A stretch of 64,000 nt of DNA. It comes from Vairimorpha necatrix. Its lineage: Eukaryota. Of the stretch, positions 1 through 64,000 are shown piece after piece. Within the stretch, counting starts at the first letter, position 1. Every line of letters begins with the position of its first letter. The stretch lies in contig CP142727.1 in the NCBI GenBank assembly GCA_036630325.1, positions 1,054,001 through 1,118,000 of the forward strand, written 5' to 3'. A program made the translations under genes and the position numbers. The notes beneath the pieces are model-generated. The model made no database searches. It was given only the letters and a program-made list of their open reading frames with translations, and was not told where the DNA came from.

Positions 1-539
1 GAGGAAAGGATAGCACGGAATGTGACAAAAATTAAAATACAGGCATTAAAAAGAAATTTTAAGCTTTTGTTCTTGGGAATGACAGTGTTTTTTTAAAGGA
101 TATGGGAGTCTGGCACAAAGGGGTATTTGTGAGTATCATGGTTCAAGCTATACAAATAGAGGTCCAAGGACTTCATCGGCAGCATCATTCTTGCGCTTTG
201 CCCCTTACATAAGTGTTTGAATAATTTTTAGTATACCTCAGTGTATTGTATATTGTAAGGGAGTTTGGAGAGAATGCAATATGCGCATGCAAGCACATCC
301 ACCTAAAACAAATGTAAAGTTCAAGCGCAACGTAAGCTAAAAAACTTTATAAAGATATATTATTGACCTTGTTTATCTGAGGGCCTATAGCTGTGAAAAT
401 ATTGGTTTTAGTTTTATTCTTACAGCAAAAAAGTATTTTCTAAGTACGTTTTATCTCTGTTTTTAAAACTAAACCCACCTTTGAAGTCGTATCACAGTTA
501 GAATACAAATGTCAAATGTAGTTTTTCTCTATACTTCGA

Positions 540-800
540 TGTGACAACAAAAGAGGGGAAAATGATTCATTCTTTGATTGTTGTGAACAAAATAAAATTT
601 TATTATTCAAGACAGACCTCGTTCTTCAAATTTTCAAGGAAAAGTCGCGAGATTTGACCCACCTCATACTCGTTACTTGCAAAAACACCTTTGCGTAAAA
701 TTGAAACAATAAGAACTGGCTAGCGACGATAAATAAAGTTGTAAATCATTATAACGCAGCTGTACATTCTGCAACAAAAAAGTCTGTTAATGTATGGTAC
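540..800 (+). pseudogene. Degenerate rve-type integrase fragment
   Basis: Broken frames read ...RSSNFQGKVARFD... (cf. PQSQGKVERFN) and WLATINKVVNHYNAAVHSATKKS (cf. W...YN...HSAT..TP), the C-terminal half of an integrase core. Boundaries are approximate. Confidence 0.5.
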
Positions 801-1026
801 GGATACCTCGGATACAATACATGTCTAAGGATAAAGATGATGATTCTGTTGAGGATGAAACGATATTAAACTTGATACCGCCAATAAATGCAGTGAGTAA
901 TGAAGAATACTTAGCTAAAATGGACAGAAAACTGTGTTTATAATTCTATCAATATATTCTCTTTTGTGGATTTTGTGGTCGTAATATTGATCGACACAAA
1001 TATTTAGACAAAAATCTAAAATTAAG

Positions 1027-1632
1027 GGTACATGACCGTTTGGAACACGCTTTGAAAAATTCAAAAAAAGGAAAAATAAAATGAAATTATAAAAAAGAGA
1101 CTTGAACAATTTATTTTAAATAATGTAAAAGACGATTTATCCGTTGATCTTTGGGGATTTGAAAGCCCAGAGCAACTCCAAAAGATGCTCATAGTGTTCG
1201 TCCTGTTTATTCCATATATAGATCGAATATTGGATTTAGGAATGAGCCAAAACCAACAAATTATTCGGTATTGTATCTCAGAATCGCCAGGTTACAGCAT
1301 TGATGAAGTGATTCATGGTACTGTGCTCCATCACTTTGCTTGTCTAATGTGGCCTCATATGCTGCCCATTGATTAGAGATCATAATAGAAACAGGTTATA
1401 CATTGTTTTGTATTATCTCAAGGAAATAGCATTATTTCTACTAGTTGCAAAAACGAGCAAGGTGCACGCCGATTCAGCATCAAATGTTTCCAAAATAAAA
1501 TGTTCTTTGTTTTCCATGTATAAATACATTGTATCACTAAAAAGCTTATCTGCCTCAACAAACATTGTTTTTGCTAATTTTTTGAAAGGGGTCCATTAAA
1601 ATTTCAAAACGGGTTCAAAACGGTCATGTACC
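1027..1632 (-). mobile_element. Merlin (IS1016/ISXO2-like) DNA transposon, internally deleted non-autonomous copy
   Basis: ~32-bp imperfect TIRs GGTACATGACCGTTTGGAACACGCTTTGAAA / TTTCAAAACGGGTTCAAAACGGTCATGTACC. Near-perfect 8-bp TSD AAATTAAG (1019-1026) / AAATAAAG (1633-1640). Ends and interior align with the 7765-8836 element. Confidence 0.85.
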
Positions 1633-2154
1633 AAATAAAGTTCTTTTTATAGTGATCCAAGGGCAATACTAGTTATCTTATTAGATAATTGATTAAGGTC
1701 GCGATACGAAAGAAATAAAGAAATTATATCAATTATTTTGGTTTAAAAAAATAAAAAAAAATGAGCCTTTTGTCAAGTTTTACTTTTTATTGTTGTAAAA
1801 GCGCTTTATTTTATTTTCGTCCTCTTCTCTTTGCATATGATGGGGTTAGATATTATTAAAATGTATAGAAATGATCAAGCATTGAAAGTGCTTTGTTAGA
1901 GCGCAAGGAACTACAATAATTATATTATATTATTTTTTATGATTTTTTTTTGATATAATTTACATATTGAAAATTGCGTTTAATGTATTTTTTTATTAGC
2001 AATTGTTTGTTTTTAACAAGGAATATTATTCGTATAAAAAACGATAAGACAAATGCAGTTTTTCTTGTAAATATTAATGTTTTTAATGTATAAATGTTGT
2101 GCGATATTCTTTAGAAAAATATTAAAATAGAGGAATACCAATGTACTAGCAAAA

Positions 2155-2222
2155 TACAGTATCTCAAACGGAATTCTCGTATACTATTTACAGTATCTCA
2201 AACGGAATTCTCGTATACTATT
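2155..2222. repeat. Perfect 34-bp tandem duplication
   Basis: TACAGTATCTCAAACGGAATTCTCGTATACTATT at 2155-2188 and 2189-2222. Confidence 0.95.
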
Positions 2223-3159
2223 ATTATAAATTTATTATAAATGTAATTTTAAACAGTTATGGCCACCTACATAAACTAAAATTAATTTTGCACTTCAAGT
2301 TTATGCCATATTTTTCTATAACTTTGTATATAAAAAACAACGTATTTTATTTTTTTATTTATTTTTCAATATAATCAATACTTCAGGTTAAAGCTGTTGA
2401 ATGTAATAAAAAAAAATTGCAACGGGTTGCATATAAAATCCTTTTTTAGTTTTTTTAAAAATTTTTATACATTCAAGCTTCATTAAATTCTATATTCTCT
2501 ATAGATAATCTAGGAAACTCAAACAAGAAAGAGAGCTATTTAAGAAAAATGCAAAGAAATAATGCAGTATAATATTTTCATAAATTTTGGAAAATAATTT
2601 TATACGTATACATATAACTTATTAGGTTAAAGAATTACCAGACAGCAGCTCTTGTACTTAAATTTAATGCGCTCATCAAATGCAGAATAAACATGACCAA
2701 ATTGGTAAAACCCTACTGTTTATTTAAAATTTGATTTCATGTCAAATATGTTCATAATGTAAGTGGGCGTTAGTAAAGTATCACTATAAAATAAAATCTT
2801 TTTGTTTATAATACATTTTAAAACACAAATAAAGAGTAAGATCGAAAACATTTCATGCTGGTGTAATTTTTTTTTATATGTTAAATACCCCTTGACTTGG
2901 AATTATCTAGCCATGATAGATTTCTATTTTTGTAAAAAGATTGATAAGCAATTTTATGACTTGAAAATCAACTCATGGTCTTTAAAAGTTCATATTAGAA
3001 TATTTGCGATTTTTTTAAATCAAAAATGTTGCAAACTATCCAACGGCGCAGATTTCATTATTCCTTTAATTTATAAGGTACTTATGTGATTTTTTGATTA
3101 TTGGAAAATAAATATTGCAAAAACAACATAAATTAAGCATAATACGCATATTTTCATGA

Positions 3160-4035
3160 TAAATTTTTGGAGCATTTTCACTTTATCCCCCCTTACCAAT
3201 ATAAATTAAGAATTTTTAAAAAATATCCCTTTTTCGAAATTCGAAGCGGAAAAAATATGAAGGAGCAAAAGTCAAAAAAATAAAGTTGTAATAAAATAGC
3301 ATATTTACCAAAAATAAAACAATTGTTTTTTCGGTTTTTTTCAATTTTTTAAAAAATTTTTCTTCTGTCACTTATTGATCAAGATTTATATTTATTGTAC
3401 ATTGCAATGTATAACAACGAAAATCTCTATATAAACAATATTATATAAGGTTCATTTGCTGTTATATTTGAATATTTTTCAAGAATTAAAAAAAAAATTC
3501 CAAACATGTAATATTTTATTTTCGAAGCTAAAATATAACAATCTTATTAAAAAGGCATTATAAACGATTCAATAATTCTTTAAAGAGCATAAATATAACA
3601 TAATTATTCTCTGTTTGTCTAAAAAACCATTGAAAACCTAAAAAACAAGACTAATAAATATACTACCAAACTAAGAATAACCAAACCTAGAATCTGTTTT
3701 AAACAACATAAACTGTGTATAAACATGTTTATTTTTGGCAAAAATTAAATGTAATGACAAAAGAAAGCAATAGGTTAAAACATATTTTTACAAATTTAGA
3801 CTTCTATTTAACTCATAGTTTATTAGAAAACATTATTAAATTGGTTTAAATAATATATTTTTCATAAACTATGTTCAAATTAGATATTTCTAAGACCATT
3901 TTTTTCATATGTAAATTTTTCTCTTATCCTTTCCGCTCTGGACGCTTCGACTTTTGAAAAACAGGGTTAAAAATAAAAAATTCTTAATTTATATTGGTAA
4001 GGGGAGGATAAAGTGAAAATTAGCCAAATTTTTTT
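3160..4035. mobile_element. MITE-like non-coding element with long terminal inverted repeats
   Basis: ATTTTCACTTTATCCCCCCTTACCAATATAAATTAAGAATTTTT (3174-3217) is inverted at 3976-4020 with a single 1-nt indel. Weaker inverted similarity extends inward to ~3250/3942. No ORF inside; outer ends approximate. Confidence 0.65.
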
Positions 4036-4528
4036 ATATCAAGCTGTTACTATAGTGCTGTTATTTATTAAAAAATGAATTACTTTATAAATGTTGTAAA
4101 ATACTTAATGTTAAGTACAAATGAATTTTTTTTGTTTTTATCTTAGAAAACATAAACTTATCAAAAAATTACTCTGTCAAAATAAAGTTAAAATTGATTA
4201 ATTATTAATGAAATTATGACATTTACACTAGTTAAAGCCAGTTAAAATATATAATGTGTCGTTTATCAAATTCTAAGCTTATATCACAAAATATTTAAAA
4301 TTAAAAGCATAAAACATTAATTTAGCTCATAATTTAATTTGAATTTTTTTGTTTGCTTGGTGATTTTAATTTAGTAATATTTATATTAATTTAAATAAAC
4401 AATGAAAAATCCTAGTCAGAAGTAATTGAACAGTTTACACTTATAAATTTGTGAATTTAATTTTTAAATCATTTATATACAAAGAATTACCTGTTATAAA
4501 TATATAAAGTCTATTTATTACCCATAAA

Positions 4529-5257
4529 ATGTTATTGATTTCGTTATTATTTGTTTTAAATATTAAAAAATTAAAAGCTAACAATGAAAAGGATATGATC
4601 TTTTTAATAGAGGAAAGAAAAGAAAGATATAATGAATGCGTTAAAATGCTCTCTCATGATGAAGCGCCAAGTATGCGTGTAACTTATTCTAAAGAAAAAA
4701 GAGAAAAAATAGGAAAGATTATGTATGATGTCCTAATAGATGGTATTGATTTTCCTCTAAAAATGCAACCGAGTTGGCCAAAAACATCTAAAGAATATGA
4801 AATTGACCATGAAGACGTAACATTGGGTATATTTCAACGTGCTTTAACTGGTACTTATAGTGTTCCAAGGCGTTATGGTAAAACAGAAGCACTTTATATA
4901 TTTGTGTATGAACTGGCAGATAAAACTAGACGATTATGGCAAATTTTAATATGTATGTATAATTTTGATGATCTTGATCTTGACCAAGTTAAACAAATTC
5001 TTAAGAAATATTTTGATTTAAAACTTAGTGAAGAAAACAATTTAAAAGTAAAACAGGTATGTAAAAACAACGTTTTTAAACAAATTCTTGATGATGTCTT
5101 CCATAGTATTGGAAATCAAGCAGATAGTAATACCATTGAACATGACAAACGTGAAGATTTAGGTGGTAAAATGCAAGAAAATTCGAATTCAATGATATTA
5201 GCCGAGACCCAGGCTATGGATAGTTCTAATATGAATTTTAGTAAAAAGAATAAATAG
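4529..5257 (+). CDS. Hypothetical secreted protein, family A (242 aa)
   Basis: CCC motif before ATG and hydrophobic N-terminus. Shares FP.K.QP.WP...YEI and GK...Y....LA..T..L...C motifs with the genes at 51721-55505 and 58792-59532. Confidence 0.8.
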   Translation: MLLISLLFVLNIKKLKANNEKDMIFLIEERKERYNECVKMLSHDEAPSMRVTYSKEKREKIGKIMYDVLIDGIDFPLKMQPSWPKTSKEYEIDHEDVTLGIFQRALTGTYSVPRRYGKTEALYIFVYELADKTRRLWQILICMYNFDDLDLDQVKQILKKYFDLKLSEENNLKVKQVCKNNVFKQILDDVFHSIGNQADSNTIEHDKREDLGGKMQENSNSMILAETQAMDSSNMNFSKKNK

Positions 5258-7764
5258 TTAATATTTATTTAATATAAAAAATATATGTATATTAGTTTTT
5301 CTTTTTTTGTTGGATATTTTTCAAATTCAAAAGTTATCAAAAAAATTTATAAATATTTTTAAAAGCTTGCTATAATCTCATCATAAATAAATAAAATATT
5401 GTAAAGCTAGAAAAGACCCAATTTTTTTTAAATTTGCGATACTAGTCTTTAGATATTTTTAATCATATTTCGGATTTATAATTGTTAAATTCAAATACTG
5501 ATATTACAATGATATATCTCAAAATCTAAACGCTTAAACCCGCATAAGATTTAGAAAGGTTTAGATTTTTTAACTTTTTTAAATATTTTTAATGTTTATA
5601 ACTACATTTGTAATATTAAACTAACGAAATACATAAACCTGCGCCTGAATAACGGAAAGTACTAAAATATGCATTATTAACGTTTTTCTCATATAAATAA
5701 TGCTTTTAATATTAATTTTTTCATTTTTTTTTCGAGGTATCTTATTTGTATTTTAATTTTAACAAGATTCTGTGGATTAAAAGAAACATCATAAATATGT
5801 CGTTGAGTAATATTAGAATTAATTATTACAATGACAAAAAATATTTAATCATGTTTAGATATGTTTCTTTTTTTCTAGTTCTCTTGATATCAATATATAA
5901 CATTGAATAATATAGAGAAAACATATATATTTCAATTAGTTGTTTTTTCGTTTACGTTGTTACAAAGCTCTACGTTAAAATGAAACCACCGTGATATTAT
6001 ATTTTTTTTATACTTATACTACAAGATTTTTTACTCATACTTTATAACTTAACTTGACGGCGCAGCAAGCTCCACCGTACCTTTAATATTTTGATTCCAG
6101 AAAATTGAACATCTTTCATTATATATTGCCGCAAGAAATATCTCAGAAGATAAAATAATTAAGCATGTTTTAATTGATCTGAAAAAACATCTTCGTACTA
6201 AAACAATAGGCGTATGATTGTCTGCGTCTCGCAAATACTTTCCTACCCCGCTACTTGATCCAAAATTCATTTATAATTTGCGCTGCCTACTCGTCTACTA
6301 CAAGTACTGCATAGAATATACATAATTATGTAGAATAAGAAACGAGAGACTATTGATTGCTCTATTCTGTCCAATACATTTAGTAAACTAAAAAAATTCC
6401 TAAAATGCAACATCTTCGTTTTTTTAGCCCGTATAATACTTTACATAGTTTTGTAGTAGAAAATCTAACCGATTTCTGGTTTTAGTCTGTGTTTAATTTC
6501 TAGGCGGAAATTTCGTTTATGTGGGGTCTTACAAGTTTCATGAACCAACTTAGCGGCTACTGTGACATTTTTTTAATTCAAAAAAAAACTAACTTTTAGA
6601 AAAAAAAAAAATAATATACCAGTAGAATCAAATCCTCTTCCTAAATAATCAACTAAGATTCGCAGAATAAAACCAGAAAGGCGCTATGTGTATATAATCA
6701 AAAAATATGAATTTAAAATCGTAATATTGATAAGTGAGTCTCGAGAAAATACCTAAAAACCATGGATACCACATGCTAACAAATAACAGACATATTTAAA
6801 TTGACACAATCGCATAAAATTATATGAGTGGACATTTTAAATCGCACTAGTTTTTACAATCATTAAATTATAATTAATACCAAATATCTCAAAATGCAGT
6901 AATGTTTGTTTTTTGTCATATTGTTGTTTCCTCGATACATTATGACAATATAAATTATTCAATTTACTTTATCTTTAACTTCTGTCATAAAATTAGTAAC
7001 AAGATAATTTTTTCGGTATGAATTAAAACTAAATATACTAATCATTTTTTTATAATAAGTGCGTAATAAATATAGAATTTTAATTTGAAAAAATTACATA
7101 ACACCTCGGTTTTTTTTAATATTACATGTAAATTTCATATGTTTTTTATAAAACCTACGTGCTAGATTTATTTAAAATTGTGTAAGAAGGATAATCAGTA
7201 ATTTAATTACTCTATGTAAAATTATAACACGCCTTTTTATGTCAGTATTTTCTGGGGTTAATATAATAAAAACATTAAACTGTGAGTCATTGTCATAAAA
7301 AAAAACATACATTTGTTAAATGCTTTTGATTATGAATTCATATTTGATTGTAATAGTTAAGTCAAAAAAATATTGAATTTTATGAACTAATTACAAATAA
7401 ATTAAAAATAAGATGTATTTAAAGGGCAAAAAAATTAATAAACCTTTACTATAGTATTGTTATTCTCTTTATATAATAAAAAGATATATCATAAAAAAAT
7501 GGTTTAAAATGCTAAACGTATGTACGCGTGTATATTTATAATGTTTTATTATAGCAAGAATATTCTATAAATTGATTTATCATATTTATAATTGTTAATA
7601 TAGCATAACATTTGCATTACCTGAATGTTTATATATAGTATAAATATTTAATTAATATACTTAAAATATAGCTTTTTTTATAATAACATGCAAGAACAAT
7701 AGGTTAAGCGATAATTAATTCAGGAATATTTGTTTATTTTAATTTTAATTCGTAGTGATTGATT

Positions 7765-8836
7765 GGTACATGGCAGTTTAGAACCCGTTTTGAAAATTTA
7801 AAGGACCCCTCTTTCAAAAAATGGTCTGATTGACAAAAACAAATTTGGTTTAAGGATATGTGATCTTTGATGATGAAATGTTTTAAAACATGGAAATAAA
7901 TGAAAATTTATTTTGGAAACATTTTATGATGCTGTGACAGCGTGTATCTTTCTGGCACGCAGTTCATTAATAAAAAACAACTTTTTTGTACTGTATGCAG
8001 CTCTGAAAGGCCAATGAAATTGATTAGAAGAATAAGACTATTAGACAAATATGTTTGGAATTGCGCAAAACCTTGTACGCTTCTAAATCTGTCAGAAAGG
8101 ACTCTATTTTTGAAAATACCAAATTAAGTTTTTAAAAAATTATAAGAATGATATATAAGTATATAAAAAGAGTTTCCTTCTTCGATATAGCAAATGATCT
8201 CGATTTAGACTGAAAACCCGTAAGTACATATGGTTTGCTCTGCAGAGATCGCATAATCGAGGAAGTGACCAATAATAGTCAGAGGTTAGGAGGCCGTGAT
8301 GAGTTCGGCATTTCTAAAGTAGTGGAGATCGACGAGAGTCTATTCTTCCGTGCCAAATATAATCGTGGTAATCATACCACAGGTCAGTGGTATGTAGGAG
8401 GAGTTTAAAGAGGTTCTAAAAAGGCCTTTCTCGTCCCCGTAGCTAGTAGAGATACTGCTACCCTTCTTGAGGTAATACAAGATAATATATTGCCTGGTTC
8501 TATTGTGATCACTGATCAATGGAGAACATGGGTGCTGCATTTAGACAAATCACAAGGATGGAGCACAGGACTGTGAATCGCACTCTCAATTTCGTAAACT
8601 TTAACGATCCTAGAACATAATACCATACAAATTGAAGATTTTGGTCTAGACATGGAATAAACCAGGACGAGCACTAAGAGTATCTTTTACAGTTTCTATG
8701 GTCTTATCAAATACAAAAAAACCAAAGGATTAATCGACTTCGTTCATTAATTAAAAACAAACGTTAAGTCTCTTCTTTATGATTTTTTTTTTCCTTTTTT
8801 GAAATTTTCAAAGCGGGTTCCAAACGGCCATGTGCC
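7765..8836 (+). mobile_element. Merlin DNA transposon with pseudogenised DDE transposase
   Basis: TIRs GGTACATGGCAGTTTAGAACCCGTTTTGAAAA / TTTTCAAAGCGGGTTCCAAACGGCCATGTGCC. Transposase motifs CTVC...WNC, VVEIDESLFFRAKYNRG, GQWYVGG, ITDQWR, interrupted by stops and frameshifts. No clear TSD. Confidence 0.9.
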
Positions 8837-9544
8837 AATAAAACTAATATATAAAGCTTACGTTCTAAAGGTTAGAATAATCTATACTTGTTTTTTAATA
8901 CAATTATAAAGACAATTTCAATTTTGAATTTTAATCTTACAAGTAAATACCACAGTTTTTTTACATTGAGAAAATAAAAAGCGTGTTTTTATTTTACTCT
9001 ATAAATCTCTTTTAATTTAACATGTCGCCAGCAGCAGCAAGTTACGATTGTCGTCTTTAAAGCATCCAAATTTTTTTCCCAGTGAATATGATTATTAGGT
9101 ACGTTTATGTAACTCTAAAAAACCAACCCAAAGTCTTTACTTCCATCTGGATCTCGCACACACAAACTTCATCAAATCTACTAGTCCTTTTTGTCTCTGT
9201 TTACGACTAGTGTGCTTTATGATTCATGTCAAGTCGTTTTATTACCAATTTTTTATTAATGCTAATTGAAACTTCGTCCGCCTATAACATGTGATACTCA
9301 CCATAAATGCCTTTCAGACTGTGATTATCTCTCATATACTATTTTGAATTAGTATTTCTTCATTTGCAGTGCCTTTCTCACGAATTGAATCTCGTGTGGC
9401 TGTTAATACACAAATTAATATATGACTTTTAAATAAATGTTTATATATTTCATCATTCTAGAATCATACACAAATTTATATAATCGTATACACATATTAT
9501 ATATTTCTATATATAAATCATATTCTTCTTTCTTCCCCCTTATT

Positions 9545-10333
9545 ATGATTATTACCAAACTTACTTCACATCTACAAGACGAGTCCCCTTCTTTCACTTC
9601 TATATACGCCATACTAGTCCATAAAAATGATGTCTCCCTCACTTTACAATCTCTTAAAGATGATCTTATCCCCAAATATCTCAAGAGAGTCAAATTCCTC
9701 TCTCATGACTTTGTTTGTATTCTGACAAACAAAGTCCACTCTATTTTCGAAACTATAAAAATAAAAATTCCGCATAAACCTGCATATTCGATTTTTCAAT
9801 ATGAAATTTATAAAGAAGTGTGGCCATGTATTTATCACCATAGAGTAGATATACCAATAGACCATAGTTTTATTACCAAGTGGGTCCACACATTAGAAAA
9901 TTATTCTAAAGATGTATCTAAAAATATATTTAAAGATGTATCTAATAGTATTGTAACACATAGTAATACTTTGTATACCAATAAGAATACTTCCATTCCG
10001 TTTTGTTCTTCTTGTTTGATTGTTGATGGAGATGTTTTATTAAGTAGTACTTTTACTAGTCCTCATCCCTTGGGTCATGCAATATTCCAAGGGGTTGACT
10101 CAGTGAGTAGAAGTAGAAGAGGGTACTTGTGTACAGGCTTTGATGCCTTCATCACTGACGAGCCCTGCCTCTCCTGTGCCATGGCTTTTGTACATGGCCG
10201 AATCCGGCGAGTATTTTGTCTGAATAAAAAACAAGAAGGAGGTGTTTTCAGTAAAGAGAAGTTTAATATGAACAGTGATCTAAATCACAGATATTCTGTG
10301 TATTTAATAAGTTCCCAGAACATAAATCAATAA
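9545..10333 (+). CDS. TAD3: tRNA adenosine-34 deaminase, non-catalytic subunit (Tad3/ADAT3-like)
   Basis: HPLGHAI...GYLCTGFDAFITDEPCLSCAMAFVHGRIRRVF...LNHRYSVY, with the catalytic Glu of HxE replaced (HAI). Start moved to the in-frame ATG after a CCCCC motif. Confidence 0.85.
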   Translation: MIITKLTSHLQDESPSFTSIYAILVHKNDVSLTLQSLKDDLIPKYLKRVKFLSHDFVCILTNKVHSIFETIKIKIPHKPAYSIFQYEIYKEVWPCIYHHRVDIPIDHSFITKWVHTLENYSKDVSKNIFKDVSNSIVTHSNTLYTNKNTSIPFCSSCLIVDGDVLLSSTFTSPHPLGHAIFQGVDSVSRSRRGYLCTGFDAFITDEPCLSCAMAFVHGRIRRVFCLNKKQEGGVFSKEKFNMNSDLNHRYSVYLISSQNINQ

Positions 10334-10500
10334 GATCTATTATATAATTTAGTATTATAGTACTATAAATTAAGTATTATAGTATTATATGATACAGGAG
10401 TCCATACATATACAATCGAATAATATACATTAATGTATAATGCATTACACTAATATTACACTAATATTTTTTTATTAGTGCAATTTTGACCCCCCCTTAA

Positions 10501-11424
10501 ATGATTGAGAATTCTTATAATGATTTCTTAAGAGAGACAATCTTGTCTCTCTTCCCCAAGAAAGAAGCACTGCTCTTCATGGAAGAATCTGACAAGAAAA
10601 GACCCCTCACCATTAGACTCAATAAACTCCTCACTACTAAGAAAGAACTCACTAAGAAACTCAGTTCTAGAGGCATGGACATTGAGAATGTAGAGTGGTG
10701 TGATGACGCACTAGTAGTCTTCAGTAGTAGTGTGCCAGTAGGAGCCACTCCTGAATATCTAGCAGGTCATTACATCATCCAAGGGGCTTCTTCTATGTTG
10801 AGTGTACTAAATCTCAATATAAAAGACAATCTACTAGTCCTTGACATGTGTAGTGCCCCAGGGGGGAAGAGTCAATATATCAGTGCACTTATGAATAATA
10901 CAGGCGTATTATTCTGTAATGATATAAATGAGGAGAGGGTCTTGTCTCTTAGGAGTAATCTACTAAGAATGAATACTCAGAATGCTATAGTACTGAATAT
11001 GGACGCAAGAAGACTCTGTCTCCCTTTGGTAGACAGAGTCTTACTTGACGCCCCTTGTAGTGGCACAGGGGTCATCTCTAAAGACCAGAGTATTAAGATG
11101 AACAGGACAGAGTCAGACTTAAGAAAGACAGTCTTCAGACAGAAGGAATTAATCCTTAAAGGGTTTGATACACTGAAGAAGGGGGGTATAATGATTTATA
11201 GTACATGTTCAGTATTAGTAAAAGAGAATGAAGAAGTAGTGACTTATCTCTTGAGTAAGAGGGTGAATGCCAGAGTAGTGGAGTGTGAAGTGGATGTGGG
11301 GAGACCAGGGTTCCCTACTTTCAGGGGAGTGGCTTATCACCCTAGTATGTCCTTGACACGGCGAATATACCCACATGTGCACAATATGGATGGATTTTAC
11401 TACGCCAAGATAGAAAAACAATAA
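10501..11424 (+). CDS. NOP2: Nop2/NSUN1 rRNA m5C methyltransferase
   Basis: VGATPEYLAGHY, DMCSAPGGK, DRVLLDAPCSGTG, YSTCS, RRIYPHVHNMDGF. Confidence 0.95.
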   Translation: MIENSYNDFLRETILSLFPKKEALLFMEESDKKRPLTIRLNKLLTTKKELTKKLSSRGMDIENVEWCDDALVVFSSSVPVGATPEYLAGHYIIQGASSMLSVLNLNIKDNLLVLDMCSAPGGKSQYISALMNNTGVLFCNDINEERVLSLRSNLLRMNTQNAIVLNMDARRLCLPLVDRVLLDAPCSGTGVISKDQSIKMNRTESDLRKTVFRQKELILKGFDTLKKGGIMIYSTCSVLVKENEEVVTYLLSKRVNARVVECEVDVGRPGFPTFRGVAYHPSMSLTRRIYPHVHNMDGFYYAKIEKQ

Positions 11425-11545
11425 AAACTAATTTAATATTAATAATATGTTATATTATATATCTTTTATATCATTAAATCTTTCTTTTCTAACTTGAAAC
11501 TCGTTTCATATTAATAAATATTATTCTAATTGTGATCTGTTTAAG

Positions 11546-12598
11546 ATGAAGACTATAAAATTCCTCTTAATAAACTTAATATGTATAAAAGGCGCATATA
11601 ATTTAGAAAACTATGAAGATATTCCATATGTAGACATGGACAGGAGACTGGAGAATTATATGGCGACTAACTCGAGCAAGAATATATTAAAAAACAATTT
11701 AGGGACTAACTGCATACCACAACAGGCATGTGTATCACCCACACAAGTAATGAAGCCTATAACACAACCAGTAGTACAACCAGCAGTACAACCTACATAT
11801 GCTCCACAGCCCATTCAAACTCAGCCCACATATGCTCCACAGCCCATTCAAACTCAGCCAGTAGTGCAACCCTCATTTGCTCCTCAACAGACCAATTGTC
11901 TTACTCCTCAATCTTGTAATGTACCAATAAGACAAAATGAAAAGTACACTTGTAATCCACAGAAAATCAACCCGCCTACTCAATCTTGTAGACCAGAGAA
12001 CTGGCAAGTGTCTAGACAAGACATGTGTCAGAATGAAAGAAGCATATTGAATAATCAAAGGAACACATGTCAAAATACTAATTACAATGATTATTACAAT
12101 GATAGTAATTATGATAGTGATTATTATGATTATGATGATGATAGAAGAGGTAATATTAATAATAATATTAATAATATCTTAAAAGACGCTGTACTAATAG
12201 TAAGACCAGGATCAGAATTACATAGAAATCTACAGAAAGCACTAAGATCAAGTACAACAGTCAAAGTAGTAAGAAGTAATAAAAGATCAAGATTGACATC
12301 ATCAGACGAAGAAGAAAATACACAGAATATATTCCAGGACTCTAAGATACCAAAGAAGAAGAGAAGAGATGTAGAGAATAGACTGATGGCGGGATTAAAA
12401 GAGATAGAAACAATAAGAAAAGAACTAGAAGAAGAAAAGAAGAAGACTAATTTGAAAGGGAACGAAGAGACTAAAGAGGATAAGATAAAGAATGATAGTA
12501 GTAAAGACGACAGTAAGAAGAAGAAGACTAAATTAAAGGAGACAACACTAAAAGACAATGACGAAGATATAAAAGAAGAAGAAGACATTATTGAATAA
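11546..12598 (+). CDS. Hypothetical secreted Pro/Gln-repeat protein with charged C-terminus (spore wall/polar tube candidate)
   Basis: 350-aa ORF with signal-peptide-like start, tandem QPTYAPQPIQT repeats, spaced Cys and a K/D/E-rich tail. Confidence 0.75.
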   Translation: MKTIKFLLINLICIKGAYNLENYEDIPYVDMDRRLENYMATNSSKNILKNNLGTNCIPQQACVSPTQVMKPITQPVVQPAVQPTYAPQPIQTQPTYAPQPIQTQPVVQPSFAPQQTNCLTPQSCNVPIRQNEKYTCNPQKINPPTQSCRPENWQVSRQDMCQNERSILNNQRNTCQNTNYNDYYNDSNYDSDYYDYDDDRRGNINNNINNILKDAVLIVRPGSELHRNLQKALRSSTTVKVVRSNKRSRLTSSDEEENTQNIFQDSKIPKKKRRDVENRLMAGLKEIETIRKELEEEKKKTNLKGNEETKEDKIKNDSSKDDSKKKKTKLKETTLKDNDEDIKEEEDIIE

Positions 12599-12691
12599 CA
12601 TAAAAATAAATGTAATTATATTTGTTATATTTTAATATACTTAATAAATCCCATCTTAATAATCTTGAACTTTATACAAATCTATTTGATT

Positions 12692-14266
12692 TTAGGAATT
12701 GGCTTTAAAGATCCACCCAACTGACGCCGCCCATGATTCCTCATCTTCTCCATTATGGAGAATGGGGTCAGTCCGGCTCTTAAGGTCATAATCCTTTATA
12801 TATGTCTCAAATCTCTGCTCATAATGACTTAGATTCTTAAAATACTTCATGTAGTACATCTTAAGATCCTTACTATTCTTAGTACTGAAATGCCCAGACA
12901 TGGTAATCCAGTTCTTATTAAAAAAGGGATAATAAATGGCAAAGATCTGTCTCTCATCTGTAGACCAGTCACTCATAAATTTACTGGGGATCTTAGGGCC
13001 CTTGACCTGCTGGGTCTTCAGGAAATATTTCAAGTATATTTTTAACTCCTTCTGAGTCTTAGGGAGATCTTTCTGATATTTCACTAGAGACTTCCCATAG
13101 GCGGGATATTTCTTATTGAAATATTCCTTCTCTGTCTCAGTCCAGGTGCCATTTATAAAGAGACTGCACTCTGCGTCACTAATCCTCCCCGACTTCTTCT
13201 TTATATAATGATAAGTCTTATCTTTATTACAGTAATATCTCAGAATAATATCTCCCATATTCCTACTAGGGAATATCTTCTTTATAAGATCAAAATTATT
13301 CTTATATTTCAAGACTGCTCTCCTGAATTGTATTTTCTCTTCTTCTGTCCAGAAGGGCTCTTTAAGTTGCTCTAATTTACACTCTATGAATTTATGTCTT
13401 CTTCCTGGTTTATTTAAGAGAGGCTGAGAGACTTGATTTATTCTTCCTTTTTCCACTAGTAGTGCCTCAGATTTCTCTACGTAGTCCTTTACACTCTCAC
13501 ATCCTTTGTAGAAATTTGGATTAGATTTCTTCAAGAAATATTTTAGTCTTTTATCTGTACTAATATCATTTAATCTTTTTTCTTCTTCAAAATGAACAGG
13601 TTGAATTATATTATCTTCTATTTTATTATCTTCTTCTATTATACTATCATTTATTGTATTATCATTAATTATACTATCATTTATTATATTATCATTTATT
13701 ATATTATCATTTACTATATCTTCTTGAACTATATCTTTCTCGTGTATCAAATCTTCTTGTACTATATTGCGCATCTTTTTAATTTTCTTCTTTTTTTTTA
13801 TGTTTTCTTCCTGTATTATGTTTTGCCTTAATGATTTCTTTTTTTCTCTTATGTGTTTCTTTTTCTCTATTACTATATCATCATATAATAAATCTATACC
13901 TTTCTTTATATTTTTATTTATATCTATATCATCATATAATACATCTATGTTTCCCTTGGTAGTTGACTTCTTCCTTTTAGTGCTCTTGAGGTTTATATGT
14001 GGCATGTAGTGCTTTATTATGTTTGTGTTTATTTCTCTCGGATTTATTTCTATTGTTTCACTATCTCTTAGTTTTATTAGTCTCTTTATATTATTTGTCA
14101 AGTTCTTTATATTATAATCTATTTCTTCTGTACATGATTCTTTTATGAATATATTTGGTTTATATGAATTTACAGTACTAGTCATTTCCTCGCAGTAGAA
14201 ATGTTTTATTATGTCTGGGTTTATATCTGTGGGATCTATTTCTTGTATCTTCTTCTTCTTAATCAT
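12692..14266 (-). CDS. SANT/Myb-domain protein (Snt1/N-CoR-like)
   Basis: Three SANT-like repeats: FWTEEEKIQF...KNNFDLI...RYY, WTETEKEYF, WSTDERQIF...KNW...YY. Confidence 0.75.
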   Translation of the reverse strand: MIKKKKIQEIDPTDINPDIIKHFYCEEMTSTVNSYKPNIFIKESCTEEIDYNIKNLTNNIKRLIKLRDSETIEINPREINTNIIKHYMPHINLKSTKRKKSTTKGNIDVLYDDIDINKNIKKGIDLLYDDIVIEKKKHIREKKKSLRQNIIQEENIKKKKKIKKMRNIVQEDLIHEKDIVQEDIVNDNIINDNIINDSIINDNTINDSIIEEDNKIEDNIIQPVHFEEEKRLNDISTDKRLKYFLKKSNPNFYKGCESVKDYVEKSEALLVEKGRINQVSQPLLNKPGRRHKFIECKLEQLKEPFWTEEEKIQFRRAVLKYKNNFDLIKKIFPSRNMGDIILRYYCNKDKTYHYIKKKSGRISDAECSLFINGTWTETEKEYFNKKYPAYGKSLVKYQKDLPKTQKELKIYLKYFLKTQQVKGPKIPSKFMSDWSTDERQIFAIYYPFFNKNWITMSGHFSTKNSKDLKMYYMKYFKNLSHYEQRFETYIKDYDLKSRTDPILHNGEDEESWAASVGWIFKANS

Positions 14267-14349
14267 TCCTAGTGGGGTGTTTTTTAAATTTAATTTCTAC
14301 AAGTGGAGTGTATTGACAGTTATCAAATCAACTAATAACAGGTATAAGA

Positions 14350-14421
14350 GCACGCAGTATATTGATACTAATATATACTCTATTTATATGCTGTATGTAT
14401 TAGTATCAATATACTGCGTGC
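14350..14421. repeat. Perfect 24-bp inverted repeat (hairpin/cruciform) in a divergent promoter
   Basis: GCACGCAGTATATTGATACTAATA (14350-14373) / TATTAGTATCAATATACTGCGTGC (14398-14421). Confidence 0.95.
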
Positions 14422-14656
14422 ATAGTAACTATTTCATATGTAACATGCATAATATAAATAACTATTGGATAGCATTACTATCGTATGCAGTCATATGTTC
14501 CATGCATAATACATCTATTGAATACTTCTTTCATGCATAATACATTCTATACTAATTTTCATTTTTTTCATGCTGTTTTTTTTCTTTTATACTTTTATTT
14601 TTCATGGAACGTTCTTTTTTCATTTTTTTATGCTGACTTTGTTTGTTTCACCCCAA

Positions 14657-14962
14657 ATGAATCCAGATCATTTTATAACTCTCAAGAAGTGGAATTTAGT
14701 AGGCCTCTGGTCTCTTGACATGCAAGTGGAGACATGTGCGATATGTAGGAATCATATTATGGACTCGTGTGTTGAATGTCAGAATGGTCTTCTTAATGAT
14801 GAAGAATGTAGTGTCTCATGGGGGACTTGTAATCACGCCTTTCATTCTCACTGTATTAGCCGGTGGCTAGTGTCTAAAAATGTGTGTCCTTTAGATACTA
14901 AGCCATGGACTTATTACCAGCCCAGTATTGAGAGTAAAGACAGTGTAAAATATAAGCAATAA
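14657..14962 (+). CDS. RBX1: RING-box protein Rbx1/Roc1
   Basis: [11 protein letters not shown]...[16 protein letters not shown]...[17 protein letters not shown]...CPLD. ATG follows CCCC. Confidence 0.95.
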
Positions 14963-15115
14963 ATGAGCCATAAAATCAAATTTAAAATGTACTATATAAT
15001 ATTATAATATAACTTATTAAGTCTTTATTATATTGTACTTTATTTAAGCCTTTATTATATCATAAATTATAGTTATTTAAGCCTTTGTTCTTTTTTGTTT
15101 ATTTTCCCCCTTTTT

Positions 15116-15787
15116 ATGGAAGAAAGTGACGTAGAATTGGGAAATGTATTTGACGACAATATCAAAATTAAGAAGAATGTCTTAAGAGACAAAACAAATT
15201 TAAATAAGACAAGTAATAATCACATATTAGAGAATAAGGTAGTAAGTAATAGTCAAGATATATTAAGGAAATATAATATAAATTTCAATATAGAAGAAGA
15301 TCAGAGGACTAATGAACTACATAATCAATATATAGAGAAGATATTAATAAACAGTCAAGAAGAAAGAGATCTCCAGAATGAATACAATCTAGAAAAAAGA
15401 GTGGATTCCACAGGGGACAAAATAAACCCGCATAAACTCAGCATAAAGAACAAAGAAGAAAATGACATCATAAGTGAGATACAGAGGGAATTCAGAGATC
15501 TAAAAGAGACACACAAGAATATGCTCCACTTGCGGAATAGACTCCTTCTCCTCATAGAGAAAGAAGTAGAGAATATAAAGAAAGAAGTCACAGAGACGAA
15601 GAATAAAGAGATACTCTGCCTAGAAGAGAAGCACAGTAAAGAGATAGAAGAATATAAAGAGAAGATGAGTCAATTAAAAGAAGAAGTAGAATATCATAAA
15701 GAGAGATTTATAAGGTATAAGATATTCTGTAAGAAGAAAGTATTAGAATATAAAGACAAGATAACAAAAGCGCACAACATGAAATGA
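15116..15787 (+). CDS. Hypothetical coiled-coil protein
   Basis: Long E/K-rich ORF; first ATG follows a CCCCC motif. Confidence 0.7.
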   Translation: MEESDVELGNVFDDNIKIKKNVLRDKTNLNKTSNNHILENKVVSNSQDILRKYNINFNIEEDQRTNELHNQYIEKILINSQEERDLQNEYNLEKRVDSTGDKINPHKLSIKNKEENDIISEIQREFRDLKETHKNMLHLRNRLLLLIEKEVENIKKEVTETKNKEILCLEEKHSKEIEEYKEKMSQLKEEVEYHKERFIRYKIFCKKKVLEYKDKITKAHNMK

Positions 15788-16064
15788 TTTGTATAAGATA
15801 TATTAAGATATATATAAGATGTTATAAATTTATTCATGCATATTTAGTATGTTAATTAAAAAAATATAAATTAAATATACTAACCATAATTAATATAATA
15901 TAATTAATATAATATTTTATTTTTAATATAAAGTAAATATAATTGATATATATATATATTTAATTTAATTGATATAATATTAAATATAGTATAATTATAT
16001 AATATTTTATATTGTTTATTTACTTTTTGTTTCATTTTATAAACAAATTCGCACTGTATAAATA

Positions 16065-16775
16065 ATGATCTCATTCTTCATAAATGACAAGGTCTATAAG
16101 ACCCAGTCTCTGGATTATATAGATCCTATAAGTATGGAATATTACAGTACTATAGTCCAGGAGACGCCTCTGCTCTGCATTTTAGTATGTGACAATACTA
16201 AATATGTCTACAAGACTGAAGACATAGTAGAAATGAGATATGAGATATTTAACAATACAGTGCATGTGTACACATTAAAAGACCCGATTAGTAGGGAAGA
16301 AGTAAGGGACATCTACTACTTCGAGCCACAGCGCACCAAAGAAGAAAGTAAAGAAGAGATGAAATGTAAAGAGGTAAGTAAAGCAGAGATAGACATAACA
16401 GGGGATTATGAATGTGAAGAGAAGAGCAAAGAATATTTAAAGCTTAGAGACGATTTAAAGCGTAAAGAAGAGATGGAATGTAAAGAGGTAAGTAAAGAAA
16501 TTTCGGAGTGTAAAATGGGGTCTATAAGATTCAGTAAGGAAGATATAAGATTCAATGAGGCCAATTTACAGAAAATCCACCCCGCTTATTCTGGCCCGCC
16601 CATTTTACACTTCACTTATCTTTGTAATGAGAAGGAATTATTCGAGAGTGATGAATACAGGAAAATAATACTGAAATATGAATATAATAGTGAACTAGTA
16701 AATTATTATATAGGAATAATGTGCTTAGTAACAATATTAATAATTATACTCGCAAATAAATATATACCAAATTAA
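16065..16775 (+). CDS. Hypothetical tail-anchored membrane protein
   Basis: 236 aa, C-terminal hydrophobic helix, internal duplication KEEMKCKEVSK / KEEMECKEVSK. Confidence 0.7.
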   Translation: MISFFINDKVYKTQSLDYIDPISMEYYSTIVQETPLLCILVCDNTKYVYKTEDIVEMRYEIFNNTVHVYTLKDPISREEVRDIYYFEPQRTKEESKEEMKCKEVSKAEIDITGDYECEEKSKEYLKLRDDLKRKEEMECKEVSKEISECKMGSIRFSKEDIRFNEANLQKIHPAYSGPPILHFTYLCNEKELFESDEYRKIILKYEYNSELVNYYIGIMCLVTILIIILANKYIPN

Positions 16776-16879
16776 TATACAATTTAATATTTTGCATATT
16801 TAGTATGTTAATTAAATTTAAACAAACAAAATCATATGAAATTAATATAAAAACTAATATTTTAATTATTTATTATAAA

Positions 16880-17365
16880 TTAGTCTATGTAGTCTTGGGG
16901 TTGACTATCAAGTTTAAATTCCTTTTCTATTTGTTCTCGTCTCTCTAATAATTCTTTAATTCTCATTGTATCTTCATCTTTCTTCTTCTTTTTATACCCT
17001 TTCTTCCTCTTTATATAAATACTCTCCATCTCACTATCAATCTCCCTTAACATCTCAAATATCAAGATATATTTCACTTTATTCTTTATTATATTCCTTA
17101 TTTGTGTCTTCCTCTTATTATTGACTTGTACTAGAGACTTCTCATTTTTAAATGAGAAGTCTCTGTCACTTATAATTAATTGGTACAGGAGATCAGAGTA
17201 CTCTATGTCTCCAGGATGAGTGAGATCTAAGACTGACAGTGTGTCATTGTCTATCTTCTTAAAGTATTTTGAGATGTAGTCTACGAATTCTATACAGTTC
17301 ATTTGATCAGATTTACATTTTGATTTTGTGGGTTCAGTGTAGTAAGACTGAATATTCTTCTGCAT
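16880..17365 (-). CDS. Putative Ada3/Ngg1-like SAGA subunit (reduced)
   Basis: VNNKRK...MLREIDSEMESIYIKRKKGYKKKKK...IKELLERR resembles the Ada3 C-terminal region as recalled from the family; not verified by search. Confidence 0.5.
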   Translation of the reverse strand: MQKNIQSYYTEPTKSKCKSDQMNCIEFVDYISKYFKKIDNDTLSVLDLTHPGDIEYSDLLYQLIISDRDFSFKNEKSLVQVNNKRKTQIRNIIKNKVKYILIFEMLREIDSEMESIYIKRKKGYKKKKKDEDTMRIKELLERREQIEKEFKLDSQPQDYID

Positions 17366-17440
17366 TTGAAAGTAAAGGGCAGTAAATATCAAAAAAAAGT
17401 CCAAGTTATATTTGTATTTAATATTGTATATATTTTATCA

Positions 17441-17510
17441 AATATGTAACATAATGTATTATATTGTATATTTTATAAATAATATGTAACATAATGTATT
17501 ATATTGTATA
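17441..17510. repeat. 30-bp direct repeat with 40-bp period
   Basis: AATATGTAACATAATGTATTATATTGTATA at 17441 and 17481. Confidence 0.9.
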
Positions 17511-17617
17511 TATTTAATCCAATATGTATATGCTTAGTTTTTTATTGTATATGTAATAAGTCTAAATATTAGTTATAGATTAAATATATATAAACTTATA
17601 TTTTATTTTGTTACCTT

Positions 17618-19006
17618 TCACATATCTTTTAATACTATTATAGGCCTCAATCTACACACTTTTTTACTTATTCCATTCATTTCACTACACTCAACTACTT
17701 CATCTATATCTTTATAACACTCAGGCGCCTCTTCTACTATCCCTTTCTTACTCCCACTTCTAATATATATATTCTTATCTTTCAAATCTCTAATCACTTC
17801 TTCATACTTAAATCTCGTACTACTCTCTTTCCTTGTTACTATTCGTCCTGAGCCGTGGCATGTGCTTCTGTAAGTTTTACTCGACTCGCCACATATTATA
17901 TAAGAAAATGTGCCCATTGAGCCACCTACCATGACAGGCTGACCTATGTTGCGATATACGAAAGGAAGCTCTAAATTGCCAGGCTCGAGTATTCTACTGG
18001 CTCCTTTTCGGATTACAAGAGCGTCAAGGTCTTCTTCTACTTTGGCTATATTATGACTAGTATCATAAATTAATTGGGACTCGAAATGTGGGAAAACAGT
18101 CTTGAGATTATTAGAAAGAGTCTGGGAAATCATGGCTCTATTAGCGAAAGCATAATTACAAGCACTTGACATGGCACTGAGATATTCTTGAGATAAAATA
18201 TTATCTGCGTGTAAATAAACAGATTCATTCATATTAGTTGTATCATTTATAAATCCACCTGTATTATTTAGTAATACTTCATTATTAAACTTTATTAAAC
18301 TTTCTTTACACACATTATGTCCTAATCCTCTGCTCCCACTATGTACACTTAGAACTATCTGCCCTTCTCTAAGTCCTATAACTTCACATCTTTCTTTATC
18401 GACCACTTTCTCTACATACTGGATTTCAGCGTAATGATTACCAGATCCAAGACTCCCAAACTGATTTATACCTTTTCCTTTAGTTTTCTGACTAACTAGT
18501 CGACTATTCCCTTGATATTTACCATTTGATTCTGTAAACTCTAAATTATCGACCGTTATTAATTTATTTTTTACTAAAAAATTTAACCCTTCATCTAAAA
18601 TAGAATTGAGATCTTTAAGTGGTAATGAAACAGGAGAAAGGTCAAAGATATCGACTAAAGAGTCGATATCTTTAAGATCTGATAAGTGTAAATTGGTTTT
18701 TAGACATCTGACCCCACAATTAATATCATAACCAACCCCGCCAGGAATTATAAGAGGGTTATTGTGGAGATCGAAACATGTAACTGAACCTATAGGGAAG
18801 ACGTAGCCTTGATGAAGATCTGGTAAACCAATGACTGGTCTAGAAACAGTGGGAAGTTTGGAAATATTAATTAGTTGGGTTAATAAAAGTTTGTCTTGGA
18901 GAATGGGATCATGAAGAGGTTTGGAAGCGTAGATAATACAATCAGTGTTCATTTTTAAATCTTGAGATTTTGGGATAGTGATTTTTAGATTTGAAATATT
19001 AATCAT
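17618..19006 (-). CDS. rtcB: RtcB RNA/tRNA-splicing ligase
   Basis: PDLHQGYVFPIG, GGVGYDINCGVR, GSLGSGNHY, HSGSRGLGH, HNIAK, HGSGR, EEAPECYKD. Start placed at the ATG after CCCC. Confidence 0.95.
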   Translation of the reverse strand: MINISNLKITIPKSQDLKMNTDCIIYASKPLHDPILQDKLLLTQLINISKLPTVSRPVIGLPDLHQGYVFPIGSVTCFDLHNNPLIIPGGVGYDINCGVRCLKTNLHLSDLKDIDSLVDIFDLSPVSLPLKDLNSILDEGLNFLVKNKLITVDNLEFTESNGKYQGNSRLVSQKTKGKGINQFGSLGSGNHYAEIQYVEKVVDKERCEVIGLREGQIVLSVHSGSRGLGHNVCKESLIKFNNEVLLNNTGGFINDTTNMNESVYLHADNILSQEYLSAMSSACNYAFANRAMISQTLSNNLKTVFPHFESQLIYDTSHNIAKVEEDLDALVIRKGASRILEPGNLELPFVYRNIGQPVMVGGSMGTFSYIICGESSKTYRSTCHGSGRIVTRKESSTRFKYEEVIRDLKDKNIYIRSGSKKGIVEEAPECYKDIDEVVECSEMNGISKKVCRLRPIIVLKDM

Positions 19007-19500
19007 ATGAGGGGATAAAAGAAGTAAATTAATAACGGAAAAAAAAATATGAAAAATACAAACTAGAAAGATTTTATTTGATGGATAAAATAAATTTATA
19101 TGGTCCACATCTATAATTTGATAATGCACAAGAAAAAAAAGATAAATTGACTTACTTAAAAAAGTGTGTGGGATCGAAAGACGACATATAAAAAAAATCA
19201 ATTTTAGAAAAATAATATTGTGTTCATTGGTTAAGTAAGAAGCTGAGAGTAGATGGCCAATAATTCGTTAAAAATAATTTATTGTTAAGGCCTAAAATTA
19301 TTGTATATATATGTTCAACACAATTAATAATAAAGTAAAAAAACACAAACCTATTGATAAACAATATTATTAGACTGTTAAAAGTACTGGATTACAAAAC
19401 TTGTAAATGGATCGTGAATCTTCTTTACTCTTATAGGTCTATTAAGTTATTAACAAATTATATTTAAAACTTTAAAAAATAAAATATTTTATCCCCCTTT

Positions 19501-19650
19501 ATCTACCACACCCAAACAGGGGATTCTTAAACATCTTTGATGTCTAACCATTTAACAAACCCACCTTCAATATGCCTAAAGAACCTCAATAATGGTATAC
19601 AAAGTCTCGATCTTGTGCCATTTTGTTTGTATGCGGTGGTAGATTTTTTA
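19501..19650. ncRNA. Candidate structured ncRNA (~145 nt), identity unknown
   Basis: Ends pair (ATCTACCAC 19501-19509 with GTGGTAGAT 19636-19644; CAAACA/TGTTTG). Internal stems ACATC/GATGT and ACCATT/AATGGT. Preceded by CCCCC and followed by a T-run on +. Confidence 0.4.
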
Positions 19651-20153
19651 AATAATTTTTTTTTAAAAAAAAATAATGAATAATAATAAAAATGAAAAAT
19701 TTACTAAGTTTAAATACGGACTGTTTAGTAAAATTAAAAGGTCTGATGTGCGACAAATACAAGAAAAAAATGAATATAAAGCAGAAGAATGGAGTGAAGA
19801 TGAGTTGTTTAATAGTAATTAATAAAATAGTAAATGAACTAATAGTGGTAACATATAATTTGCAAAATAACACTGGTTAAAATATTCATTGTTTAAAAAA
19901 ATGTATAATGAAAAATAGATTTTCTTTAATATAAATTAATACAATCTGAAAAAAAAGTTATTTATAGCATTTTGTACTAATAAAATCTTATGAAATTACT
20001 AATTCTAGTGACATAAAATTATAATTTTAATTAAAATTAAAGTTATATTGAAAATTTTTCATTTAAAAATATTTGTTTCAGTTTGTTTGTTACAACAAAC
20101 AAACAGTTTCATTCACAATATTTAAAAAAAAATCAACAATGCATAAATAACAA

Positions 20154-21518
20154 ATGAAACCATTTTTTCTCATTGGCTTCATATTTTCTCTAGATAACTA
20201 CATAGTATTATTCAAAATAAAGCCCAATCTAAGTACCCATCAATCCATTCAAAACTATGAAAACACAATGACAAGAACTTTACAATACTTTTCACCTCAA
20301 TCTTTTATTACTGAAAAAATTAAAAACGGGTATATAGCAAAAATTGATGAAAAAACAGTACAAAAAATTAAAAATGATGCGGATGTAGCAATAGTAGAAA
20401 AAGATAGTATTGTAAAAACTGCTGATTATAAATATTATGATTTTTATATAACACCTGAATTTAAAAATGAAAAAAAAAGTAATATAAATAAAAAAACTTT
20501 GGCTGTGCAGGAAAGAGCACCATGGGGATTGAGTAGAATATTGGGGAAACAATATCTGAGATCTAGAAAATATATTTATCCTGAAGACGCTGGTAAAGAT
20601 GTAGAAGCATTTATTATTGATACAGGGATAGATGTTTTACATCCAGATTTTCGAGGTAGAGCGAGATGGGGAGCAAATTTCGTATTAAATTCGCCAAATT
20701 ATGACGAAAATGGACATGGAACACACGTAGCTGGAGTAGTGGGAGGCCATAGATATGGAATTAGCAAACAAGTTTCATTGGTAGCAGTTAAAGTATTAGA
20801 CTTAAATGGTGTAGGAATGATATCGTCAATACTAAAAGGTGTGGATTATGTGATTGAGGAACATGAAAAGAAACGAGATCTTCTTTATGACATTGCAACT
20901 GCCAGCTATCTAGGAATGAAAAAGACACCAAATTTAGAAAAGAGTTTAGAATCTTTTATTAATAATTCTGAATTACAACCAAAAACGGTTGTAAACATGA
21001 GCGTAGGCGGAGTAAAATCATCGGCTTTAAATTTCGCAGTGGATTACGCTACCTCACTCGGGATACATTTCGCAGTAGCAGCAGGAAATGATCAAGAAAA
21101 CGCATGCTCGTATTCGCCGGGATCTTCAAAACACGCTTTTACAGTTGGCGCATCAGATAAATATGATAGGACAGCCGACTTTAGTAATTTCGGCCAATGT
21201 GTTGATGTGTATGCCCCGGGGGTCGACATTTTAAGCGCATGGAAAAATGGAAGATCCACATTGGCATCTGGTACATCCATGGCTTGTCCTCATGTGACTG
21301 GTGTGATGGTTTTATATTTAGGACAAAAAAGATATTCTCCCGAAGAATTGAAAAAGAAGATTTTACAAGATACAAAACATGTAGTGGTGAATCAAATGAA
21401 AGAAAAATCGTATATTGAAGCTTTATGGCCTTTAAACTGGTTTAATAAACAAGAAAAACTTCCATTGGTGTCAACTAACAAGTTTATAAAGAATATCATT
21501 GAAGAAAATAATAAATAA
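20154..21518 (+). CDS. Subtilisin-like serine protease (S8, proteinase B/K type) with signal peptide and I9 prodomain
   Basis: IIDTG, NGHGTHVAG, AAGN, SGTSMACPHV catalytic motifs; APWGLSRI at the start of the mature domain. Confidence 0.95.
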   Translation: MKPFFLIGFIFSLDNYIVLFKIKPNLSTHQSIQNYENTMTRTLQYFSPQSFITEKIKNGYIAKIDEKTVQKIKNDADVAIVEKDSIVKTADYKYYDFYITPEFKNEKKSNINKKTLAVQERAPWGLSRILGKQYLRSRKYIYPEDAGKDVEAFIIDTGIDVLHPDFRGRARWGANFVLNSPNYDENGHGTHVAGVVGGHRYGISKQVSLVAVKVLDLNGVGMISSILKGVDYVIEEHEKKRDLLYDIATASYLGMKKTPNLEKSLESFINNSELQPKTVVNMSVGGVKSSALNFAVDYATSLGIHFAVAAGNDQENACSYSPGSSKHAFTVGASDKYDRTADFSNFGQCVDVYAPGVDILSAWKNGRSTLASGTSMACPHVTGVMVLYLGQKRYSPEELKKKILQDTKHVVVNQMKEKSYIEALWPLNWFNKQEKLPLVSTNKFIKNIIEENNK

Positions 21519-21749
21519 ATTTACACCTTTAAAATATTATTTTTAAGATTTACTTTATTTTTAATATAAAAAAAAATAGGCTTTTAAATTTTCCTTTTTT
21601 CGTATTAGATTTTCCAGAGGTTTTTATTTTCTTTGCAAATTTTGGTTTTGACCGTTAATAAATTTAACGGATTTTGATTGTTTTATTGAAAGCCCTCAAA
21701 GTTTAATTTCTAAGATTTTAAATTTCGTTATTTCATAAAGGGCAAGAAT

Positions 21750-23531
21750 ATGCTAGAAATTAACAACATGACTTTTTACATTGAAGAACAAATAATCTGC
21801 ACTAACCAAAAATTCAAAGTACACGGCGTTTGTGGTATTATGGGAAGATACAATTTATTACGAGAATGTTTTATATCTGAATTTACCGCTTCATTATTTA
21901 AGAAAATACCTTTACTTAGTGCACATATGAAAATATATTATAAAAATGAAGAAATTAAGTATAAATTTTCTAAATGTTTATTGAATCCTTACACATTTTT
22001 CAATGTCGAAGATAAAGTTGAAGACATTTTTTACTTTGTTAATAAAAAATTAGCAGATGAAGTTATAAAAGATTTCGATTTAGGGGAATATAGAAAATTA
22101 TGTATAGGCGAATTGGGACCTTCTGTTTCTAATATATTAGAAATGGCTATAGCAGCCTGCTCGGGATCAAAAGTGGCCTATTGTTATGAAATTCTCGACC
22201 CGTACAAAAGTACTGAGTTTTATTTACGATTATTGAAAAAATATTCAGTTTTAAATGAATCAATAATATTTGTAGAGACTCAATCTTTTGATAAACATTT
22301 GTTCGATAGTTTTATTGTTTTTCATGATAAAACAATATCTTCTTATAATAAGGAAATAGATTCATTAACAGGTAATATTTGTAATATAAAAAATTATGAA
22401 TCATTTGTATATGAGACGTATGTAAGCAAGTTTAATAATATACCAAATGGGAATTATTACGAATATGAAGATAGCACTACGGATAATGACTCGTGTATAA
22501 CATCCTTAGACTCGTCTTCTTCTGTGTCTACCGAAGATAATTCTAATGTAGAAAATTTTTTACAAATGATAATTTACAAATGTAAAATATGGTCGAGCTT
22601 CATTCAATTTTGCAAATCTATAACTCCAGATCTCAGTAAAGCATTGACTCTCGTAACTTTAAAATTTAATAGACCAGAAATATCAAATGAACTAAGTATT
22701 TATTACACGAACGTAGGGAACATTACTATGATAATTTTTTGCTGTAAGCATTGGTTTTCTTTACATTTTTTATTTTTACAAATTTATTGTTGGATTCTAA
22801 TTTATCATTTATCGGTCAAAAATACTGACTATACTGTTTTATCATTGATTTCTAAATTTACAATTTTACCAAAGTGGTTGAAAAAATTTGAAAAAATTTT
22901 TGATTTTTTTACGTTATTAATTTTTTTAAAATATTTAATATTTTTCGAAACTCATTGCATCTCGCAATTTTACAACATATTTAAGACCGAATACATAAAA
23001 AAGATGCCACAGACTTCTTTAATTTCCTCTATAATTTATACATGCGTTTTTTATTCTTCAAATTATCTTATTGATGAAGACTATACATTTATAAGGAAAT
23101 ACCACGGTGTAGCATTCAATTCTAGTACTGTATACTTTTATTTTATTTTTTATAGTTTTATATCTTCTATTTTTCCTTTTATATTGGTATCAATTATTTT
23201 AAATATTTATGACATTTTGATAGTTTTGCTAAATTGTCAATTTAATATTCCTTTATTTAACTATTTTATGGCGAAAAAATCTAAATTTTTAATTAGTGTC
23301 TATCTGATCACTCGAAATTATTTCGCCGTAAAAGAGAGTGAAGTTGTAAAATACCCTAGGTACTATAAGTTTTTGAAATCTTTTGATATGTATGAGATAG
23401 CTAAAAATCTGAGTGAAAACAAAATGGACAAACATTCACTAATCCTGTTATGTTTATTTTATTTTGGTATATTTTTGTTCTTTTCTTTATTTTTTAAAAA
23501 AAATTTATTTAGATTTATAGGTAACAAATAA
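21750..23531 (+). CDS. Membrane protein, probably a highly degenerate ABCG-type half transporter
   Basis: N-terminal NBD-like layout (CGIMG at the Walker A position; IGELG...ILEMAIA...VAYCYE at signature/Walker B), followed by several hydrophobic helices. Confidence 0.5.
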   Translation: MLEINNMTFYIEEQIICTNQKFKVHGVCGIMGRYNLLRECFISEFTASLFKKIPLLSAHMKIYYKNEEIKYKFSKCLLNPYTFFNVEDKVEDIFYFVNKKLADEVIKDFDLGEYRKLCIGELGPSVSNILEMAIAACSGSKVAYCYEILDPYKSTEFYLRLLKKYSVLNESIIFVETQSFDKHLFDSFIVFHDKTISSYNKEIDSLTGNICNIKNYESFVYETYVSKFNNIPNGNYYEYEDSTTDNDSCITSLDSSSSVSTEDNSNVENFLQMIIYKCKIWSSFIQFCKSITPDLSKALTLVTLKFNRPEISNELSIYYTNVGNITMIIFCCKHWFSLHFLFLQIYCWILIYHLSVKNTDYTVLSLISKFTILPKWLKKFEKIFDFFTLLIFLKYLIFFETHCISQFYNIFKTEYIKKMPQTSLISSIIYTCVFYSSNYLIDEDYTFIRKYHGVAFNSSTVYFYFIFYSFISSIFPFILVSIILNIYDILIVLLNCQFNIPLFNYFMAKKSKFLISVYLITRNYFAVKESEVVKYPRYYKFLKSFDMYEIAKNLSENKMDKHSLILLCLFYFGIFLFFSLFFKKNLFRFIGNK

Positions 23532-24455
23532 AAAATTTTAAAATTATCATGCAAAAGTAATTTAAAATATATTTTTGATACATAAGGAAGTATTAGAATT
23601 TTTTAAAATACGAAATTCTATAGATAGAATATTTTCTAAAACTATCGACGAAGCGGGTGCTAATAAAATTTTTAGAAAACATACATAAGCTGTAATTAAA
23701 TAAATTATACTCTACTTATATTCGGCTAATATCATTGTAGCATATTTATTAAAAAAAATTAGGAATAATGAAGTTTTTTGTGCTACAAATGCAGGATGTA
23801 ATTTTATAAATTATTCTATACTCATATCAGACAATATAATTGCAACATATTATTTGTAATAAAAAAATTGTAAAAAACTAGGAATTTATAGTTTTTTCGG
23901 AATTTTTTAGAGCATTTGTAAGATGTAATTAGAATAATAATTCTATCCTTATAAGAAGCTAACTTCGATATAGTACATGATATCGACTATAAGTTGTTTT
24001 TTATAAAAAAACAAAGTAATAATAATCTATTAAGGTACTCCGCAGAATATATGTTTTTAAACTGTAAATACATATCCTCTCCTGTCAATTAAGCTTCAAA
24101 AAGATATAATACCATTAACTAACAGTAGTTCGTTACGTTGACCAAAATCTAAATAAAATCACAAACGAATTCATGAAAAAAAATTAAACAAATTTTTTTT
24201 TTTAAAAAAAGAATCTATTTTAAGCACGCGTGAGATTAACTTTGGAAAATATAGAACAGAATATAGTAAGTAAATTCAAGAAGCTGCATCACGAAAATCT
24301 ATCGTCGTGAATCACTGTATAAGATAGACATTTTGAATTTTTGTAATCATTTAAAGTATAATATTTACATAAAATATAATTTTCTCTCTAAAAAATTTTT
24401 ATATAAAATTTTTTGAATTTTGACAAATAAATAGTTATAGGATATACATTTAATT

Positions 24456-25880
24456 TCAAAGTAAGAATGAAACAGAATAGGCTACTGCGACAGCAACAAC
24501 CACAATACCTATAGAAATGGCAACTTTCTTTGTACTAAATACTGATCCACCCTTTTTATCATCATCTCCTTTATCGCTTGAATCTTCTGGTTTATCATCA
24601 TCCTTACAATCGTCCTTTTTGACCTTTTTGCACGATTTTAATGGTGTAATAGATTGAACTTTTGTAGTTGAGACATTAATATCAGCTCTAACAGCCAAGT
24701 CAACCTTGCACAAATCTGAAAGAATTTTGAAATGACCATCATTGCATTTGTTACCATATACTGAATTAAGATATGATGAAGAACATGACTCTATGTTAAA
24801 TGTATTGGCCAAAACTATGCAATCATATACGTTTGAATCTTCATACTTGACTCCTCCCAGGAATTTAGTTAATATAGAAACAACTACTTCTAGAGATAAT
24901 TCTACATTTAATTCATAACAATTTTTTACAAGATCATGGAATTGAGGAGTTTGCAATTTATTGCTAACGTAAAGATTGAATAAAGTACAAATCGATACAG
25001 ATTTGTAAATCGCTTCAGGACTAATTTCGCAATGTGAAACTTCAACTGGTTTGTGGCATGGCTCTTTATTTTCATAGCAATCTTCAGAACTGTCATTACA
25101 GCTACTACTAGATTCGCATTTCTTTTCAAGGCAACATAATTGTCTCAATTTTCTTGCGCAAGCAGCTTCTCTCTGTCTACATAATTCAGCATTGTAGTGG
25201 GCGCACAGTCTAAAGATCATATCCTCACTGATACATTTTTTCTCAAATGCTTTTTTAATATAACATTTTGTATGGTTGAACCATTTGACTGTGTTGCAGT
25301 GAGAATTAACATTGTTCAAAGGATATGCAGTTAAAGTAACATTCTGACCTACTTCATTGAAGTATTCTGAAGATAGAGTGTATGTATTATCAGTAGCGGG
25401 CGAGACAACATTTATATCAACTGTAGAGAGGAATCTAATCTTGATATTGCCTTCTCCGGCGGAGTCTAGGACAGTAATTCCTAGAGTGAATCTTATAAAT
25501 CCAGTATCAGCATCAGTAGTATTTTCAATAGCAATATTATCTTTAAGATCTGTAGGAGCTATCAAAGATACTAATGTTGGTACATGGTTATCTCTGGACT
25601 CAATGATAATCTTTGCTGTTCTTCTCTTTCCAACAGAGTTATAATGGATTATTAGTAGATCTTCATCGTCAAAATATTTATAGCAAAAACCGGGAATATT
25701 GTAGCTAAAACTAGTTGCTGGATCGAAAGCTGTACCATCTGCATTCTGTTGAGCTATACTTATCTTGTATAAATTTTTTATCGAATAATTATCTGGTGAA
25801 TTTTTGTCAGAAGGACAAGGACAACTGCAAGTTATGAAAGATATTAATGTTAGAATTAAAGGAATCTTTCGCATATACAT
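24456..25880 (-). CDS. Cys-rich type I membrane/surface protein
   Basis: 474 aa with signal peptide, Cys-rich central region, D/K linker and C-terminal hydrophobic helix. Confidence 0.8.
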   Translation of the reverse strand: MYMRKIPLILTLISFITCSCPCPSDKNSPDNYSIKNLYKISIAQQNADGTAFDPATSFSYNIPGFCYKYFDDEDLLIIHYNSVGKRRTAKIIIESRDNHVPTLVSLIAPTDLKDNIAIENTTDADTGFIRFTLGITVLDSAGEGNIKIRFLSTVDINVVSPATDNTYTLSSEYFNEVGQNVTLTAYPLNNVNSHCNTVKWFNHTKCYIKKAFEKKCISEDMIFRLCAHYNAELCRQREAACARKLRQLCCLEKKCESSSSCNDSSEDCYENKEPCHKPVEVSHCEISPEAIYKSVSICTLFNLYVSNKLQTPQFHDLVKNCYELNVELSLEVVVSILTKFLGGVKYEDSNVYDCIVLANTFNIESCSSSYLNSVYGNKCNDGHFKILSDLCKVDLAVRADINVSTTKVQSITPLKSCKKVKKDDCKDDDKPEDSSDKGDDDKKGGSVFSTKKVAISIGIVVVAVAVAYSVSFLL

Positions 25881-26657
25881 ACCCTCCGTAGAATTTTTCT
25901 TTTTATATCTTTATTTGTTTGTTGTGGCCTAAACTTATAAAAATTAATTAAAAAAATAATAGAAAAAAAATATAAATTTGAGAATATTAAAAAACTAATA
26001 TGTTCTGAGTTTTTTATTTTTTTGTTTGTTTATTTTTTTATACACAAACAAATTTGTGTTACATCAAAACATTAGGCTTTTTAATTTTAGTAAGAAGTTT
26101 AAATATTCAGAAAAAAGGTTTTTTTTGTTTATTTTGTGTAAAACTTGTCTATGAGTAAAAAATTATAAACTATAAAATTAATATTTAAAATTATATTTTA
26201 TAGTTTATTATAATGTTAGAAGAGTGTTAATATTTCAGATTATACATAACGTAGTCATGTGTGTTTTTTTTAATAATATATTGAAAATGTATAATTTTTT
26301 ATAAACCAATTTCCTGAAATATTAAAATCGTAAAATGTTTAAACATAATCAAGTCACTAGTAATATTTTAAATTGATGTTTAGATCAAAATTTTATTGTT
26401 TAATATTTTTTTATATGTAAAATGTTATATAGAAAATTATTATTATAAAAATATTTATAATAGAATTTTCTATGTATAATGTCTTGTATAAAACTTTATA
26501 AATAAAAATTTAAGCTTATATAAGAGCTTTCAAAATGTTACATAGAAATCAATATAAAATATTTAAAAGCTTATAGAATGTTATAGAAATCATAATAACA
26601 TATAAGAGCTCATAAATTTTTTTTATATTAAATCTTTTATTTTGTTTTACAAATCAT

Positions 26658-27251
26658 TTATTTAAATTCCTTGTCTTTAAAAAGAAGCTTTCTAATTTCT
26701 CTTATGACTTTCCTGTCTACATCTTTATGGTAGACAACTTCAAAAATGTCAATTTCTTTATCACTGAAAGTAGCCACAGACACCATCTCTGGATCATAAA
26801 TCCCATTTATATAATTTATATAATTAACTCTGTTATCATTGTGTATCTCAGAGACAAGCTCCAATTTGGCCTCTGATTCAAACTCAAGATCTTTACAAAT
26901 ACTCTGAACATACAAATGTACAGGAATAATGTCAAAATTAAACTGACACATTTCTACCATACGACTTTCTATAAAAATAGTCTTCTCCAAAGGAAACTTA
27001 ATATTGTACATTTTATAAAATGCTTCAAGTAAAACATGAAGTTTAATAACATTCTCTGTAATTTTACCAGCTATAAAGAAACTATCAAGAGCAATAAGAG
27101 AATGACTTTCTCTCTTGAAAAATGTAGGATAAGTATGCTGGAAAATAATCTGAGAAATGGCAACTTGCTTGATAGGAGACTTGAAAGATTCAGAAAGTAA
27201 TAAAATTATTTTATTTCCTTCTTTGATATCATTTTTAAAAATATTCTCCAT
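26658..27251 (-). CDS. Cyclin-fold protein (transcriptional cyclin type)
   Basis: VAISQIIFQH...SFFIAGKITEN...ESRMVEMCQFNFDIIPVH matches the cyclin box pattern; CCC directly before ATG. Confidence 0.7.
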   Translation of the reverse strand: MENIFKNDIKEGNKIILLLSESFKSPIKQVAISQIIFQHTYPTFFKRESHSLIALDSFFIAGKITENVIKLHVLLEAFYKMYNIKFPLEKTIFIESRMVEMCQFNFDIIPVHLYVQSICKDLEFESEAKLELVSEIHNDNRVNYINYINGIYDPEMVSVATFSDKEIDIFEVVYHKDVDRKVIREIRKLLFKDKEFK

Positions 27252-27300
27252 GGGTAGAAAGAAGTTTGAAATTTATAAAACAAAGAGATAGTCTGGGAAT

Positions 27301-27336
27301 TAAACACTTTGTTTGTTAAAACAAACAAAGTGTTTA
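27301..27336. promoter_or_regulatory. Perfect 17-bp palindrome in the cyclin/SMC2 divergent promoter
   Basis: TAAACACTTTGTTTGTT-AA-AACAAACAAAGTGTTTA. The palindrome is directly seen; a regulatory role is inferred. Confidence 0.6.
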
Positions 27337-27403
27337 TGCAAAAAAATATAAAAGGACTGAATTTTTCCAGATATGCATAATTTTGAAATACCAATTTCAG
27401 CCC

Positions 27404-30400
27404 ATGTTTATCAAGGATATAATATTGGATGGATTTAAAATTTACGAGAATAAGACTATCATTAGAAATCTTAGTAAATCATACAACGCAATAACAGGAC
27501 TAAATGGATCAGGCAAAAGTAATATAATTGATGGTATAATATTTACACTAGGACTAGAAAGTGGTAAACTTCTTAGAACAAACACACTTAAAGAACTTAT
27601 AAATGTAAATAGAAAGGAATGTAAAGTGACACTTGTTTTATCAAATACTGATAAATCTAAAAGTCCAGAAGGATACAAAGATTATAATGAAATTATAATA
27701 TCAAGATCAATTGACAACTTAGGGAAAACAAAGTTTTATTTGAACAACCACAGTTGTTCATATTCAACTATAAACAAATTATGCTCAAGTATGAATATCA
27801 ACTCAGAAAAGGGAGAATTCTTCTTTATTATCATGCAAGGGCATATAACAAAAGTACTAAATATGAAAAGTAAAGAAATAGGAACTCTAATAGAAGAAAC
27901 TGCAGGAACAAGATCTTACACTAAAGAAAAAGAGAAGGCAATTTTAGCATTAGAAAAAAAGGAAAGAAAACTTATAGAAGTCAGAGATACCTTACAGAGA
28001 AGAATATCTCCATTTTATTCGAGATTGAGAGAAGAAAGAGAAGCCTTTGTTGAACAAAGAAATTTAGATCAGATTAAAGAACAAGTAACCTTAGAAAAGA
28101 AAGAAATTAAACAAAAAATATTGACAGATGAAATATCTAAAAATGTGATAAATTTGAGGAATATAGTAGAACAATATATTAAAGATAAAAACGAGTTGAC
28201 AAATTTAGAAAGTAAACTTATGGAATTACAAGACATAGAATGTGAAGAAAGCTTAATAAATATTAAGGAATTATTAGAAGATGAGAAATTAAAATTAGAA
28301 GAACTAAGAAAAACAGACCCAACAAACAAACTCGAGAAATACAAAATAGAACTAGACAAACTTGTAGTACCAACAAAGAAAACTAATTTAGATGAATTAA
28401 AAGAAAGAGAGAGTTTTTTACTAAAAAATATCAAAAACGAGGCAGTGTTGGGAGGTAAAGATTTCAGCATAATAGAAGAATTAGAAAATTTGAAAATCAA
28501 AAAGACAGAATTAGAATTCAATTATCAAAACATGAAAGATTTAAAAATAGAAGAAATTAATAATAAAATATCGAACATAGAAAAATATAAAGTCGATTAT
28601 GAGTCACTGGCCAATGATAAGAAGCGCCTTAATTATTTGAAGATGAAATTAATTTACCCAATTAGAAATGATATTTACGGGACAGTAGATGAAAATATAA
28701 CATTAACCAATGATAAATATAAAGAGGCAGTATTTACAATAATGGGGAGTAAATCCAAACATGTCATTGTATCAGATGAAAAGATAGGGTCAGAATTATT
28801 AAATACCTCTGATCGTAGAATTAGTGTCATTCCTTTAAACAAAATCAAGTCTAAATTTGTTGATAAGAATTTTATTAGAAAAGTCAAGGAGTCTAAAGGA
28901 AAGCATATGATCGACCTTATAACTTTTGATGATAAATTGAGAAAAGCCATGGAACATGTTTTTAATGGATATTTCGTCTTTGAAGATTCGGAGATGGCTA
29001 AGAAAATGTGTTATGATTTGAAGATCATGTGCATTACATTAGATGGGAATGTTTATGATCCCAAGGGTACGCTCACAGGAGGAAAATCTTCATACAAAAT
29101 TGAAATTACTAGTAAAAAAGAAATCCAGGAACTTCAATGCAAAATAGAGAAAGCTGAACAAAATTATGAATATTTTACAAAGTGCCAAGAAGAATACGAA
29201 TTATTAAAGATTAAGAAATCCAAATGTCTACAGAAAGAGAAATTAGTAGAAGAATTAAAATCCATAGAAATTAAAATCAAGACAATTACAGAATTTGAAT
29301 CTTGTACTGCCGACTTTAGAAGTGAATTGACTGAGGTCAGGAATAAAATTATAGAGTCCATCAAGGAAGAGAATATTCATAAGGACTTAGTTAATAGAAA
29401 AGATGAATATATTAAAAATATAAAAGATCTAGAGATAAAAAAGAAAGAAAATGAAGAGTCCCAGGAAGATTGTATAAATAAAATCCTGAAGATCCAAGAC
29501 AAACTTGGCGAATTAGAAATCAAGACAAGTAATAAAAGATTAAGCGAGAGACAGATTAAAGGTTTAGAGCCCAAGCAGAAATATTTAATAAGGTCTACAT
29601 CCAAATTAAGAAACAGAATCACGAAAGTGTACGCCGAGCTAGTTGAAAGCCTGAAAGGACAAGAAGAAAAAGACTCGGATTTTATTTCATCGATCAACAC
29701 CACTTGGCTTGAGACATACACAGAAGGGGAGAATCAGAAGATATTTGAGTCTTTAAATATTGACGACAAGGTCTTTAATTTTAAAGAACAAGAATTGGAC
29801 GAGTCAGAGCACAAGATTTTACTAGACAGGTTGTCTGAGATTGATTTAATATTAGAAAAGTGTTCTAGTAAAAATACAGTACGAATGGATCCACAGAATT
29901 TTGATTTACTAGAAAAGAACGAGATGATTATCGAATCCTTAAAAGAGAAAATCCAACAACTTGAAGAAGACAAGTCAAATATCATGGGCAGTATTGAGAA
30001 TTTTAATCTCCTTGGAATTAAAGAAAACGAGAAGGCTTTTAAACATTTGAATGAGAAAGTGGGCAAATTCCTGAGGTATTTTTTAAAAGATTCTGATGTT
30101 AAAATCGAGAAGTCGGGCGCATCAGAATATGAACTCAAAGTCAAAGTAGGCAATTGGAAGGATTCCTTGACTGAATTAAGTGGTGGTCAAAGGAGTCTCG
30201 TTGCTTTGTGCTTGATATTTTCCATATTGACTTACCGCCCTGCCCCTTTTTATATTTTTGATGAGATTGATTCAGCTTTAGATTTAAGTTACACACAGAG
30301 TATTGGGGAAATTATAAAGCATGAATTTAGAAAGAGTCAGTTTATTATCATAAGTTTGAAGAATGGGATGTATGAAAGTGCAGATAATGTTTATAAAGTA

Positions 30401-30442
30401 TTTCTTAAGGATGGGAAATCCAATATATGTCAAATTAAGTAG
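27404..30442 (+). CDS. SMC2: Condensin subunit SMC2
   Basis: NAITGLNGSGKSNI, IMQGHITKVLNMK, hinge TLDG..YDPKGTLTGG, WKDSLTELSGGQRSL, FDEIDSALDLSYTQSIG. Confidence 0.93.
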   Translation: MFIKDIILDGFKIYENKTIIRNLSKSYNAITGLNGSGKSNIIDGIIFTLGLESGKLLRTNTLKELINVNRKECKVTLVLSNTDKSKSPEGYKDYNEIIISRSIDNLGKTKFYLNNHSCSYSTINKLCSSMNINSEKGEFFFIIMQGHITKVLNMKSKEIGTLIEETAGTRSYTKEKEKAILALEKKERKLIEVRDTLQRRISPFYSRLREEREAFVEQRNLDQIKEQVTLEKKEIKQKILTDEISKNVINLRNIVEQYIKDKNELTNLESKLMELQDIECEESLINIKELLEDEKLKLEELRKTDPTNKLEKYKIELDKLVVPTKKTNLDELKERESFLLKNIKNEAVLGGKDFSIIEELENLKIKKTELEFNYQNMKDLKIEEINNKISNIEKYKVDYESLANDKKRLNYLKMKLIYPIRNDIYGTVDENITLTNDKYKEAVFTIMGSKSKHVIVSDEKIGSELLNTSDRRISVIPLNKIKSKFVDKNFIRKVKESKGKHMIDLITFDDKLRKAMEHVFNGYFVFEDSEMAKKMCYDLKIMCITLDGNVYDPKGTLTGGKSSYKIEITSKKEIQELQCKIEKAEQNYEYFTKCQEEYELLKIKKSKCLQKEKLVEELKSIEIKIKTITEFESCTADFRSELTEVRNKIIESIKEENIHKDLVNRKDEYIKNIKDLEIKKKENEESQEDCINKILKIQDKLGELEIKTSNKRLSERQIKGLEPKQKYLIRSTSKLRNRITKVYAELVESLKGQEEKDSDFISSINTTWLETYTEGENQKIFESLNIDDKVFNFKEQELDESEHKILLDRLSEIDLILEKCSSKNTVRMDPQNFDLLEKNEMIIESLKEKIQQLEEDKSNIMGSIENFNLLGIKENEKAFKHLNEKVGKFLRYFLKDSDVKIEKSGASEYELKVKVGNWKDSLTELSGGQRSLVALCLIFSILTYRPAPFYIFDEIDSALDLSYTQSIGEIIKHEFRKSQFIIISLKNGMYESADNVYKVFLKDGKSNICQIK

Positions 30443-30549
30443 AATCTAAATTAAGTTATATTTTATTTTACATTTATTAAATCTTCTGGTGTTGTTTATT
30501 TCTCCTTTATTTTTTTTATTGATTTTTGTTTTTTTTGGTCTTCCCTTTT

Positions 30550-32355
30550 ATGTCAAATTTAGAATACGAAGAATCAGACGAGATCGAAGAATTGGAAGAC
30601 ATAAATTCCCTCAAATATTCACTAGAAGATTCTGAAAATTCAGAAGACGAATTTGATTATGACGCAGAACAAAAAGATTTTAAATCTACAATTCTAAAAT
30701 TAAAAGACAAAGCCGAAGACAATTTATCTTTGAGATATTACATAATCTTCATATGCACATTTACTTGCTTAATTTTGTCTTTGATTTTCTGGAAAGATAA
30801 AATAGAAGTAAAAGAGAAAAATGGAGACATTTTCTTTATAAGTTTAGGCTTAATATTCCTAAATTTATTTTTATCTTCTGTCGTCTTCTTAGTTCTAAAT
30901 TTCATAATATTTTGTTTGCCTTTTTATTACGTCACTGAATTATCTGAACACATTTCTTTATCTTTCGTGTGCCTTTTTTATATTATTTATTTTTATACTA
31001 AAAAGTTTAATGTGTGTATAAAATACAATCAAGGAGTCGAATTGTATTTAGGAGATATTTTGAATATTATTCTCATTTCTGTTTTCTTATTCGCCGGCCT
31101 ACGAGTCTGGTCCTTGTCAATTGGCATAAATTTTAATTATAGTATTTATATAGAAAGAATAAGGAAATGTATAGCAGAAGATGTCTTTTTAAGTATTTTT
31201 AAGAGGAAAAATAACCCGAAGAAGATTAAATATTTGATTAATAAATATCTAGTCGACGATCATATGGATTTAAATAAAAGAAGGTCACTTTTCAAAGAAT
31301 TCCAGAAAAGTTATAAGAACTCGCAGAAAGGAAAAAAGAAAGAGAAATACAAAGAAAGCGCCTTAAAGAAAGCAAATAGTCTGTATTTTAGAGCTCTGAC
31401 TAATTATAAAATTAATTATACAGGAGATATAAATTTCTTAATAAATCAATATATTGATAAAGAAAAAGACCTAATAAAAACAGTAGAAAACCAAGAAAAA
31501 GAAGGGGTTTCCATCTTAGTAGACAGGTTTATTAAATTACTCAATCTTCCTTCAAAATACAGACTTGATGGTAAAGGCTTTTACAGGATAATTAAAAGGG
31601 TAGACAGGGAGAAATATATCATAACTAAGAATTTAGAACAAATGAGTGCCGCTTTAGACAGAGTTTGTTTATTTATAAAATTCCTTATTATTCTTGTAGC
31701 ACTGATGCTTTATATCAAAGTATTCGAAGAATTGGCTTCTACTGCCGGGATAATTTCGGCCATTTTTGGTACGCAAATAATTTCTAATTCTTTTTCTACT
31801 AATGCAATTAGTAGCTTAATTTTCTTATTTATAATTCATCCTTACGATATTGGCGACAGAATCTTAGTCAATCTTGATAATCATATTGAGAATTTGGTAG
31901 TATCAGAACTTAATGTCTTCTCTACCGTATTCTTAAGATGGAATGGTACTTGTGTTTATGTCCCGAATTCCTTGCTAAGCACCAAATTAATCACAAATAT
32001 CAGGAGAAGCGGGATAATAGCAGATTCTCATAAAATACAAATTAATTCTAGAACTGATCAGAGCAAATTACTAAATCTTAAAACTACTATAGAAGCATTT
32101 CTTAAGAAACATAAAGAAGATTATACAGAATATTGTATGGTGAACTACGAATCAATAGAAAACAGTAATAAACTGCATATGAAGGTTTATATGCAATATA
32201 AAACTAATTCGCAGAATTATGAATTGTATCTCAAGAGGAAGACAAGCTTCTTGTCATTTTTAAATAGAACATTGCAGGTATTAGAAATAGAATATAATTT
32301 GCCAATACAAAGAGTCACAGTGAAAAATGAGAGCGGGAAAAATCAAGTTGGTTAA
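30550..32355 (+). CDS. MscS-family mechanosensitive channel (Msy1/2-like)
   Basis: Several TM helices, then FLFIIHPYDIGDRI...YVPNSLL...ITNIRRS. Confidence 0.92.
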   Translation: MSNLEYEESDEIEELEDINSLKYSLEDSENSEDEFDYDAEQKDFKSTILKLKDKAEDNLSLRYYIIFICTFTCLILSLIFWKDKIEVKEKNGDIFFISLGLIFLNLFLSSVVFLVLNFIIFCLPFYYVTELSEHISLSFVCLFYIIYFYTKKFNVCIKYNQGVELYLGDILNIILISVFLFAGLRVWSLSIGINFNYSIYIERIRKCIAEDVFLSIFKRKNNPKKIKYLINKYLVDDHMDLNKRRSLFKEFQKSYKNSQKGKKKEKYKESALKKANSLYFRALTNYKINYTGDINFLINQYIDKEKDLIKTVENQEKEGVSILVDRFIKLLNLPSKYRLDGKGFYRIIKRVDREKYIITKNLEQMSAALDRVCLFIKFLIILVALMLYIKVFEELASTAGIISAIFGTQIISNSFSTNAISSLIFLFIIHPYDIGDRILVNLDNHIENLVVSELNVFSTVFLRWNGTCVYVPNSLLSTKLITNIRRSGIIADSHKIQINSRTDQSKLLNLKTTIEAFLKKHKEDYTEYCMVNYESIENSNKLHMKVYMQYKTNSQNYELYLKRKTSFLSFLNRTLQVLEIEYNLPIQRVTVKNESGKNQVG

Positions 32356-35300
32356 GAATTTGTTTGTTTGGTGTCAAATATCTCAACAATAAGTATAAAT
32401 AAAAAAAAACTAGCATAAAATATGAAAAAAGTTTATACATTAAGTATTTGTTTTATTTGTATGTTTAATAGAGTTGGGATATATATTTGACAAACTTTTT
32501 AGTTCTTTGTTTGTTATTTGTCCTTATGTATAAAATAATAATATAATTATCTAATCATATTGCGTCTATTAGTGTGCTTATTGAATAAATATACTCTTTT
32601 TATACATAAGTAAATAAAAGCTAACATATGCTCGGATATACTTGATGCTGATAGATGAATATAAATCTTATTCACTAAAACACCTAACTTAATGGATATC
32701 TCAATGTGTTATTATACCTATTTACCGTTATTTAGTATCGCGTCAATAATGAGTTAAATTTTATAAAATCAAAAAAAGTTTTTTTTGATCTCAAAAACCC
32801 GCAGTCATTTTTAAAATTGTTTTCTATTCTCTTTGTTTTAATTAACAGGCTTGCATTAAATTGGTTATTAAAAAACAACATTTTTTTCTGAAATTTACGA
32901 TCTTAAAGAATTTAGACTATAAGACAATAGTAAATAATCTCGAGTATAAATATTTAATGTATCTATTAGAAGTATTAAATGTTTATAGCTCACGATACAT
33001 GAATGGTCTAATTTATTCAGGCATAAGCCAAGTTTTTAAATTAAAAATCAAATTAATATAGAAAAATATAGGTTTAAAAGATTGATAGAACAAAAATCCT
33101 CGAAACATTTTGTCTTTTTGAAATGATCCAGCACATTTTATAAAAAAAAACCACCGAAGGACTATCCAAAAATAGTGCTAAGTTTTTTCTATACGCACCA
33201 AGCGACAGTACTTACATTAGAAAATATCAAGACAAAGAAGAGAAATAATAAAAATTGGTTCTGAAGGTATTCCTGAATTTTAAAAGATCCATACGAAACT
33301 ATAAATATATTTTTTTAAGTTTTTAATACGCAACTCATAGCATCAGTTTTTCTTTTAATTGTTTACTGTCTGTTCTTATTCCATTTTTGCAGTTAAACTT
33401 TATAATGTATCTTTTAATATACGAATCAAATATAATATAAAAAATGTCATCAGCACAAGACATTAATGAAACTTGATTTATAAACATAATTACAGTTATT
33501 TATGTTAAATTCTATTGCTAAAATCAGAATCCAATTAACATACTAATTCTCACAAGATCAGAAAATTTTTATAATTGTATATTTTTGTAAACCCGAATAA
33601 CTTTATGTATCAATTTGCATCAAATTTAATTAATGTTTACTCTTAAAGTAATTTTTAATGTTATGAAAGCAACTAAAAATCTCAGAGAAATAATTTAATA
33701 ATCTCAAATTTAGTAAGCTAGAGCAAAACAATATAATTTCGGCATTTATAGATCCACGAAAGACATATATGTATAATTTATTTTCCGGCTAAACATTATC
33801 TCTATTGTAGTAAATCAAATAGTATAATTCGACAAGATATTTAGTATTTAGTACAAATATACTTTCATTTGAATCTAAAATAAATTTTAAACAGATATAA
33901 ATTTTTTTTTTGGGGTTTCAATTTAAGTCTTATTATGTTATTCGACATATGAATTGTATTTAAAGAATGGTATTTACTTTTTAATTTTATATTTTACAAT
34001 AAGGTATTTTCTACTTTTTGTAACCAAAAATGTTCTAAATTATCGTATCATTTCATGGTCATATTATTACTGCTATAGTAAATTGTATAGTGCAAAAAAT
34101 TTTACTTTAAATTTCTATATTTTTCGTTTGGTTGACTATTAAATCATTATATTTTATGCCTCTCTTGATACAGAAAATATACAACAAAATGTATCTTTAA
34201 TCAGATAACAGTAAAATTGGGCGCGTTTGTATCGATGTAATAATTATTAAACAAATAATATCTTACAGCAATAAAAAACAGCCATCAAATAAAATGTTTA
34301 GACATAAATTTTTTTTTTGTAATTTTGCATAGTCAAAGAGTTCTTATTGAATCTTATGTACAAAAAATATGAAGAATTATCGTAAGTCAGCGTATGTATA
34401 AGTAGATACTATATTAAGAAAGTTTGAAAAACTCACATTATGGTGATTCAATTCAAAAATTTATAAATAAAAACCCAGATTGGGCATGTTGTGGTATAGT
34501 AAAAGAAGACAGGGTTTTTTAGTTGAAGTATAACAAATAAAATATGGGTTGATATGTCTATTGATAGTGTAAGTTGTAAATTTTTCTATCTTCTGACACA
34601 AAAAAATCTAATTATGAAACTAATTGTCTATGGTAAAATTGTATACAAGATTTTATGGTATATTTTGTGCCAAAATTATATTTAGTTTTTTTTTCTACAC
34701 TTTAATTTTCTTAAAATTTATAAAACGAGGTGTTTTTAATATAGAAATGTGCGTTCTAACTTCACATTTATATGATTACAAATAGTAAAGTATACAGAAC
34801 AATGGTTCTATATAAAAAATTCGGCAAACAATGTGATAATTGTACTGTAAATGTTTGATTGGACGTTTTTTAAATAAAAATTTAAATACAATTAAAAGAT
34901 TTTGTTGAAAATTAACAAAGCTTAGAAGCCGATAATATTTATAGTAAATTGTAATGTTATAAGGGATTTTACTATAAAACCACACAATTGCCTTAAATCG
35001 CTACACTTTATGTGTTGATGTACAAAAAAGGGAATTTATTGTAAATTTTTGCACTATGCGATAACCGTTTCTCTACTACTCTATACATTTTCTTATCGTG
35101 AAAATTAAATACGTAATACGACATTTTTTTTTTATTTTTTTTAATTATAGTTCATAATATATCCTACATGATAATGCAAACGTTATTTCATTTATAATGT
35201 CGGGCTTTTAGTGACAATCGATATAAAGAACGAATAAATACGGCGAATTAACAAATGAAATAAACATAATTAACATGAATTAGATGAACCCCACAGACAA

Positions 35301-36255
35301 TTTGAAATTTAAAATAATTTTTTGCATACTTTATGTATGCATAGGGTTGCTGTCGGATTGATACAATGCGATTATAAACAAACATTTAATGCACTTTTAT
35401 AATAGAATATGCGAACGGAACATCATTTACGCATTGCAGCAAGTTAGTAAACAATAATAACATTATGGGATGAATGTACTGACCTCGTCTGATATGCAAC
35501 AATCCCAGTGCCTAAGATCAAAGTCATGGCCAATTGTGCTCCACAATAGTTTTAAAAATTATATAACGTCATTTGCATACATATGTAAATTTAATAAATT
35601 TTTTTTATATTAGAGTTTTTATTATAATTTGCATTTACACACATTTTGTAAAAAAATAGCCGTTACATAACGTCTATATTAACACAATATAATATCTAAC
35701 ATATTTTTTCGAAATTCTTTACATATTAAAATAATTGTTAACAGAAATTCTCAAATTGCATTTTAAAAATGAACCAGAGGTTATTAGACTGTTTCACTGT
35801 AGCTGATAATAATTATTTTATATGTCCGCATTACCAGAGTGTGATTTTTTAACACTCGAAATTCTATTGCATAGTCATTTTCACTAAAATCTTGGTGTTT
35901 TTTAAATATAATAAGTCATTTAAAATCTTATAATTTCATTTAAAATTTGATCTTCTATTCACCAACAATACAGACCTAGAGCTTTATCTCATCTCCCCCT
36001 TAGAACAATTTAACATTTATTTAATATATAATAAAGATCTATAAGAATTTTTTAGATAAAGCATTTGGTGTACCAGTTATAATTGTTTTGAAATAGAGTC
36101 GTTAATACTGCGAAAATTGAAATCTTTTCCTTCGAAACATTGACACAATAATTAAATGATCGATAATCAGTCTATGCCGGTGTTAACCTATCATTTGACA
36201 TATATATTAGAATTTCGATATAACTTCTATCGATAAAAAATTGTGAATTTAATAT

Positions 36256-37101
36256 TTATTTAATATGTTCGTATATCTGAATTATTTCTTCATGAATTTT
36301 TCTAGCTTCGTAAGAACTTGATATTAATGAAAATAAAATCATTTTTAGTGCTTTAATATATGCACTAACTGCCCTTTTCATCGTTTTATTTTCGTATCTA
36401 TATAACCCAAATCTATTTCTAAGTATTTCAAAGGTGTCAATCATTGGTATATAGTCAAATGCAGAATATATATTTATATCAAATCTATGTAGTTTTATAC
36501 TTTGCTCACATAAATATTTGAATCCTGTTATATCATTTTTCATATCATAAATGGTCAAAAAAAGTTCGATAAGTTTCATAAAATCAATGAGAATATTATG
36601 TATATCGATTGGAGTATTGTATTTCTTCATTAATTTTTTTATTTCCATCAATTGTTTTTTAGTCTTTATACACAAATTATCAAAATTTAATGTCTTTAGT
36701 TTTTCATAAATATTTTTATCTTCTCCAAATTCTATATCTTTTCTAATCTTTTCGCGGTTTACTTGTTCCTGGGTCGATTTACTTTCCATCCTCATTTTAA
36801 ATTGATTAATTTTATTTTCGCAATTAATTAAAAGACTTTTCATAATATATAAATGATTATAAAAAAATTGTATATTGGTTTCTACTGTTATAATTTCTTG
36901 TGTATCATCTGATTCCATACCTGTCAATAAATTTTTATTTTCATTCATATTTTTCTGAAGTTCATCATATGGTCTAAATTTATCATCTTGGCAATTAATT
37001 ATGGATATGTAGCTATCCGCATCATTCTCACCTAAAATATCTTTTTTGTATTCACTTAAAGTCAATTGACCACAATAAATAAAAGCTATAATATACATCA
37101 T
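36256..37101 (-). CDS. Hypothetical secreted protein, family B copy 1 (281 aa)
   Basis: Short hydrophobic N-terminus; FRPYDELQKN, NTPI and IYSAFDYIPMIDTFE shared with the 40880 and 44357 genes. Confidence 0.85.
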   Translation of the reverse strand: MMYIIAFIYCGQLTLSEYKKDILGENDADSYISIINCQDDKFRPYDELQKNMNENKNLLTGMESDDTQEIITVETNIQFFYNHLYIMKSLLINCENKINQFKMRMESKSTQEQVNREKIRKDIEFGEDKNIYEKLKTLNFDNLCIKTKKQLMEIKKLMKKYNTPIDIHNILIDFMKLIELFLTIYDMKNDITGFKYLCEQSIKLHRFDINIYSAFDYIPMIDTFEILRNRFGLYRYENKTMKRAVSAYIKALKMILFSLISSSYEARKIHEEIIQIYEHIK

Positions 37102-37819
37102 TTTATAGGGGATTTTTTAAAAAATTTATTTACAATTACTTAATTAAGGAGAAGTTTGGCCCAGTGAAGAGGAAATAAAAAAGAAATCTTTGAAGATATA
37201 CTTAAAGGGTAAATTATTTTTTCTTATTTCTTGTTACATCATATATTTTAGATTTTATTTAAAAATAGTAATAAAAATTAGCATTAGTGAAAAAAACGAT
37301 AGGGTCACAATTAAAAAATCTGCTTTTTTCAAAAAAGAAAAAATATTTAAGAAAATAAAGACTTCCATTAATGTTTAATTAATAAAATCATTAGCAAAGT
37401 TCATTAAGTTGATCGGATTATGTGACGTCAATTAAACAAACAGAACATAATCACATAAATTATTTGGTATATTTAGTAATCATAATAAGTTCGTACAATG
37501 TAATACTTGATTTAAATTAAATTGAACTTTTTTTCTATGCTAATCGTTTTTTGTTGTTATAAACATACATTGATAATTATAAAAGAAAAAAAATTAGATA
37601 TACAATATGTGCATATGAATACTATATATTCATGACTCTCTAGATTTAAAAAAGACGAAGATCTACTAATCGTTCTTAAAATCACTACTTTGGAATTAAT
37701 GAGATATAATTTATTAAAATTTAGATAGCGAAATGCAAAGAAAGAGATAATAAAAATGATTAATTATTTGCAAAAAAAAAGTTAAACCAGTTATTTATGT
37801 TTAAAAAGTTAATTTAAAG

Positions 37820-38390
37820 GCCAAAGGGGATTATTTAGCTCATATTTGTAAATGTTGGAGTGTAGCTTACAGAATGTACGTAGCGCAAGAAAATATTGTA
37901 AAGATTTAAAAATTTTAATTTGTTTTTAGCGTAGACGAGACGAAAAAAGAAATATAAAGTATTTGAAGTAGACAAGAGTAATTTTGCAATAAATACCTAC
38001 GAAAAAATATTCTAAGAGTTTCAGATCTCTGGAATGATGAAAAAAAAAAAAGAAAAAAAGTCGGCTTTGAAATAAAAAAAAACAATTTTTTTTTATTTAT
38101 TTAAAATGTAGATTTGTAATATGTCATAGATTCGGATATCTGAAGGGCGTATATGAAGTTTAAACATTATTAAAACGACCACTGAATTAATAATCATACC
38201 GGCATTAAACAAAATTGTGCAGATGTTTATACAAACTATTTTGTGAGATTATAGTGCCAACAAAAGACTAATATCCAGTAGAAGTGATGTGTGTCTGCTT
38301 GTTAAAAAGATTTAACATTTTATATAATTAGAGAAATATGAGCCAGAATGCCCAATAAGATTAATTTTTTATTTTACCATATTTGACACA
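37820..38390 (+). pseudogene. Highly decayed Merlin transposase relic
   Basis: Ordered remnants VFEVDKSNF (cf. VVEIDES.F), SDI*RAY (cf. SD.W.AY), NH, VYTN (cf. HTN.IE). Confidence 0.55.
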
Positions 38391-40879
38391 TTCGTTACTA
38401 ATTTATATTATTTTTTCATCAATTTTAAGTTATAGATTTTTCAGAAGTATTCTGCTTCTTTTTTTTTACTGAAAAGGACTTAATATTAGTTACACACTGT
38501 TGTTTTTTTCTACAATTATACTCATTATAGTTTTTCTTAAAATCCAATGTTATTTCATATAAAAATTAGAGATAATATCTATATTTTTTTCGATATAGTC
38601 GTTATTTTATGTATAAATCAATATGATGTAAATTTCGTATCATTATATAAACCAAATATAATATTACAAATTATTGCTTTTGGTTGGTGTTGTCGTATTA
38701 AGTTTAGATATGAGTTAAATATGCATCGAGCATCTATTCTCTTTTATATAAACCTTTGTTCCAACATTCGGCTTTTGTACTTCTACGTCGTTTCAATTTC
38801 CATCTTTTTTTCATGATTAGATTTTTTGATTTGGTATTAATGTTCTAATTATATAAAGACATTAAGCTGGCCATCGTAATTGAGCTCGTTTCTATAATAT
38901 CCGTTGCAGGAGTATTTACACACGAATAACTTTAGACTTGCATTTATAATATAGCTGTATGTGATTTTAAGAATATCGTGCATATGTATATTTTCTCTTA
39001 TATGTTTCTTCCTTTTATATATAGTAATTTCAACTTTAAATGATTGTCTCGTCATCAATTTTGTTCATTATGTAAATGTCACTTATTGTTGCATCTTGGA
39101 AACGTTTTGTACCGCGAATTTTTTATATTTCTACATTTATAGTTGTGATGCATGTTTGTTTCGAGTATTTATTTTGCTTTACTTCTTTCCTTCTGCGGGG
39201 ACAGATTTGCAGGTTAATGATGCGTCGAGATGTTGTAAATTTACCAGTGAAGTGATAACATTTCCTATTATTTTTAATGAAAAAATTACATTCTATGACT
39301 ACATGGGCGTCTATCTTATCTGTTTTGTTCCTTTGCCAAGCATAAAAAATGACCACTAACAATAGTTTTGGTTTTTTAATTGTTTTAACTATACTATATA
39401 AAGTCCTATTTGTGTTCTAGATTTTTTTTTGTGTCCTAATTTGCAGTTTATGTTTAAATACAAAAAAAAATCTAAATGTAAAAAAAAAATTTATCATAAT
39501 TTTTTACTAAAATGATGACATTTTGTTAAAATAATTACCTTGGGCCATCTAAAAACTTTTATAAAAAGACATAAACATAATCAAATTTCTAATAATGCTT
39601 TAGAAAAAATATCGGACTTCCCGCAAAGTAAGCATGATAGATGTAGATGTAAAAGCAAAATTTTTTATTGTTATTTTTTTATGGGGAATTACACTAAATG
39701 TTTTCTATGTTATATTTTTCATGCTCTACACATCCTCTTCAGACTTTAACAATATAATTTAGACACAAAGTTAGAATCTTTTGATCAAATAACAATTTAT
39801 AGATATATTTATTTTACATTAATAAACAAATGATGTTCCCTTATACAAAATAGAAGTTTTGGGGAAACACTGGAAGAAACGATTAAAATTTAATTGCACA
39901 TCGTTTACACATATACTTCTATAAAGGCGAGCAAAAGATTTACTATATGAACTCTGCAAAAAAAAATTCGATCCTCATAAGTTTAATTTTTAGATATATA
40001 GAAAAGGATAGCAAAATTGTGTCTATAAACAAATCTTACACATAAAGCGATAATAAAGCAAGAAGCGTGATATTTTTATGCACTTGCTATCCATATTTAA
40101 AGAAATTATATCTTAATCTGGGCGTAACTATAATATATCTTATTTGCTACGAAAATCTCAACTTTAAATCCTAATGAGTCTGGTATAATGCTACATAGTA
40201 GTCTAAAATCTATATATTGCTTTCTTGGATACTATAAATCAGTGTACTAGTTTGAGGCTGATTTAAAGAACATATATTCTTATTATCTGCATAATTTTTT
40301 TTATTACCAGTGCTTTTCATTATATGCACACATTGCTTTGTTTTTAAGTCTGGAGTTTTTTGAGATGCAACTCATATTATACTTCTTCTGTATGTTTAAG
40401 CTTTTAGTAGTGTCGTTGTACATATTAGTGTTAGTTTATTATAGTATAATCGAATTTATTTTATTTTTCTATTTAAAAAGCTTAGACTAAAAAGTATTTT
40501 TAAAGTAATTTATTCTCAAAATATGATGATGTTTCAAGGCCAATTATAATAAATTTATATCAATAACATACACGGAATATGTGTTTGTACGATAAAATTA
40601 TATAAAAGAATCCCTTTGTGTTGGATATATTTCGTTTGAATAAAATCATAAATGCTTAAACGATAACGGACAGGAAGACTTGAGACCATAAGTATATTTT
40701 AACTTTAGTTAATAATTAATGGCCATTGTGCCAAATTGTCAAACTGATAATTTTTCGAATCACCTACATATAATTATGTAATTGTTTACGAAACAATGTT
40801 TAATTACAATTCTCAATTAACATATATTAATAAAATTTTGTTAAAGTTTAATCAAGTAGCATATGTCAACTAATAATAA

Positions 40880-41725
40880 TTACTTTTTGTATATCTGGAT
40901 TATTTTATTATAGACTTTTCTTCCTTCAGTTATTTTAAATATAATATTATATAAAATTTCTTGGAGTTCCTTTACTTTTAGCTCTGTCTTCTTTTTTATA
41001 ATTTCATTTTCGTATCTATATAATCCTAATCCAGTTTTCATTTTTTCAAAGGTGTCAATCATTGGTATATAATCAAATGCAGAATATATTTTTATATTAA
41101 ATCTATGTATCTCTACACTTTGAGTACATAAATATTCGCATCCCGTTAAATCTTTTTTCATTTCATAAATTTTTAAAAAATGTTTGATAAGCTTCATAAC
41201 CCCAATTAGTATATTATCGATTTCGATTGGCGTATTGTAGTCCTTCAGTGATTTTTTTATTATCTTTAATTGAAATTTAGCATTTAGGCATAAATCATCA
41301 AATTTTAAATCTTCTAGTTTTTTATAATAATTTTTAATGCGTGCTTCCTTTTCTATTCGTTTTTCAATTCTTATTTGTGATCTTTTTTTTAATACAATTT
41401 CTTTTCCCATTAATATTTTAAATTCATTAATTTTATTTTGACATTTAGTTAGATAGAATTTGATTATAATGATTGGGTCATATAAAATTTGTCTACTACT
41501 TTCTAAGGTATTTTTTTCTAATGAAAAATCTGATTTCATATATTTACAATCAACCTGATTTTTTTCTAAATTTTTTTGAAGCTCATCATATGGTCGAAAG
41601 TATTCTGCATCATTTTGAGGTATTATAGATACATAATCATATGGTTTGTTCTCTAGTATGTATTCTTCTATGTAATCGCTTCTATTACATCGAGCAAAAT
41701 TTATAAAATTATAAAGCAGAATCAT
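40880..41725 (-). CDS. Hypothetical secreted protein, family B copy 2 (281 aa)
   Basis: Same motifs as 36256-37101; CCC before ATG. Confidence 0.85.
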   Translation of the reverse strand: MILLYNFINFARCNRSDYIEEYILENKPYDYVSIIPQNDAEYFRPYDELQKNLEKNQVDCKYMKSDFSLEKNTLESSRQILYDPIIIIKFYLTKCQNKINEFKILMGKEIVLKKRSQIRIEKRIEKEARIKNYYKKLEDLKFDDLCLNAKFQLKIIKKSLKDYNTPIEIDNILIGVMKLIKHFLKIYEMKKDLTGCEYLCTQSVEIHRFNIKIYSAFDYIPMIDTFEKMKTGLGLYRYENEIIKKKTELKVKELQEILYNIIFKITEGRKVYNKIIQIYKK

Positions 41726-42394
41726 ATTATGGGTGAAAAAAATTTATCAAAATCTCCTTAGAGATCAATTTTCTAAAAAAAAAATTATATACAAAAAGCT
41801 TTTAACGAAATTCGATCAGATTTATTTAACAACTTAATACGAAATAATACACCAAACATTATGATAAGGTAATAAAAAATATTTTATGCGATAAAAAAAA
41901 CTTTTCGAGGATTTTAAAAGGATTACAACAATAAAACAATTATCGAAACAGTTTTTTTATGTCAAAATATTAAATTAGTTTTAATGAGAGATATTATTTT
42001 ATCTTATATCACGTAATAGATATATGCTTAACGTATATTAGTCGTGTGCGTAGACATCTTTATACTTACAAAAAAATTATACTATAATTTTGAATAATCC
42101 TTTTGAAGACTTTGCAAAAATGATTACAGATAATTTTATTTATCGGATAAAACAGTAAATAGTTTTTTTTGTTATATTTATACTAATGATGTTTAGAATT
42201 TACATATATTTTGTTTTGAAAAACGCCAGATATTTAATTTCTACATGTTTGTCCTTACCTCTACGAATTAAAACTTCAGTTTTTTAAAAATATTTTTTTT
42301 ATTTTGTTATATTTCATGTAATTATTAACACTAGGTTTAGTATTATAATTACCACATACAAATCATTTTTATTTTATCAATTTTTTTTTTGGAA

Positions 42395-42661
42395 AAAAGA
42401 CCATTCGACCGGCCTATTCCAAAAAATAATTTATTTCAATTTTACCCCACCCACAACATTTAAAAATGACAAAGAACAATTAAAGCCATCATGACGATTG
42501 CCCTTGGGATACTGCACCAAGTAAGAGCGGAAACGCTAGGAACAATCGAAACCCCCCCCCTCCCCCACTTGCGGACAACGCAGCCATCCCACTATGAATA
42601 AAACTAATTTTAATTTAATTGAATTATACTTGCTGAGAGTTAGGTTCTCTGGGGTTCGCCA
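42395..42661. other. GC-rich, non-coding, potentially structured island
   Basis: Much higher GC than the flanks. Stems CGATTG/CAATCG, AGCG-GAAA-CGCT, GCG-GACAA-CGC, GAGA/TCTC, CGAAACCCC/GGGGTTCG. Confidence 0.45.
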
Positions 42662-44356
42662 CTAGGAAACAGTAAAAAAAATATTTACGAAAAAAATACT
42701 AATATTTTTTAATATATACACTGTTTCCTAGAATGTTTCTTCTTTAAGAAATGATTAAATTTTATTCTATAGTCCATAAAGAAGCATTTTTTATTTTTGA
42801 AATTGTAGTGTCTACTTATTAACAAATTGTAAATGATTAGATACAATTTATTTCCGTAGAGATTAATTTTTTTATCTTAAAATTTAATCGAAGCAGATAC
42901 ATAAAAACATATAATCTATGCGATTTTAATGTAAAAAACATAACTGCTATCTAAATATTTTGAGATTGTGATTCTATTTAAATCAAAAATATGAAAATCT
43001 TATAATTAATAGATCTTATAAAAAAGCATGCGGTCAATGTATAGCCTACACATTATGCTTTTTATTAGTAGAAAATTTTTGAAATTTTCAATGAGATATT
43101 GCAAATATATACAAAAATTGATGCATTTCCTTCTACACCTTTTCTGTCGAATAATAATTTTATCAACAAAATGCAAAGCGTATAAAAAATTAAATTCAAA
43201 AGATACATATAATAAGTCTTTATACGTTTGTTTTTATATAAATTGAATAAATATAATTAAACACGTGATTATATTCACGAGTTTATATTTTTTTTAAGAC
43301 ACTCAGTCAATCAATAGTGGTTGTGCATGCTCCTTAGGATTTGATCAAATGTTTATTTCGATTTTTTGTAAGTTGTTCATAGATATAAAGTCTTAAATTT
43401 TTACCTTCTTTTGTACATATTGAAGTAACACCGGAAACAAAGCGATAAAACGAAAAATTAATATTAATAAATGAACTAATCCGATAAAGACACGATATAC
43501 AATTTCGATTCTTTCGTTTTTTAGCATTACTGACGTCTTAACTCCCTTTTGAATTAAAAACAATGTACCTTTATATCACATTTTGCCCATGACCTTCATG
43601 TATATTTGATTTCAACAATTTCTATTATTTTGCTATATTCGTTGCATTTTTTATGCATTTATATCGTTTTCTGACTCTCATTATTTATATAGTCAATCAG
43701 TAACTAAAAACAGCAAAGTATTACTTTGAATAGAAAATTTATCATTTAAACATAAGATTATAATTTTTATGCGTTTTTTCAAGAACTATCTGTAAAAATA
43801 AAATGGTGTGTTTTGCATACATTATTTAGTGATTTTCTTAGAGACGAAAGATTCTTTTATATTTTTTGTACGATTAATGACTGTAAATCATTTTTTTGTG
43901 TTGTCCTGTTTTAGCTCATCTTTTCTTTTTTAGGATTTTAAAAAACAAAAAAAGATTTTTTAAACAGAAATACATCTTATTTACGTAAAGTTTTCTATCA
44001 AGACTGTATTGACCTAAACTTTTATTTTTCTCATGCTTCTCGACCTTTGATGTTAAGCACTATAAATTTATGACAATAATATGTCCTTGTAGGTGCTTAC
44101 TAAATTCAATCTTTGACATTCTTATCAAATATCTACTAGTAGTTACAATGTTAACTTTAGTATCTTACAACAAATCTATATGTTTCTGCGGAAAGAGCAA
44201 TATTATTGAAAGAGACAAAGATTATAACCCATGTTATCAAATATAATTTTTTATTACATTATCTGACTTATTATCACTCAAAAATGGATCAAGCTGACAT
44301 TTAAAAACACATATATACAGTTTGTCTTGAATTTTAAAAAATCTAATATTTTATTA

Positions 44357-45199
44357 TTAGTTGTATATCCGATTTAATTTTTCATAAATCTTTACCGCCT
44401 TATTTGTACTTGATAATAAGTTAAATATAATCTTTTTTATTGCTCTCATAATTTTATCTATTTTCATTGGTTTATAAATATTTTCGTATTTATATAAATC
44501 CATTTGTTCTTTCAAATTCTCCAAAGTTTCTATCAAAGGTATGTAATTGAATAATGAATATATTTCTATATTATACAAATTAATTTTTTTTCTTTGTGAA
44601 TATGAATATTTGCGACCCATTGTGTTTATTTCCATATCATAAATAGTAAGAAAAAGTTGAGTGATCTTTATGAACTCAATTATGATAATATTAATTTCGA
44701 TTGGAGTATTTAATTTCTTTATTAGTTTTGTTATCTCATTCAGTTGATAGTTAGTTTTGATACATAGATAATCGATTTTTAATTCTTCAAGTTCATGATA
44801 AATAATTTTTGCGGGCTCCATAACTTCTAATTTTTTTGTAATTAACATACGTGTTATCATTTTTGCGACTGATTTGCTTTTCATCCTTTTGATATATTTC
44901 TTTATTATATTTTTACATTTAATAATATGAAATTCCATTTTGAAAATTGATTTCTGCAATATGTGCCTGTTCCATTTGCAGGTCGAAAATTCTTCCGATA
45001 AGTCTGTTTTCATAAAGGTAGAAGAAGTTTTTTCTGTTCTTATGTTTTTTTGCAATTCATCATACGGCCTAAATACAAAAATTTCTTGAGAGGGTATTAT
45101 GGATATGTAATAATTTGTTTCATTCTCATTAATGTAATCTTTGATGTATTCACTTAAAGTTAACTCAGTACAATGAATATAATTCAAAATAAATATCAT
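44357..45199 (-). CDS. Hypothetical secreted protein, family B copy 3
   Basis: FRPYDELQKN, NTPIEI, IYSLFNYIPLIETLE. Start set at the ATG after CCC. Confidence 0.85.
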   Translation of the reverse strand: MIFILNYIHCTELTLSEYIKDYINENETNYYISIIPSQEIFVFRPYDELQKNIRTEKTSSTFMKTDLSEEFSTCKWNRHILQKSIFKMEFHIIKCKNIIKKYIKRMKSKSVAKMITRMLITKKLEVMEPAKIIYHELEELKIDYLCIKTNYQLNEITKLIKKLNTPIEINIIIIEFIKITQLFLTIYDMEINTMGRKYSYSQRKKINLYNIEIYSLFNYIPLIETLENLKEQMDLYKYENIYKPMKIDKIMRAIKKIIFNLLSSTNKAVKIYEKLNRIYN

Positions 45200-45785
45200 T
45201 TTATGGGTGAAAAGACACATGCCTATTTATATGAATTTTAAAAGTGGTTTTGTTATTAAATTATATGGAGGGTATTCATAGTGTAAAAAAGATTATTCAT
45301 GTATGGTCAATTACTTGACATGAAAAAAACATCAATGCAATGTATAAATGGTATACAACATAAGACTAATAAACTATTACATCTAAGACAAGATGCTTAT
45401 AAATGTTATTCAAGCTTTGTTTGCAAGTCAAGGGAAAAATATAGAGAAACTAAAATTAATCTGGGACTTATATTATTTTTTTGAGAATTAAAACACATGA
45501 GAGTACCCAATATATAGGTAAGCGTATTTAATCGCGTGGGAATTATTTTCTTAAATTTTCGATTTTAGCCAAAATGTTTGTACGAATTTTCTGGGAGTAT
45601 TTGAATGGAAAAACAGGTAAAAGATTATAGAGTAAACCGATGGATACAAAATAAATGAATTAAAATTTACTCTTTTTATGAATAAACAAAGAATATAACT
45701 TAGACAATCATCAAAATTATCAACTACAGAAATTACCATCAACTGTATGTTTTAGAGCCATATTGCTTTCGTATTATATATTTTA

Positions 45786-48700
45786 TGTATTTTTTTTTAA
45801 AAGAAGGTAGAAATTATACAAATATATAACATCCCTCTCTAAGACGGTTAGTCTCCCTTTATCCTCAACCCAAGCAGACCTTTCAGATCATAGTGTCTTT
45901 TCTTTATGTTTCTTTCATTTACGAGCTTTACAATGTATGAACCTTTACCACATCTCTCTATAATTTGACTATTTTCCAAAAACCCGCCTTTTGAATATTT
46001 CGTACCTTTAAAGTCTCCTTCTTGGCTACTTCAATGTACTCACCTACTTTAAAAACTTCTCGCTTTCCCTTATTTGCCATTTATACATATTTTCCTTGCG
46101 AGTTGTTTTCAATCATTACGTTCTCTTTTTCATTTTCTGTTACTTCTTTTGGTGTACATTTTATTGCGGCATGATAACTCATATTATATTTTTCAATACT
46201 ACTCATAACTTTTTCTTAATGGTACCTTCTTTCGTCTTAAAAATGCCTTTTTGCATCGTTATTTTGAAATTTTGCAAGCAACATTACTTTTGTTTGACGA
46301 AAAACTTACTTTTTTATGTTTAATTTCTAGTCTGTTGAAAAAAGCTTATACCCCCTCATTGAAAAAATCTCGTTCGTTATCAGTTATAATCTCTTCAGGC
46401 TTTTCCCCTTGCTCATATAATCTACTAATAAATTCTATAACATTATTTCCAGCTTTTTTCCCCATTACCGTTCTTCATACTCTTCGGTAAAATAATCTAT
46501 AGCTATTAATACGTGTTTACCTATGTCTCTAAAATCAATAAGATCCAAAGCAACCTTTTTAAGATAGAGTGTGTCTACAAATTCATATCCTCTGACTTAC
46601 TCTTTTATATATTTGCACTGTTCACACCTTCGTATTGCTTCATTTATGTCTTTCTTTATTCAGGGCCAATAAAAATTTTCTCGCATCACGTAATATACAC
46701 TAGTCATGCATCTATATCCAATCCGCTCGTGGTACTCTTGCATCCACCTCTCCCTTATATCTTCTGGAAGGATCTCTGCCTTTCGCCCCGAATCGAATGT
46801 CCTGTATCTCTTTTCTCCTATCATCTCAACGTGAGGGTTCCATTTACCCTTTATCGGCTTAATGGATCTTTCATTTTATCGTCTTCTATATGTATTCTAC
46901 TTAACGCGTCGGCCACTACCAGTTTTTCTGGATTCTTATATCCTATGGGAAAATCAAATTCCTGAATCTTATCGATCCATCTATTTATTCTATTATTGTA
47001 AAATATAGCTTATTACTAATTTCTACTACTGCTTTATGGTCTGTCTCAATGTCAAAGTTCCTGCCACGCAATTCTTATTTAAATCGTTAAATTTCCCAAA
47101 ATGTCGCGTACATTTACCTTTTCTGATATATTTTATCTAGTCTCCGTAGTGTTATGTTTTTTGAGCTTCATTGTATTGCTACCATTCTCCTTTCTCGTTC
47201 TTCTGAAGCAACACTGCTTCAATCCCTACTTTGCTCGCGTCCGTTCTGTTAATAGATACTTTACAATAATGTGGTAATCTAAATTTCCTCATCGTTCTCA
47301 ATACTTATTTTAGCTCTAAAAACTCCATTTCATTTCAATTGTCCATTTGCATTTTCTATCTTTACCTCTCAAGCTATCTGTCAGATGAATAGTTATTCCT
47401 GCATAATTCTTATTAAAATTCCCAAACCACCATGTTATTCCTAATTCTTTGCGTTTCACTTACACTTGTCGCTATGGGAATTCCAGTGCTTCGTTCCTCT
47501 TTATCTTTTTTGCTTCAAAATCTGTACCATTCAATGTAACGCTTAGAGCTTAACTAACTGAAACTAAATTGTATCTTCTCAATATTTAACCTCATTTATG
47601 TCTCTTTAACCTATCCAATACCTCTATTACCAACATGTCATGTCTTCTTTGGTTTTAGCGTATATGACTTTGTCGTTCATATATACTCCAACGCCATCTC
47701 CTTCCAAATCATCAAGGAATTTGAACATTTTTCGTTGTATTCTGCCGGGAATTTATATATCCTATCACCATGCTGTTCCATTCATATAACTTTCTTAAAA
47801 TTCAAAGGCCGTTTTGTGTTTGTCTGCTTCTTCAATTCCACGTGATAAAATCCCATTTTAAATCTATTACTATGAATCATTTGATTCGTGTGGCTTTATC
47901 AATGTCCCCGACATTTGACAACTCATACGGATCTTTCTCAACCACGCCATTTAAACACATTAGATTACATATAATCTCGCTTCTCCGTTAGGTTTACCTA
48001 TAGCCCCAATTGTGTTCCTCCAGTCAGGTGCCGACCTTCTTGTAATCTTTTTATCTTATAAACTTTTGATATATTTTCAGTATCCTTCATCAATTCCAAT
48101 GAAATTCTCTGCACTCCTTTTACTGCTCTTTTTCCTTAAGGGGCTTAATTTTCCATTTTTATATCTTGTAATATCTAATCTCTTCCTGTTGCGAAGAAAA
48201 CTTCCTTAAATTTTGCTTTTATGCCTTTAATGCTAAGACCCTTTCTTTTCTATCTTTCCTCTTTTCTTTTCGTTCTACTTCTTGCTTGCGCTTTACCACT
48301 TTTTCTATATTCTTGCGTACTGAGCTCTGTGCTTGTAGATCCACCCTCTTTTTGAACGCTTGTACGAATTAAAACGGTTATTTTTATTATTTTCCTCTTT
48401 CATCTTCCTTACGGAGCAATCTTATGCCATGTGCCCGAATCTACCGCAGTAAAAGCGACATTCACTCCTCTGCTTACATACTCTTTACTTACCCTTAAGC
48501 TTGCTTTTTTATTCGCTAATTCCTCTTTGAATGTTCCTCTAACCGACTCAGCAATCATTTCAATTATTCTACATTCATCTTCTTTTTCTATAACTTTTTC
48601 TTCCTTTTAAGATTCTTTTTCCATTTCTTCAACAATTAAAGTCCGATTGTCTTCTTTCCTAATCCTTTCAACCATAAAATTTTTTATTTCTTCTGAACCC

Positions 48701-48889
48701 ATTTCAAAAATTTTTGCTTTTAATATAGGCATGTCAACACCATCTAGCTCTAATTTATACACCAGCCCTTAACTTCTTGTAACATTTTTTCTGACCTCTT
48801 GACCACAGCCCTCACATGTCGACTCTCGATTTGGAATCGCCCCCACTATTTATCATAATGAGGAGGCGAAATTATACAAATATATAACT
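45786..48889 (-). mobile_element. Decayed ~3.1-kb Ty3/gypsy retrotransposon with ~45-bp LTR remnants
   Basis: Shared LTR core GAAATTATACAAATATATAAC at 45810-45830 and 48868-48888. PBS TGGGGGCGATTCC starts at 48845 on -. PPT AGAGAGGGA lies next to 45831. Broken CCHC, RT (EWNSMV, VYM.D), RNase H (ETDHK, RWIDKIQEFDF) and integrase remnants. Confidence 0.88.
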
Positions 48890-49871
48890 TCTATTAAAGA
48901 TCTCATATTTACTTCAAGAAGCAATTGATTAAATGTCGCTCAAATGAGCTAGTTCTTTTGAGCCTTGTTGTTTTATAGCTATATGTTAGACAATAGCATT
49001 ACATGTAACCGTGTAAAAGGATTGTTGTTTCAGCTCAAGCAGAATAGCGTACATTTACAATTAATCGTATTTAATTAATTTTTTCCATCAATATTCAGAA
49101 AAAGTAATTGGTCGAGAAAGATATAAATAATTTAAATGCATTCTGCGTTGCATAGTCTTAATTAGTGTTCAGTTTATTATTCTAAACAGAATAAAAATCA
49201 TGCAGTCATTATTTATACACAATTATATTTTAAGAAAATAAATGATATACAAGGCAAGAATCAACTGAAAATTTACTTATTGTATGAATGAAACTAAGAA
49301 TTTTGCCTTAAGAGAACATTTAGATTTAACTTTTATAAGTTTACACAACAAATTTTATATTTTCATAACATTTCTGATTGTTCATGTCATCAAGTTTATA
49401 TTTAATTCTTTTTCAAATCCCGAAATAATACTTGGTATATATTAAAATTTTTTTTTGTTAAGGTTTATCTACTTTTAGAATATACAACTCAAAATTAAAT
49501 TGTCCGGGCACCTATACTATATTTGATTTCTCTTCTATCAATGTTTTTTTTGTATTTTATCAAGGCGTCTAGACTATTTGCCCCACAATATGCTCTTTGC
49601 TTTTCCTAAAATTATTATGAGAAATAGGATCTCGATTTTCGTCAAAGGTATAGTCCTTCCCAAAATTTAATATGGAATTTAGTCATTATCCAACGTCTTT
49701 GCTACGAAACCATACAACGTTATGACTTATACATAGAGGCTTTTTTTTGTCAATGTTTAATGTTCTAAAATTTTTAGGTCTCGGCTATCCAGTAAAAAAC
49801 TTAAATATAAATTTCTAAGTATTCAAGTTTAATAAGTATTTTTAGCTTAAAAATAAAAAAATAAAATACCT

Positions 49872-50171
49872 TTATTTTTCTTTTTTTAATTCATTTAATT
49901 TTTTTTCACATAACTCTTTAATCATGCAAAAAAAGTGCTCACTACAGATTCCATATTCCTTTTCGGCTGTATAAATTTCATAATTTTTCCGACTTGGCTT
50001 AATTTCACTTGATATAAGTTGTAAATTTGTAAAGTTTTCTCGAAATGTCGAAAAACTACATGGTTTAATTGATAATTTCGCGACGTTTTCACATATTGAT
50101 AAATTCGTAACATTCGATCTATTTACAGAATTTGATTGTATGTAAAATAAACTTAGGAGCATTGCAATCAT
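49872..50171 (-). pseudogene. 5' fragment of a probable secreted-protein gene
   Basis: CCC motif, signal-peptide-like start, ORF ends after 99 aa in an A-rich run. Confidence 0.35.
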
Positions 50172-52123
50172 ATTGGGATACGTCTGGTTCTATTATTTAT
50201 AATTCAAATATTAATTAAAGTTCTGCATCAACACTACACATTCTTTATGAATTAATGATATGATTAAAATGCATTTGACTATCTAGGTTACAAAAAAAAC
50301 ATGAAACTACACTCGTTGATCTGTAGTTCTTAACTCTTTATTTAATATGTATAACGAAAAACATTTTTTACTTTCTATTTTTACAAAAAAAAATTTAATT
50401 CACTTTCAAGACTATAATATTTCTCTTTACGAATTCTGGGTAAAATAGGTTTACTATATTTAGAAGATAAATGAGAAAAAGGTTTAATTTATTTTTTCCA
50501 TATAATTAGAATATAATACAATTAAAGCAATATTCTAAATATAAAGACAATCACATGGAGAAATTCAATATATGAATATTAGTTAGTTCCACTTTTTTAT
50601 TTTAATTTATCAAAAAATAAATTTATACGACGTTTTATTGACTCATTGATTTTATTAATGTGGACGGCGGATAGTCCAGATATCATGATTGGTAATTCTA
50701 ATCGGTAAAACGTCTCAGTCTGAAACAACGTTTCAGAAATAAATATAAATACCTTTTTGGAATAACAATCATGGGTAAAAATAAATACAATTCAACTAAA
50801 TCTCATATTTCGTCTAACGTCAACATATTAAATTAACAAATAAATCATTTAAATGACATTTAGAAACAAACAGAGTTGCACGAAAAAACAGAAAAAATAA
50901 TTTAAAGTATACACCAATAACAACCCCTTTCTTCATTGGTAGATTATAAAACCAATTACATTTGAATTTAAAAGTAACACGACAAAAAAATTTATTATAT
51001 GGAATAAATGTTATACTACCAATATTCTCGTAGTAATACTTGCCTCGATTGGAATTGCACACTATAGTAGCTAGAGTATTCAATTCCTATTACAATCACC
51101 CCCTAGAAAAAGCAACCCTTGTTGTTTTTTAAACATGATAATCTCAAACGGTTTTGCAACTTCTTCCTTTTGCCGTAAGTTGCAATGAGAATTATTATAC
51201 TAATTTTCAATTTTGCCACATCTCGCACTATATGAGTCATATAATCAGTACTGCTGACTAAATTTAAAATATGATTCGTTTTCTAATATAACAATATCTA
51301 TTTCATTCTTTTAATCAAGTATGGTATTATTCTCTTAACAAAGATGTACTGCGATTTTAATTCTTTCTCAATATATGATTCTCAAAAGGAATTAAAAAAT
51401 GACTTTTTAGCTAACGGAATGGCACTGAAGTAAATGTAGATGTTGAACTTAAATTGCACATAAAAGAATCTATATGACAAAATTTCTAACTGAGATAGCT
51501 TTCGAGGTAGAAAATACACTAAGATATACTAGAACAATCAAATGATTGTTTTCCGTATATGTAACTACTTTCGCTAAATCATAAAAAAACATCATAGCTT
51601 AAGCGTATAACTAAAAAATGAAAATGTCTAATTTGATCAATAAACAAAATTAAAATACATAAAGATTAAATAAAAATATAATAGCCAAAATAAATATAAT
51701 ATGTTATATGAAAAATGACATCACTCTAAAAATAAGCCTAATCTTTTATATGAATTATCTTCTACCACTTTAATGTTAATAATGTGTTGTCTGGTTTTGG
51801 GTTCTTCATAAATATATTTCAGGCTCCTTAAAATCATTTTATAATCATCATTATCAAATACTTGTGTGACTTTACATGTTTCCTGATCGTCGATTTTGAT
51901 AGTCATTATATAAGATAACACAGTTTTTAATTTATGTTGGTTTAGTTCTTTTACATTAAAATTAAAACATAAAAGAGAATTATAAATTTTTTTGGTTTGA
52001 TTCGCTAAAGATTTCAATAATTCATAAATTACTTTTTCTTTTCCGTGATATGTAATCTTGAGACCAGTCATATTTAGTGAGTGCCAATATATCTCGAATC
52101 TCAAATCTTTTTTAGTTATTTCA

Positions 52124-52161
52124 TGTTAACCATTTATTTATTAAGGGTTCTAAACCCTACA
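52124..52161 (-). repeat. 3' LTR (38 bp)
   Basis: Minus strand TGTAGGGTTTAGAACCCTTAATAAATAAATGGTTAACA; contains the ORF stop codon. Confidence 0.95.
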
Positions 52162-55100
52162 TCCCCCCTCCAGACGGGTAGTCTCTCCATCTTCTAAACA
52201 ACTCTTCCTTATCTCTTTCAAATCATAATGCCTCTTTTTAACAATTTTACCATCCAGTAGTCTCACAATATATGAATCATTTTCACTTATAGCTACGATC
52301 CTTCCGCGACCCGTGAATCTTCCCTTGTCTGTTTTCGCACGTGTACCTAAATTTTCTCTTCTAGCGATTCTTACCTCTTGGCCTACTGTAAATGTCTCTC
52401 TGTGTCTTCTCTTGAACCGACCAGCATATTTTCCATTTTCATCATTTTCAATTATAACTTCAGCAGTTTGATCTCTCCACGCTTCCATCGGCGTACATTT
52501 TATTGCTGTATGTAGTGTATTATTATATCCTTTGATTGCTCTTTCTATCTTTTCAGAAATATTCCCATCATTTTGCTTTATCAATGTCTCTCTTATAGTT
52601 CTGATGCATCTCTCGATTCTACCATTACTCCTATGAGCTTCTAAGCCCACTTTCCTATGTTTAATATCATTAATACTACACCATTCTTTAAATCTATTAC
52701 TTACAAACTCTTTTCCGTTATCTGTCACATATTCCTCTGGAAATCCATCTTCCCTTATCCACTTTTGTAATACCTCTATAACTTCACTACTCTCTTTACA
52801 TCTCAAATTCGAACCCCACAACCTTCTAGTAAAGTAATCAATACCCAGTAACACATACCTATTCTCTCCACCTATGTCCATTAAATCCAACGCCACTTTC
52901 TCCAATTTCTTTCTAGTTACTACGAAATCACATCCTCCTGTGTTTTTCCTATTGTTAATCCCACATATTTCACAATTCTTAATTACCTTATTAATATGAT
53001 CTTTTATACCAGGCCAATACCATCTTTGTTTAATGTTATAATAAGTGCCTTTGACACCTCTATGGTTTAACTCCTCATGTACTCTTGTTATTTCATGTTC
53101 TCTACTATCTAGGCTCAATATCTCTTTCACCTCACCTGTGGAAAATTCCCAATACTGTTTACCGTCCTTTTCTTTAATATGTTTCTGCTTTTTTCCCAAA
53201 ATTTGTTTTTCGATCACTTCTTTTCTCTTGTTGTCCTTTTCTTTTTGTTCATCCGACACTTCTACCTGATCATACTGCCTACTTAACGCATCTGCATCTG
53301 TCATCAACTCCCCTTTCACATACTCTATTGTAAAGTCAAACTCTTGTATCTGTTCTACCCATCTGTTTATTCTGTTATTATTGAAGTATGGCTTATTTCT
53401 GATCTCTGCTAATGCTTTATGATCCGTCATCAAATGAAATTTCCTTCCTCTCAAATCACTTTCAAACTTCTTTATTCCAAAAAACACCGCCAACATCTCC
53501 TTCTCACTTATCGTATATCTTCGCTCGGTAGGAGTCAACATTTTCGATGCCCATTGTATCGGAATCCACTCACCCTCTTTATTTTCTTGTAATAGAATTG
53601 CTCCGATCCCCGTATCACACGCATCAGTTCTTACTCTAAATAGCTTTTTCCCGTCCGGAATCTTCAATTTTTTCATATCTCTCAAGCCTTGCTTCATATC
53701 CTCAAAAGCTCTTTCCATATCCTCCGTCCAATTCCACTTAACATCTTTCTTTAAAGCCTCAGTAAGCCTTACTGTTCTATACGCATAGTTGGGAATAAAG
53801 TCTCTAAACCAACCAGTTAGTCCTAAAAATCTTCTTAACTCTCTAACATTCTCAGGTTTTCTATATTCCAATGTCTCCTGCTTTTTAATCTCATTCGGTC
53901 CCATGACCTCCCCATTAATTGTTACTCCCAGCAACATCACCTCATCTTTTTTGTATTGTATCTTTGTTTGGTTTATTCTCAACCCACACTCTTTAAACTT
54001 TTTAATTACCCTCTCTAGTAACTCGTCATGCACTCTTACGTCTTTACCATGAATAACTATATCATCCATATATACTTCCACGCCTTTACCTCTGAATTCA
54101 TCTAAAACTCTGTTCATTACTCTCTGCATTATATGAGGCGAATTCTTAAACCCCATAACCATACTATTCCATTCGTATACTCGACCATTCACTTCAAATG
54201 CTGTTTTGTGCTTATGGTGCTCCTCAATCTCAATATGATAAAACCCTTCTTTTAAGTCGATAACCGTAAATACTTTTGACCCCTGTGTGGCTCTCATAAT
54301 ATCCTTAATTAACGGTAGTGAGTACGGGTCCTTGTCAACCAAATCGTTTAACGCCATCAAATTGCTTACCAATCTTACGTCCCCATTTGGTTTTTCAAGT
54401 GCTCTTATTGGACTCCTCCACTCACTTTTGGAACGTCTTATAACCCCTCTATTTTCCAACTTATTCAAGTACTCCTCAAATTTCACCCTAAGGTAGTATG
54501 GCACATTCTGCCCTCTTTTCACAACCTTTTCACCTTGCTTAGTATTTATTGGACACTTCTCTCCTGTGAGATATTTTATCTTTTCTTCTGATTCTTTAAA
54601 AACTTCCGGATACTTTTCAATTAAATTTTCTAACTTATTTACTGTTTTACATCTTTTCCCTTCATTGTTGATAATTGGTTCTTTCTGTAAAACTTGTTCC
54701 TTTTTAATTTTATATTTTTCCCTACCAGCTACACTTTCATGACATTCTCTAGCGTAATGCCTTTCTTTCTTACATATAAAACATTTTGTAGTTTCTCTGA
54801 TTTCTCTTCTTTTCCTATACATCCTAAGATTTTCTTTTCTTTCTTCCCTAAACTCTTTCAACACTTTATCCATAATCTCTTTAATCATTTCTTGTCTTTC
54901 TTCTGACTCTCTCTCAAATTCTGCTCCTTTTTGTAAGCCTTTATAAATTTCCTCCCAACTGCTCCTTCCGTCACAAAAATTTTCAAAAATATAATCCTGC
55001 AAGTTCGCAGATGCCAAATCCATAACATCTTTCCACTCAACTTTCTCAACTTTCAATATTAACTTTAGTCTCTTATCTATCCTAATTGCCTCTTTCTCTA

Positions 55101-55170
55101 ATGTTCTAGCCTCTTGACTACGGGACTCTCTTGTTTCCCTGTTCATCCTTGTGTTCGCCATGTTAACCAT
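52150..55170 (-). CDS. Gag(CCHC)-RT-RNaseH-integrase polyprotein (1006 aa), no recognisable protease
   Basis: CFICKKERHYAREC; DLKEGFYH, MGFKNSP, YMDD; TDACDTG, EKEML, TDH; HEELNH...CEIC, LDLMD, TDNGKEF, NGRIER. Confidence 0.95.
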   Translation of the reverse strand: MVNMANTRMNRETRESRSQEARTLEKEAIRIDKRLKLILKVEKVEWKDVMDLASANLQDYIFENFCDGRSSWEEIYKGLQKGAEFERESEERQEMIKEIMDKVLKEFREERKENLRMYRKRREIRETTKCFICKKERHYARECHESVAGREKYKIKKEQVLQKEPIINNEGKRCKTVNKLENLIEKYPEVFKESEEKIKYLTGEKCPINTKQGEKVVKRGQNVPYYLRVKFEEYLNKLENRGVIRRSKSEWRSPIRALEKPNGDVRLVSNLMALNDLVDKDPYSLPLIKDIMRATQGSKVFTVIDLKEGFYHIEIEEHHKHKTAFEVNGRVYEWNSMVMGFKNSPHIMQRVMNRVLDEFRGKGVEVYMDDIVIHGKDVRVHDELLERVIKKFKECGLRINQTKIQYKKDEVMLLGVTINGEVMGPNEIKKQETLEYRKPENVRELRRFLGLTGWFRDFIPNYAYRTVRLTEALKKDVKWNWTEDMERAFEDMKQGLRDMKKLKIPDGKKLFRVRTDACDTGIGAILLQENKEGEWIPIQWASKMLTPTERRYTISEKEMLAVFFGIKKFESDLRGRKFHLMTDHKALAEIRNKPYFNNNRINRWVEQIQEFDFTIEYVKGELMTDADALSRQYDQVEVSDEQKEKDNKRKEVIEKQILGKKQKHIKEKDGKQYWEFSTGEVKEILSLDSREHEITRVHEELNHRGVKGTYYNIKQRWYWPGIKDHINKVIKNCEICGINNRKNTGGCDFVVTRKKLEKVALDLMDIGGENRYVLLGIDYFTRRLWGSNLRCKESSEVIEVLQKWIREDGFPEEYVTDNGKEFVSNRFKEWCSINDIKHRKVGLEAHRSNGRIERCIRTIRETLIKQNDGNISEKIERAIKGYNNTLHTAIKCTPMEAWRDQTAEVIIENDENGKYAGRFKRRHRETFTVGQEVRIARRENLGTRAKTDKGRFTGRGRIVAISENDSYIVRLLDGKIVKKRHYDLKEIRKSCLEDGETTRLEGGCRV

Positions 55171-55198
55171 TTATTTATTAAGGGTTCTAAACCCTACA
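55161..55198 (-). repeat. 5' LTR (38 bp)
   Basis: Identical to 52124-52161; contains CCC, AATAAA and the ORF's first ATG. Confidence 0.95.
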
Positions 55199-57689
55199 TT
55201 TCATATCTATTATTTTTATTAACACCGGGCCAGTTCGGTTGACTTTTAATAGGAAATATCATATTACTCAAAATACTATCATAAAGTAATTTTGCCATTA
55301 GTTCTGCAATAAGGAAATCATAAGTTTTATATGTTATTGTAGTACTATCTTGAAAAAGTACTCTACGACAATGTTTACGATCTTCATACAAAATATCGGC
55401 CTGATCACTTCCTTCTATTGTCCAATTAGTTAAAATTTCAGTTACGGTATTGTTTATAACTCGTTTTAGATTTAAGAAAACTAAAGCTGTATTTAGAAAC
55501 ATCATAACCCTCCATATTAATTTTTAAATGTACAAATAAATCTATTACACTAGAATGATAAATTTTTTTTTAAGATTCACAACAAATTAGCTTATGATGT
55601 TTTGTTTAAACACTTTGTTTGTTAATGTTGTATATCTGACTTACTTAATATTCTTGTTGACTCAAATAAACAAAACTTAAATATTATAATTATGTAATTC
55701 GCAATTCTTCGTATGTATAGAGAGTTAAGAAGTCCTTCATATTATGAAAAAATAGATTAAAAACATTAAAATGTCAATTGAGTTAGAAAAGTGTTGAATA
55801 TGAATATTTTAGATTAATTTTTATAAGTTCAGAAACCCCAAATGTTGAAATGATGGCTCATGCTTATTCAGACCTAATTCAATACCAACTATGTATAATT
55901 TCTAATATGTATATAAATATTATCAAGTTTTTTTAATCAGTTTGCGCAATACACTACATAAATAAATTTTTTTGTAAGAGGTATATATTGTAATAAATTT
56001 GTAATGATATGTAGAATATTAAGTCCAAATTATAAATTTCCAATATTTTTTGAATGTATGACTTTTTCGTTAACTTTTAAAATAATAATTAGAGAAATTC
56101 TAGAAAATTATATCATTCAAAAAGCTTGTCGATTTTGTGATTATATAATTTCATCAAGACTTTTAGACATAAATAGTAAGTTCAAGTCAATTTTAATCCG
56201 GAAACCTAGTCAATACCGTACATTTGTATTTTATAAAATAAAAGTTTACTTTTCTTCTATATAGCACGACTAGATGACTACAAGATTTTAGATTTTAATA
56301 AGGCAAGTACATAAAGGAAAGCAAGTCTACAAGTTAATATAGCTTACGCTAAGATTAGAATAAAACCACGATAATTTTTCATAGAAAACATAAAAGATAA
56401 AATCTATGACCAACATGCACACACATTAAAAACTCTGATCTTTACACAATTAGAGAAGATCAAGAGAAATATTCATTTCTTAAGGACATATATAAAAGTG
56501 TTAAACAATTTATAAATATTAAGAGACATGGATTTTTCTTTATTGCAAGACTTCATTCATTTCCAGCATTCTTTACGAAGTTAAAAAACCACTGCTTTTA
56601 TACCTTGTTTTCAAGTTGGCGTGGTAAATAAAAACTTCCTATTAAGAATCTGTTGTTAATGCCTGTCTTTTCACGATGAAAAAAAATAGATTATAAACAT
56701 TTTGATATAGGGAAATACGGAATCTAAAAATAAAATAAAACTTTAGTACATATAATTGATGAAATAATAAGATTTAAACAATTTAAACCATATATATATG
56801 AGTACTTAAATTTGGATCGGAGCTATTGAAAAAGATACATTTATTTTTATCTTCTTAGAATAGCCGAACATAAATAGGCTTAAACATTTGGGTTTGCCGA
56901 TTTTATTGTTTAGAAAACAGTATTCTATGTAGAAAAAAGTGGTGACAATTTGGTTATCAAATAAAAGTTTTAAAATAAAAATTGTCTAAAACACCCTTTT
57001 ACTAGTTCATATTGTTAATACATTTACCTTTACAAAGCAAAAAGTTTGACACAAACTTCTAAATTTTTTTTTCAATGTAAATATCTAGTGCGCAACATAA
57101 TAAATTAACAGACAATAAATAAGACGACAATATTTTTAAATTTTTAAATCTAAGGATATACCTTGTAATACATATTCGACTAAAATTTATAGATTACTAT
57201 AACAATTTGTCTTCTTTGTAAATTATTCTATGATAGGAACATTATTTATATCTCAATTCATTTTCTTGGAGACACCAAAACATTATCTTAATTCTATTGA
57301 AATTTACTTATATTTAAACAAATAATTTAAATAAAAATGAAGACCGTCATAATTTCTATTTTCTTACTTTTTTATAAAGTCTGTTTATTTCGGTAATGTA
57401 CCGGTAAAAAAAAATTATTAACACGTTGTTGCAGTGGGTCGTTTTTGAAATTTCTGGTTCGAGTCAGCGTCACTCGCTTTCAAAATTGTTCAGAAATAAT
57501 GAAATAACACAAATTTATTTTTCGAAATAAATATAGACATCAAACACAACTAACATAAATAAATACTTTAAATTAATATTTAATTTTTTTTGCTTAATAA
57601 AGTCTTAAAATCCAACAATTATTTTATTCAGATTATAAAAATGACAATATAGATACATAATAGTACATAAAGTATATGATAATTAAGAC

Positions 57690-58270
57690 ACAAAATAAGA
57701 TCTACCAAGAAAGTAGTTGTGCTGGGCCGACCATTCCTTTTACGGTACCTATATTGGATGATATGCAGTCAAATAGATAAATTTTTCTTCAAATTGGCTT
57801 TTAGAAAACTATAAACTTATTAATTTAGCTTCAAGTAGAAAGAATATATTGGAAGATTACAAAATTGGTTCATTATGTAATTCCGCAAAAAGATTTAAAG
57901 TATCTTTTGGGCCAAAAGGTTATTTTATATAAAACACCCTTTAGTGTTCAAAACATTAAAAAAATGTAAATGCGTTATTTATATAATTCTATCCTCTAAA
58001 TTCAATATTGATATCTGATTTGCTCTGCGGATTAACTATAGAAAAAAGGACAAGGTATTTATAAGACATGAGGCCATTAAAGTAAAATGATGTAATAAAA
58101 ATAAATATTGGTTGTCTGTTGATGAAAAAACGACAACAGTATCATAAAAACAATTCTTCTTATAACTCTACATAAATGTCCATAGTGTTAAAACTATTAG
58201 AATATTGGTTCTATCCCTTATTATGGTTTTTTTATCATATGTAACCCTTAAAACCGATTGTATTTGAATT
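57690..58270 (-). pseudogene. Very old RT relic (gypsy-like)
   Basis: Fragment PFGPK (cf. PFGLK) preceded by T.KG.. and followed by GMVG...-like remnants; heavily decayed. Confidence 0.3.
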
Positions 58271-58791
58271 GTGAAATCAGCTTCTAGTACAATTACTTGT
58301 TTTGAGAAGTATGATAAATATCAAATAACTTCTACATATCTTATACCTTTAGCATTAATTATTAAACTTCTATTCTGGCTTATTCCGCCTTTTCTTTACA
58401 TAGGACTATTACTAACTAATTTTTTTCATTTTGATATTCACTGTCGGCAATATACGTCTTTTTAATTTTGACTTTAAATTTTTTTATTGGCATATATTTT
58501 GATTATTTTCATAATTTTACGTTTAATTTAGTAAATTACAAAAAAATAATATATTTAGGGATTACTAAATAATTTCGTGCTAAATCTTTACTTATAGCAG
58601 AAACGTAAAATGAAGTATATTTGTTCTTTTGCCTCTAATAAATTTAATTGCTTTATCAATATGTCAATAATCTTACTATGAATAATAGATTTAAGAAACA
58701 GATGTTTAATCAAATTATTAATTAAAGAAAATAACAAGTTACTTAGTTATATTATATTTAATTTACCATGCGATTAAAAAATAAGTAAGGA

Positions 58792-59532
58792 CTAATTTAA
58801 ACAATACACATTGTTTTGTCTGCTTAATTGAGAATTTTGAACATCTAAGATATCAATTTGTAAATTATCAAAGGACATATTAGAAACACAATTATGTATT
58901 ATGGCGATATTATTGTCGGTAACATATCTGATTTCTTTCTTTATGTTTTGAAAATTTCTTCTTGAAAAAACTCTTGTTACTTTATAACTAATAAAACTCT
59001 CCAATTTAATATCAATTTTATTCGACAAAACTAGTTTTATATGAAAAAGATTGAGTTTTTGTTTTCTAAAATTAAGACACACTATATCATTATATAATGC
59101 ACGAGTTTCGTCAGCAAGCGATAATAATATTTCGTAAATTACTGCTTTTTTTCCTATATTAAAAAAAAAGAAAAGAGGATCTTTCAATGACCTATATAAA
59201 TTTCAAACTTCAGGTCTCGTTTTAAGATTTCATATTTCTTTTTATTTCGTTCTTTAGGCCAGTCAGATTTCATTTTTATTGGAAAGTTCAAATTTTCTAA
59301 AAGTAAATCAAAAAAAAACTTTAGCTATTGCTTCTGCTTGCGAATTATTATAATTATCAAATATTTGATTATGGTTTGTAAAAAATAATTGTTCATGGCA
59401 ATTATCATTCTCTATTTTTATTTTAGTAATTTTTTCATTTTTAACTTCCGCGTCATAATTTTTTCCCTTGGTTGTGGGATGAGTTTTGACTTTCTGGAAA
59501 TCCAGAACTAATAAAAAATGTTTCAAAATCAT
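58792..59532 (-). pseudogene. Family A secreted-protein gene with frameshifts
   Basis: CCCC-ATG start and signal-like N-terminus. Across frameshifts it reads NFPIK..SDWPKERNKKKYEILKRDLKFEIY then GKKAVIYEILLSLADETRALY. Confidence 0.75.
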
Positions 59533-61566
59533 TCTTGGGGTATTTTTTAATATTTTATTTAAAGAAAATCATTAAATTACCATTAAACCAAAATTAATAA
59601 ATTTGTAGGCTTTTCAAAACATTAATAGTATTTGAATTAAATATAAAAAATTTATTTTAAAACAGTACATCGCTTGTAAATTTTTATTTTAAGAAGTCTA
59701 TATCTATTTTAAAATACTTTATGTAAGCAATTAGAGAAAATTTAAAACTGTTACATATTCGTGATTATAGTTTAGTATGTTAATTAATATTTACCAACTT
59801 AAAATAATTTATTAAAGAGACTAAATGTAATCAGTTAAAAAATAAGATTCTAAAACGTTTTGATGAAATAATTTAAAAAAATAGTACACAAATATTTAAA
59901 AAAATTAAGTTTTAATAAAATTTTTAAATGAACACGCAATATTGCATGTTTTTTTCAAAACAAAACAATAGAAATACTAAAGTAGTTTTTTATTTTCAAC
60001 TTATTGTATTTAGGATCAAAACGACAATTAATATACACATTAATTAAATTAAAATATAATGTACATATCATTAGGTACCTCAATTAAATAATATTTTTAT
60101 GGTAATTTTAAAGCCTATAATAACGAAATAATTATTTATATTACAATAATTTGATGATTATTTTTAATTTAATATACTTCTAAAAAATCATTATAAAATA
60201 TAATTTTCAGCTACAATTAATCAAATTTCGAATTATATAGATATTCAATATTTTTAAGTCATTACACAAGGCCGAATTGCAAAATACGTTTATATCATGG
60301 AAAATATCTTTACAAAAAAATAATTTTGCTTTATATAAAAGGATCAAAACAAAAACTTACTAATTATATGTATTATTATTACATTTCCTAAACTATTTTG
60401 ATTCCATAAGCTAATTTACTAAAATATAAGGATATTTAGACATTAAAACGAAGATATAACATTTCAACTTAATGTTATAAACATATACAGCAAAGATAAA
60501 AGATTGAATTCAGATATTTTTAGTCTTAGTAATGATCATTTGAAAATCTTGAATAAATAATGCCCAAGTGAATAACAGAAATGACATACTCATTTAGTAC
60601 CACAAAATATAGCATACTATGTACCTATACCTGGCCGAATCATGGCGTGTTCCCTTCGACCTCCAAGTAGACCCAGAGAATATTCGTATAATTTTCAAAA
60701 TCGGATACTAGTAAAAATCAAAAAGCCGATTTAGGTGATTTTTTCATAACTATTATTTCTAAGTAATGTAAAAAATGAAACTAAAAATTTTGAAAAAAAA
60801 GTTTATTCAAGTTCATATGGGGTAAAAATTATGCAGAATGTATTAAAATTACAACGTATGCTTAGGATGATAAGATTTTTTGAAATTTTTTTTTAATTTA
60901 CAAATTGTCCGATTTCTTCGGTATACTTTAAGATTTTTTTAGCATTATCAGTAAATGTAACGCCTTCAGTACTTTATGTTAAGGCTTCGTATGATATCAT
61001 ATGGGATACTCTGTTTAATGTTATCCCATCTCGGGTCATATTGCATGATCGCGATCTTCAAGTTAAGACAATCGAGTATATTTTACAAATATAACTTTAA
61101 ATTTAAGGATTTTTTTTTGTAAGTTTTTCATTAAATCACATTATTTCAGTCACTTCTTTTTTTTATTTTTTAACATAAATGGGTGCTTTATTTTTTCTTT
61201 TTGATTTTTAATAAAATTCAATTAAAAATTCAAATGATGACTATTGTTTTTATTTGGAGATAAGTATTGATAGTCTGTAACAAATAAATCATAAACGCCT
61301 GTAATAGGGTCTCTCGGCTGTAATAATTGAAAAAATATTAAGAAATGATATGTAAAAAGTTCTAGCTTTGACACTAATTACAAAATGACTCACTGGATAA
61401 AGTAGATAACAAGAAAATTTTATTATAGGTGTATAGTTTGGAATGCCTCATTATAAATAAACTCACGAAATATCACAATAGAGTGGGTATACATGGATAT
61501 TTAATTACTCCAATACAATTATAAAAATAGTTTATTATGAATTTCTAATTTCGAATTCGTATCAAA

Positions 61567-64000
61567 TGTTATATATCCTTATTATTTTTACCCCTTATGA
61601 TGGAAAATAAACACATGGGGGCGATACCAGAAAATGGGTCTACAAAGGAGGACCGTGGCCAAGAGGCTAGAATATTATTAAAAGAGGTTAAAAGGATTGT
61701 TTATGAGTTGTTTTTAGAGAAAATTGATGAGTGTGGATTTAAATTAGAAATTTTTAGGAGAGGTTCTATTTTATTGAGAAATTTTATTGTTGAGAGGATC
61801 TCGCAAGAGGGTAGTTGGAAGGAAATTGAGGAAAAATTAGAGTTGCTAGCTATTCAGGAGGAAAAGGAACAAGTGAGAAAAAAAGAATTTGAAGAGTTGT
61901 CCCTAGCGTTATGGGCTAAATTTGAGGAGAAGAATAAGTTGTCTCGTAAGGAAAATAAAAAGAATATGCGTTGCTACAGTTGTGGGAAGTTAGGCCATAT
62001 GTTAGATTTTGTAGGGGAATGAGGCGAGATTCCGAAGACAGAAGAAATAAAAGTAGTTTTAATTATGTTGGTAAATGTAAAGTGCAATTAGACTTAGAGG
62101 GTAAATGTGATGACGATTCCAATTCGGACAAATGTGATTATTATAATGTTGATGGTGGGAAACGTAAGAAGAAAAATTTAGGGGATATACAAGATTATAG
62201 CAAAAGGGACAATAATAAGAGAGTTCTGTTGAGAAGGGATGTAAGAGGCATCGCGTATTTAGAGGAGATTATTTCACGGGTAGGAGGAAGAGAGGATGAA
62301 GATATTAGTTTTTGTAAGGTTGAAAAATGTATTATCAAGACTCAAGAAGGCAAAAAAGTTGTTAAAAAGGGGCAGGCTATAGCCCAGGCTTTGTTGAAGA
62401 AGACGGAAGATTATATTAATAGTTTGGAAAGAAGAAAGATAATTAGAAGGTCGACATCTGACTGGAGAAATTCCATTAGAGCGATTGAGAAACCGAATGG
62501 TGATATAAGATTAGTAAGTAATTTAATTGCTCTTAATGACATTGTAGAGAATGACCCTTATGAGTTAACTAGGAAAAGAGATGTTATTAGAAGTACACAG
62601 GGATCTGAATTTTTTACCGTGATAGATCTAAGGAGGGGTTTTATAGTATTGAGATTGAAGAGAAGGATAGGTTTAAGGCGGCTTTTGAGTTTAAAAAAAA
62701 TGTATCCGAGTGGAATTCGATGGTCATGGGGTTTAAAAACTCACCGCAGATATTACAAAGAATAATGAATGGGATTTTTGAAAAATTTATTGGTAAGGGA
62801 ATCGAAATTTATATGGACGATATTGTGATTCATAGTAAGACAAGAGAGGGTCACGACAAATTGTTGAAAGAGGCTGTGGATATATTAGAGGAGAATAGTA
62901 TGAAAATTAATTTAGCTAAGGTTCAATTATGTAAACGAGAGGTGATGTTGTTAGGAGTAACAGTTAATGGCAAGGAGATACTGCCATCTGAAATAAAGCA
63001 AAATGAAGCGTTAGAATTTCCCAAACCGGAGTGTGTATCAGATGTTAGGAAGTTTCTTGGGCTGGCTGGATGGTTTAGAAATCATATTGATAATTATGCA
63101 AAACGTACATTGGCGTTGACGGATTCTTTTAAAGGACGAGGAAGTAATTGGAAATGGACAGAAGAAATGGAAAAAGAATATATTAGTTTAAGGGAAGTGA
63201 TTAGGGATTTAAAAGGTTTAGCAATTGTTAATTATAATAAGGAATTTTTGTTACGCACGGATGCGAGTAATGTTGGATTGGTTGCTGTTTTAATGCAGGA
63301 AGATGATCAAGGTAATTGGGTACCAGTACAGTGGGCATCAGAAAAGTTTACGCCTACGGAAACGAGATATGGAATCAGTGAGAAGGAGATGTATGCAGTC
63401 TTTTGGGGAATTAAAAAGTTTGAATATGAACTACGCGGAAGAAGATTTAGGGTAGAAACTGATCATAAGGCATTGATCGAGATTAGAAATAAACCAGTAT
63501 TTAACAATAATAGAATTAACAGGTGGATTGAAAAGATTCAAGAGTTCGACTTTAGCATTGAATATAGAGAGCCTAGTACCATGGTTGTAGCAGATGCACT
63601 GAGTAGGGTACATGAAAATGAGAAAACGCTAATGAATAAGGAGAGAAGTATTAAACAGGCACAGGGTAAATGGGACAAGCATGTTAAAGTTGTTGATGGG
63701 AAGGAAATTTGGGTATTTGACTCTGGTAGAGAAGCGGAGATTCCAAAGAAAGAATTGCGTGAAGGTTTAATTGTCAATGCTCATGAAAATTTGGGACATA
63801 GAAGTTTAGGATCAGTGTACTATGCAATGAAGTTTGAATTTTATTGGCCGGGTATGAAGAAGGATATCGAGGATGTTTTAAAGAAGTGTGAAGTTTGCCA
63901 AATATATAATAGGAAAAAGAGTGGTGGTTGTGATTTTGTTAGTTCAAGATTTTATTTGGAAAAGGTTGCTTTGGATTTGATTGAGGTTAGAGATTTAGGG
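61567..64000 (+). mobile_element. Third minimal Ty3/gypsy copy (frameshifted, truncated by the window end)
   Basis: Putative 49-bp 5' LTR TGTTATATA...AATAAACACA (61567-61615) with CCCC-ATG inside, then PBS TGGGGGCGATACC. CYSCGKLGH, YMDD, TDAS, TDHK, HENLGH...CEVC. Frameshifts near 62000 and 62630-62700. The 3' LTR is outside the window. Confidence 0.9.

Follow-up and report, generated by a model that had tools for sequence, protein, structure and literature searches.

Three retroelements of about 3.1 kb each, located in one window of Vairimorpha necatrix, a microsporidian parasite (the window is the whole stretch of 64,000 nucleotides that was analyzed), raise the question of whether such minimal elements form an old, diversified lineage or go back to a one-off deletion. 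All three are Ty3/gypsy elements with LTRs of 38-49 bp, a primer binding site (PBS) immediately 3′ of the LTR, a purine tract and a 5-bp target site duplication (TSD). One frame comprises a small Gag-like part, a nucleocapsid knuckle, reverse transcriptase (RT), RNase H and integrase, and a protease is absent. On balance, the copies probably represent three subfamilies of a single Ty3/gypsy lineage of microsporidia, old and reduced to this size, which works as proposed below. The protease-less minimal build is the point of interest; primer switching alone is ordinary.

Structure of the three elements

The following features were mapped (coordinates beyond 64000 are window-equivalent):

45786..48889 (−) copy 1, 3,104 bp, decayed; many stops and 38 frame-breaking gaps relative to family C
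48846..48889 (−) copy 1, 5′ LTR remnant, 44 bp
48833..48845 (−) copy 1, PBS, 12/13 nt (10 contiguous) to tRNA-Pro(AGG)
45786..45831 (−) copy 1, 3′ LTR remnant, 46 bp; purine tract ahead of it decayed
52124..55198 (−) copy 2, family A, 3,075 bp, TSD TGAAA
55161..55198 (−) copy 2, 5′ LTR, 38 bp; CCC at 15, AATAAA at 20 and 24, in-frame ATG at 29
55148..55160 (−) copy 2, PBS, 13 nt to tRNA-Arg(TCG), 12 nt to Arg(ACG); within the reading frame (M-A-N-T-R)
52150..55170 (−) copy 2, single frame of 1,006 aa, start in the 5′ LTR, stop in the 3′ LTR
52162..52171 (−) copy 2, polypurine tract
52124..52161 (−) copy 2, 3′ LTR, 38 bp, same sequence as the 5′ LTR
61567..64000 (+) copy 3, family B, ending at 64747, total 3,181 bp
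61562..61566 (+) copy 3, left TSD TCAAA, recurring past the 3′ LTR
61567..61615 (+) copy 3, 5′ LTR, 49 bp
61616..61628 (+) copy 3, PBS, 13 nt to tRNA-Pro(AGG); within the frame (M-G-A-I-P)
64699..64747 (+) copy 3, 3′ LTR, 49/49 match to the 5′ LTR, 3,132 bp downstream

The mapped LTRs and remnants bear out the positions and LTR lengths (about 45, 38 and 49 bp) given in an earlier note on this DNA, as well as its expectation of a second 49-mer about 3.1 kb past 61567, followed by TCAAA. The same note ascribed the motif [SG]QE.R....E to all three copies. Copies 2 and 3 carry it complete, but copy 1 retains just GQEVR in frame ahead of a frame break; family D has GLEAKKLLKE at this position.

The copy 2 protein consists of a helical Gag-like part of about 125 aa, a CCHC knuckle, RT (259-418), RNase H (481-611) and integrase (690-839), the last three in the Ty3/gypsy order according to a Pfam search. 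Terminal direct repeats of the TG...CA type are present, as are TSDs within the 4-6 bp usual for Ty3/gypsy elements, family F being exceptional in that its LTR ends with TA (TG...TA), and both a PBS complementary to a host tRNA (13-nt matches) and a purine tract occur. In a tree without copia or BEL reference rows, the RT is nested among protease-bearing gypsy-type polyproteins. The aspartic protease which canonical autonomous elements possess between Gag and RT is lacking. Coding capacity for RT and integrase, the loss of which characterizes TRIMs and other non-autonomous elements, has been retained: among 63 paired copies of families A-E, a sample biased toward intact copies as families A-C were picked as best hits, 32 have a frame of at least 1,000 codons, 52 identical LTRs and 55 a matching 5-bp TSD. 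Family A counts about 42 insertions genome-wide and family B 27. Copy 3 is 98.9% identical to L034; three frameshifts and a single stop disrupt its reading frame.

The LTR remnants of copy 1 have their first 21 nt in common, and its TSD is degenerate. The nearest relative is family C (79% DNA identity); no other close copy of its own subfamily was found. Differences between copy 1 and family C amount to 16/13/34% by codon position, whereas two decayed family C controls were flat. This pattern rules out that copy 1 is a decayed member of family C and marks it as a separate subfamily that is now dead. Its LTR remnants can be aligned to the LTR of the family to which copy 3 belongs (z 4.6-5.5 relative to shuffles), and the two LTRs are evidently homologous, pointing to common ancestry. 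By contrast, the copy 2 LTR did not align with those of copies 1 and 3 (z of about 1 or less against both). Hence, the claim that the LTR sequences differ among the copies holds for copy 2 only.

Primers and the LTR/PBS junction

As the earlier note had suggested, the PBSs were compared with the 3′ ends (plus CCA) of tRNAs of the same genome. The comparison yielded Arg(TCG) for copy 2 and Pro(AGG) for copies 3 and 1, confirming a Pro-type PBS in two copies; as a control, the window's other TGG sites, 815 in number, gave no match of 13 nt and a single one of 12 nt. Since the tRNA set (63 Rfam matches, 65 ARAGORN genes; 50 distinct) misses some isotypes, unmatched PBS types were left without a tRNA assignment. 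Pro-AGG is the primer of families B-F and copy 1, Arg-TCG that of family A. Thus, different primers are indeed used, but the three subfamilies have two of them and not three, and one switch separates the Arg branch from the Pro branch.

The final A of the LTR and the TG of the PBS form an in-frame ATG, so that the PBS doubles as coding sequence and the primer can be read from the protein. This junction ATG, to which copy 2 contributes the last base of its 5′ LTR, was detected in 6/6 family representatives. Exact 14-mers of ATG plus Pro-PBS occur 94 times in the genome, the reversed control not at all. A conserved hairpin at the LTR-PBS junction was dismissed: two folded Pro families show one, though not above shuffles (z -0.9 and -1.3), and family A has none (z 0.1). 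Outside this genome, LTR and PBS could be inspected in one printed passage on Anncaliia (see below); scans for DNA of relatives gave one unrelated locus in metagenomes and none in viral sequences.

By eye, 11/17 genes of the window have CCC no more than 15 nt from the first ATG. A passage of PMC2803860 describes such a signal for microsporidia, together with 5′ UTRs shorter than 7 nt. In family A, CCC is situated 12 nt upstream of the ATG, while family F lacks AATAAA 3′ of CCC. The putative promoter/poly(A) layout accordingly varies among families.

Age of the lineage and absence of the protease

At least six multi-copy families of the lineage exist in the genome, showing 48-67% protein identity and an excess of third-position differences. 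RT, RNase H and integrase are intact and, judging by the codon-position pattern, under purifying selection. The protease-less clade (support 100/99; 92/92 in a larger tree) is nested among protease-bearing relatives and also present, deeply diverged, in other hosts. The Arg family is nearer to Nosema granulosis proteins than to the other families of its own genome, and a single clade of all same-genome families was rejected (p-AU 4e-5). These data support the view of the earlier note that the lineage is old and diversified. That ordinary elements suffered independent recent deletions, or that the assembly is faulty, is hardly conceivable. No support for it was found, and it is contradicted by copies that number in the dozens, lie dispersed and differ in their TSDs, as well as by the same build in six families, in other hosts and in a printed Anncaliia consensus. 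The multi-copy spread is recent. In the literature covered, which leaves most subscription journals aside, neither a protease-less or micro-LTR microsporidian clade nor a junction ATG is described.

Aspartic-protease Pfam models matched neither copy 2 nor any of 18/18 clade and near-sister sequences (two of them without the N-terminus), while 12/12 protease-bearing relatives matched at E<=0.05. It is conceivable that a protease diverged beyond recognition resides between knuckle and RT, since the linker of families B-F is 30-80 aa longer than that of family A and true relatives sometimes gave weak matches (E 0.047-0.048). However, in family A just some 35 aa separate the knuckle from the RT-side aligned region, which is hardly long enough, D[ST]G is absent over 260 aa past the knuckle in 16/16 clade sequences, and no region is less conserved than the linker, whose length also varies. 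A hidden protease is therefore very improbable.

The CCHC knuckle is invariant in 13/13 rows. Ahead of it lie only about 125 aa, predicted to form a four-helix bundle and a long helix. The model weakly resembles capsid C-lobes (Arc: Z 5.7-6.1, rmsd 2.5-2.6 for 64 residues), but hits to unrelated helical proteins score equally well; no capsid fold was matched by Foldseek at E<=0.001 or with Z>=8, and profile comparison with sister Gags gave a probability below 1%. The Atlas neighbours of this part are CCHC/Gag clusters.

Alternatively, the elements may be semi-autonomous, using their own RT and integrase but borrowing the protease, and perhaps a full capsid as well, for instance from an RT-less Gag-protease-integrase family of the same genome. 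Such a family is present in multiple copies (L185-L188), its single frame coding for 791 aa, at least 150 loci of the genome encode a protease, and cooperative retrotransposon sets of wheat are described in passages of PMC9744471. However, the marks of partnership named there, the same PBS and conserved LTR ends, were not shared by any family examined (15 of the at least 150 protease loci and a few chance finds). In the RT-less family, the LTRs measure 270 bp and a tRNA PBS is lacking, and the PBSs of the other sampled protease-bearing families are Ser, Ala or Lys-like, or match no tRNA, none being Pro or Arg. The persistence of the deeply diverged clade across hosts likewise argues against dependence on a helper, which is possible but rather unlikely.

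Micro-LTRs are not exclusive to the protease-less clade, as some protease-bearing relatives in the same genome also have short LTRs of about 50-76 bp; the sampled long-LTR families of this genome encode a protease. Solo LTRs were found in 0/69 insertions of families A and B and in 3/16 young insertions of families with 168- and 270-bp LTRs (Fisher p 0.006), a comparison of just two short-LTR and two long-LTR families, which were not drawn independently.

Proposed mechanism and comparison with known systems

For the favoured old, shrunken lineage, transcript ends, polyprotein processing and mobility are predicted from the sequence as follows. The LTR would act as a host-type core promoter, with a T-rich run, CCC and an ATG a few bases on, and would also carry the poly(A) signal. 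Because the RNA would start near LTR position 30, only about 10-20 nt would be left for first-strand transfer. The host tRNA of the respective family would prime at the PBS, itself part of the coding sequence. Most likely, the element's own RT and integrase would be used, the polyprotein being uncut or cut by the host. LTRs this short would seldom recombine, and copies would therefore rarely be lost as solo LTRs. A bolder version, to which we tentatively give somewhat less than even credence, is a self-sufficient protease-free lineage with a single protein that stays uncut (single-lobe capsid remnant, coiled coil, knuckle, RT, RNase H, integrase), a terminal redundancy of 10-20 nt and a start codon made of the integrase CA end and the complement of the tRNA CCA, which would persist since its LTRs are too short for recombinational excision.

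The lineage shows how small a still-spreading LTR element can become. It makes testable which repeat is the shortest for strand transfer, whether RT and integrase are active as parts of a Gag-Pol that is not cleaved, and whether escape from solo-LTR excision favours short LTRs. Moreover, the junction ATG makes primer use readable from protein databases.

In textbook accounts, LTR retrotransposons require cleavage by a protease, a capsid of two lobes and LTRs at least 100 bp long. Ty3 and Tf1 have TG...CA ends, a 5-bp TSD, a tRNA PBS, a purine tract, a CCHC knuckle and the same domain order as the elements studied here, which differ from them by LTRs of about one-tenth the length, a Gag of about half the size, the missing protease and a PBS inside the reading frame. 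The Nbr elements of Nosema bombycis, attributed to Xu et al. 2006, reportedly encode a single polyprotein with the order RT-RNase H-integrase. Small size and short LTRs are also typical of TRIMs. As far as described in passages of PMC9744471, TRIMs and semi-autonomous plant LTR elements resemble our elements in these traits and in missing enzymes; here, however, RT, RNase H and integrase are intact and no matching helper was found among the families sampled.

The Microsporidia-specific Ty3/gypsy groups 1-3 in the consulted passages of Parisot et al. 2014 (PMC4202319) likewise encode a single polyprotein with the order RT-RNase H-integrase, and an ORF start inside the LTR is common in their Table S1, as in other families of this genome. 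These passages leave LTR size, primer and missing protease undiscussed, and the word protease does not occur in the main text. Most complete Anncaliia consensus sequences given there have LTRs of 100-270 bp and a length of 3.6-4.3 kb, unlike the 38-49-bp LTRs found here. On the other hand, Consensus_retro_L of Anncaliia algerae (Table S1, File S1) comprises 3,127 bp with a 50-bp LTR and an ORF at 32-3049. In its first 600 nt, inspected by eye, the LTR end ACA is followed by TGG; the protein starts with M-A-S-K and has a motif resembling GQE as well as a CCHC knuckle early on. Although its PBS is of a third type (TGGCGTC...), this element, judged by eye, very probably belongs to the same lineage.

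The three copies and their primers

In the window (G000:C2:1054001-1118000; GC content 22-37%), part of a genome of 15.0 Mb in 12 contigs, three Ty3/gypsy elements with very short LTRs were located:

45786-48889, minus strand: copy 1, decayed, with 44- and 46-bp LTR remnants
52124-55198, minus strand: copy 2 (family A), 3,075 bp, two identical 38-bp LTRs, target-site duplication (TSD) TGAAA
61567 to beyond the window end, plus strand: copy 3 (family B), 3,181 bp, 49-bp LTRs, TCAAA at both ends

The second 49-mer and TCAAA that the earlier note had proposed to look for downstream of copy 3 are both present past the window end (49/49). Copy 3 is 98.9% identical to family B, its reading frame containing three frame shifts and one stop. 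For copy 1, the best other genome match was 77%. Its differences from family C are in excess at third positions (0.16/0.13/0.34 by codon position), while two decayed family C copies used as controls were flat (0.05/0.03/0.05 and 0.14/0.12/0.13). Thus, copy 1 is a dead subfamily of its own; the pattern rules it out as a decayed family C copy.

The primer binding sites (PBSs) were compared with all 63 Rfam tRNA matches of the genome (ARAGORN: 65 genes, 50 distinct). The copy 2 PBS matches tRNA-Arg(TCG) over 13 nt and Arg(ACG) over 12 (next isotype 7), that of copy 3 matches tRNA-Pro(AGG) over 13 nt (next best 8), and that of copy 1 fits tRNA-Pro(AGG) with one mismatch. The longest match at the other 815 TGG sites in the window is 12 nt, seen at a single site. 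The earlier observation is therefore real and mostly as read: the PBSs fit tRNA 3' ends of this genome and the primers do differ, but the three copies use two of them, Arg in copy 2 and Pro in copies 1 and 3. Nor are all LTR sequences different, as had been stated, since copy 1 and copy 3's family have homologous LTRs (z 4.6-5.5) and only the family A LTR could not be aligned with these.

Directly upstream of copy 1 lie three paralogous ORFs of 281-287 aa (36256-37101, 40880-41725 and 44357-45220, minus strand) with hydrophobic N-termini and no Pfam match above cut-off. MITE-like stretches whose terminal inverted repeats are related, two having common ends, occupy about 1022-1634, 7759-8842 and 3189-4004. 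The window also contains SMC (27404-30442, plus) and RtcB (17618-19006, minus) host genes and, judged by eye, genes for a subtilisin-like protease (20154-21518, plus), a cysteine-rich, spore-wall-protein-like secreted protein (24456-25880, minus) and an MscS-like channel (30550-32355, plus).

Families, age and solo LTRs

A strict rule yielded a paired element in 66 of 120 screened loci (68 pairs); looser inspection added family F and others. The six multi-copy families comprise A (38-bp LTR, Arg) and B-F (48-49-bp LTR, Pro). The 63 paired copies from families A-E with lengths of 3.0-3.3 kb are a sample tilted toward the best copies; the two LTRs are identical in 52 of them, the 5-bp TSDs match in 55, and 32 contain a frame of at least 1,000 codons. 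One family A copy (L004:1473-5519) carries a third LTR 972 bp past the second, the TSD agreeing with the outer pair; two decayed A-like copies (L134, L168; 39-bp LTR, Arg PBS) lie near the ends of two contigs.

Family representatives share 48-67% protein identity and differ mainly at third positions (C versus D in pol: 0.19/0.14/0.53). RT-RNase H trees of 43 and 23 rows were built from hand-chosen database matches of ~400-1,300 aa and the genome families; the closest named relatives by sequence are from Nosema granulosis and a Vairimorpha necatrix-named protein. Together with gene density and GC content, these relatives indicate a Nosema/Vairimorpha-type microsporidian as the source of the window. 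Family A groups with two N. granulosis proteins (support 100/97), B-F with the V. necatrix-named protein (96/92 in one tree, 87/96 in the other). A single group of A-F plus one V. necatrix-named protein, defined after the first tree, was rejected (p-AU 4e-5). This rejection and the divergence of the six families bear out the old, diversified lineage proposed earlier. The simplest reading is a single old split accompanied by a single change of primer, though horizontal transfer from one host to another could produce the same tree picture.

Of the 82 family A LTR matches, most belong to 38 regular pairs; the others are a further pair interrupted by a nested insertion, an internal duplicate and three single ends, each joined to a PBS or purine tract. 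All 54 family B matches fall into 27 pairs. None of the 69 A and B insertions was a solo LTR. In two long-LTR families, solos made up 3 of 16 young insertions (p 0.006), or 6 of 21 when older clear cases are included (p 9e-5), with four unclear loci set aside. LTR length is linked to solo formation in PMC7251063, citing Du et al. 2012. The counts are suggestive of fewer solos from short LTRs, in a comparison of four families that sets no general law.

Short LTRs and the junction start codon

In 6/6 family representatives, the A that ends the LTR joins the TG of the PBS to make an in-frame ATG, so that the PBS is coding; a second in-frame ATG stands at LTR position 29-34, behind a CCC. The encoded starts are M-A-N-T for tRNA-Arg, M-G-A-I-P for tRNA-Pro(AGG), M-V-E-N for Ala(AGC) and M-A-P-C/D for Lys. 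Such starts recur among relatives: the N. granulosis proteins have MANTR, two relatives that bear a protease have MVES, and several others have MAS-, which suggests further primers in other hosts. Family F (L128, L140-L142, L147, L149, L150, L156, L159, L162, L182; 11 paired copies) keeps the junction ATG despite a 49-bp LTR ending in TA, not CA.

PMC2803860 describes a signal made up of an AAATTT-like element and CCC, with 5' UTRs below 7 nt and AAUAAA located some 20 nt ahead of cleavage; a CCC lies within 15 nt of the first ATG in 11/17 window genes (counted by eye). The LTR layout resembles such a host promoter. If these signals apply here, the RNA would start near LTR position 30 and end at or beyond the LTR end, and 10-20 nt would remain for strand transfer.

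Two loci of this genome with a protease motif also have short LTRs: L173 (1245-4735, plus; 3,491 bp, 70-bp LTR, Ala(AGC) PBS, broken frame) and L167 (LTR about 50-60 bp, Lys-like PBS). In the 43-row tree, the protease-less clade does not include L173, and short LTRs thus came before protease loss. Other protease-bearing families have 168-270-bp LTRs. One of them (L185-L188, e.g. L186:369-3183; 270-bp LTRs, seven paired copies, five solo LTRs with TSD) encodes a single 791-aa Gag-protease-integrase frame and lacks RT, RNase H and a tRNA PBS. Further short-LTR loci are L127 (76-bp LTR, Ala PBS, internal deletion) and the TRIM-like elements of 0.74-0.86 kb in L124 (1962-2703, minus) and L166 (about 3484-4345, minus), whose LTRs measure about 55 bp and whose PBSs are of the Ala(AGC) type.

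The missing protease and replication

The copy 2 product (1,006 aa) begins with about 125 helical residues, followed by a CCHC knuckle and then RT, RNase H and integrase. None of 18 clade and near-sister sequences gave an aspartic-protease family match, while all 12 relatives pre-labelled protease-bearing by motif did (E<=0.05). In the 23-row tree, protease-bearing elements surround the clade, and the protease was therefore lost. Two near-sister polyproteins, P0015 and P0022, in which the Gag-like region is longer and neither protease match nor knuckle is present, branch below the small-Gag clade, hinting at loss before Gag shrinkage, or at two losses. The N-terminal part is predicted as a four-helix small bundle plus long helix (pLDDT 80-87). 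Capsid C-lobes recur among its weak structural matches but tie with unrelated helical proteins, and a C-lobe-like fold is therefore a lead only.

Replication most likely, in our judgement, proceeds by ordinary tRNA-primed reverse transcription and integration, both by the element's own enzymes, with a polyprotein that would work uncut or host-cut. Help from protease-bearing families, for which the genome holds at least 150 protease loci, is the main rival and seems rather unlikely: the sampled loci differ from the clade in PBS and LTR ends, which serve as criteria for partner elements (PMC9744471).

Our literature search found no description of a protease-less build. Microsporidian Ty3/gypsy groups with a single polyprotein are reported in PMC4202319, and this build is stated again in PMC13174016. 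The former lists, in an entry without comment, Anncaliia retro_L with a 50-bp LTR, an ORF at 32-3049 and a length of 3,127 bp.

What the first reader, a model, noticed from the sequence alone, without database searches (positions are those of the whole stretch)
52124..55198. Ultra-minimal LTR retrotransposon: 38-bp LTRs and ~98% coding
Seen: identical 38-bp TG...CA direct repeats, perfect 5-bp TSD, PBS and PPT abutting the repeats, and one 3021-nt ORF filling 3075 bp. Established: Ty3/gypsy LTRs are normally hundreds of bp and elements are usually over 4-5 kb. Inference: this is a recently active, extremely compacted LTR retrotransposon. Standard LTR finders with a ~100-bp minimum would miss it or call it LTR-less.
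Basis: partly seen in the sequence, partly recalled or inferred. Interest (0 to 1): 0.93.

Follow-up and report, generated by a model that had tools for sequence, protein, structure and literature searches.

The report
Tiny-LTR, protease-less microsporidian retrotransposon
This is a real, recently inserted 3.1-kb Ty3/gypsy-type retrotransposon of a microsporidian parasite, with terminal repeats of only 38 bp and no protease, from a whole clade built this way that standard LTR finders would miss.

Summary
An exact 38-bp TG..CA direct repeat (52124-52161 and 55161-55198) flanks one 1006-aa ORF on the minus strand. A 5-bp TTTCA duplication borders the element, a polypurine tract abuts the 3' repeat, and a TGG-starting primer-site-like stretch abuts the 5' repeat.

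The ORF encodes a CCHC knuckle, reverse transcriptase, RNase H and integrase, closest to Ty3. It has no protease.

Contigs from two public runs join the two flanks exactly, with a single TTTCA, so an empty site exists. Other contigs end at the same element termini with different flanks. The element is therefore multi-copy and the insertion is polymorphic. It split a member of a ~240-aa paralogous gene family.

The short LTR is a clade trait and not a deletion. All 4 readable clade members have short repeats: 38 bp in this copy, 38 bp in a 67%-identical relative from another sample, about 44-49 bp in two relatives in the window, and 58 bp in a basal member. The clade is monophyletic (SH-aLRT 100) and lacks protease. 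Five sister elements scanned the same way all have one.

The LTR holds a GGG/CCC motif, AATAAA and the start codon, which matches a minimal microsporidian transcription unit. This reading is inferred, because no RNA data were available.

Novelty is probable but not proven, because key older sources were not readable.

The parts
52119..52123 (.). Target-site duplication, left copy (TTTCA)
   Evidence: The empty-site contigs hold a single copy.
52124..52161 (-). 3' LTR, 38 bp, TG..CA. It holds the ORF's last three codons and its stop codon.
   Evidence: A loose end with a different flank starts at 52123/52124.
52162..52171 (-). Polypurine tract (GGAGGGGGGA on the element strand), translated as part of the ORF
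   Evidence: It is conserved in L081 and in the degraded copy.
52150..55170 (-). Single polyprotein ORF, 1006 aa: helical N-terminus, CCHC knuckle, RT, RNase H, integrase, and no protease
54742..54783 (-). CCHC zinc knuckle (residues 130-143)
   Evidence: Motif scan. Pfam zf-CCHC matches are weak. It aligns to the Ty3 knuckle.
53917..54396 (-). Reverse transcriptase domain (residues 259-418, YMDD at 367)
   Evidence: Pfam RVT_1, E 3.9e-31. Ty3 RT profile match. Motif.
53338..53730 (-). RNase H domain (residues 481-611)
   Evidence: Pfam RT_RNaseH and RT_RNaseH_2
52654..53103 (-). Integrase: H2C2 zinc domain (residues 690-741) and DDE core (residues 766-839)
   Evidence: Pfam Integrase_H2C2 and rve. 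H698, H703, C733, C736, D762, D817 and E853 are invariant in alignment A1.
55147..55160 (-). Primer-binding-site-like 14-mer starting TGG, directly after the 5' LTR, translated as M-A-N-T-R
   Evidence: The M-A start recurs across the family. The priming tRNA was not identified.
55161..55198 (-). 5' LTR, 38 bp, identical to the 3' LTR. It holds GGG and CCC motifs, two overlapping AATAAA signals and the first in-frame ATG. A second ATG is formed at the LTR/PBS junction.
   Evidence: Different flanks begin at 55198/55199 in X1 and X2.
55199..55203 (.). Target-site duplication, right copy (TTTCA)
51721..52118 (-). C-terminal half of the host ORF split by the insertion
   Evidence: With the element removed, a 240-codon frame spans the junction. 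This half is collinear with the intact paralog 4529..5257.
55204..55505 (-). N-terminal half of the host ORF split by the insertion
61567..64000 (+). Second clade member, 54% aa identity, read in three frames and so broken, and running off the window. It has a putative 49-nt 5' LTR at 61567-61615 followed by a PBS-like stretch starting TGGGGGCGAT.
   Evidence: It is 96% identical to P0013.
45785..48889 (-). Third, degraded clade member with many frameshifts. The LTR starts are 3058 bp apart, with 22-24 nt still matching. The 5' LTR is about 44 nt and is followed by the same PBS type (TGGGGGCGAT).

Best explanation
This is a complete, recently inserted copy of an autonomous-looking LTR retrotransposon of the Ty3/gypsy (Metaviridae) lineage, living in a Nosema/Vairimorpha-type microsporidian genome. 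It belongs to a clade compacted to about 3.0-3.4 kb, with these traits: LTRs of only 38-58 bp; one ORF of about 1000 aa that starts in or at the end of the 5' LTR, reads through the PBS and the PPT, and stops inside the 3' LTR; and no protease.

Shown here: the termini, the TSD, the empty site, the multiple insertion sites, the domain content, the intact catalytic motifs, and the monophyly of the clade with its shared short LTRs and missing protease.

Inferred mechanism: the 38-bp LTR is a complete minimal microsporidian transcription unit. Numbering the LTR 1-38 on the element strand, it holds a GGG motif at 5-7 and a CCC motif at 15-17, an A/T-rich stretch, and start codons at 29-31 and at the LTR/PBS junction. 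This matches the host's own promoter layout, in which transcription starts a few bases before the ATG. Two overlapping AATAAA signals at positions 20-29 would direct 3' end formation at or just beyond the LTR end. That leaves a U3 of about 20-27 nt, an R of roughly 10-18 nt and almost no U5. Reverse transcription would then follow the ordinary retroviral scheme: a tRNA primer on the TGG... site, first strand transfer through the very short R, plus-strand priming at the purine tract, and integration by the DDE integrase with a 5-bp duplication. The polyprotein would act unprocessed, or be cut by host enzymes at its disordered linkers (residues 152-177 and 626-638).
For: Structure.

Domains: RT, RNase H and integrase by Pfam. 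The best solved relative is the Ty3 Gag-Pol polyprotein, E 1.6e-119. YMDD is present, and the HHCC and DDE residues are invariant in A1.

Mobility (4 of 4 runs laid): an empty-site joint 52117->55198 is present in X1 and X2. At least four other flank sequences begin at 55198/55199 in X1, and one ends at 52123/52124. Interior contigs are 99.6-99.9% identical to this copy (6 differences in 1665 nt; 1 in 1411 nt).

Gene disruption.

Clade trait: L081 has a homologous 38-nt end. L085 has two 100%-identical 58-nt LTRs. The two other window copies have LTRs of about 44 and 49 nt and share one PBS type. In the tree of 28 rows, the clade of 16 has SH-aLRT 100.

No protease: no Pfam hit at E up to 10 in residues 1-260. 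There is no D[ST]G motif outside RNase H. Only about 90 residues separate the knuckle from the aligned RT, against about 320 in Ty3. The AF2 model (mean pLDDT 78) shows only helices and a disordered linker there. None of the 55 closest database homologs carries a protease family in its precomputed Pfam list. 0 of 4 clade members scanned have a protease, against 5 of 5 sister elements outside the clade.

Promoter logic: microsporidian genes carry a CCC- or GGG-like motif just upstream of the ATG, have 5' UTRs under 7 nt in E. cuniculi, and have AAUAAA near the stop (PMC2803860, abstract and passages). 77% of V. necatrix genes have such a motif within 30 bp of the start (PMC10759460, passage). 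In this window 7 of 12 host ORFs have one, against 17% of random 30-mers.
Against: There is no RNA evidence, so the transcription start, the poly(A) site and the U3/R/U5 split are all inferred. No RNA holder was listed.

The priming tRNA is unidentified. The window holds no tRNA gene and no genome is held.

In X1 and X2 only the empty allele of this locus is seen. The filled junction with this flank rests on the window assembly alone.

L085's contig shows no matching TSD, possibly because its flanks come from different copies in a metagenome assembly.

The GGGTT..AACCC hairpin in the LTR is not better than shuffles (z -0.34).

The N-terminal 'Gag' has no recognisable capsid family. Whether particles form is therefore open, as is whether a protease-less element is truly autonomous.

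Gill et al. 2008 (PMC2474625, passage) state that nearly all N. bombycis Nbr polyproteins include a protease. The relation of Nbr to this clade was not tested.
Confidence: 0.85

Rival explanations
1. The element is a deletion derivative. A normal Ty3/gypsy element with LTRs of hundreds of bp lost most of each LTR, and its protease, in this copy.
For: Typical Ty3/gypsy elements are larger (established knowledge). Sister elements in the same metagenome bins have 75- and 176-bp LTRs and a protease.
Against: Two independent deletions leaving identical TG..CA-ended 38-mers that abut PBS and PPT are implausible. The same termini occur at several loci and in 3 runs. A 67%-identical relative has the same 38-nt end. 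All 4 clade members whose LTRs could be read have 38-58 nt. None of the 55 closest homologs carries a protease family.
Confidence: 0.02
2. The element is real but not autonomous. Lacking protease and a recognisable capsid, it depends on protease and Gag supplied in trans by other Ty3/gypsy families in the same genome, or it transposes at low efficiency as an unprocessed ribonucleoprotein.
For: No protease was found. The N-terminal 230 aa have only 35 relatives among 1.84 billion representatives, and none links to a known Gag. Protease-bearing compact elements co-occur in the bins that hold clade members.
Against: The clade is diverse and old (identities down to about 36%), with intact ORFs of constant architecture. 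This argues for long-term self-sufficiency. RT, RNase H and integrase are intact. No protease-bearing element was seen in this window (one search finds only clade members).
Confidence: 0.2
3. The 38-bp repeats serve only as integrase attachment sites plus a strand-transfer repeat. Transcription is driven by flanking host promoters (read-through), not by the LTR.
For: 38 bp is very short for a promoter. This copy sits inside a host ORF in the same orientation, so read-through transcription is possible. Transcriptional overrun is documented in microsporidia (PMC2803860, abstract).
Against: The LTR carries the host-type CCC/GGG motif and A/T-rich layout just upstream of the ATG. This layout is conserved in L081, L085, L093 and the second window copy. 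Read-through RNA would still need a repeat at both ends, and the LTR provides one whichever promoter is used.
Confidence: 0.15
4. The feature is an assembly artefact or a chance repeat around a retroelement-derived host gene.
For: The filled junction for this haplotype is seen only in the window assembly.
Against: 0 of 100 shuffles give the repeat. The 5-bp TSD is perfect, and the empty site matches it exactly in two runs. Independent contigs end at the same termini.
Confidence: 0.01

Closest known systems
Microsporidia-specific Ty3/gypsy groups (Parisot et al. 2014, PMC4202319; Nbr elements of Nosema bombycis, Xu et al. 2006)
   Same: The host phylum matches, since named homologs come from Nosema granulosis, Vairimorpha necatrix and V. 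apis. Both have a single polyprotein instead of separate gag and pol, and LTRs at both ends (PMC4202319 passages).
   Different: The passages I could read give no LTR lengths. Nbr polyproteins are summarised as Gag-protease-RT-RNase H-integrase (PMC2474625 passage), whereas this clade has no protease. Xu et al. 2006 is not held and supplements are closed, so an overlap with a described family cannot be excluded.
Ty3 of Saccharomyces cerevisiae (Metaviridae type element)
   Same: It is the best solved-structure relative for RT-RNase H and integrase (7q5b, E 1.6e-119; 4ol8). It shares the CCHC knuckle, the RT-RNase H-integrase order, TG..CA ends and the 5-bp duplication (the last recalled for Ty3).
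   Different: Ty3 has about 320 residues, including its protease, between the knuckle and the aligned RT, against about 90 here. Ty3's size of about 5.4 kb, its LTRs of about 340 bp and its two frames are recalled, not from a call.
FRetro129/SMART and FRetro64 of grasses (PMC3281118)
   Same: [quoted passage not shown] They share TG..CA ends and a 5-bp TSD.
   Different: FRetro129 encodes nothing and FRetro64 is a 5.2-kb copia element. The element here has LTRs less than half as long and encodes RT, RNase H and integrase within 3075 bp.
Sister compact elements in the same metagenome bins (L093, L089, L091, L087, L099)
   Same: All have a single ORF, and in L093 and L089 the start codon is formed at the LTR/PBS junction and the PBS is translated. 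LTRs are short at 75 bp in L093 and at most 137 bp in L091, and 176 bp in L089.
   Different: They fall outside the clade. Their ORFs are 1107-1309 aa and all 5 carry an aspartic protease domain.

Membership tests
Ty3/gypsy (Metaviridae) LTR retrotransposons | Pol domain order RT - RNase H - integrase, with RT closest to Ty3/gypsy RTs | tested here: met
   Pfam order RVT_1 259-418, RNase H 481-611, integrase 690-839. Best PDB match is Ty3 Gag-Pol, E 1.6e-119.
Ty3/gypsy (Metaviridae) LTR retrotransposons | Direct long terminal repeats ending TG..CA | tested here: met
   Identical repeats with TG..CA ends. Their 38-bp length is far below the usual range.
Ty3/gypsy (Metaviridae) LTR retrotransposons | Short target-site duplication made by a DDE integrase | tested here: met
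   A 5-bp TTTCA on both sides, and a single copy in the empty-site contigs.
Ty3/gypsy (Metaviridae) LTR retrotransposons | Polypurine tract directly upstream of the 3' LTR | tested here: met
   A 10-nt purine run at 52162-52171, conserved in L081 and in the degraded copy.
Ty3/gypsy (Metaviridae) LTR retrotransposons | Primer binding site complementary to the 3' end of a host tRNA | tested here: inconclusive
   A TGG-starting 14-mer abuts the 5' LTR, and PBS types recur across families. No tRNA gene was available to match: there are 0 in the window and no genome is held.
Ty3/gypsy (Metaviridae) LTR retrotransposons | Aspartic protease between Gag and RT | tested here: not met
   No Pfam hit, no D[ST]G motif outside RNase H, no room in the Ty3 alignment and no such fold in the model. 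The same scan finds a protease in 5 of 5 sister elements.
Ty3/gypsy (Metaviridae) LTR retrotransposons | Gag with capsid domain and nucleocapsid zinc knuckle | tested here: inconclusive
   A CCHC knuckle is present. Residues 14-122 are helical, but no capsid family matches. The single-sequence fold was too poor to search (pLDDT 52).
Chromoviruses (Ty3/gypsy with chromodomain) | C-terminal chromodomain after the integrase | tested here: not met
   No chromodomain family appears. Distant fungal Tf2-like hits carry PF00385, but the 55 closest homologs do not.
TRIM/SMART non-autonomous miniature LTR elements | Short LTRs around a non-coding interior | tested here: not met
   The interior is a 1006-aa RT-RNase H-integrase ORF.
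Microsporidia-specific Ty3/gypsy groups (Parisot et al. 2014) | Single polyprotein ORF, microsporidian host, own clade within Ty3/gypsy | tested here: met
   There is a single ORF. Named close homologs are all from Nosema or Vairimorpha. The clade is separate from animal and fungal elements with SH-aLRT 100. Which of the paper's three groups it belongs to was not tested, because its sequences are in closed supplements.

The most novel reading that the evidence does not exclude
This clade is the smallest LTR retrotransposon lineage that still encodes its own RT, RNase H and integrase, with the shortest LTRs so far (38 bp). The LTR has shrunk to a bare microsporidian core promoter fused to a poly(A) signal and a start codon, with a repeat (R) of only about 10-18 nt for strand transfer. 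The element has also dispensed with protease, so a single unprocessed Gag-like-RT-RNase H-integrase protein carries out LTR-type retrotransposition. That would set new lower limits for LTR function and show that polyprotein processing is not essential to this mechanism.
Probability: 0.45. Interest if true: 0.85.

Novelty: new variant of a known kind. Interest (0 to 1): 0.72.

Why it matters
Textbook LTR retrotransposons need LTRs of a hundred to thousands of bp, to hold promoter, R and U5, and a protease to mature Gag-Pol. A mobile clade with 38-58-bp LTRs and no protease tests both assumptions. It gives a natural system for two questions: how short R can be for strand transfer, and whether processing is dispensable.

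There is also a practical consequence. Repeat annotation and insertion dating in microsporidian genomes would then be biased. Here the element ORF is absent from the protein collection although neighbouring genes are present.

The insertion is polymorphic and splits a gene, so the family is a live source of variation in these insect parasites.

Tried and rejected
- Own-genome search and download: no genome is held, so copy number, solo LTRs and tRNA genes could not be examined.
- Metagenome scan with alignment A1: the 80 loci kept were only distant gypsy elements (24-34% identity) and were not used.
- Viral contig scan: 18 pattern matches, none a relative.
- Sequencing runs: no RNA holder listed, so expression and transcript ends could not be examined.
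- Search for the split host gene's relatives (longer proteins): none found. Its reality as a gene rests on the in-window paralog.
- Single-sequence fold of the N-terminal 180 aa: pLDDT 52, unusable, so it was not searched. The Foldseek search of the full model returned only RT matches and says nothing about the N-terminus.
- RNA fold of the 5' LTR region: not better than shuffles.
- Earlier findings of this scan: nothing to show.
- Literature: 10 of 10 searches used (one more was rejected for term format). No paper was found on micro-LTRs or PBS/PPT in microsporidian elements (searches gave 0 relevant papers; two searches gave only plant and other systems). Xu et al. 2006 is not held. The V. 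necatrix genome paper contains neither 'LTR' nor 'retrotransposon' in its main text. Supplements, where the LTR lengths of the Parisot consensus elements may lie, are closed.
- Depth ratios (interior about 60-65, flank about 3.5 in X1) hint at many copies. The tool warns that depth is not copy number, so no count is claimed.
Full report
**1. The observation**

The window holds one exact 41-nt direct repeat at 52122-52162 and 55159-55199. Trimmed to TG..CA ends it is a 38-nt repeat at 52124-52161 and 55161-55198. A search with up to 3 mismatches finds exactly these 2 copies, and 0 of 100 shuffles give any match. TTTCA lies directly outside both repeats.

Between the repeats, on the minus strand, a single ORF (52150..55170, 1006 aa) fills 3021 of the 3075 bp. 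Its first ATG lies inside the 5' LTR and its stop codon inside the 3' LTR. A 10-nt purine run abuts the 3' LTR, and a TGG-starting 14-mer abuts the 5' LTR.

**2. What the ORF encodes**

Pfam finds reverse transcriptase (residues 259-418), RNase H (481-611), the integrase zinc domain (690-741) and the integrase core (766-839). A family profile (A1: the window ORF plus 22 homologs) matches the Ty3 Gag-Pol polyprotein best among solved structures (E 1.6e-119), followed by the Ty3 RT. YMDD is present. The integrase HHCC and DDE residues are invariant across the family. A CCHC knuckle sits at residues 130-143.

There is no protease, on five lines of evidence:
- No Pfam hit appears even at E up to 10 in residues 1-260.
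- No D[ST]G motif occurs outside RNase H.
- Only about 90 residues separate the knuckle from the aligned RT start, against about 320 in Ty3.
- The AlphaFold model (mean pLDDT 78) shows helices at 14-122, the knuckle, a disordered linker at 152-177 and then the RT.
- The same Pfam scan detects an aspartic protease in 5 of 5 related compact elements outside the clade and in 0 of 4 inside it.

The N-terminal 230 residues have only 35 relatives among 1.84 billion representatives. Nearly all are short pieces, and none ties the region to a known Gag.

**3. Host and setting**

No genome is held for the window. Two neighbouring proteins are in the public collection on a 1,491,498-bp contig, whereas the element's ORF is not. 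The neighbours are eukaryotic housekeeping genes: RtcB, SMC, a subtilase, a NOL1/NOP2-type methyltransferase and a Myb protein. All named close homologs of the element come from Nosema granulosis, Vairimorpha necatrix or V. apis. The host is therefore a Nosema/Vairimorpha-type microsporidian with an A+T-rich genome.

**4. Is it mobile?**

Contigs of four public runs were laid on 51600-55700 (4 of 4 runs laid).
- In X1 and X2, which come from different studies, one contig each joins 52117 directly to 55198. This skips 3080 bp, which is the element plus one TSD copy, and 7 letters at the joint fit either side. It is a precise empty site.
- Its flank differs from the window at 5-8 places per 280-385 nt, and the differences are the same in both runs. 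It is therefore another haplotype or strain.
- Other contigs run out of the element into different flanks, exactly at 55198/55199 (at least four in X1) and at 52123/52124 (one in X1).
- Interior contigs are 99.6-99.9% identical to this copy.

The family is therefore multi-copy and its termini are exactly the 38-mers. This insertion is polymorphic.

One caveat applies. In X1 and X2 only the empty allele of this locus is seen, so the filled junction rests on the window assembly.

With the element removed in silico, a 240-codon frame spans the site. Its two halves are collinear with an intact 242-aa paralog at 4529..5257. The insertion therefore split a member of a small gene family. No database homolog of that family was found.

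**5. Is the short LTR a deletion or a trait?**

Four further members could be read.
- (a) L081 is a 3024-bp contig mis-binned in a bacterial MAG, 67% identical over residues 118-1003. It ends with a conserved purine tract and a homologous 38-nt TGT..ACA terminus, followed by unrelated A/T-rich flank. Its 5' end is off the contig.
- (b) A second copy in the window (61567-64000+, 54% identity) is read in three frames and so is broken. It starts with a putative 49-nt LTR followed by TGGGGGCGAT...
- (c) A degraded third copy (about 45785-48889) has LTR starts 3058 bp apart, with 22-24 nt still matching. A purine tract precedes the 3' copy. Its 5' LTR is about 44 nt and is followed by the same PBS type.
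- (d) L085, from the same MAG, has two 100%-identical 58-nt LTRs around a 1095-aa ORF. Its contig shows no matching TSD.

A quick maximum-likelihood tree of 28 rows was built. The rows were 2 window copies, 7 loci, 12 of the 55 close database hits and 7 of the 65 distant hits, all chosen by me. The careful search did not finish and the tree is midpoint-rooted. It puts all of the members above in one clade of 16 rows with SH-aLRT 100. L093 (75-bp LTR), L089 (176-bp LTR), L091, L087 and L099 fall outside it, among the animal and fungal elements.

None of the 55 closest homologs (38-73% identity) carries a protease family in its precomputed Pfam list. The full-length ones are 985-1052 aa, and many sit on contigs barely longer than their ORF, for example 1018 aa on 3142 bp and 1001 aa on 3035 bp. 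The compaction, the micro-LTRs and the missing protease are therefore clade traits.

**6. How it probably works (inferred)**

Numbering the LTR 1-38 on the element strand, it carries:
- GGG at positions 5-7 and CCC at 15-17, the arms of a small hairpin that is not better than chance;
- the ORF's stop codon at 10-12, used in the 3' copy;
- two overlapping AATAAA signals at 20-29;
- an ATG at 29-31;
- a second, in-frame ATG formed by the final A of the LTR plus the TG of the PBS.

That junction ATG is the start codon in L085, L093 and L089. It explains the family-wide 'M-A' start, which is preceded by 0-7 extra residues.

Microsporidian genes have a CCC- or GGG-like motif after an A/T-rich stretch, immediately upstream of the ATG. 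They also have 5' UTRs under 7 nt in E. cuniculi, and AAUAAA near the stop (PMC2803860, abstract and passages). V. necatrix shows such a motif within 30 bp of the start in 77% of functionally annotated genes and in 54% of predicted transposons (PMC10759460, passage). In this window 7 of 12 host ORFs have it, against 17% of random 30-mers.

A 38-bp LTR can therefore hold a complete local promoter, start codon and 3'-end signal. If transcription starts between the CCC and the ATGs and ends at or just beyond the LTR, then U3 is about 20-27 nt, R about 10-18 nt and U5 almost nil. Priming, strand transfers and integration would otherwise be standard.

Without a protease, the polyprotein would work uncut or be cut by host enzymes at its disordered linkers.

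None of this paragraph is shown. No RNA run was listed and the priming tRNA is unidentified.

**7. Comparison with what is known**

Microsporidia-specific Ty3/gypsy groups with a single polyprotein and terminal LTRs are described (PMC4202319, passages). The passages I read give no LTR lengths, and the supplements are closed. Nbr elements of N. bombycis are summarised as having Gag, protease, RT, RNase H and integrase (PMC2474625, passage). The original paper is not held.

The shortest LTRs I found in print are 85 bp, in the non-coding 292-bp FRetro129, and 76/90 bp, in the 5.2-kb copia element FRetro64 (PMC3281118, passages). Searches for short LTRs, PBS/PPT or LTR-finder use in microsporidia found nothing relevant.

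I therefore rate this a new variant of a known kind, with the caveat that unread sources may already record it.

**8. Verdict**

Confidence is 0.85 that this is a real, recently mobile, protease-less micro-LTR Ty3/gypsy element belonging to a compact clade. Confidence is about 0.5 for the proposed split of the LTR into promoter, R and poly(A) functions. Interest is 0.72.

Noticed in passing
window 36256-37101, 40880-41725, 44357-45220 (all minus strand): Three paralogous ORFs of 281-287 aa (38-47% identical to each other) lie in a loose tandem array. They have no convincing Pfam family.
   Followed up: partly
window 4529-5257 (+), 51721-52118 with 55204-55505 (-), and 58915-59154 (-): This is a small family of ORFs of about 240 aa. 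One copy is intact, one is split by the retrotransposon, and a third matches in part (39% over 80 aa). No database homolog was found.
   Followed up: partly
runs X3 and X4 laid on window 52263-55150: Contigs at least 99% identical to the element interior occur in a bat gut metagenome (10 of 12 laid contigs at 99% or more) and a freshwater metagenome (6 of 6). The element's host, or a very close relative, therefore leaves DNA in such samples.
   Followed up: no
G001 and G002 (bins holding L081-L109): Two bins labelled as bacterial MAGs (Clostridium, Turicibacter) hold 50 and 17 matches to this eukaryotic retroelement profile. Several are complete compact LTR elements, so the bins are contaminated with eukaryotic repeat contigs.
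   Followed up: partly
window 55199-55205, loose ends in X1, X2 and X3: In three runs, contigs follow the 5' LTR through the same 7 flank letters as the window and then diverge into a different, shared sequence. This could be a target-site preference, a second insertion in a similar site, or a structural variant of this locus.
   Followed up: no
L085 286-288; L093 and L089 LTR/PBS junctions: In these elements the polyprotein's start codon is built from the last A of the LTR and the first TG of the PBS, and the PBS itself is translated (M-A-T-A.. or M-V-E..). This holds both inside and outside the compact clade.
   Followed up: partly
L091 (4143-bp contig): The contig's first and last 139 nt are identical, which is a circular-looking assembly of one LTR plus the interior. 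Only 137 nt lie outside the 1289-aa ORF, so this protease-bearing sister element also has a short LTR.
   Followed up: partly

Follow-up and report, generated by a model that had tools for sequence, protein, structure and literature searches.

A 3.1-kb Ty3/gypsy-type retrotransposon with 38-nt LTRs and no detectable protease

Introduction

Ty3 of Saccharomyces cerevisiae, one of the Ty3/gypsy elements (Metaviridae), has LTRs of hundreds of nucleotides. Tf1 of Schizosaccharomyces pombe, an LTR element of the same group, carries a single Gag-Pol ORF; it depends on a protease that it encodes, and its own 5' end serves for self-priming. To our knowledge, no LTR retroelement examined by experiment can do without its protease. 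DIRS-type elements, LINEs and the hepadnaviral P protein work without a protease of their own. DIRS and Ngaro elements, both protease-less, have a tyrosine recombinase replacing the DDE integrase; their terminal repeats are split or inverted, and they lack a target-site duplication (TSD).

In the microsporidian Nosema bombycis, nearly all Nbr elements are described with the order Gag-protease-RT-RNase H-integrase (PMC2474625). Parisot et al. (2014) describe microsporidian Ty3/gypsy groups in which one polyprotein replaces gag and pol, and the word "protease" is absent from that article (PMC4202319). The shortest LTRs that we otherwise found in print measure 76-90 bp and are those described for FRetro64 and FRetro129 (SMART) of grasses; their ends are TGT..ACA and their TSD has 5 bp, FRetro129 is non-coding and FRetro64 is a 5.2-kb element of the copia type (PMC3281118).

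The element described here, copy 1, lies in a 64-kb window, by which we mean the whole stretch of DNA analysed (64,000 nucleotides). Like Ty3 and other Metaviridae, it has the order RT-RNase H-integrase, an integrase with H2C2 and DDE domains, and a CCHC knuckle, and its TG..CA LTR ends and 5-bp TSD are also those of Ty3/gypsy elements; a PBS-like and a polypurine tract adjoin the LTRs, at the places where this group has its PBS and polypurine tract. Unlike them, copy 1 has no retropepsin and no recognizable two-lobed capsid, is a single ORF, and has a coding sequence that overlaps the LTRs, the PBS-like tract and the polypurine tract. Its 38-nt LTRs are far under the usual Ty3/gypsy range. 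The single Gag-Pol ORF is shared with Tf1, but copy 1 differs from Tf1 in having no protease and, in its 5' 99 nt, no significant fold. The single ORF and microsporidian-type hosts are likewise shared with groups 1-3 of Parisot et al., to one of which copy 1 may belong. Set against FRetro64 and FRetro129, copy 1 is gypsy-type and coding, and its LTRs measure 38 nt.

Results

Boundaries and recent insertion of copy 1

The features of copy 1 and of the other copies in the window are collected in Table 1. The two LTRs of copy 1 are identical at 38/38 positions and have TG...CA ends. When four diverged elements were compared, the junction of LTR and PBS-like tract (ACA/TGG) was invariant and that of polypurine tract and 3' LTR (GGGGA/TGT) was conserved. 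A conserved ATG spans the first of these junctions (...CA/TGG), and copy 1 has an additional ATG 9 nt upstream of it, within the LTR. The ORF begins within the 5' LTR and ends within the 3' LTR, and it includes the PBS-like tract and the polypurine tract as coding sequence; the C-terminal peptide encoded by the polypurine tract recurs in several relatives.

Table 1. Positions in the 64-kb window of copy 1, of the host gene that it splits and of two further family members
Feature	Position	Strand	Basis or remark
Copy 1, complete LTR retrotransposon, 3,075 bp, Ty3/gypsy-type	52124..55198	minus	Identical terminal direct repeats, empty-site contigs, flank divergence
5' LTR, 38 nt, TGT...ACA; contains CCC motif, AATAAA and first ATG of ORF	55161..55198	minus	
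3' LTR, 38 nt, same sequence as 5' LTR; contains TAG stop of ORF (52150-52152)	52124..52161	minus	
TSD TGAAA, upstream copy	55199..55203	minus	
TSD TGAAA, downstream copy	52119..52123	minus	
PBS-like tract TGGCGAACACAAGG, abuts 5' LTR, coding as (M)ANTR	55147..55160	minus	
Polypurine tract GGAGGGGGGA, abuts 3' LTR, coding as ...LEGG	52162..52171	minus	
Single ORF, 1,006 aa, 3,021 nt, 98.2% of element	52150..55170	minus	Stop-to-stop ORF
Gag-like helical module, aa 14-127 (~115 aa)	54790..55131	minus	AlphaFold
Single CCHC zinc knuckle, CX2CX4HX4C, aa 130-143, nucleocapsid-like	54742..54783	minus	
Knuckle-to-RT linker, aa 144-178, usual protease place	54637..54741	minus	35 aa
Reverse transcriptase RVT_1, aa 259-418	53917..54396	minus	Pfam E 3.9e-31
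RNase H (RT_RNaseH, RT_RNaseH_2), aa 481-611	53338..53730	minus	Pfam
Integrase: Integrase_H2C2, aa 690-741, and rve core, aa 766-839	52654..53103	minus	Pfam
Host gene split by copy 1, upstream half	55194..55523	minus	Aligns to paralog residues 8-95
Host gene split by copy 1, downstream half	51721..52125	minus	Aligns to paralog residues 97-194
Copy 2, another member of the family, sharing 54% aa identity with copy 1	61567..64000	plus	Frameshifted twice, runs off window
Copy 2 5' LTR, inferred, 49 nt, then TGG	61567-61615	plus	
Copy 3, old decayed family member, ~3.1 kb, degenerate LTRs ~44-46 nt	45786..48889	minus	

Contigs with an empty site were found in two public runs, X1 and X2. They are without exactly 3,080 nt, 52117 to 55198, and the joint has 7 letters common to both sides. 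In the same runs, other copies have flanks that diverge from those of copy 1 at 52123 and at 55198/55199. Given the empty-site contigs and the copies with different flanks, the element moved recently. In X1, the depth of the element interior is ~60-65 vs 3.6 for the flank contig, a depth that is not a copy number. The insertion splits a host gene of which an intact paralog lies at 4508-5257; the two halves align to this paralog contiguously, and removal of the element with one TSD restores the frame of the gene. Reading the 41-nt repeat as a long target duplication or as the junction of a tandem array was rejected because the ends are TG..CA and a 5-bp TSD exists separately, and because of where the PBS-like and polypurine tracts lie and the empty site of 3,080 nt.

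LTRs of 38 nt are plausible in such a host, since microsporidian genes are described as having 5' UTRs of <7 nt, a CCC-like motif just 5' of the ATG, and AAUAAA signals (PMC2803860). A tRNA scan of the 64-kb window gave no genes and hence no partner for the PBS-like tract there. On our reading, the acceptor stems that could pair with this tract in the various members would be unusual ones, and the element may therefore be primed in an unconventional way. Self-priming of the Tf1 kind was looked for in the first 99 nt at the 5' end, which have no significant fold (z -0.34 vs shuffles), and inspection of copy 1 revealed no complementarity between its LTR and the PBS-like tract.

The polyprotein and its small Gag-like region

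The product of copy 1 has an estimated mass of ~118 kDa from its 1,006 residues. A tiny Gag had been proposed from the sequence, with about 130 residues ahead of a single CCHC knuckle, and this is borne out: 129 residues precede the knuckle, most of them in the helical module. AlphaFold places helices at 14-38, 46-52 and 55-65 and one long helix at 72-127, with pLDDT of ~87-97 across residues 20-160. When compared with capsid lobes, the module gives Z 5.7 for the Arc C-lobe and Z 4.8 for the Ty3 CA-NTD, both within helical noise, and in a wide VIA-align structural comparison the top score, Z 5.9, was to generic helical bundles. Its neighbours in the ESM Atlas are Retrotrans_gag and Ty3_capsid clusters at 0.90. 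Pfam finds no Retrotrans_gag in the polyprotein, and Foldseek with the N-terminal model returned no matches in PDB or BFVD at E<=0.001; the weaker matches were tiny zinc-knuckle ones (PDB) and one 26-column CCHC fragment (BFVD). A PDB sequence search gave nucleocapsid knuckles only, at E ~0.09, and the CCHC knuckle has weak matches to HIV and MLV nucleocapsid. In a representative-library search with the N-terminal 165 residues, 19 matches were obtained, 15 of them fragments of 45-210 aa, and none of the 19 links the module to any family beyond these elements. A scan of viral contigs gave distant bacterial-type integrase matches only.

The protease region

At E<=1, Pfam recognizes RVT_1, RT_RNaseH, Integrase_H2C2 and rve in copy 1 and no protease family. 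A custom protease HMM that scores sister elements has no match in copy 1 either, and in a six-frame scan of the 64 kb with it the best E was 0.29. In the AlphaFold model of residues 1-260 of copy 1, helices and disordered stretches make up the chain and a beta domain is absent. The sequence-only reading had found no D[ST]G protease motif; the sole match in the polyprotein is at residue 519, inside RNase H. Alone, this absence is weak evidence, because chance predicts that a three-residue motif will be absent from 260 residues.

The same reading had left no room for a protease domain between the knuckle and the pre-RT motif LIEKYPEVF, which agrees with a linker of 35 aa that the protease HMM does not match. 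Its estimate of some 45 charged residues there was right as to charge, the linker being K/E-rich, and wrong as to length, as LIEKYPEVF lies at residues 179-187. A retropepsin fold was sought in this linker and none was found: the model of copy 1 shows the linker as partly disordered, and in the full-length model of P0014, an intact database protein, N-terminal helices are followed by a disordered linker (141-213) with no protease domain. In 24 relatives the linker measures 27-105 aa, with a median of 45 aa and a mean identity of 16.5%, and has no conserved cleavage motif.

Relatives and other copies

Copy 2 is 93-97% identical to P0014 across three frames. In P0014 Pfam finds no protease, which upholds the earlier remark that the copy near 61597 also lacks one. 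That remark had been extended to the whole family, and the wider survey agrees: none of the 47 clade proteins matches the protease HMM, 40 of them being judgeable (at least 120 aa upstream of the RT), vs 56 of 73 more distant relatives that do match. The protease-less rows form one clade of 35 of the 99 rows, with a support of 99 (FastTree), and in a quick IQ-TREE run on 38 selected rows the clade has an SH-aLRT of 97, with one change. The sister lineages, P0046/P0047 and then P0051/P0055, carry a protease, are ~90-100 aa longer and lie on contigs of 3.4-3.7 kb. In trees whose rows contain no Ty1/copia or Bel-Pao outgroup, the RT, RNase H and integrase of copy 1 nest among protease-bearing Ty3/gypsy-type polyproteins. 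The apparent loss of the protease is thus clade-wide, placed by these sequences on a single branch of the tree, and derived.

Members of the clade diverge to ~40% identity, and their named hosts are in three microsporidian genera; the nearest named relatives of copy 1 are from Nosema, Vairimorpha and Enteropsectra. The clade includes many intact ORFs of ~1,000 aa on contigs of ~3.0-3.2 kb, and the CCHC is invariant among its aligned members, which we take as signs of continued function.

Discussion

Copy 1 is very probably intact and a recent insertion, and belongs to a microsporidian-type clade of Ty3/gypsy-derived elements reduced to ~3.1 kb, in which the retropepsin was lost once, in the common ancestor. 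Membership in DIRS/Ngaro is ruled out by the rve DDE integrase, the direct LTRs and the 5-bp TSD. A different explanation is that copy 1 does not function as an element, being a relic, a domesticated gene or an artefact of assembly, which would make the missing protease mechanistically meaningless. Of the three copies in the window, two are indeed decayed; however, the identical LTRs, intact ORF and perfect TSD of copy 1, together with dozens of intact relatives, speak against it, as do, for a relic or an artefact, the empty-site contigs in two runs and the other copies with other flanks. We find this explanation scarcely credible.

The working mode that we favour, and to which we give about an even chance of being right, is that of a polyprotein that stays uncleaved, in the absence of an element protease, and works on its own RNA. 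Transcription would start a few bases 5' of the ATG, from a host-style minimal promoter within the LTR, and the RNA would end at or just past the 3' LTR, so that R would be only ~10-15 nt. The polyprotein would act whole, with no maturation by an element-encoded protease. Its knuckle and helical module would bind and multimerise on the encoding RNA, forming a cis-acting RNP with no matured capsid; the fused RT-RNase H would copy the RNA, and the fused integrase would insert the DNA, giving the 5-bp duplication. On our reading, copy 1 may be functionally analogous to DIRS elements, LINEs and the hepadnaviral P protein as a multifunctional uncleaved enzyme, although it differs from them in having no tyrosine recombinase, LINE-type endonuclease or terminal protein.

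Maturation may instead have been outsourced rather than abandoned, with a host-cell protease cutting the linker between knuckle and RT and perhaps also the polyprotein between RT/RNase H and integrase. The AlphaFold models, in which the linker is disordered and exposed, are consistent with this, and its free length is as for a generic protease-accessible tether. P0014 has a second low-confidence stretch, at 665-675, between RNase H and integrase, and the window contains, at 20151-21518, an ORF for a candidate subtilisin-like protease. The poorly conserved linker has no shared cleavage motif, however, and we regard host cleavage as on the unlikely side. Cleavage of a disordered linker by a host protease would have the same appearance in sequence as the uncleaved model. 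A retropepsin might also be borrowed from sisters like P0046/P0047 or P0051/P0055 that would share genomes with the clade. Such protease-bearing lineages exist, are equally compact and have a similarly AT-rich coding style, and one clade member (P0002) and one protease-bearing element (P0051) are both from mis-binned 'Clostridium sp. MAG' records. Yet the 64-kb window has three protease-less copies and zero protease-bearing elements, and conserved cleavage sites are absent from the linker. As the clade is old and diverse, a helper would also have been needed throughout. A borrowed protease is therefore, in our judgement, improbable.

A bolder reading, which we put forward tentatively, extends the uncleaved mode to the whole clade. 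Its members, with 3.0-3.2 kb, LTRs of 38-49 nt and coding sequence over the LTRs, PBS-like and polypurine tracts, would be near the theoretical minimum and would move as an uncleaved nucleocapsid-RT-RNase H-integrase in cis, without a protease or a matured capsid. The minimal LTRs would then be little beyond a host-style core promoter and poly(A) signal. If so, an LTR element would have converged on a LINE-like RNP lifestyle, and an obligatory retropepsin-driven maturation would be overturned for integrase-bearing LTR retroelements.

Among coding LTR retrotransposons whose movement is demonstrated, copy 1 marks a new lower bound with its 3,075 bp and 38-nt LTRs. LTR finders whose default settings demand LTRs of ~100 bp or more would miss such elements as full-length ones, so the TE content, insertion dating and gene disruptions of microsporidia are probably mis-annotated. 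No report of the protease loss, or of LTRs on the 38-nt scale, was found in the literature searched, in which the Nbr families and the groups of Parisot et al. are represented by description only; what it contains on protease-less LTR elements and on the shortest LTRs does not concern microsporidia. The clade may overlap with the Nbr families (Xu et al. 2006), and any LTR lengths or domain maps in the supplement of Parisot et al. (2014) may bear on novelty.

The clade offers a natural experiment that asks if LTR retrotransposition can do without maturation by a protease and without a full capsid. It also shows how the compaction of a parasite genome acts on a selfish element, one that would have borrowed the minimal promoter and terminator grammar of its host, and a self-contained 3-kb retroelement with one ORF could serve as a convenient model for reverse transcription and integration. 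The minus-strand orientation, the 38-nt LTRs, the ORF overlapping both of them and the fresh insertion are observations that go beyond the sequence-only reading.

Anatomy of copy 1

Copy 1 is a Ty3/gypsy-type LTR retrotransposon with a G+C content of 35.9%, versus 27.8% for the AT-rich window as a whole. Its open reading frame is bracketed by a perfect 41-nt direct repeat, which on the minus strand resolves into a 38-nt LTR (TGTAGGGTTTAGAACCCTTAATAAATAAATGGTTAACA), a target-site duplication of 5 bp (TSD; TGAAA on both sides of the element) and flanking tracts. The LTR sequence occurs twice in the window, as the two LTRs, with 0 occurrences expected in shuffles. A primer-binding site (PBS)-like tract, TGGCGAACACAAGG, lies immediately 3' of the 5' LTR and a polypurine tract, GGAGGGGGGA, immediately 5' of the 3' LTR. 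The ORF (3,021 nt including the stop) makes up 98.2% of the 3,075-bp element. It opens with an ATG within the 5' LTR, and its TAG stop falls within the 3' LTR, so both tracts are translated.

A single CX2CX4HX4C zinc knuckle (CCHC) occupies residues 130-143 of the polyprotein, preceded by 129 residues and followed, after 35 more, by the pre-RT motif LIEKYPEVF (residues 179-187). The sequence-only reading had counted about 130 residues before a single knuckle, which agrees, and about 45 between knuckle and motif; that figure and the strand need correction in an otherwise accurate description.

Coordinates of family members, copy 1 features and neighboring genes (aa, residues of the copy 1 polyprotein)
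Feature	Position	Strand	Remark
Copy 1	52124-55198	minus	
Polyprotein frame, stop to stop	55170..52150	minus	1,006 aa
RVT_1	aa 259-418		Pfam
RT_RNaseH/RT_RNaseH_2	aa 481-611		Pfam
Integrase_H2C2	aa 690-741		Pfam
rve	aa 766-839		Pfam
3' LTR of copy 1	52124-52161	minus	
Copy 2	61567 to beyond 64000	plus	frameshifted
Copy 3	48889..45786	minus	decayed
Gene family without Pfam match	4508-5257	plus	paralog used in alignment
Gene family without Pfam match	51721-52125 / 55194-55523	minus	split by copy 1
Gene family without Pfam match	58792-59202	minus	looks truncated
Tandem paralogous ORF	36256-37116	minus	~287 aa
Tandem paralogous ORF	40880-41743	minus	~287 aa
Tandem paralogous ORF	44357-45226	minus	~287 aa

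The host gene that copy 1 interrupts belongs to a small family; its two halves align with residues 8-95 and 97-194 of the plus-strand paralog. As the LTR includes an ATG and a promoter-like motif, transcripts and short ORFs could begin in the 3' LTR and extend into the disrupted gene's downstream half; here the frame (into 52119 and below) terminates after MVNMK. Elsewhere in the window, three tandem paralogous ORFs share similar N-terminal and central motifs, and the one scanned with Pfam gave sub-threshold matches only.

Absence of a protease from the clade

A word-indexed search over 5.8 billion proteins returned 171 matches to the polyprotein at E<=1e-10. The best ~44 (P0002-P0045, E < 1e-160) are ~1,000 aa each, mostly on 3.0-3.4 kb contigs; named hosts among them are Nosema granulosis, Vairimorpha necatrix and Enteropsectra breve, along with two mis-binned Clostridium MAG records. 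The window itself contains two more members, copies 2 and 3.

Pfam finds no protease family in the copy 1 polyprotein, even at E<=1, and the sole D[ST]G, at residue 519, lies within RNase H, consistent with the lack of a D[ST]G protease motif first noted. Precomputed Pfam labels are unreliable for these AT-rich proteins, and Pfam was rerun on selected relatives. It detected no protease in P0014, P0006, P0035, P0038, P0042 or P0044, and weak protease matches in the more distant P0046 (199-287), P0047 (57-141), P0051 (197-244) and P0055 (272-362). The protease segments of these last four seeded an HMM that was iterated four times over the portion N-terminal to an RT anchor; the anchor was located in 120 of 121 proteins. 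The HMM matches 56 of the 120 anchored proteins and none of the 47 in the clade formed by copy 1 and its closest relatives (P0001-P0045, P0048, P0050). Of these 47, 40 are judgeable, having 120 aa or more ahead of RT, and 7 are N-terminally truncated. Relatives that keep the protease were thus found only outside the clade. Outside it, 17 of 73 proteins lack a match; 8 are too short to judge, and of the other nine (P0076, P0077, P0081, P0094, P0095, P0101, P0107, P0112, P0113) eight fall singly among protease-bearing relatives in the FastTree phylogeny, forming no clade, while P0094 is too short after RT for placement. Over all six frames of the window (stop-to-stop frames of at least 40 aa) the best HMM match has E 0.29, and the window aligns with protease-bearing relatives only downstream of their protease.

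The protease is therefore absent from copy 1 and from the whole clade. The finding is real, extends well past the segment first singled out and is more unusual than described there. The loss is family-wide, as had been proposed, and takes in copy 2, which is 93-97% identical, over three frames, to the intact, Pfam-negative P0014. A CCHC knuckle is present in 36 of the 40 judgeable clade proteins. The knuckle-to-RT linker is 27-105 aa long (median 45) with 16.5% mean pairwise identity among 24 aligned members, versus 48.5% in the adjoining pre-RT segment.

The basal sub-clade of the protease-less clade, P0042 and P0044 (and P0041, P0045), is without the knuckle; its N-terminal region is longer, at ~270 aa, and contains Gag-like sequence motifs. 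Knuckle and short helical module may thus be confined to a 33-row core.

Phylogeny of the loss

FastTree, run on 99 rows over 770 columns from RT to integrase, groups the protease-less rows in a single clade with support 99; of its 35 rows, 30 are judged protease-less and 5 are truncated. Its sister is P0046+P0047, then P0055/P0049/P0051, all protease-bearing or truncated. A quick IQ-TREE run on 38 hand-chosen rows (19 clade, 19 protease-bearing; 512 RT-RNase H columns), a set without any truncated row and without the protease-less rows scattered through the outgroup, requires one state change (branch SH-aLRT 97). The trees are unrooted. As protease-bearing lineages flank any reasonable root outside the clade, the simplest reading is that the protease was lost once, in the clade's ancestry. 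The sister elements are also compact (1,090-1,110 aa, contigs of 3.4-3.7 kb), so that clade members are shorter by about one protease domain.

Structure of the N-terminal region

An AlphaFold model of copy 1 residues 1-260 (24 input sequences) has pLDDT ~87-97 over residues 20-160, with helices at 14-38, 46-52 and 55-65, one 56-residue helix at 72-127, then the knuckle and a helix at 147-162. Confidence is low at 171-178 and 196-220, and there is hardly any strand. The full-length P0014 model has the same N-terminal plan, with its linker (141-213) under pLDDT 50. A folded beta domain is missing from both models at the retropepsin position. Foldseek gave no match to the N-terminal model at E<=0.001 in PDB or BFVD. 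A wide VIA-align comparison gave generic helical matches only, with Z no higher than 5.9. Those to Arc C-lobe over residues 22-88 (Z 5.7), to Arc CTD (Z 5.3) and to Ty3 capsid NTD over residues 20-92 (Z 4.8) are within helical-model noise. ESM Atlas feature neighbors are Retrotrans_gag/Ty3_capsid/zf-CCHC clusters at 0.90, a lead only. The N-terminal region could plausibly be what remains of a single capsid lobe, with a long helix and then a nucleocapsid knuckle fused to it.

Recent mobility

Contigs from four public DNA runs were compared with window 51900-55400. One contig each in runs X1 and X2 joins 52117 to 55198 with 7 letters fitting both sides, omitting 3,080 nt, the element plus one TSD copy, and so represents the empty site; a filled allele may be present in these runs as well. 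Loose ends of unrelated sequence are present in these runs too, starting at 52123 on one side and at 55198, 55199 or 55205 on the other. Word depth in X1 is ~60-65 for element-internal contigs versus 3.6 for the empty-site contig; as depth is not copy number, it speaks only for the existence of other copies with other flanks. Given these contigs, the identical LTRs and the intact ORF, the element is mobile and multi-copy, and copy 1 inserted recently.

A target-site preference is possible. Copy 1 inserted in TGAAA (55199-55204, 52119-52123), the six flank letters ATGAAA are common to several other copies in X1-X3 (loose ends from 55205), and the element L081, 67% identical to copy 1, has TGAAAT next to its end (L081:2762-2769). 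Other letters are TTATA in the relative L004 and TCAAA upstream of copy 2.

Proposed working of the element

In the copy 1 LTR, CCC lies 13 nt upstream of the first ATG, and an AATAAA is also present; by reading, AATAAA is in five and CCC in four of six LTRs. According to one study, Encephalitozoon cuniculi genes have 5' UTRs <7 nt, with a CCC-like motif just 5' of the start codon; they use AAUAAA signals, and read-through is frequent. Upstream-motif comparison extends these features to other microsporidia (PMC2803860). With such short leaders and signals, the 38-nt LTR could contain a host-style promoter, which would leave ~10-15 nt for R and perhaps no U5. Priming would occur at the putative PBS-like tract, which starts with TGG directly after the LTR in every member, its remainder varying.

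Some known retroelements are active with RT and integrase left fused, and a protease is altogether lacking from several classes of retroelement. We favor a polyprotein that stays uncleaved and acts in cis, to which we give about an even chance. Cleavage by a host protease would fall in the disordered linker and is unlikely, though it is a better candidate than a helper protease supplied by the protease-bearing sister elements, which we consider improbable.

Classification and variation within the family

By phylogeny and most structural features copy 1 belongs with Ty3/gypsy. Unlike canonical members, it lacks a retropepsin, and its capsid-lobe matches are within helical noise; we accordingly regard it as a variant that is derived and protease-less, not an ordinary member. 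The accessible parts of an earlier account of microsporidian Ty3/gypsy elements note a single polyprotein and nothing more, the word 'protease' being absent from them (PMC4202319); a 2026 genome paper, as far as accessible, likewise states a single polyprotein (PMC13174016). Nearly all Nosema bombycis elements, in contrast to the present clade, have a protease according to the portion available of a paper citing Xu et al. 2006 (PMC2474625). Literature searches for protease-less LTR elements and shortest LTRs yielded nothing on microsporidia, and Repbase-type libraries or supplements may contain such elements unremarked. The shortest LTRs found in print, in the text available, are 76-90 bp (PMC3281118), versus 38 nt in copy 1.

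Other members are built alike at the DNA level. L004 has 39-nt LTRs (one mismatch), TSD TTATA and 3,163 bp in total; the L081 3' end reads GGAGGAGGGGA and then a 38-nt LTR. The putative 5' LTRs of the relative L082 and copy 2 are 47-49 nt, followed by TGG, with left borders placed solely from the TGT motif. The junctions are invariant: ACA/TGG at four aligned 5' ends and CCGTCT..G.GGGGA/TGT at four aligned 3' ends. The conserved start Met of most family proteins is an ATG that spans the junction, its A being the final base of the LTR and its TG the opening pair of the PBS, and recurring C-terminal peptides (...ETTRLEGG..., ...RLPSGGGD...) are the polypurine region in translation.

The PBS-like tract of copies 2 and 3 (61616 onward; 48843-48845 onward) is TGGGGGCGAT[A/T]CC, unlike that of copy 1 and L082 (TGGCGAACAC / TGGCAACACC); different sub-families may use different primers. 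In L001:50-3127 and L002:1092-4142, the RNase H region of another gypsy-type element is joined in frame to a family member that lacks its first ~85 residues, and an 843-aa open frame spans the junction, which may reflect a nested insertion or a chimera.

Follow-up and report, generated by a model that had tools for sequence, protein, structure and literature searches.

Known Ty3/gypsy elements and short LTRs

The LTRs of Ty3 comprise several hundred bases. For microsporidia, Xu et al. are said to have described, in 2006, the Nbr elements of Nosema bombycis as Ty3/gypsy members with intact ORFs. Ty3 (PMC5371799) and Drosophila gypsy (PMC1635307) are primed by a tRNA, carry a polypurine tract (PPT) and one zinc knuckle and encode reverse transcriptase (RT), RNase H and integrase in this order, all of which is found in the element described here as well. 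Both also dock the tRNA at a further place close to the 3' end, where its T-arm pairs and the two RNA ends can be bridged: in the priming passages of PMC5371799 the primer site of Ty3 is split and its U3 part pairs with the T-arm, and for gypsy the tRNA was found to bridge both RNA ends in vitro, only the 5' one of its tRNA sites being indispensable (PMC1635307). Our element has a candidate counterpart, which, unlike that of Ty3 and gypsy, overlaps the CCC of the promoter. In contrast to Ty3, which has a protease and a processed Gag, it lacks a protease.

Among microsporidian elements, retro_L of Anncaliia algerae is listed with 3,127 nt, a 50-nt LTR and an ORF at 32-3049 (Parisot et al., 2014; PMC4202319, Table S1, File S1). 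Judged by eye, it falls within the same clade as our element, sharing CCC and ATG inside the LTR, the LTR/primer-binding site (PBS) junction and the motif before the PPT, with 19 nt from CCC to the LTR end; across species, LTRs could thus be compared through this single published consensus and through protein ends. However, the LTR of retro_L measures 50 instead of 38 nt, its ORF stops 28 nt before the 3' LTR, and its LTR start is AT-rich and without the T-arm-like segment seen here. In the same tables, the Anncaliia LTRs below 100 nt measure 45, 50, 73 and 90 nt, and among 50 complete elements the ORF begins within the 5' LTR in 43, stops within the 3' LTR in 30 and has both ends inside LTRs in 26 (PMC4202319). 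Judging from these annotated sequences, overlap of ORF and LTR is the microsporidian norm and not peculiar to micro-LTRs, and a near-micro LTR is already on record.

The main-text passages of Parisot et al. (2014; PMC4202319) that we consulted hold no discussion of LTR length, overlap, primers or protease, and those of PMC7313128, PMC11592040 and PMC10759460 make no mention of micro-LTRs or protease loss; parts of PMC3601003, PMC4589312 and PMC12471100 were included in the comparison as well. In the literature searched, which mostly excluded subscription journals so that Nbr may have an earlier short-LTR description, we found no discussion of either trait in microsporidia. Short LTRs with small-RNA-like sequence are, according to passages of PMC3281118 and PMC10886601, also a feature of TRIMs/SMARTs, Helenus and Cassandra. 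All of these are, however, non-coding and non-autonomous, whereas the present element encodes RT and integrase, and its tRNA-like segment is antisense and measures 15-19 nt.

Structure and copies of the element

The window, i.e. the whole 64,000-nt stretch of Vairimorpha necatrix DNA that was analysed, contains a Ty3/gypsy LTR retrotransposon of 3,075 nt at 52124..55198, delimited by paired LTRs and genome matches. It lies, with all its parts named below, on the minus strand. Repeat comparison gave a 5' LTR (55161..55198) of only 38 nt that begins with TG and ends with CA, and an identical 3' LTR (52124..52161). A 5-bp target site duplication (TSD), TGAAA, abuts the TG end upstream (55199..55203) and the CA end downstream (52119..52123). 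All 13 nt of the PBS (55148..55160) pair with the 3'-terminal nucleotides of tRNA-Arg(TCG) from this genome and 12 nt with those of tRNA-Arg(ACG), and ten purines at 52162..52171 form the PPT. Thus the direct repeats ending in TG...CA, the TSD, the tRNA PBS, the PPT and the domain order are those of Ty3/gypsy elements. The preliminary description had proposed that the ORF runs from LTR to LTR, which is borne out: a single ORF of 1,006 aa (52150..55170) extends from an ATG at nt 29 of the 5' LTR (55168..55170) to a TAG at nt 10-12 of the 3' LTR (52150..52152).

Searching 15.0 Mb of the genome (12 contigs) returned 49 protein matches and 82 LTR matches with up to 3 mismatches. The reversed LTR, used as a control, gave none. 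Among the 82 distinct LTR contexts, the PBS follows in 40 and the PPT precedes in 42; solo LTRs are absent from this set. The family comprises about 40 near-identical copies. We compared 38 full copies, having set aside any with nested insertions, with an LTR that is split or with a 5' LTR that has degenerated. A perfect TSD of 5 bp flanks 33 of the 38, LTR pairs are identical in 31, and pairwise divergence has a median of 0.46%. Fifteen of the 38 retain an ORF of 1,000 aa or more, and this together with the 1,006-aa ORF rules out a TRIM or another non-autonomous miniature element. Singleton substitutions among copies are synonymous in 65 and other in 165 cases, shared ones in 8 and 9, the copies being too young to read selection. 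Nor did LTR variants help to map U3 against R, since the two copies with the nt-19 variant have no internal substitution in common. One copy (L071, G000:C9:444286-445295) has its last 972 nt duplicated in tandem and hence two 3' LTRs, with the TSD after the second.

An empty allele exists as well: one contig of run X1 joins 52117 directly to 55198, so that 3,080 nt are missing, the length of the element together with a single TSD. The contigs of X1 are of unrecorded kind and maybe derive from the window's own sample, so they speak to the existence of this allele only. That the short repeat arose through misassembly or by chance, or is what remains of a longer LTR, has a negligible probability. 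This reading is refuted by the empty allele and by TSDs that directly abut TG and CA, and the 82 matches against none in the control and the same design in Anncaliia contradict it further. The element is genuine and was recently mobile.

Insertion is sequence-selective in the clade. All 33 focal copies scored have an A before and a T after the TSD (A-N5-T), as do all five sibling copies that could be read at both ends, and a T follows the TSD in 13 of 13 sibling 3' ends scored (three rows remained unparsed). In other families the pattern occurs in 4 of 30 copies with a duplication, and the background is 13%. In the flanks of all clade copies, A-N5-T often makes a TATA-like sequence just before the 5' LTR, which might provide the AT-rich promoter part that is absent from the 38-nt LTR.

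The focal copy sits in sense orientation inside a host ORF of about 235 codons, whose parts (55199-55505 and 51721-52118, minus strand) share one frame. A degenerate stretch similar to this ORF lies at 58792-59202. The interrupted ORF did not match three tandem paralogues of about 281-287 aa at 36-45 kb (36256-37101, 40880-41725 and 44357-45220, minus strand); one of these was scanned and had no Pfam match above the cut-off. Elsewhere in the window, nested inverted repeats resembling MITE or DNA-transposon ends were seen at 1027-1634, 3189-4004 and 1475-7931.

A protease-less protein with a short Gag

Pfam places RVT_1 at residues 259-418 of the ORF, RT_RNaseH at 508-611, Integrase_H2C2 at 690-741 and rve at 766-839. 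These domains are preceded by a helical Gag remnant of about 125 aa and a CCHC at residue 130, and the YMDD of the RT lies at 367. A protease motif is found in none of the four clade rows, compared with 20 of 20 non-clade families examined. A profile built from the proteases of these families recovers three held-out ones (E 1e-14 to 7e-10) but, among 93 sequences, gives the clade proteins a best E of 0.65, and the interval from CCHC to RT comprises only about 58-87 aa in the clade. In the FastTree phylogeny, the 40 rows without a protease form a group with support 97 that falls inside the protease-bearing relatives. Homologues are named from Nosema, Vairimorpha and Enteropsectra, which marks the window as microsporidian; viral and prokaryotic contigs yielded no related DNA and metagenomes one irrelevant locus at 27%. 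By its sequence, the focal element is a derived Ty3/gypsy variant nested among protease-bearing relatives and not a canonical member.

Clade members have 121-164 aa of Gag before the zinc knuckle, and the Gag of non-clade families is longer. The structure model of this Gag comprises three short helices and one of 56 residues (mean pLDDT 77). A Foldseek search with it gave no match, and its comparison with the Arc C-lobe (Z 5.4, rmsd 3.1, 63 aligned) stays within noise. Atlas features connect the Gag at 0.89 to the Retrotrans_gag/Ty3_capsid clusters, which we take as a lead, and a Gag profile against the sister Gags returned a probability of 3%.

The protein is probably used uncleaved or cut in trans. 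One might ask if the clade is only partly autonomous, with protease and full capsid supplied in trans by protease-bearing LTR families of the same genome. Helpers are indeed present, as all 20 non-clade families examined have both the protease motif and a longer Gag. However, about 40 divergent homologues keep one ORF of some 1,000 aa, with RT and integrase intact and an equally short Gag, and the clade follows its own target rule, so that the integrase, at least, works on cDNA of the clade itself. We regard such dependence as possible yet rather doubtful.

Signals within the LTR

At the level of letters, the preliminary description of the 38-nt LTR was accurate, as the 6-bp stem, CCC, AATAAA, ATG and, in the 3' copy, TAG are all in place. 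The stem occupies nt 4-9 and 13-18 around a 3-nt loop, CCC nt 15-17 and two overlapping AATAAA nt 20-25 and 24-29. The first ATG follows at nt 29-31, and a second one at nt 38-40 (55159..55161), in frame, is formed by the terminal A of the LTR and the TG of the PBS. The CCC (55182..55184) corresponds to the microsporidian promoter-type motif (PMC2803860) and precedes the ATG by 11 and the LTR end by 21 nt. In the 3' LTR, the two AATAAA (52133..52142) end 13 and 9 nt before the LTR end.

The earlier view of CCC as a host-type start motif agrees with the host genes: CCC occurs within 30 nt of the ATG in 19 of 38 host-like ORFs, at least two of which are doubtful, compared with 4.3% of 7,054 AT-rich control windows. 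The gaps between host CCC and ATG range from 0 to 15 nt and measure 11 nt in four ORFs, as in the focal LTR. In a post hoc test with 20,000 base shuffles, a fraction of 1e-4 contained AATAAA together with a CCC ahead of an in-frame ATG. Both CCC and the in-frame ATG inside the LTR recur in related families and in Anncaliia retro_L. From the C run to the LTR end, four clade families have 21, 19, 21 and 20 nt and the sister family L201 has 21 nt; nine other tabulated families range from 16 to 50 nt. Thus two of the three signals whose conservation had been proposed as a check, CCC and in-LTR ATG, are maintained. The position of the third, AATAAA, is not: in most short-LTR families it lies 1-24 nt from the LTR end. 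The hexamer as such agrees with host usage, since in host ORFs AATAAA was found between -10 and +40 of the stop in 22 of 38 cases.

The junction ATG had also been reported at 61614-61617. That locus is a CATG of the plus strand and belongs to a second clade member, which is frameshifted and has a 49-nt 5' LTR (61567..61615, plus strand) and a tRNA-Pro PBS at 61616-61628. A third clade member, heavily decayed and likewise with a tRNA-Pro site, is located at about 45786-48890 on the minus strand. A junction Met is present in 27 of 31 near-complete homologue N-termini, 21 of which have another Met 3-6 codons upstream, and the junction ATG is in frame in all 11 zero-spacer LTR types viewed, a twelfth type (L207) being outside this count. 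Since CA abuts TGG, only the reading frame is informative here.

Translation of PBS and PPT, as originally described, holds for the focal family. As cis signals, however, neither the translated PPT nor the stop codon in the 3' LTR survived comparison: sibling families stop 25 and 18 nt before the 3' LTR, and read-through of the PPT was flagged by pattern in 5 of 27 homologue tails and seen by eye in about 8 of 27. On these alignments, both features are incidental, tolerated rather than required. Directly before the PPT lies a 14-nt motif (52172..52185), common to the clade and Anncaliia retro_L. Protease-less clade members conserve it irrespective of the tRNA that primes them; it has 180 genome matches and can form a stem of 4-6 bp. 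It was considered as a tRNA site and rejected, as it shows only a 6-nt match to the D-stem of tRNA-Pro and is also kept in Arg-primed families. Long-range pairing between the 5' and 3' RNA ends was equally unconvincing, as in the four families compared 25, 146, 15 and 64 of 200 shuffles paired at least as well.

LTR lengths across this genome range from 38 to 350 nt. In the focal LTR only 14 nt, with 62% AT, lie upstream of CCC. We consider it somewhat probable that the LTR has been reduced to the integrase ends plus one host-style gene start. Alternatively, the LTR is a weak or unused promoter, and host read-through RNAs spanning both LTRs serve as templates, the cDNA switching within the 38-nt repeat and PPT and tRNA defining the ends. 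The 14 nt upstream of CCC would fit this, as would the sense orientation of the focal copy within a host ORF and, according to passages of PMC2803860, the transcription of both strands and blurred termination in E. cuniculi. Yet different families and species retain CCC at its spacing and also the ATG inside the LTR, and translation from this ATG needs a nearby 5' end; we thus rate this alternative improbable. Under read-through, the T-arm site discussed below could act from the 5' copy, like the primer activation signal of retroviruses.

A candidate second site for the primer tRNA

As a functional fold, the hairpin proposed in the preliminary description had to be rejected. With a folding z-score of -0.24 it does not exceed chance, a 6-bp hairpin occurs in 13% of 20,000 base shuffles, and in three sibling LTRs both the hairpin and any significant fold are absent. 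The same segment, LTR nt 4-22, is complementary to the T-arm plus variable loop of tRNA-Arg, and this pairing starts exactly where the 13-nt PBS pairing ends. In the 5' copy (55177..55195) it is probably located upstream of the transcription start; in the 3' copy (52140..52158) it would be a putative second, U3-borne tRNA-binding site in the RNA. The duplex comprises 18 pairs with one bulge and yields -22.7 kcal/mol with Arg(TCG) and -22.3 kcal/mol with Arg(ACG), ranks 1 and 2 among the 50 distinct tRNA genes found in the genome, in which not all isotypes were recovered. None of 1,000 dinucleotide shuffles reached this energy, and none of 1,500 reached the ungapped match of 13/15. In the wider 83-nt end region the primer tRNA ranks only 38 of 50.

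This test was post hoc, and the relatives to which it was applied share common ancestry. In L251, a diverged 38-nt relative, tRNA-Arg ranks first (0 of 300 shuffles) and the self-stem is interrupted. Further Arg-primed relatives with LTRs of 36-39 nt gave 0 (L256), 1 (L259), 5 (L252) and 8 (L255) of 300 shuffles, and weaker matches gave 22 (L254), 24 (L253) and 36 (L258). Altogether, the old 38-39-nt sister copies are mixed, seven having the primer at ranks 2-8 with 0-36 of 300 shuffles, whereas in L246 the match fails (rank 28). A further 26 rows, among which a single old subtelomeric insertion recurs in many duplicates, fall at ranks 3-21 with 0-54 of 200 shuffles. Such decayed sisters with LTRs of 38-39 nt occur near most contig ends with the same flanks (e.g. 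L252, L259, L264-L277) and were apparently spread by subtelomeric duplication. The Pro-, Ala- and Ser-primed families never passed (0 of 8). Two 49-nt LTRs of Arg-primed elements do not show the match either (72 of 300 shuffles each), so that by these comparisons it is not required clade-wide. Some 48-nt LTRs also have GAAC before CC.

What had been called a hairpin thus looks like a candidate second docking site for the priming tRNA. T-arms resemble one another from tRNA to tRNA, and whatever is complementary to a T-arm will be palindromic and contain CCC. GGG...CCC might instead be a DNA feature of the promoter, either CCC/GGG on both strands or an antisense B-box-like element, or the relic of a captured tRNA, without any tRNA pairing in RNA; the rest of the model would stand. 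Passages of PMC2803860 report that CCC- and GGG-like motifs both serve microsporidian promoters, tRNA-like sequence in LTRs is on record for Helenus TRIMs (in parts of PMC10886601), and the 48-49-nt siblings work without the match. However, the two best of the 50 tRNAs are precisely the two that match the PBS, and L251 retains the pairing despite its interrupted self-hairpin. A neutral relic, moreover, should not persist in families about 50% apart in protein. We therefore find a DNA feature or relic conceivable, though unlikely. A tRNA-Arg bridge between both RNA ends has about even odds in our analysis.

Several LTRs of other families are unusual in different ways. A young clade family has 49-nt LTRs that end with TA instead of CA and have clean 5-bp TSDs (L199:1378-1426), and the 87-nt LTR of the sister family L194 ends with AA. 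A family with 168-nt LTRs (L189, L190, L208) has TSDs of 6 bp, compared with 5 bp elsewhere. Longer LTRs of other families (L171-L196) contain long inverted repeats in their first half, folding at -15 to -86 kcal/mol, values without shuffle control.

Proposed replication model

For E. cuniculi, passages of PMC2803860 give 5' UTRs of 1-7 nt downstream of CCC and describe microsporidian termination as leaky, so that read-through templates exist. If this holds for our element, Pol II would start between CCC and ATG, at LTR nt 18-28 and most likely at nt 22-28. The 5' RNA copy would consequently lack nt 1-17 and an intact first AATAAA, and the tRNA-primed cDNA would reach the cap after 11-21 nt. 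Starting before the junction ATG would leave an implausible 2-8 nt, and the first ATG is thus probably the one used. Cleavage of the 3' RNA copy, following either AATAAA by 10-20 nt, would take place no earlier than nt 35 and hence at or just past the LTR end. U5 would then be nearly absent, and the whole minus strong-stop DNA, of about 11-21 nt and entirely homologous to the RNA 3' end, could anneal there. With 19-21 nt between CCC and the end of the LTR, the spacing is consistent with the originally suggested strand transfer over 10-20 nt, as extrapolated from another species. In Ty3 RT, the active sites for polymerase and RNase H are reported to be about 13 bp apart, and one might speculate that such a span is what keeps the constant spacing of about 20 nt from becoming any shorter.

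Less surely, and for the 38-nt families, tRNA-Arg would bridge the RNA ends in the manner of Ty3 and Drosophila gypsy: its last 13 nt would sit on the PBS and the T-arm next to them would pair with nt 4-22 of the 3' LTR, which would keep the acceptor beside the short cDNA. The TAG inside the 3' LTR would mark a tolerated read-through tail.

Taken together, we assign a probability of about 60% to the model of a young Ty3/gypsy element whose LTR consists of the integrase ends and a host-style start and whose strong-stop DNA is very short. A bolder version envisions a minimal self-sufficient element without U5 and with a strong-stop of at most 20 nt, roughly the 13-bp span of Ty3 RT and a few bases more, in which the primer tRNA itself arranges the transfer by way of a T-arm site that doubles as the CCC promoter and one uncleaved protein provides half a capsid, RT and a sequence-selective integrase. 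We consider this version tentative and rather improbable as a whole.

Implications

Elements of this kind disrupt host genes in microsporidian genomes. Their LTRs fall below the default minimum of LTRharvest, given as 100 bp in a passage of PMC2253517, and none of the 82 LTR contexts is solo, and so they are probably under-annotated in these genomes. The focal element gives a lower limit for the necessary content of an LTR; for comparison, an engineered Tto1 element is reported in a passage of PMC3061985 to work with 125 bp. The minimal terminal redundancy for first-strand transfer, a long-standing question, becomes testable on an object of 38 bases. If the T-arm site is genuine, one stretch of 19 bases would serve as promoter in the 5' copy and as tRNA dock in the 3' copy, and such docking could explain how repeats as tiny as these still work.
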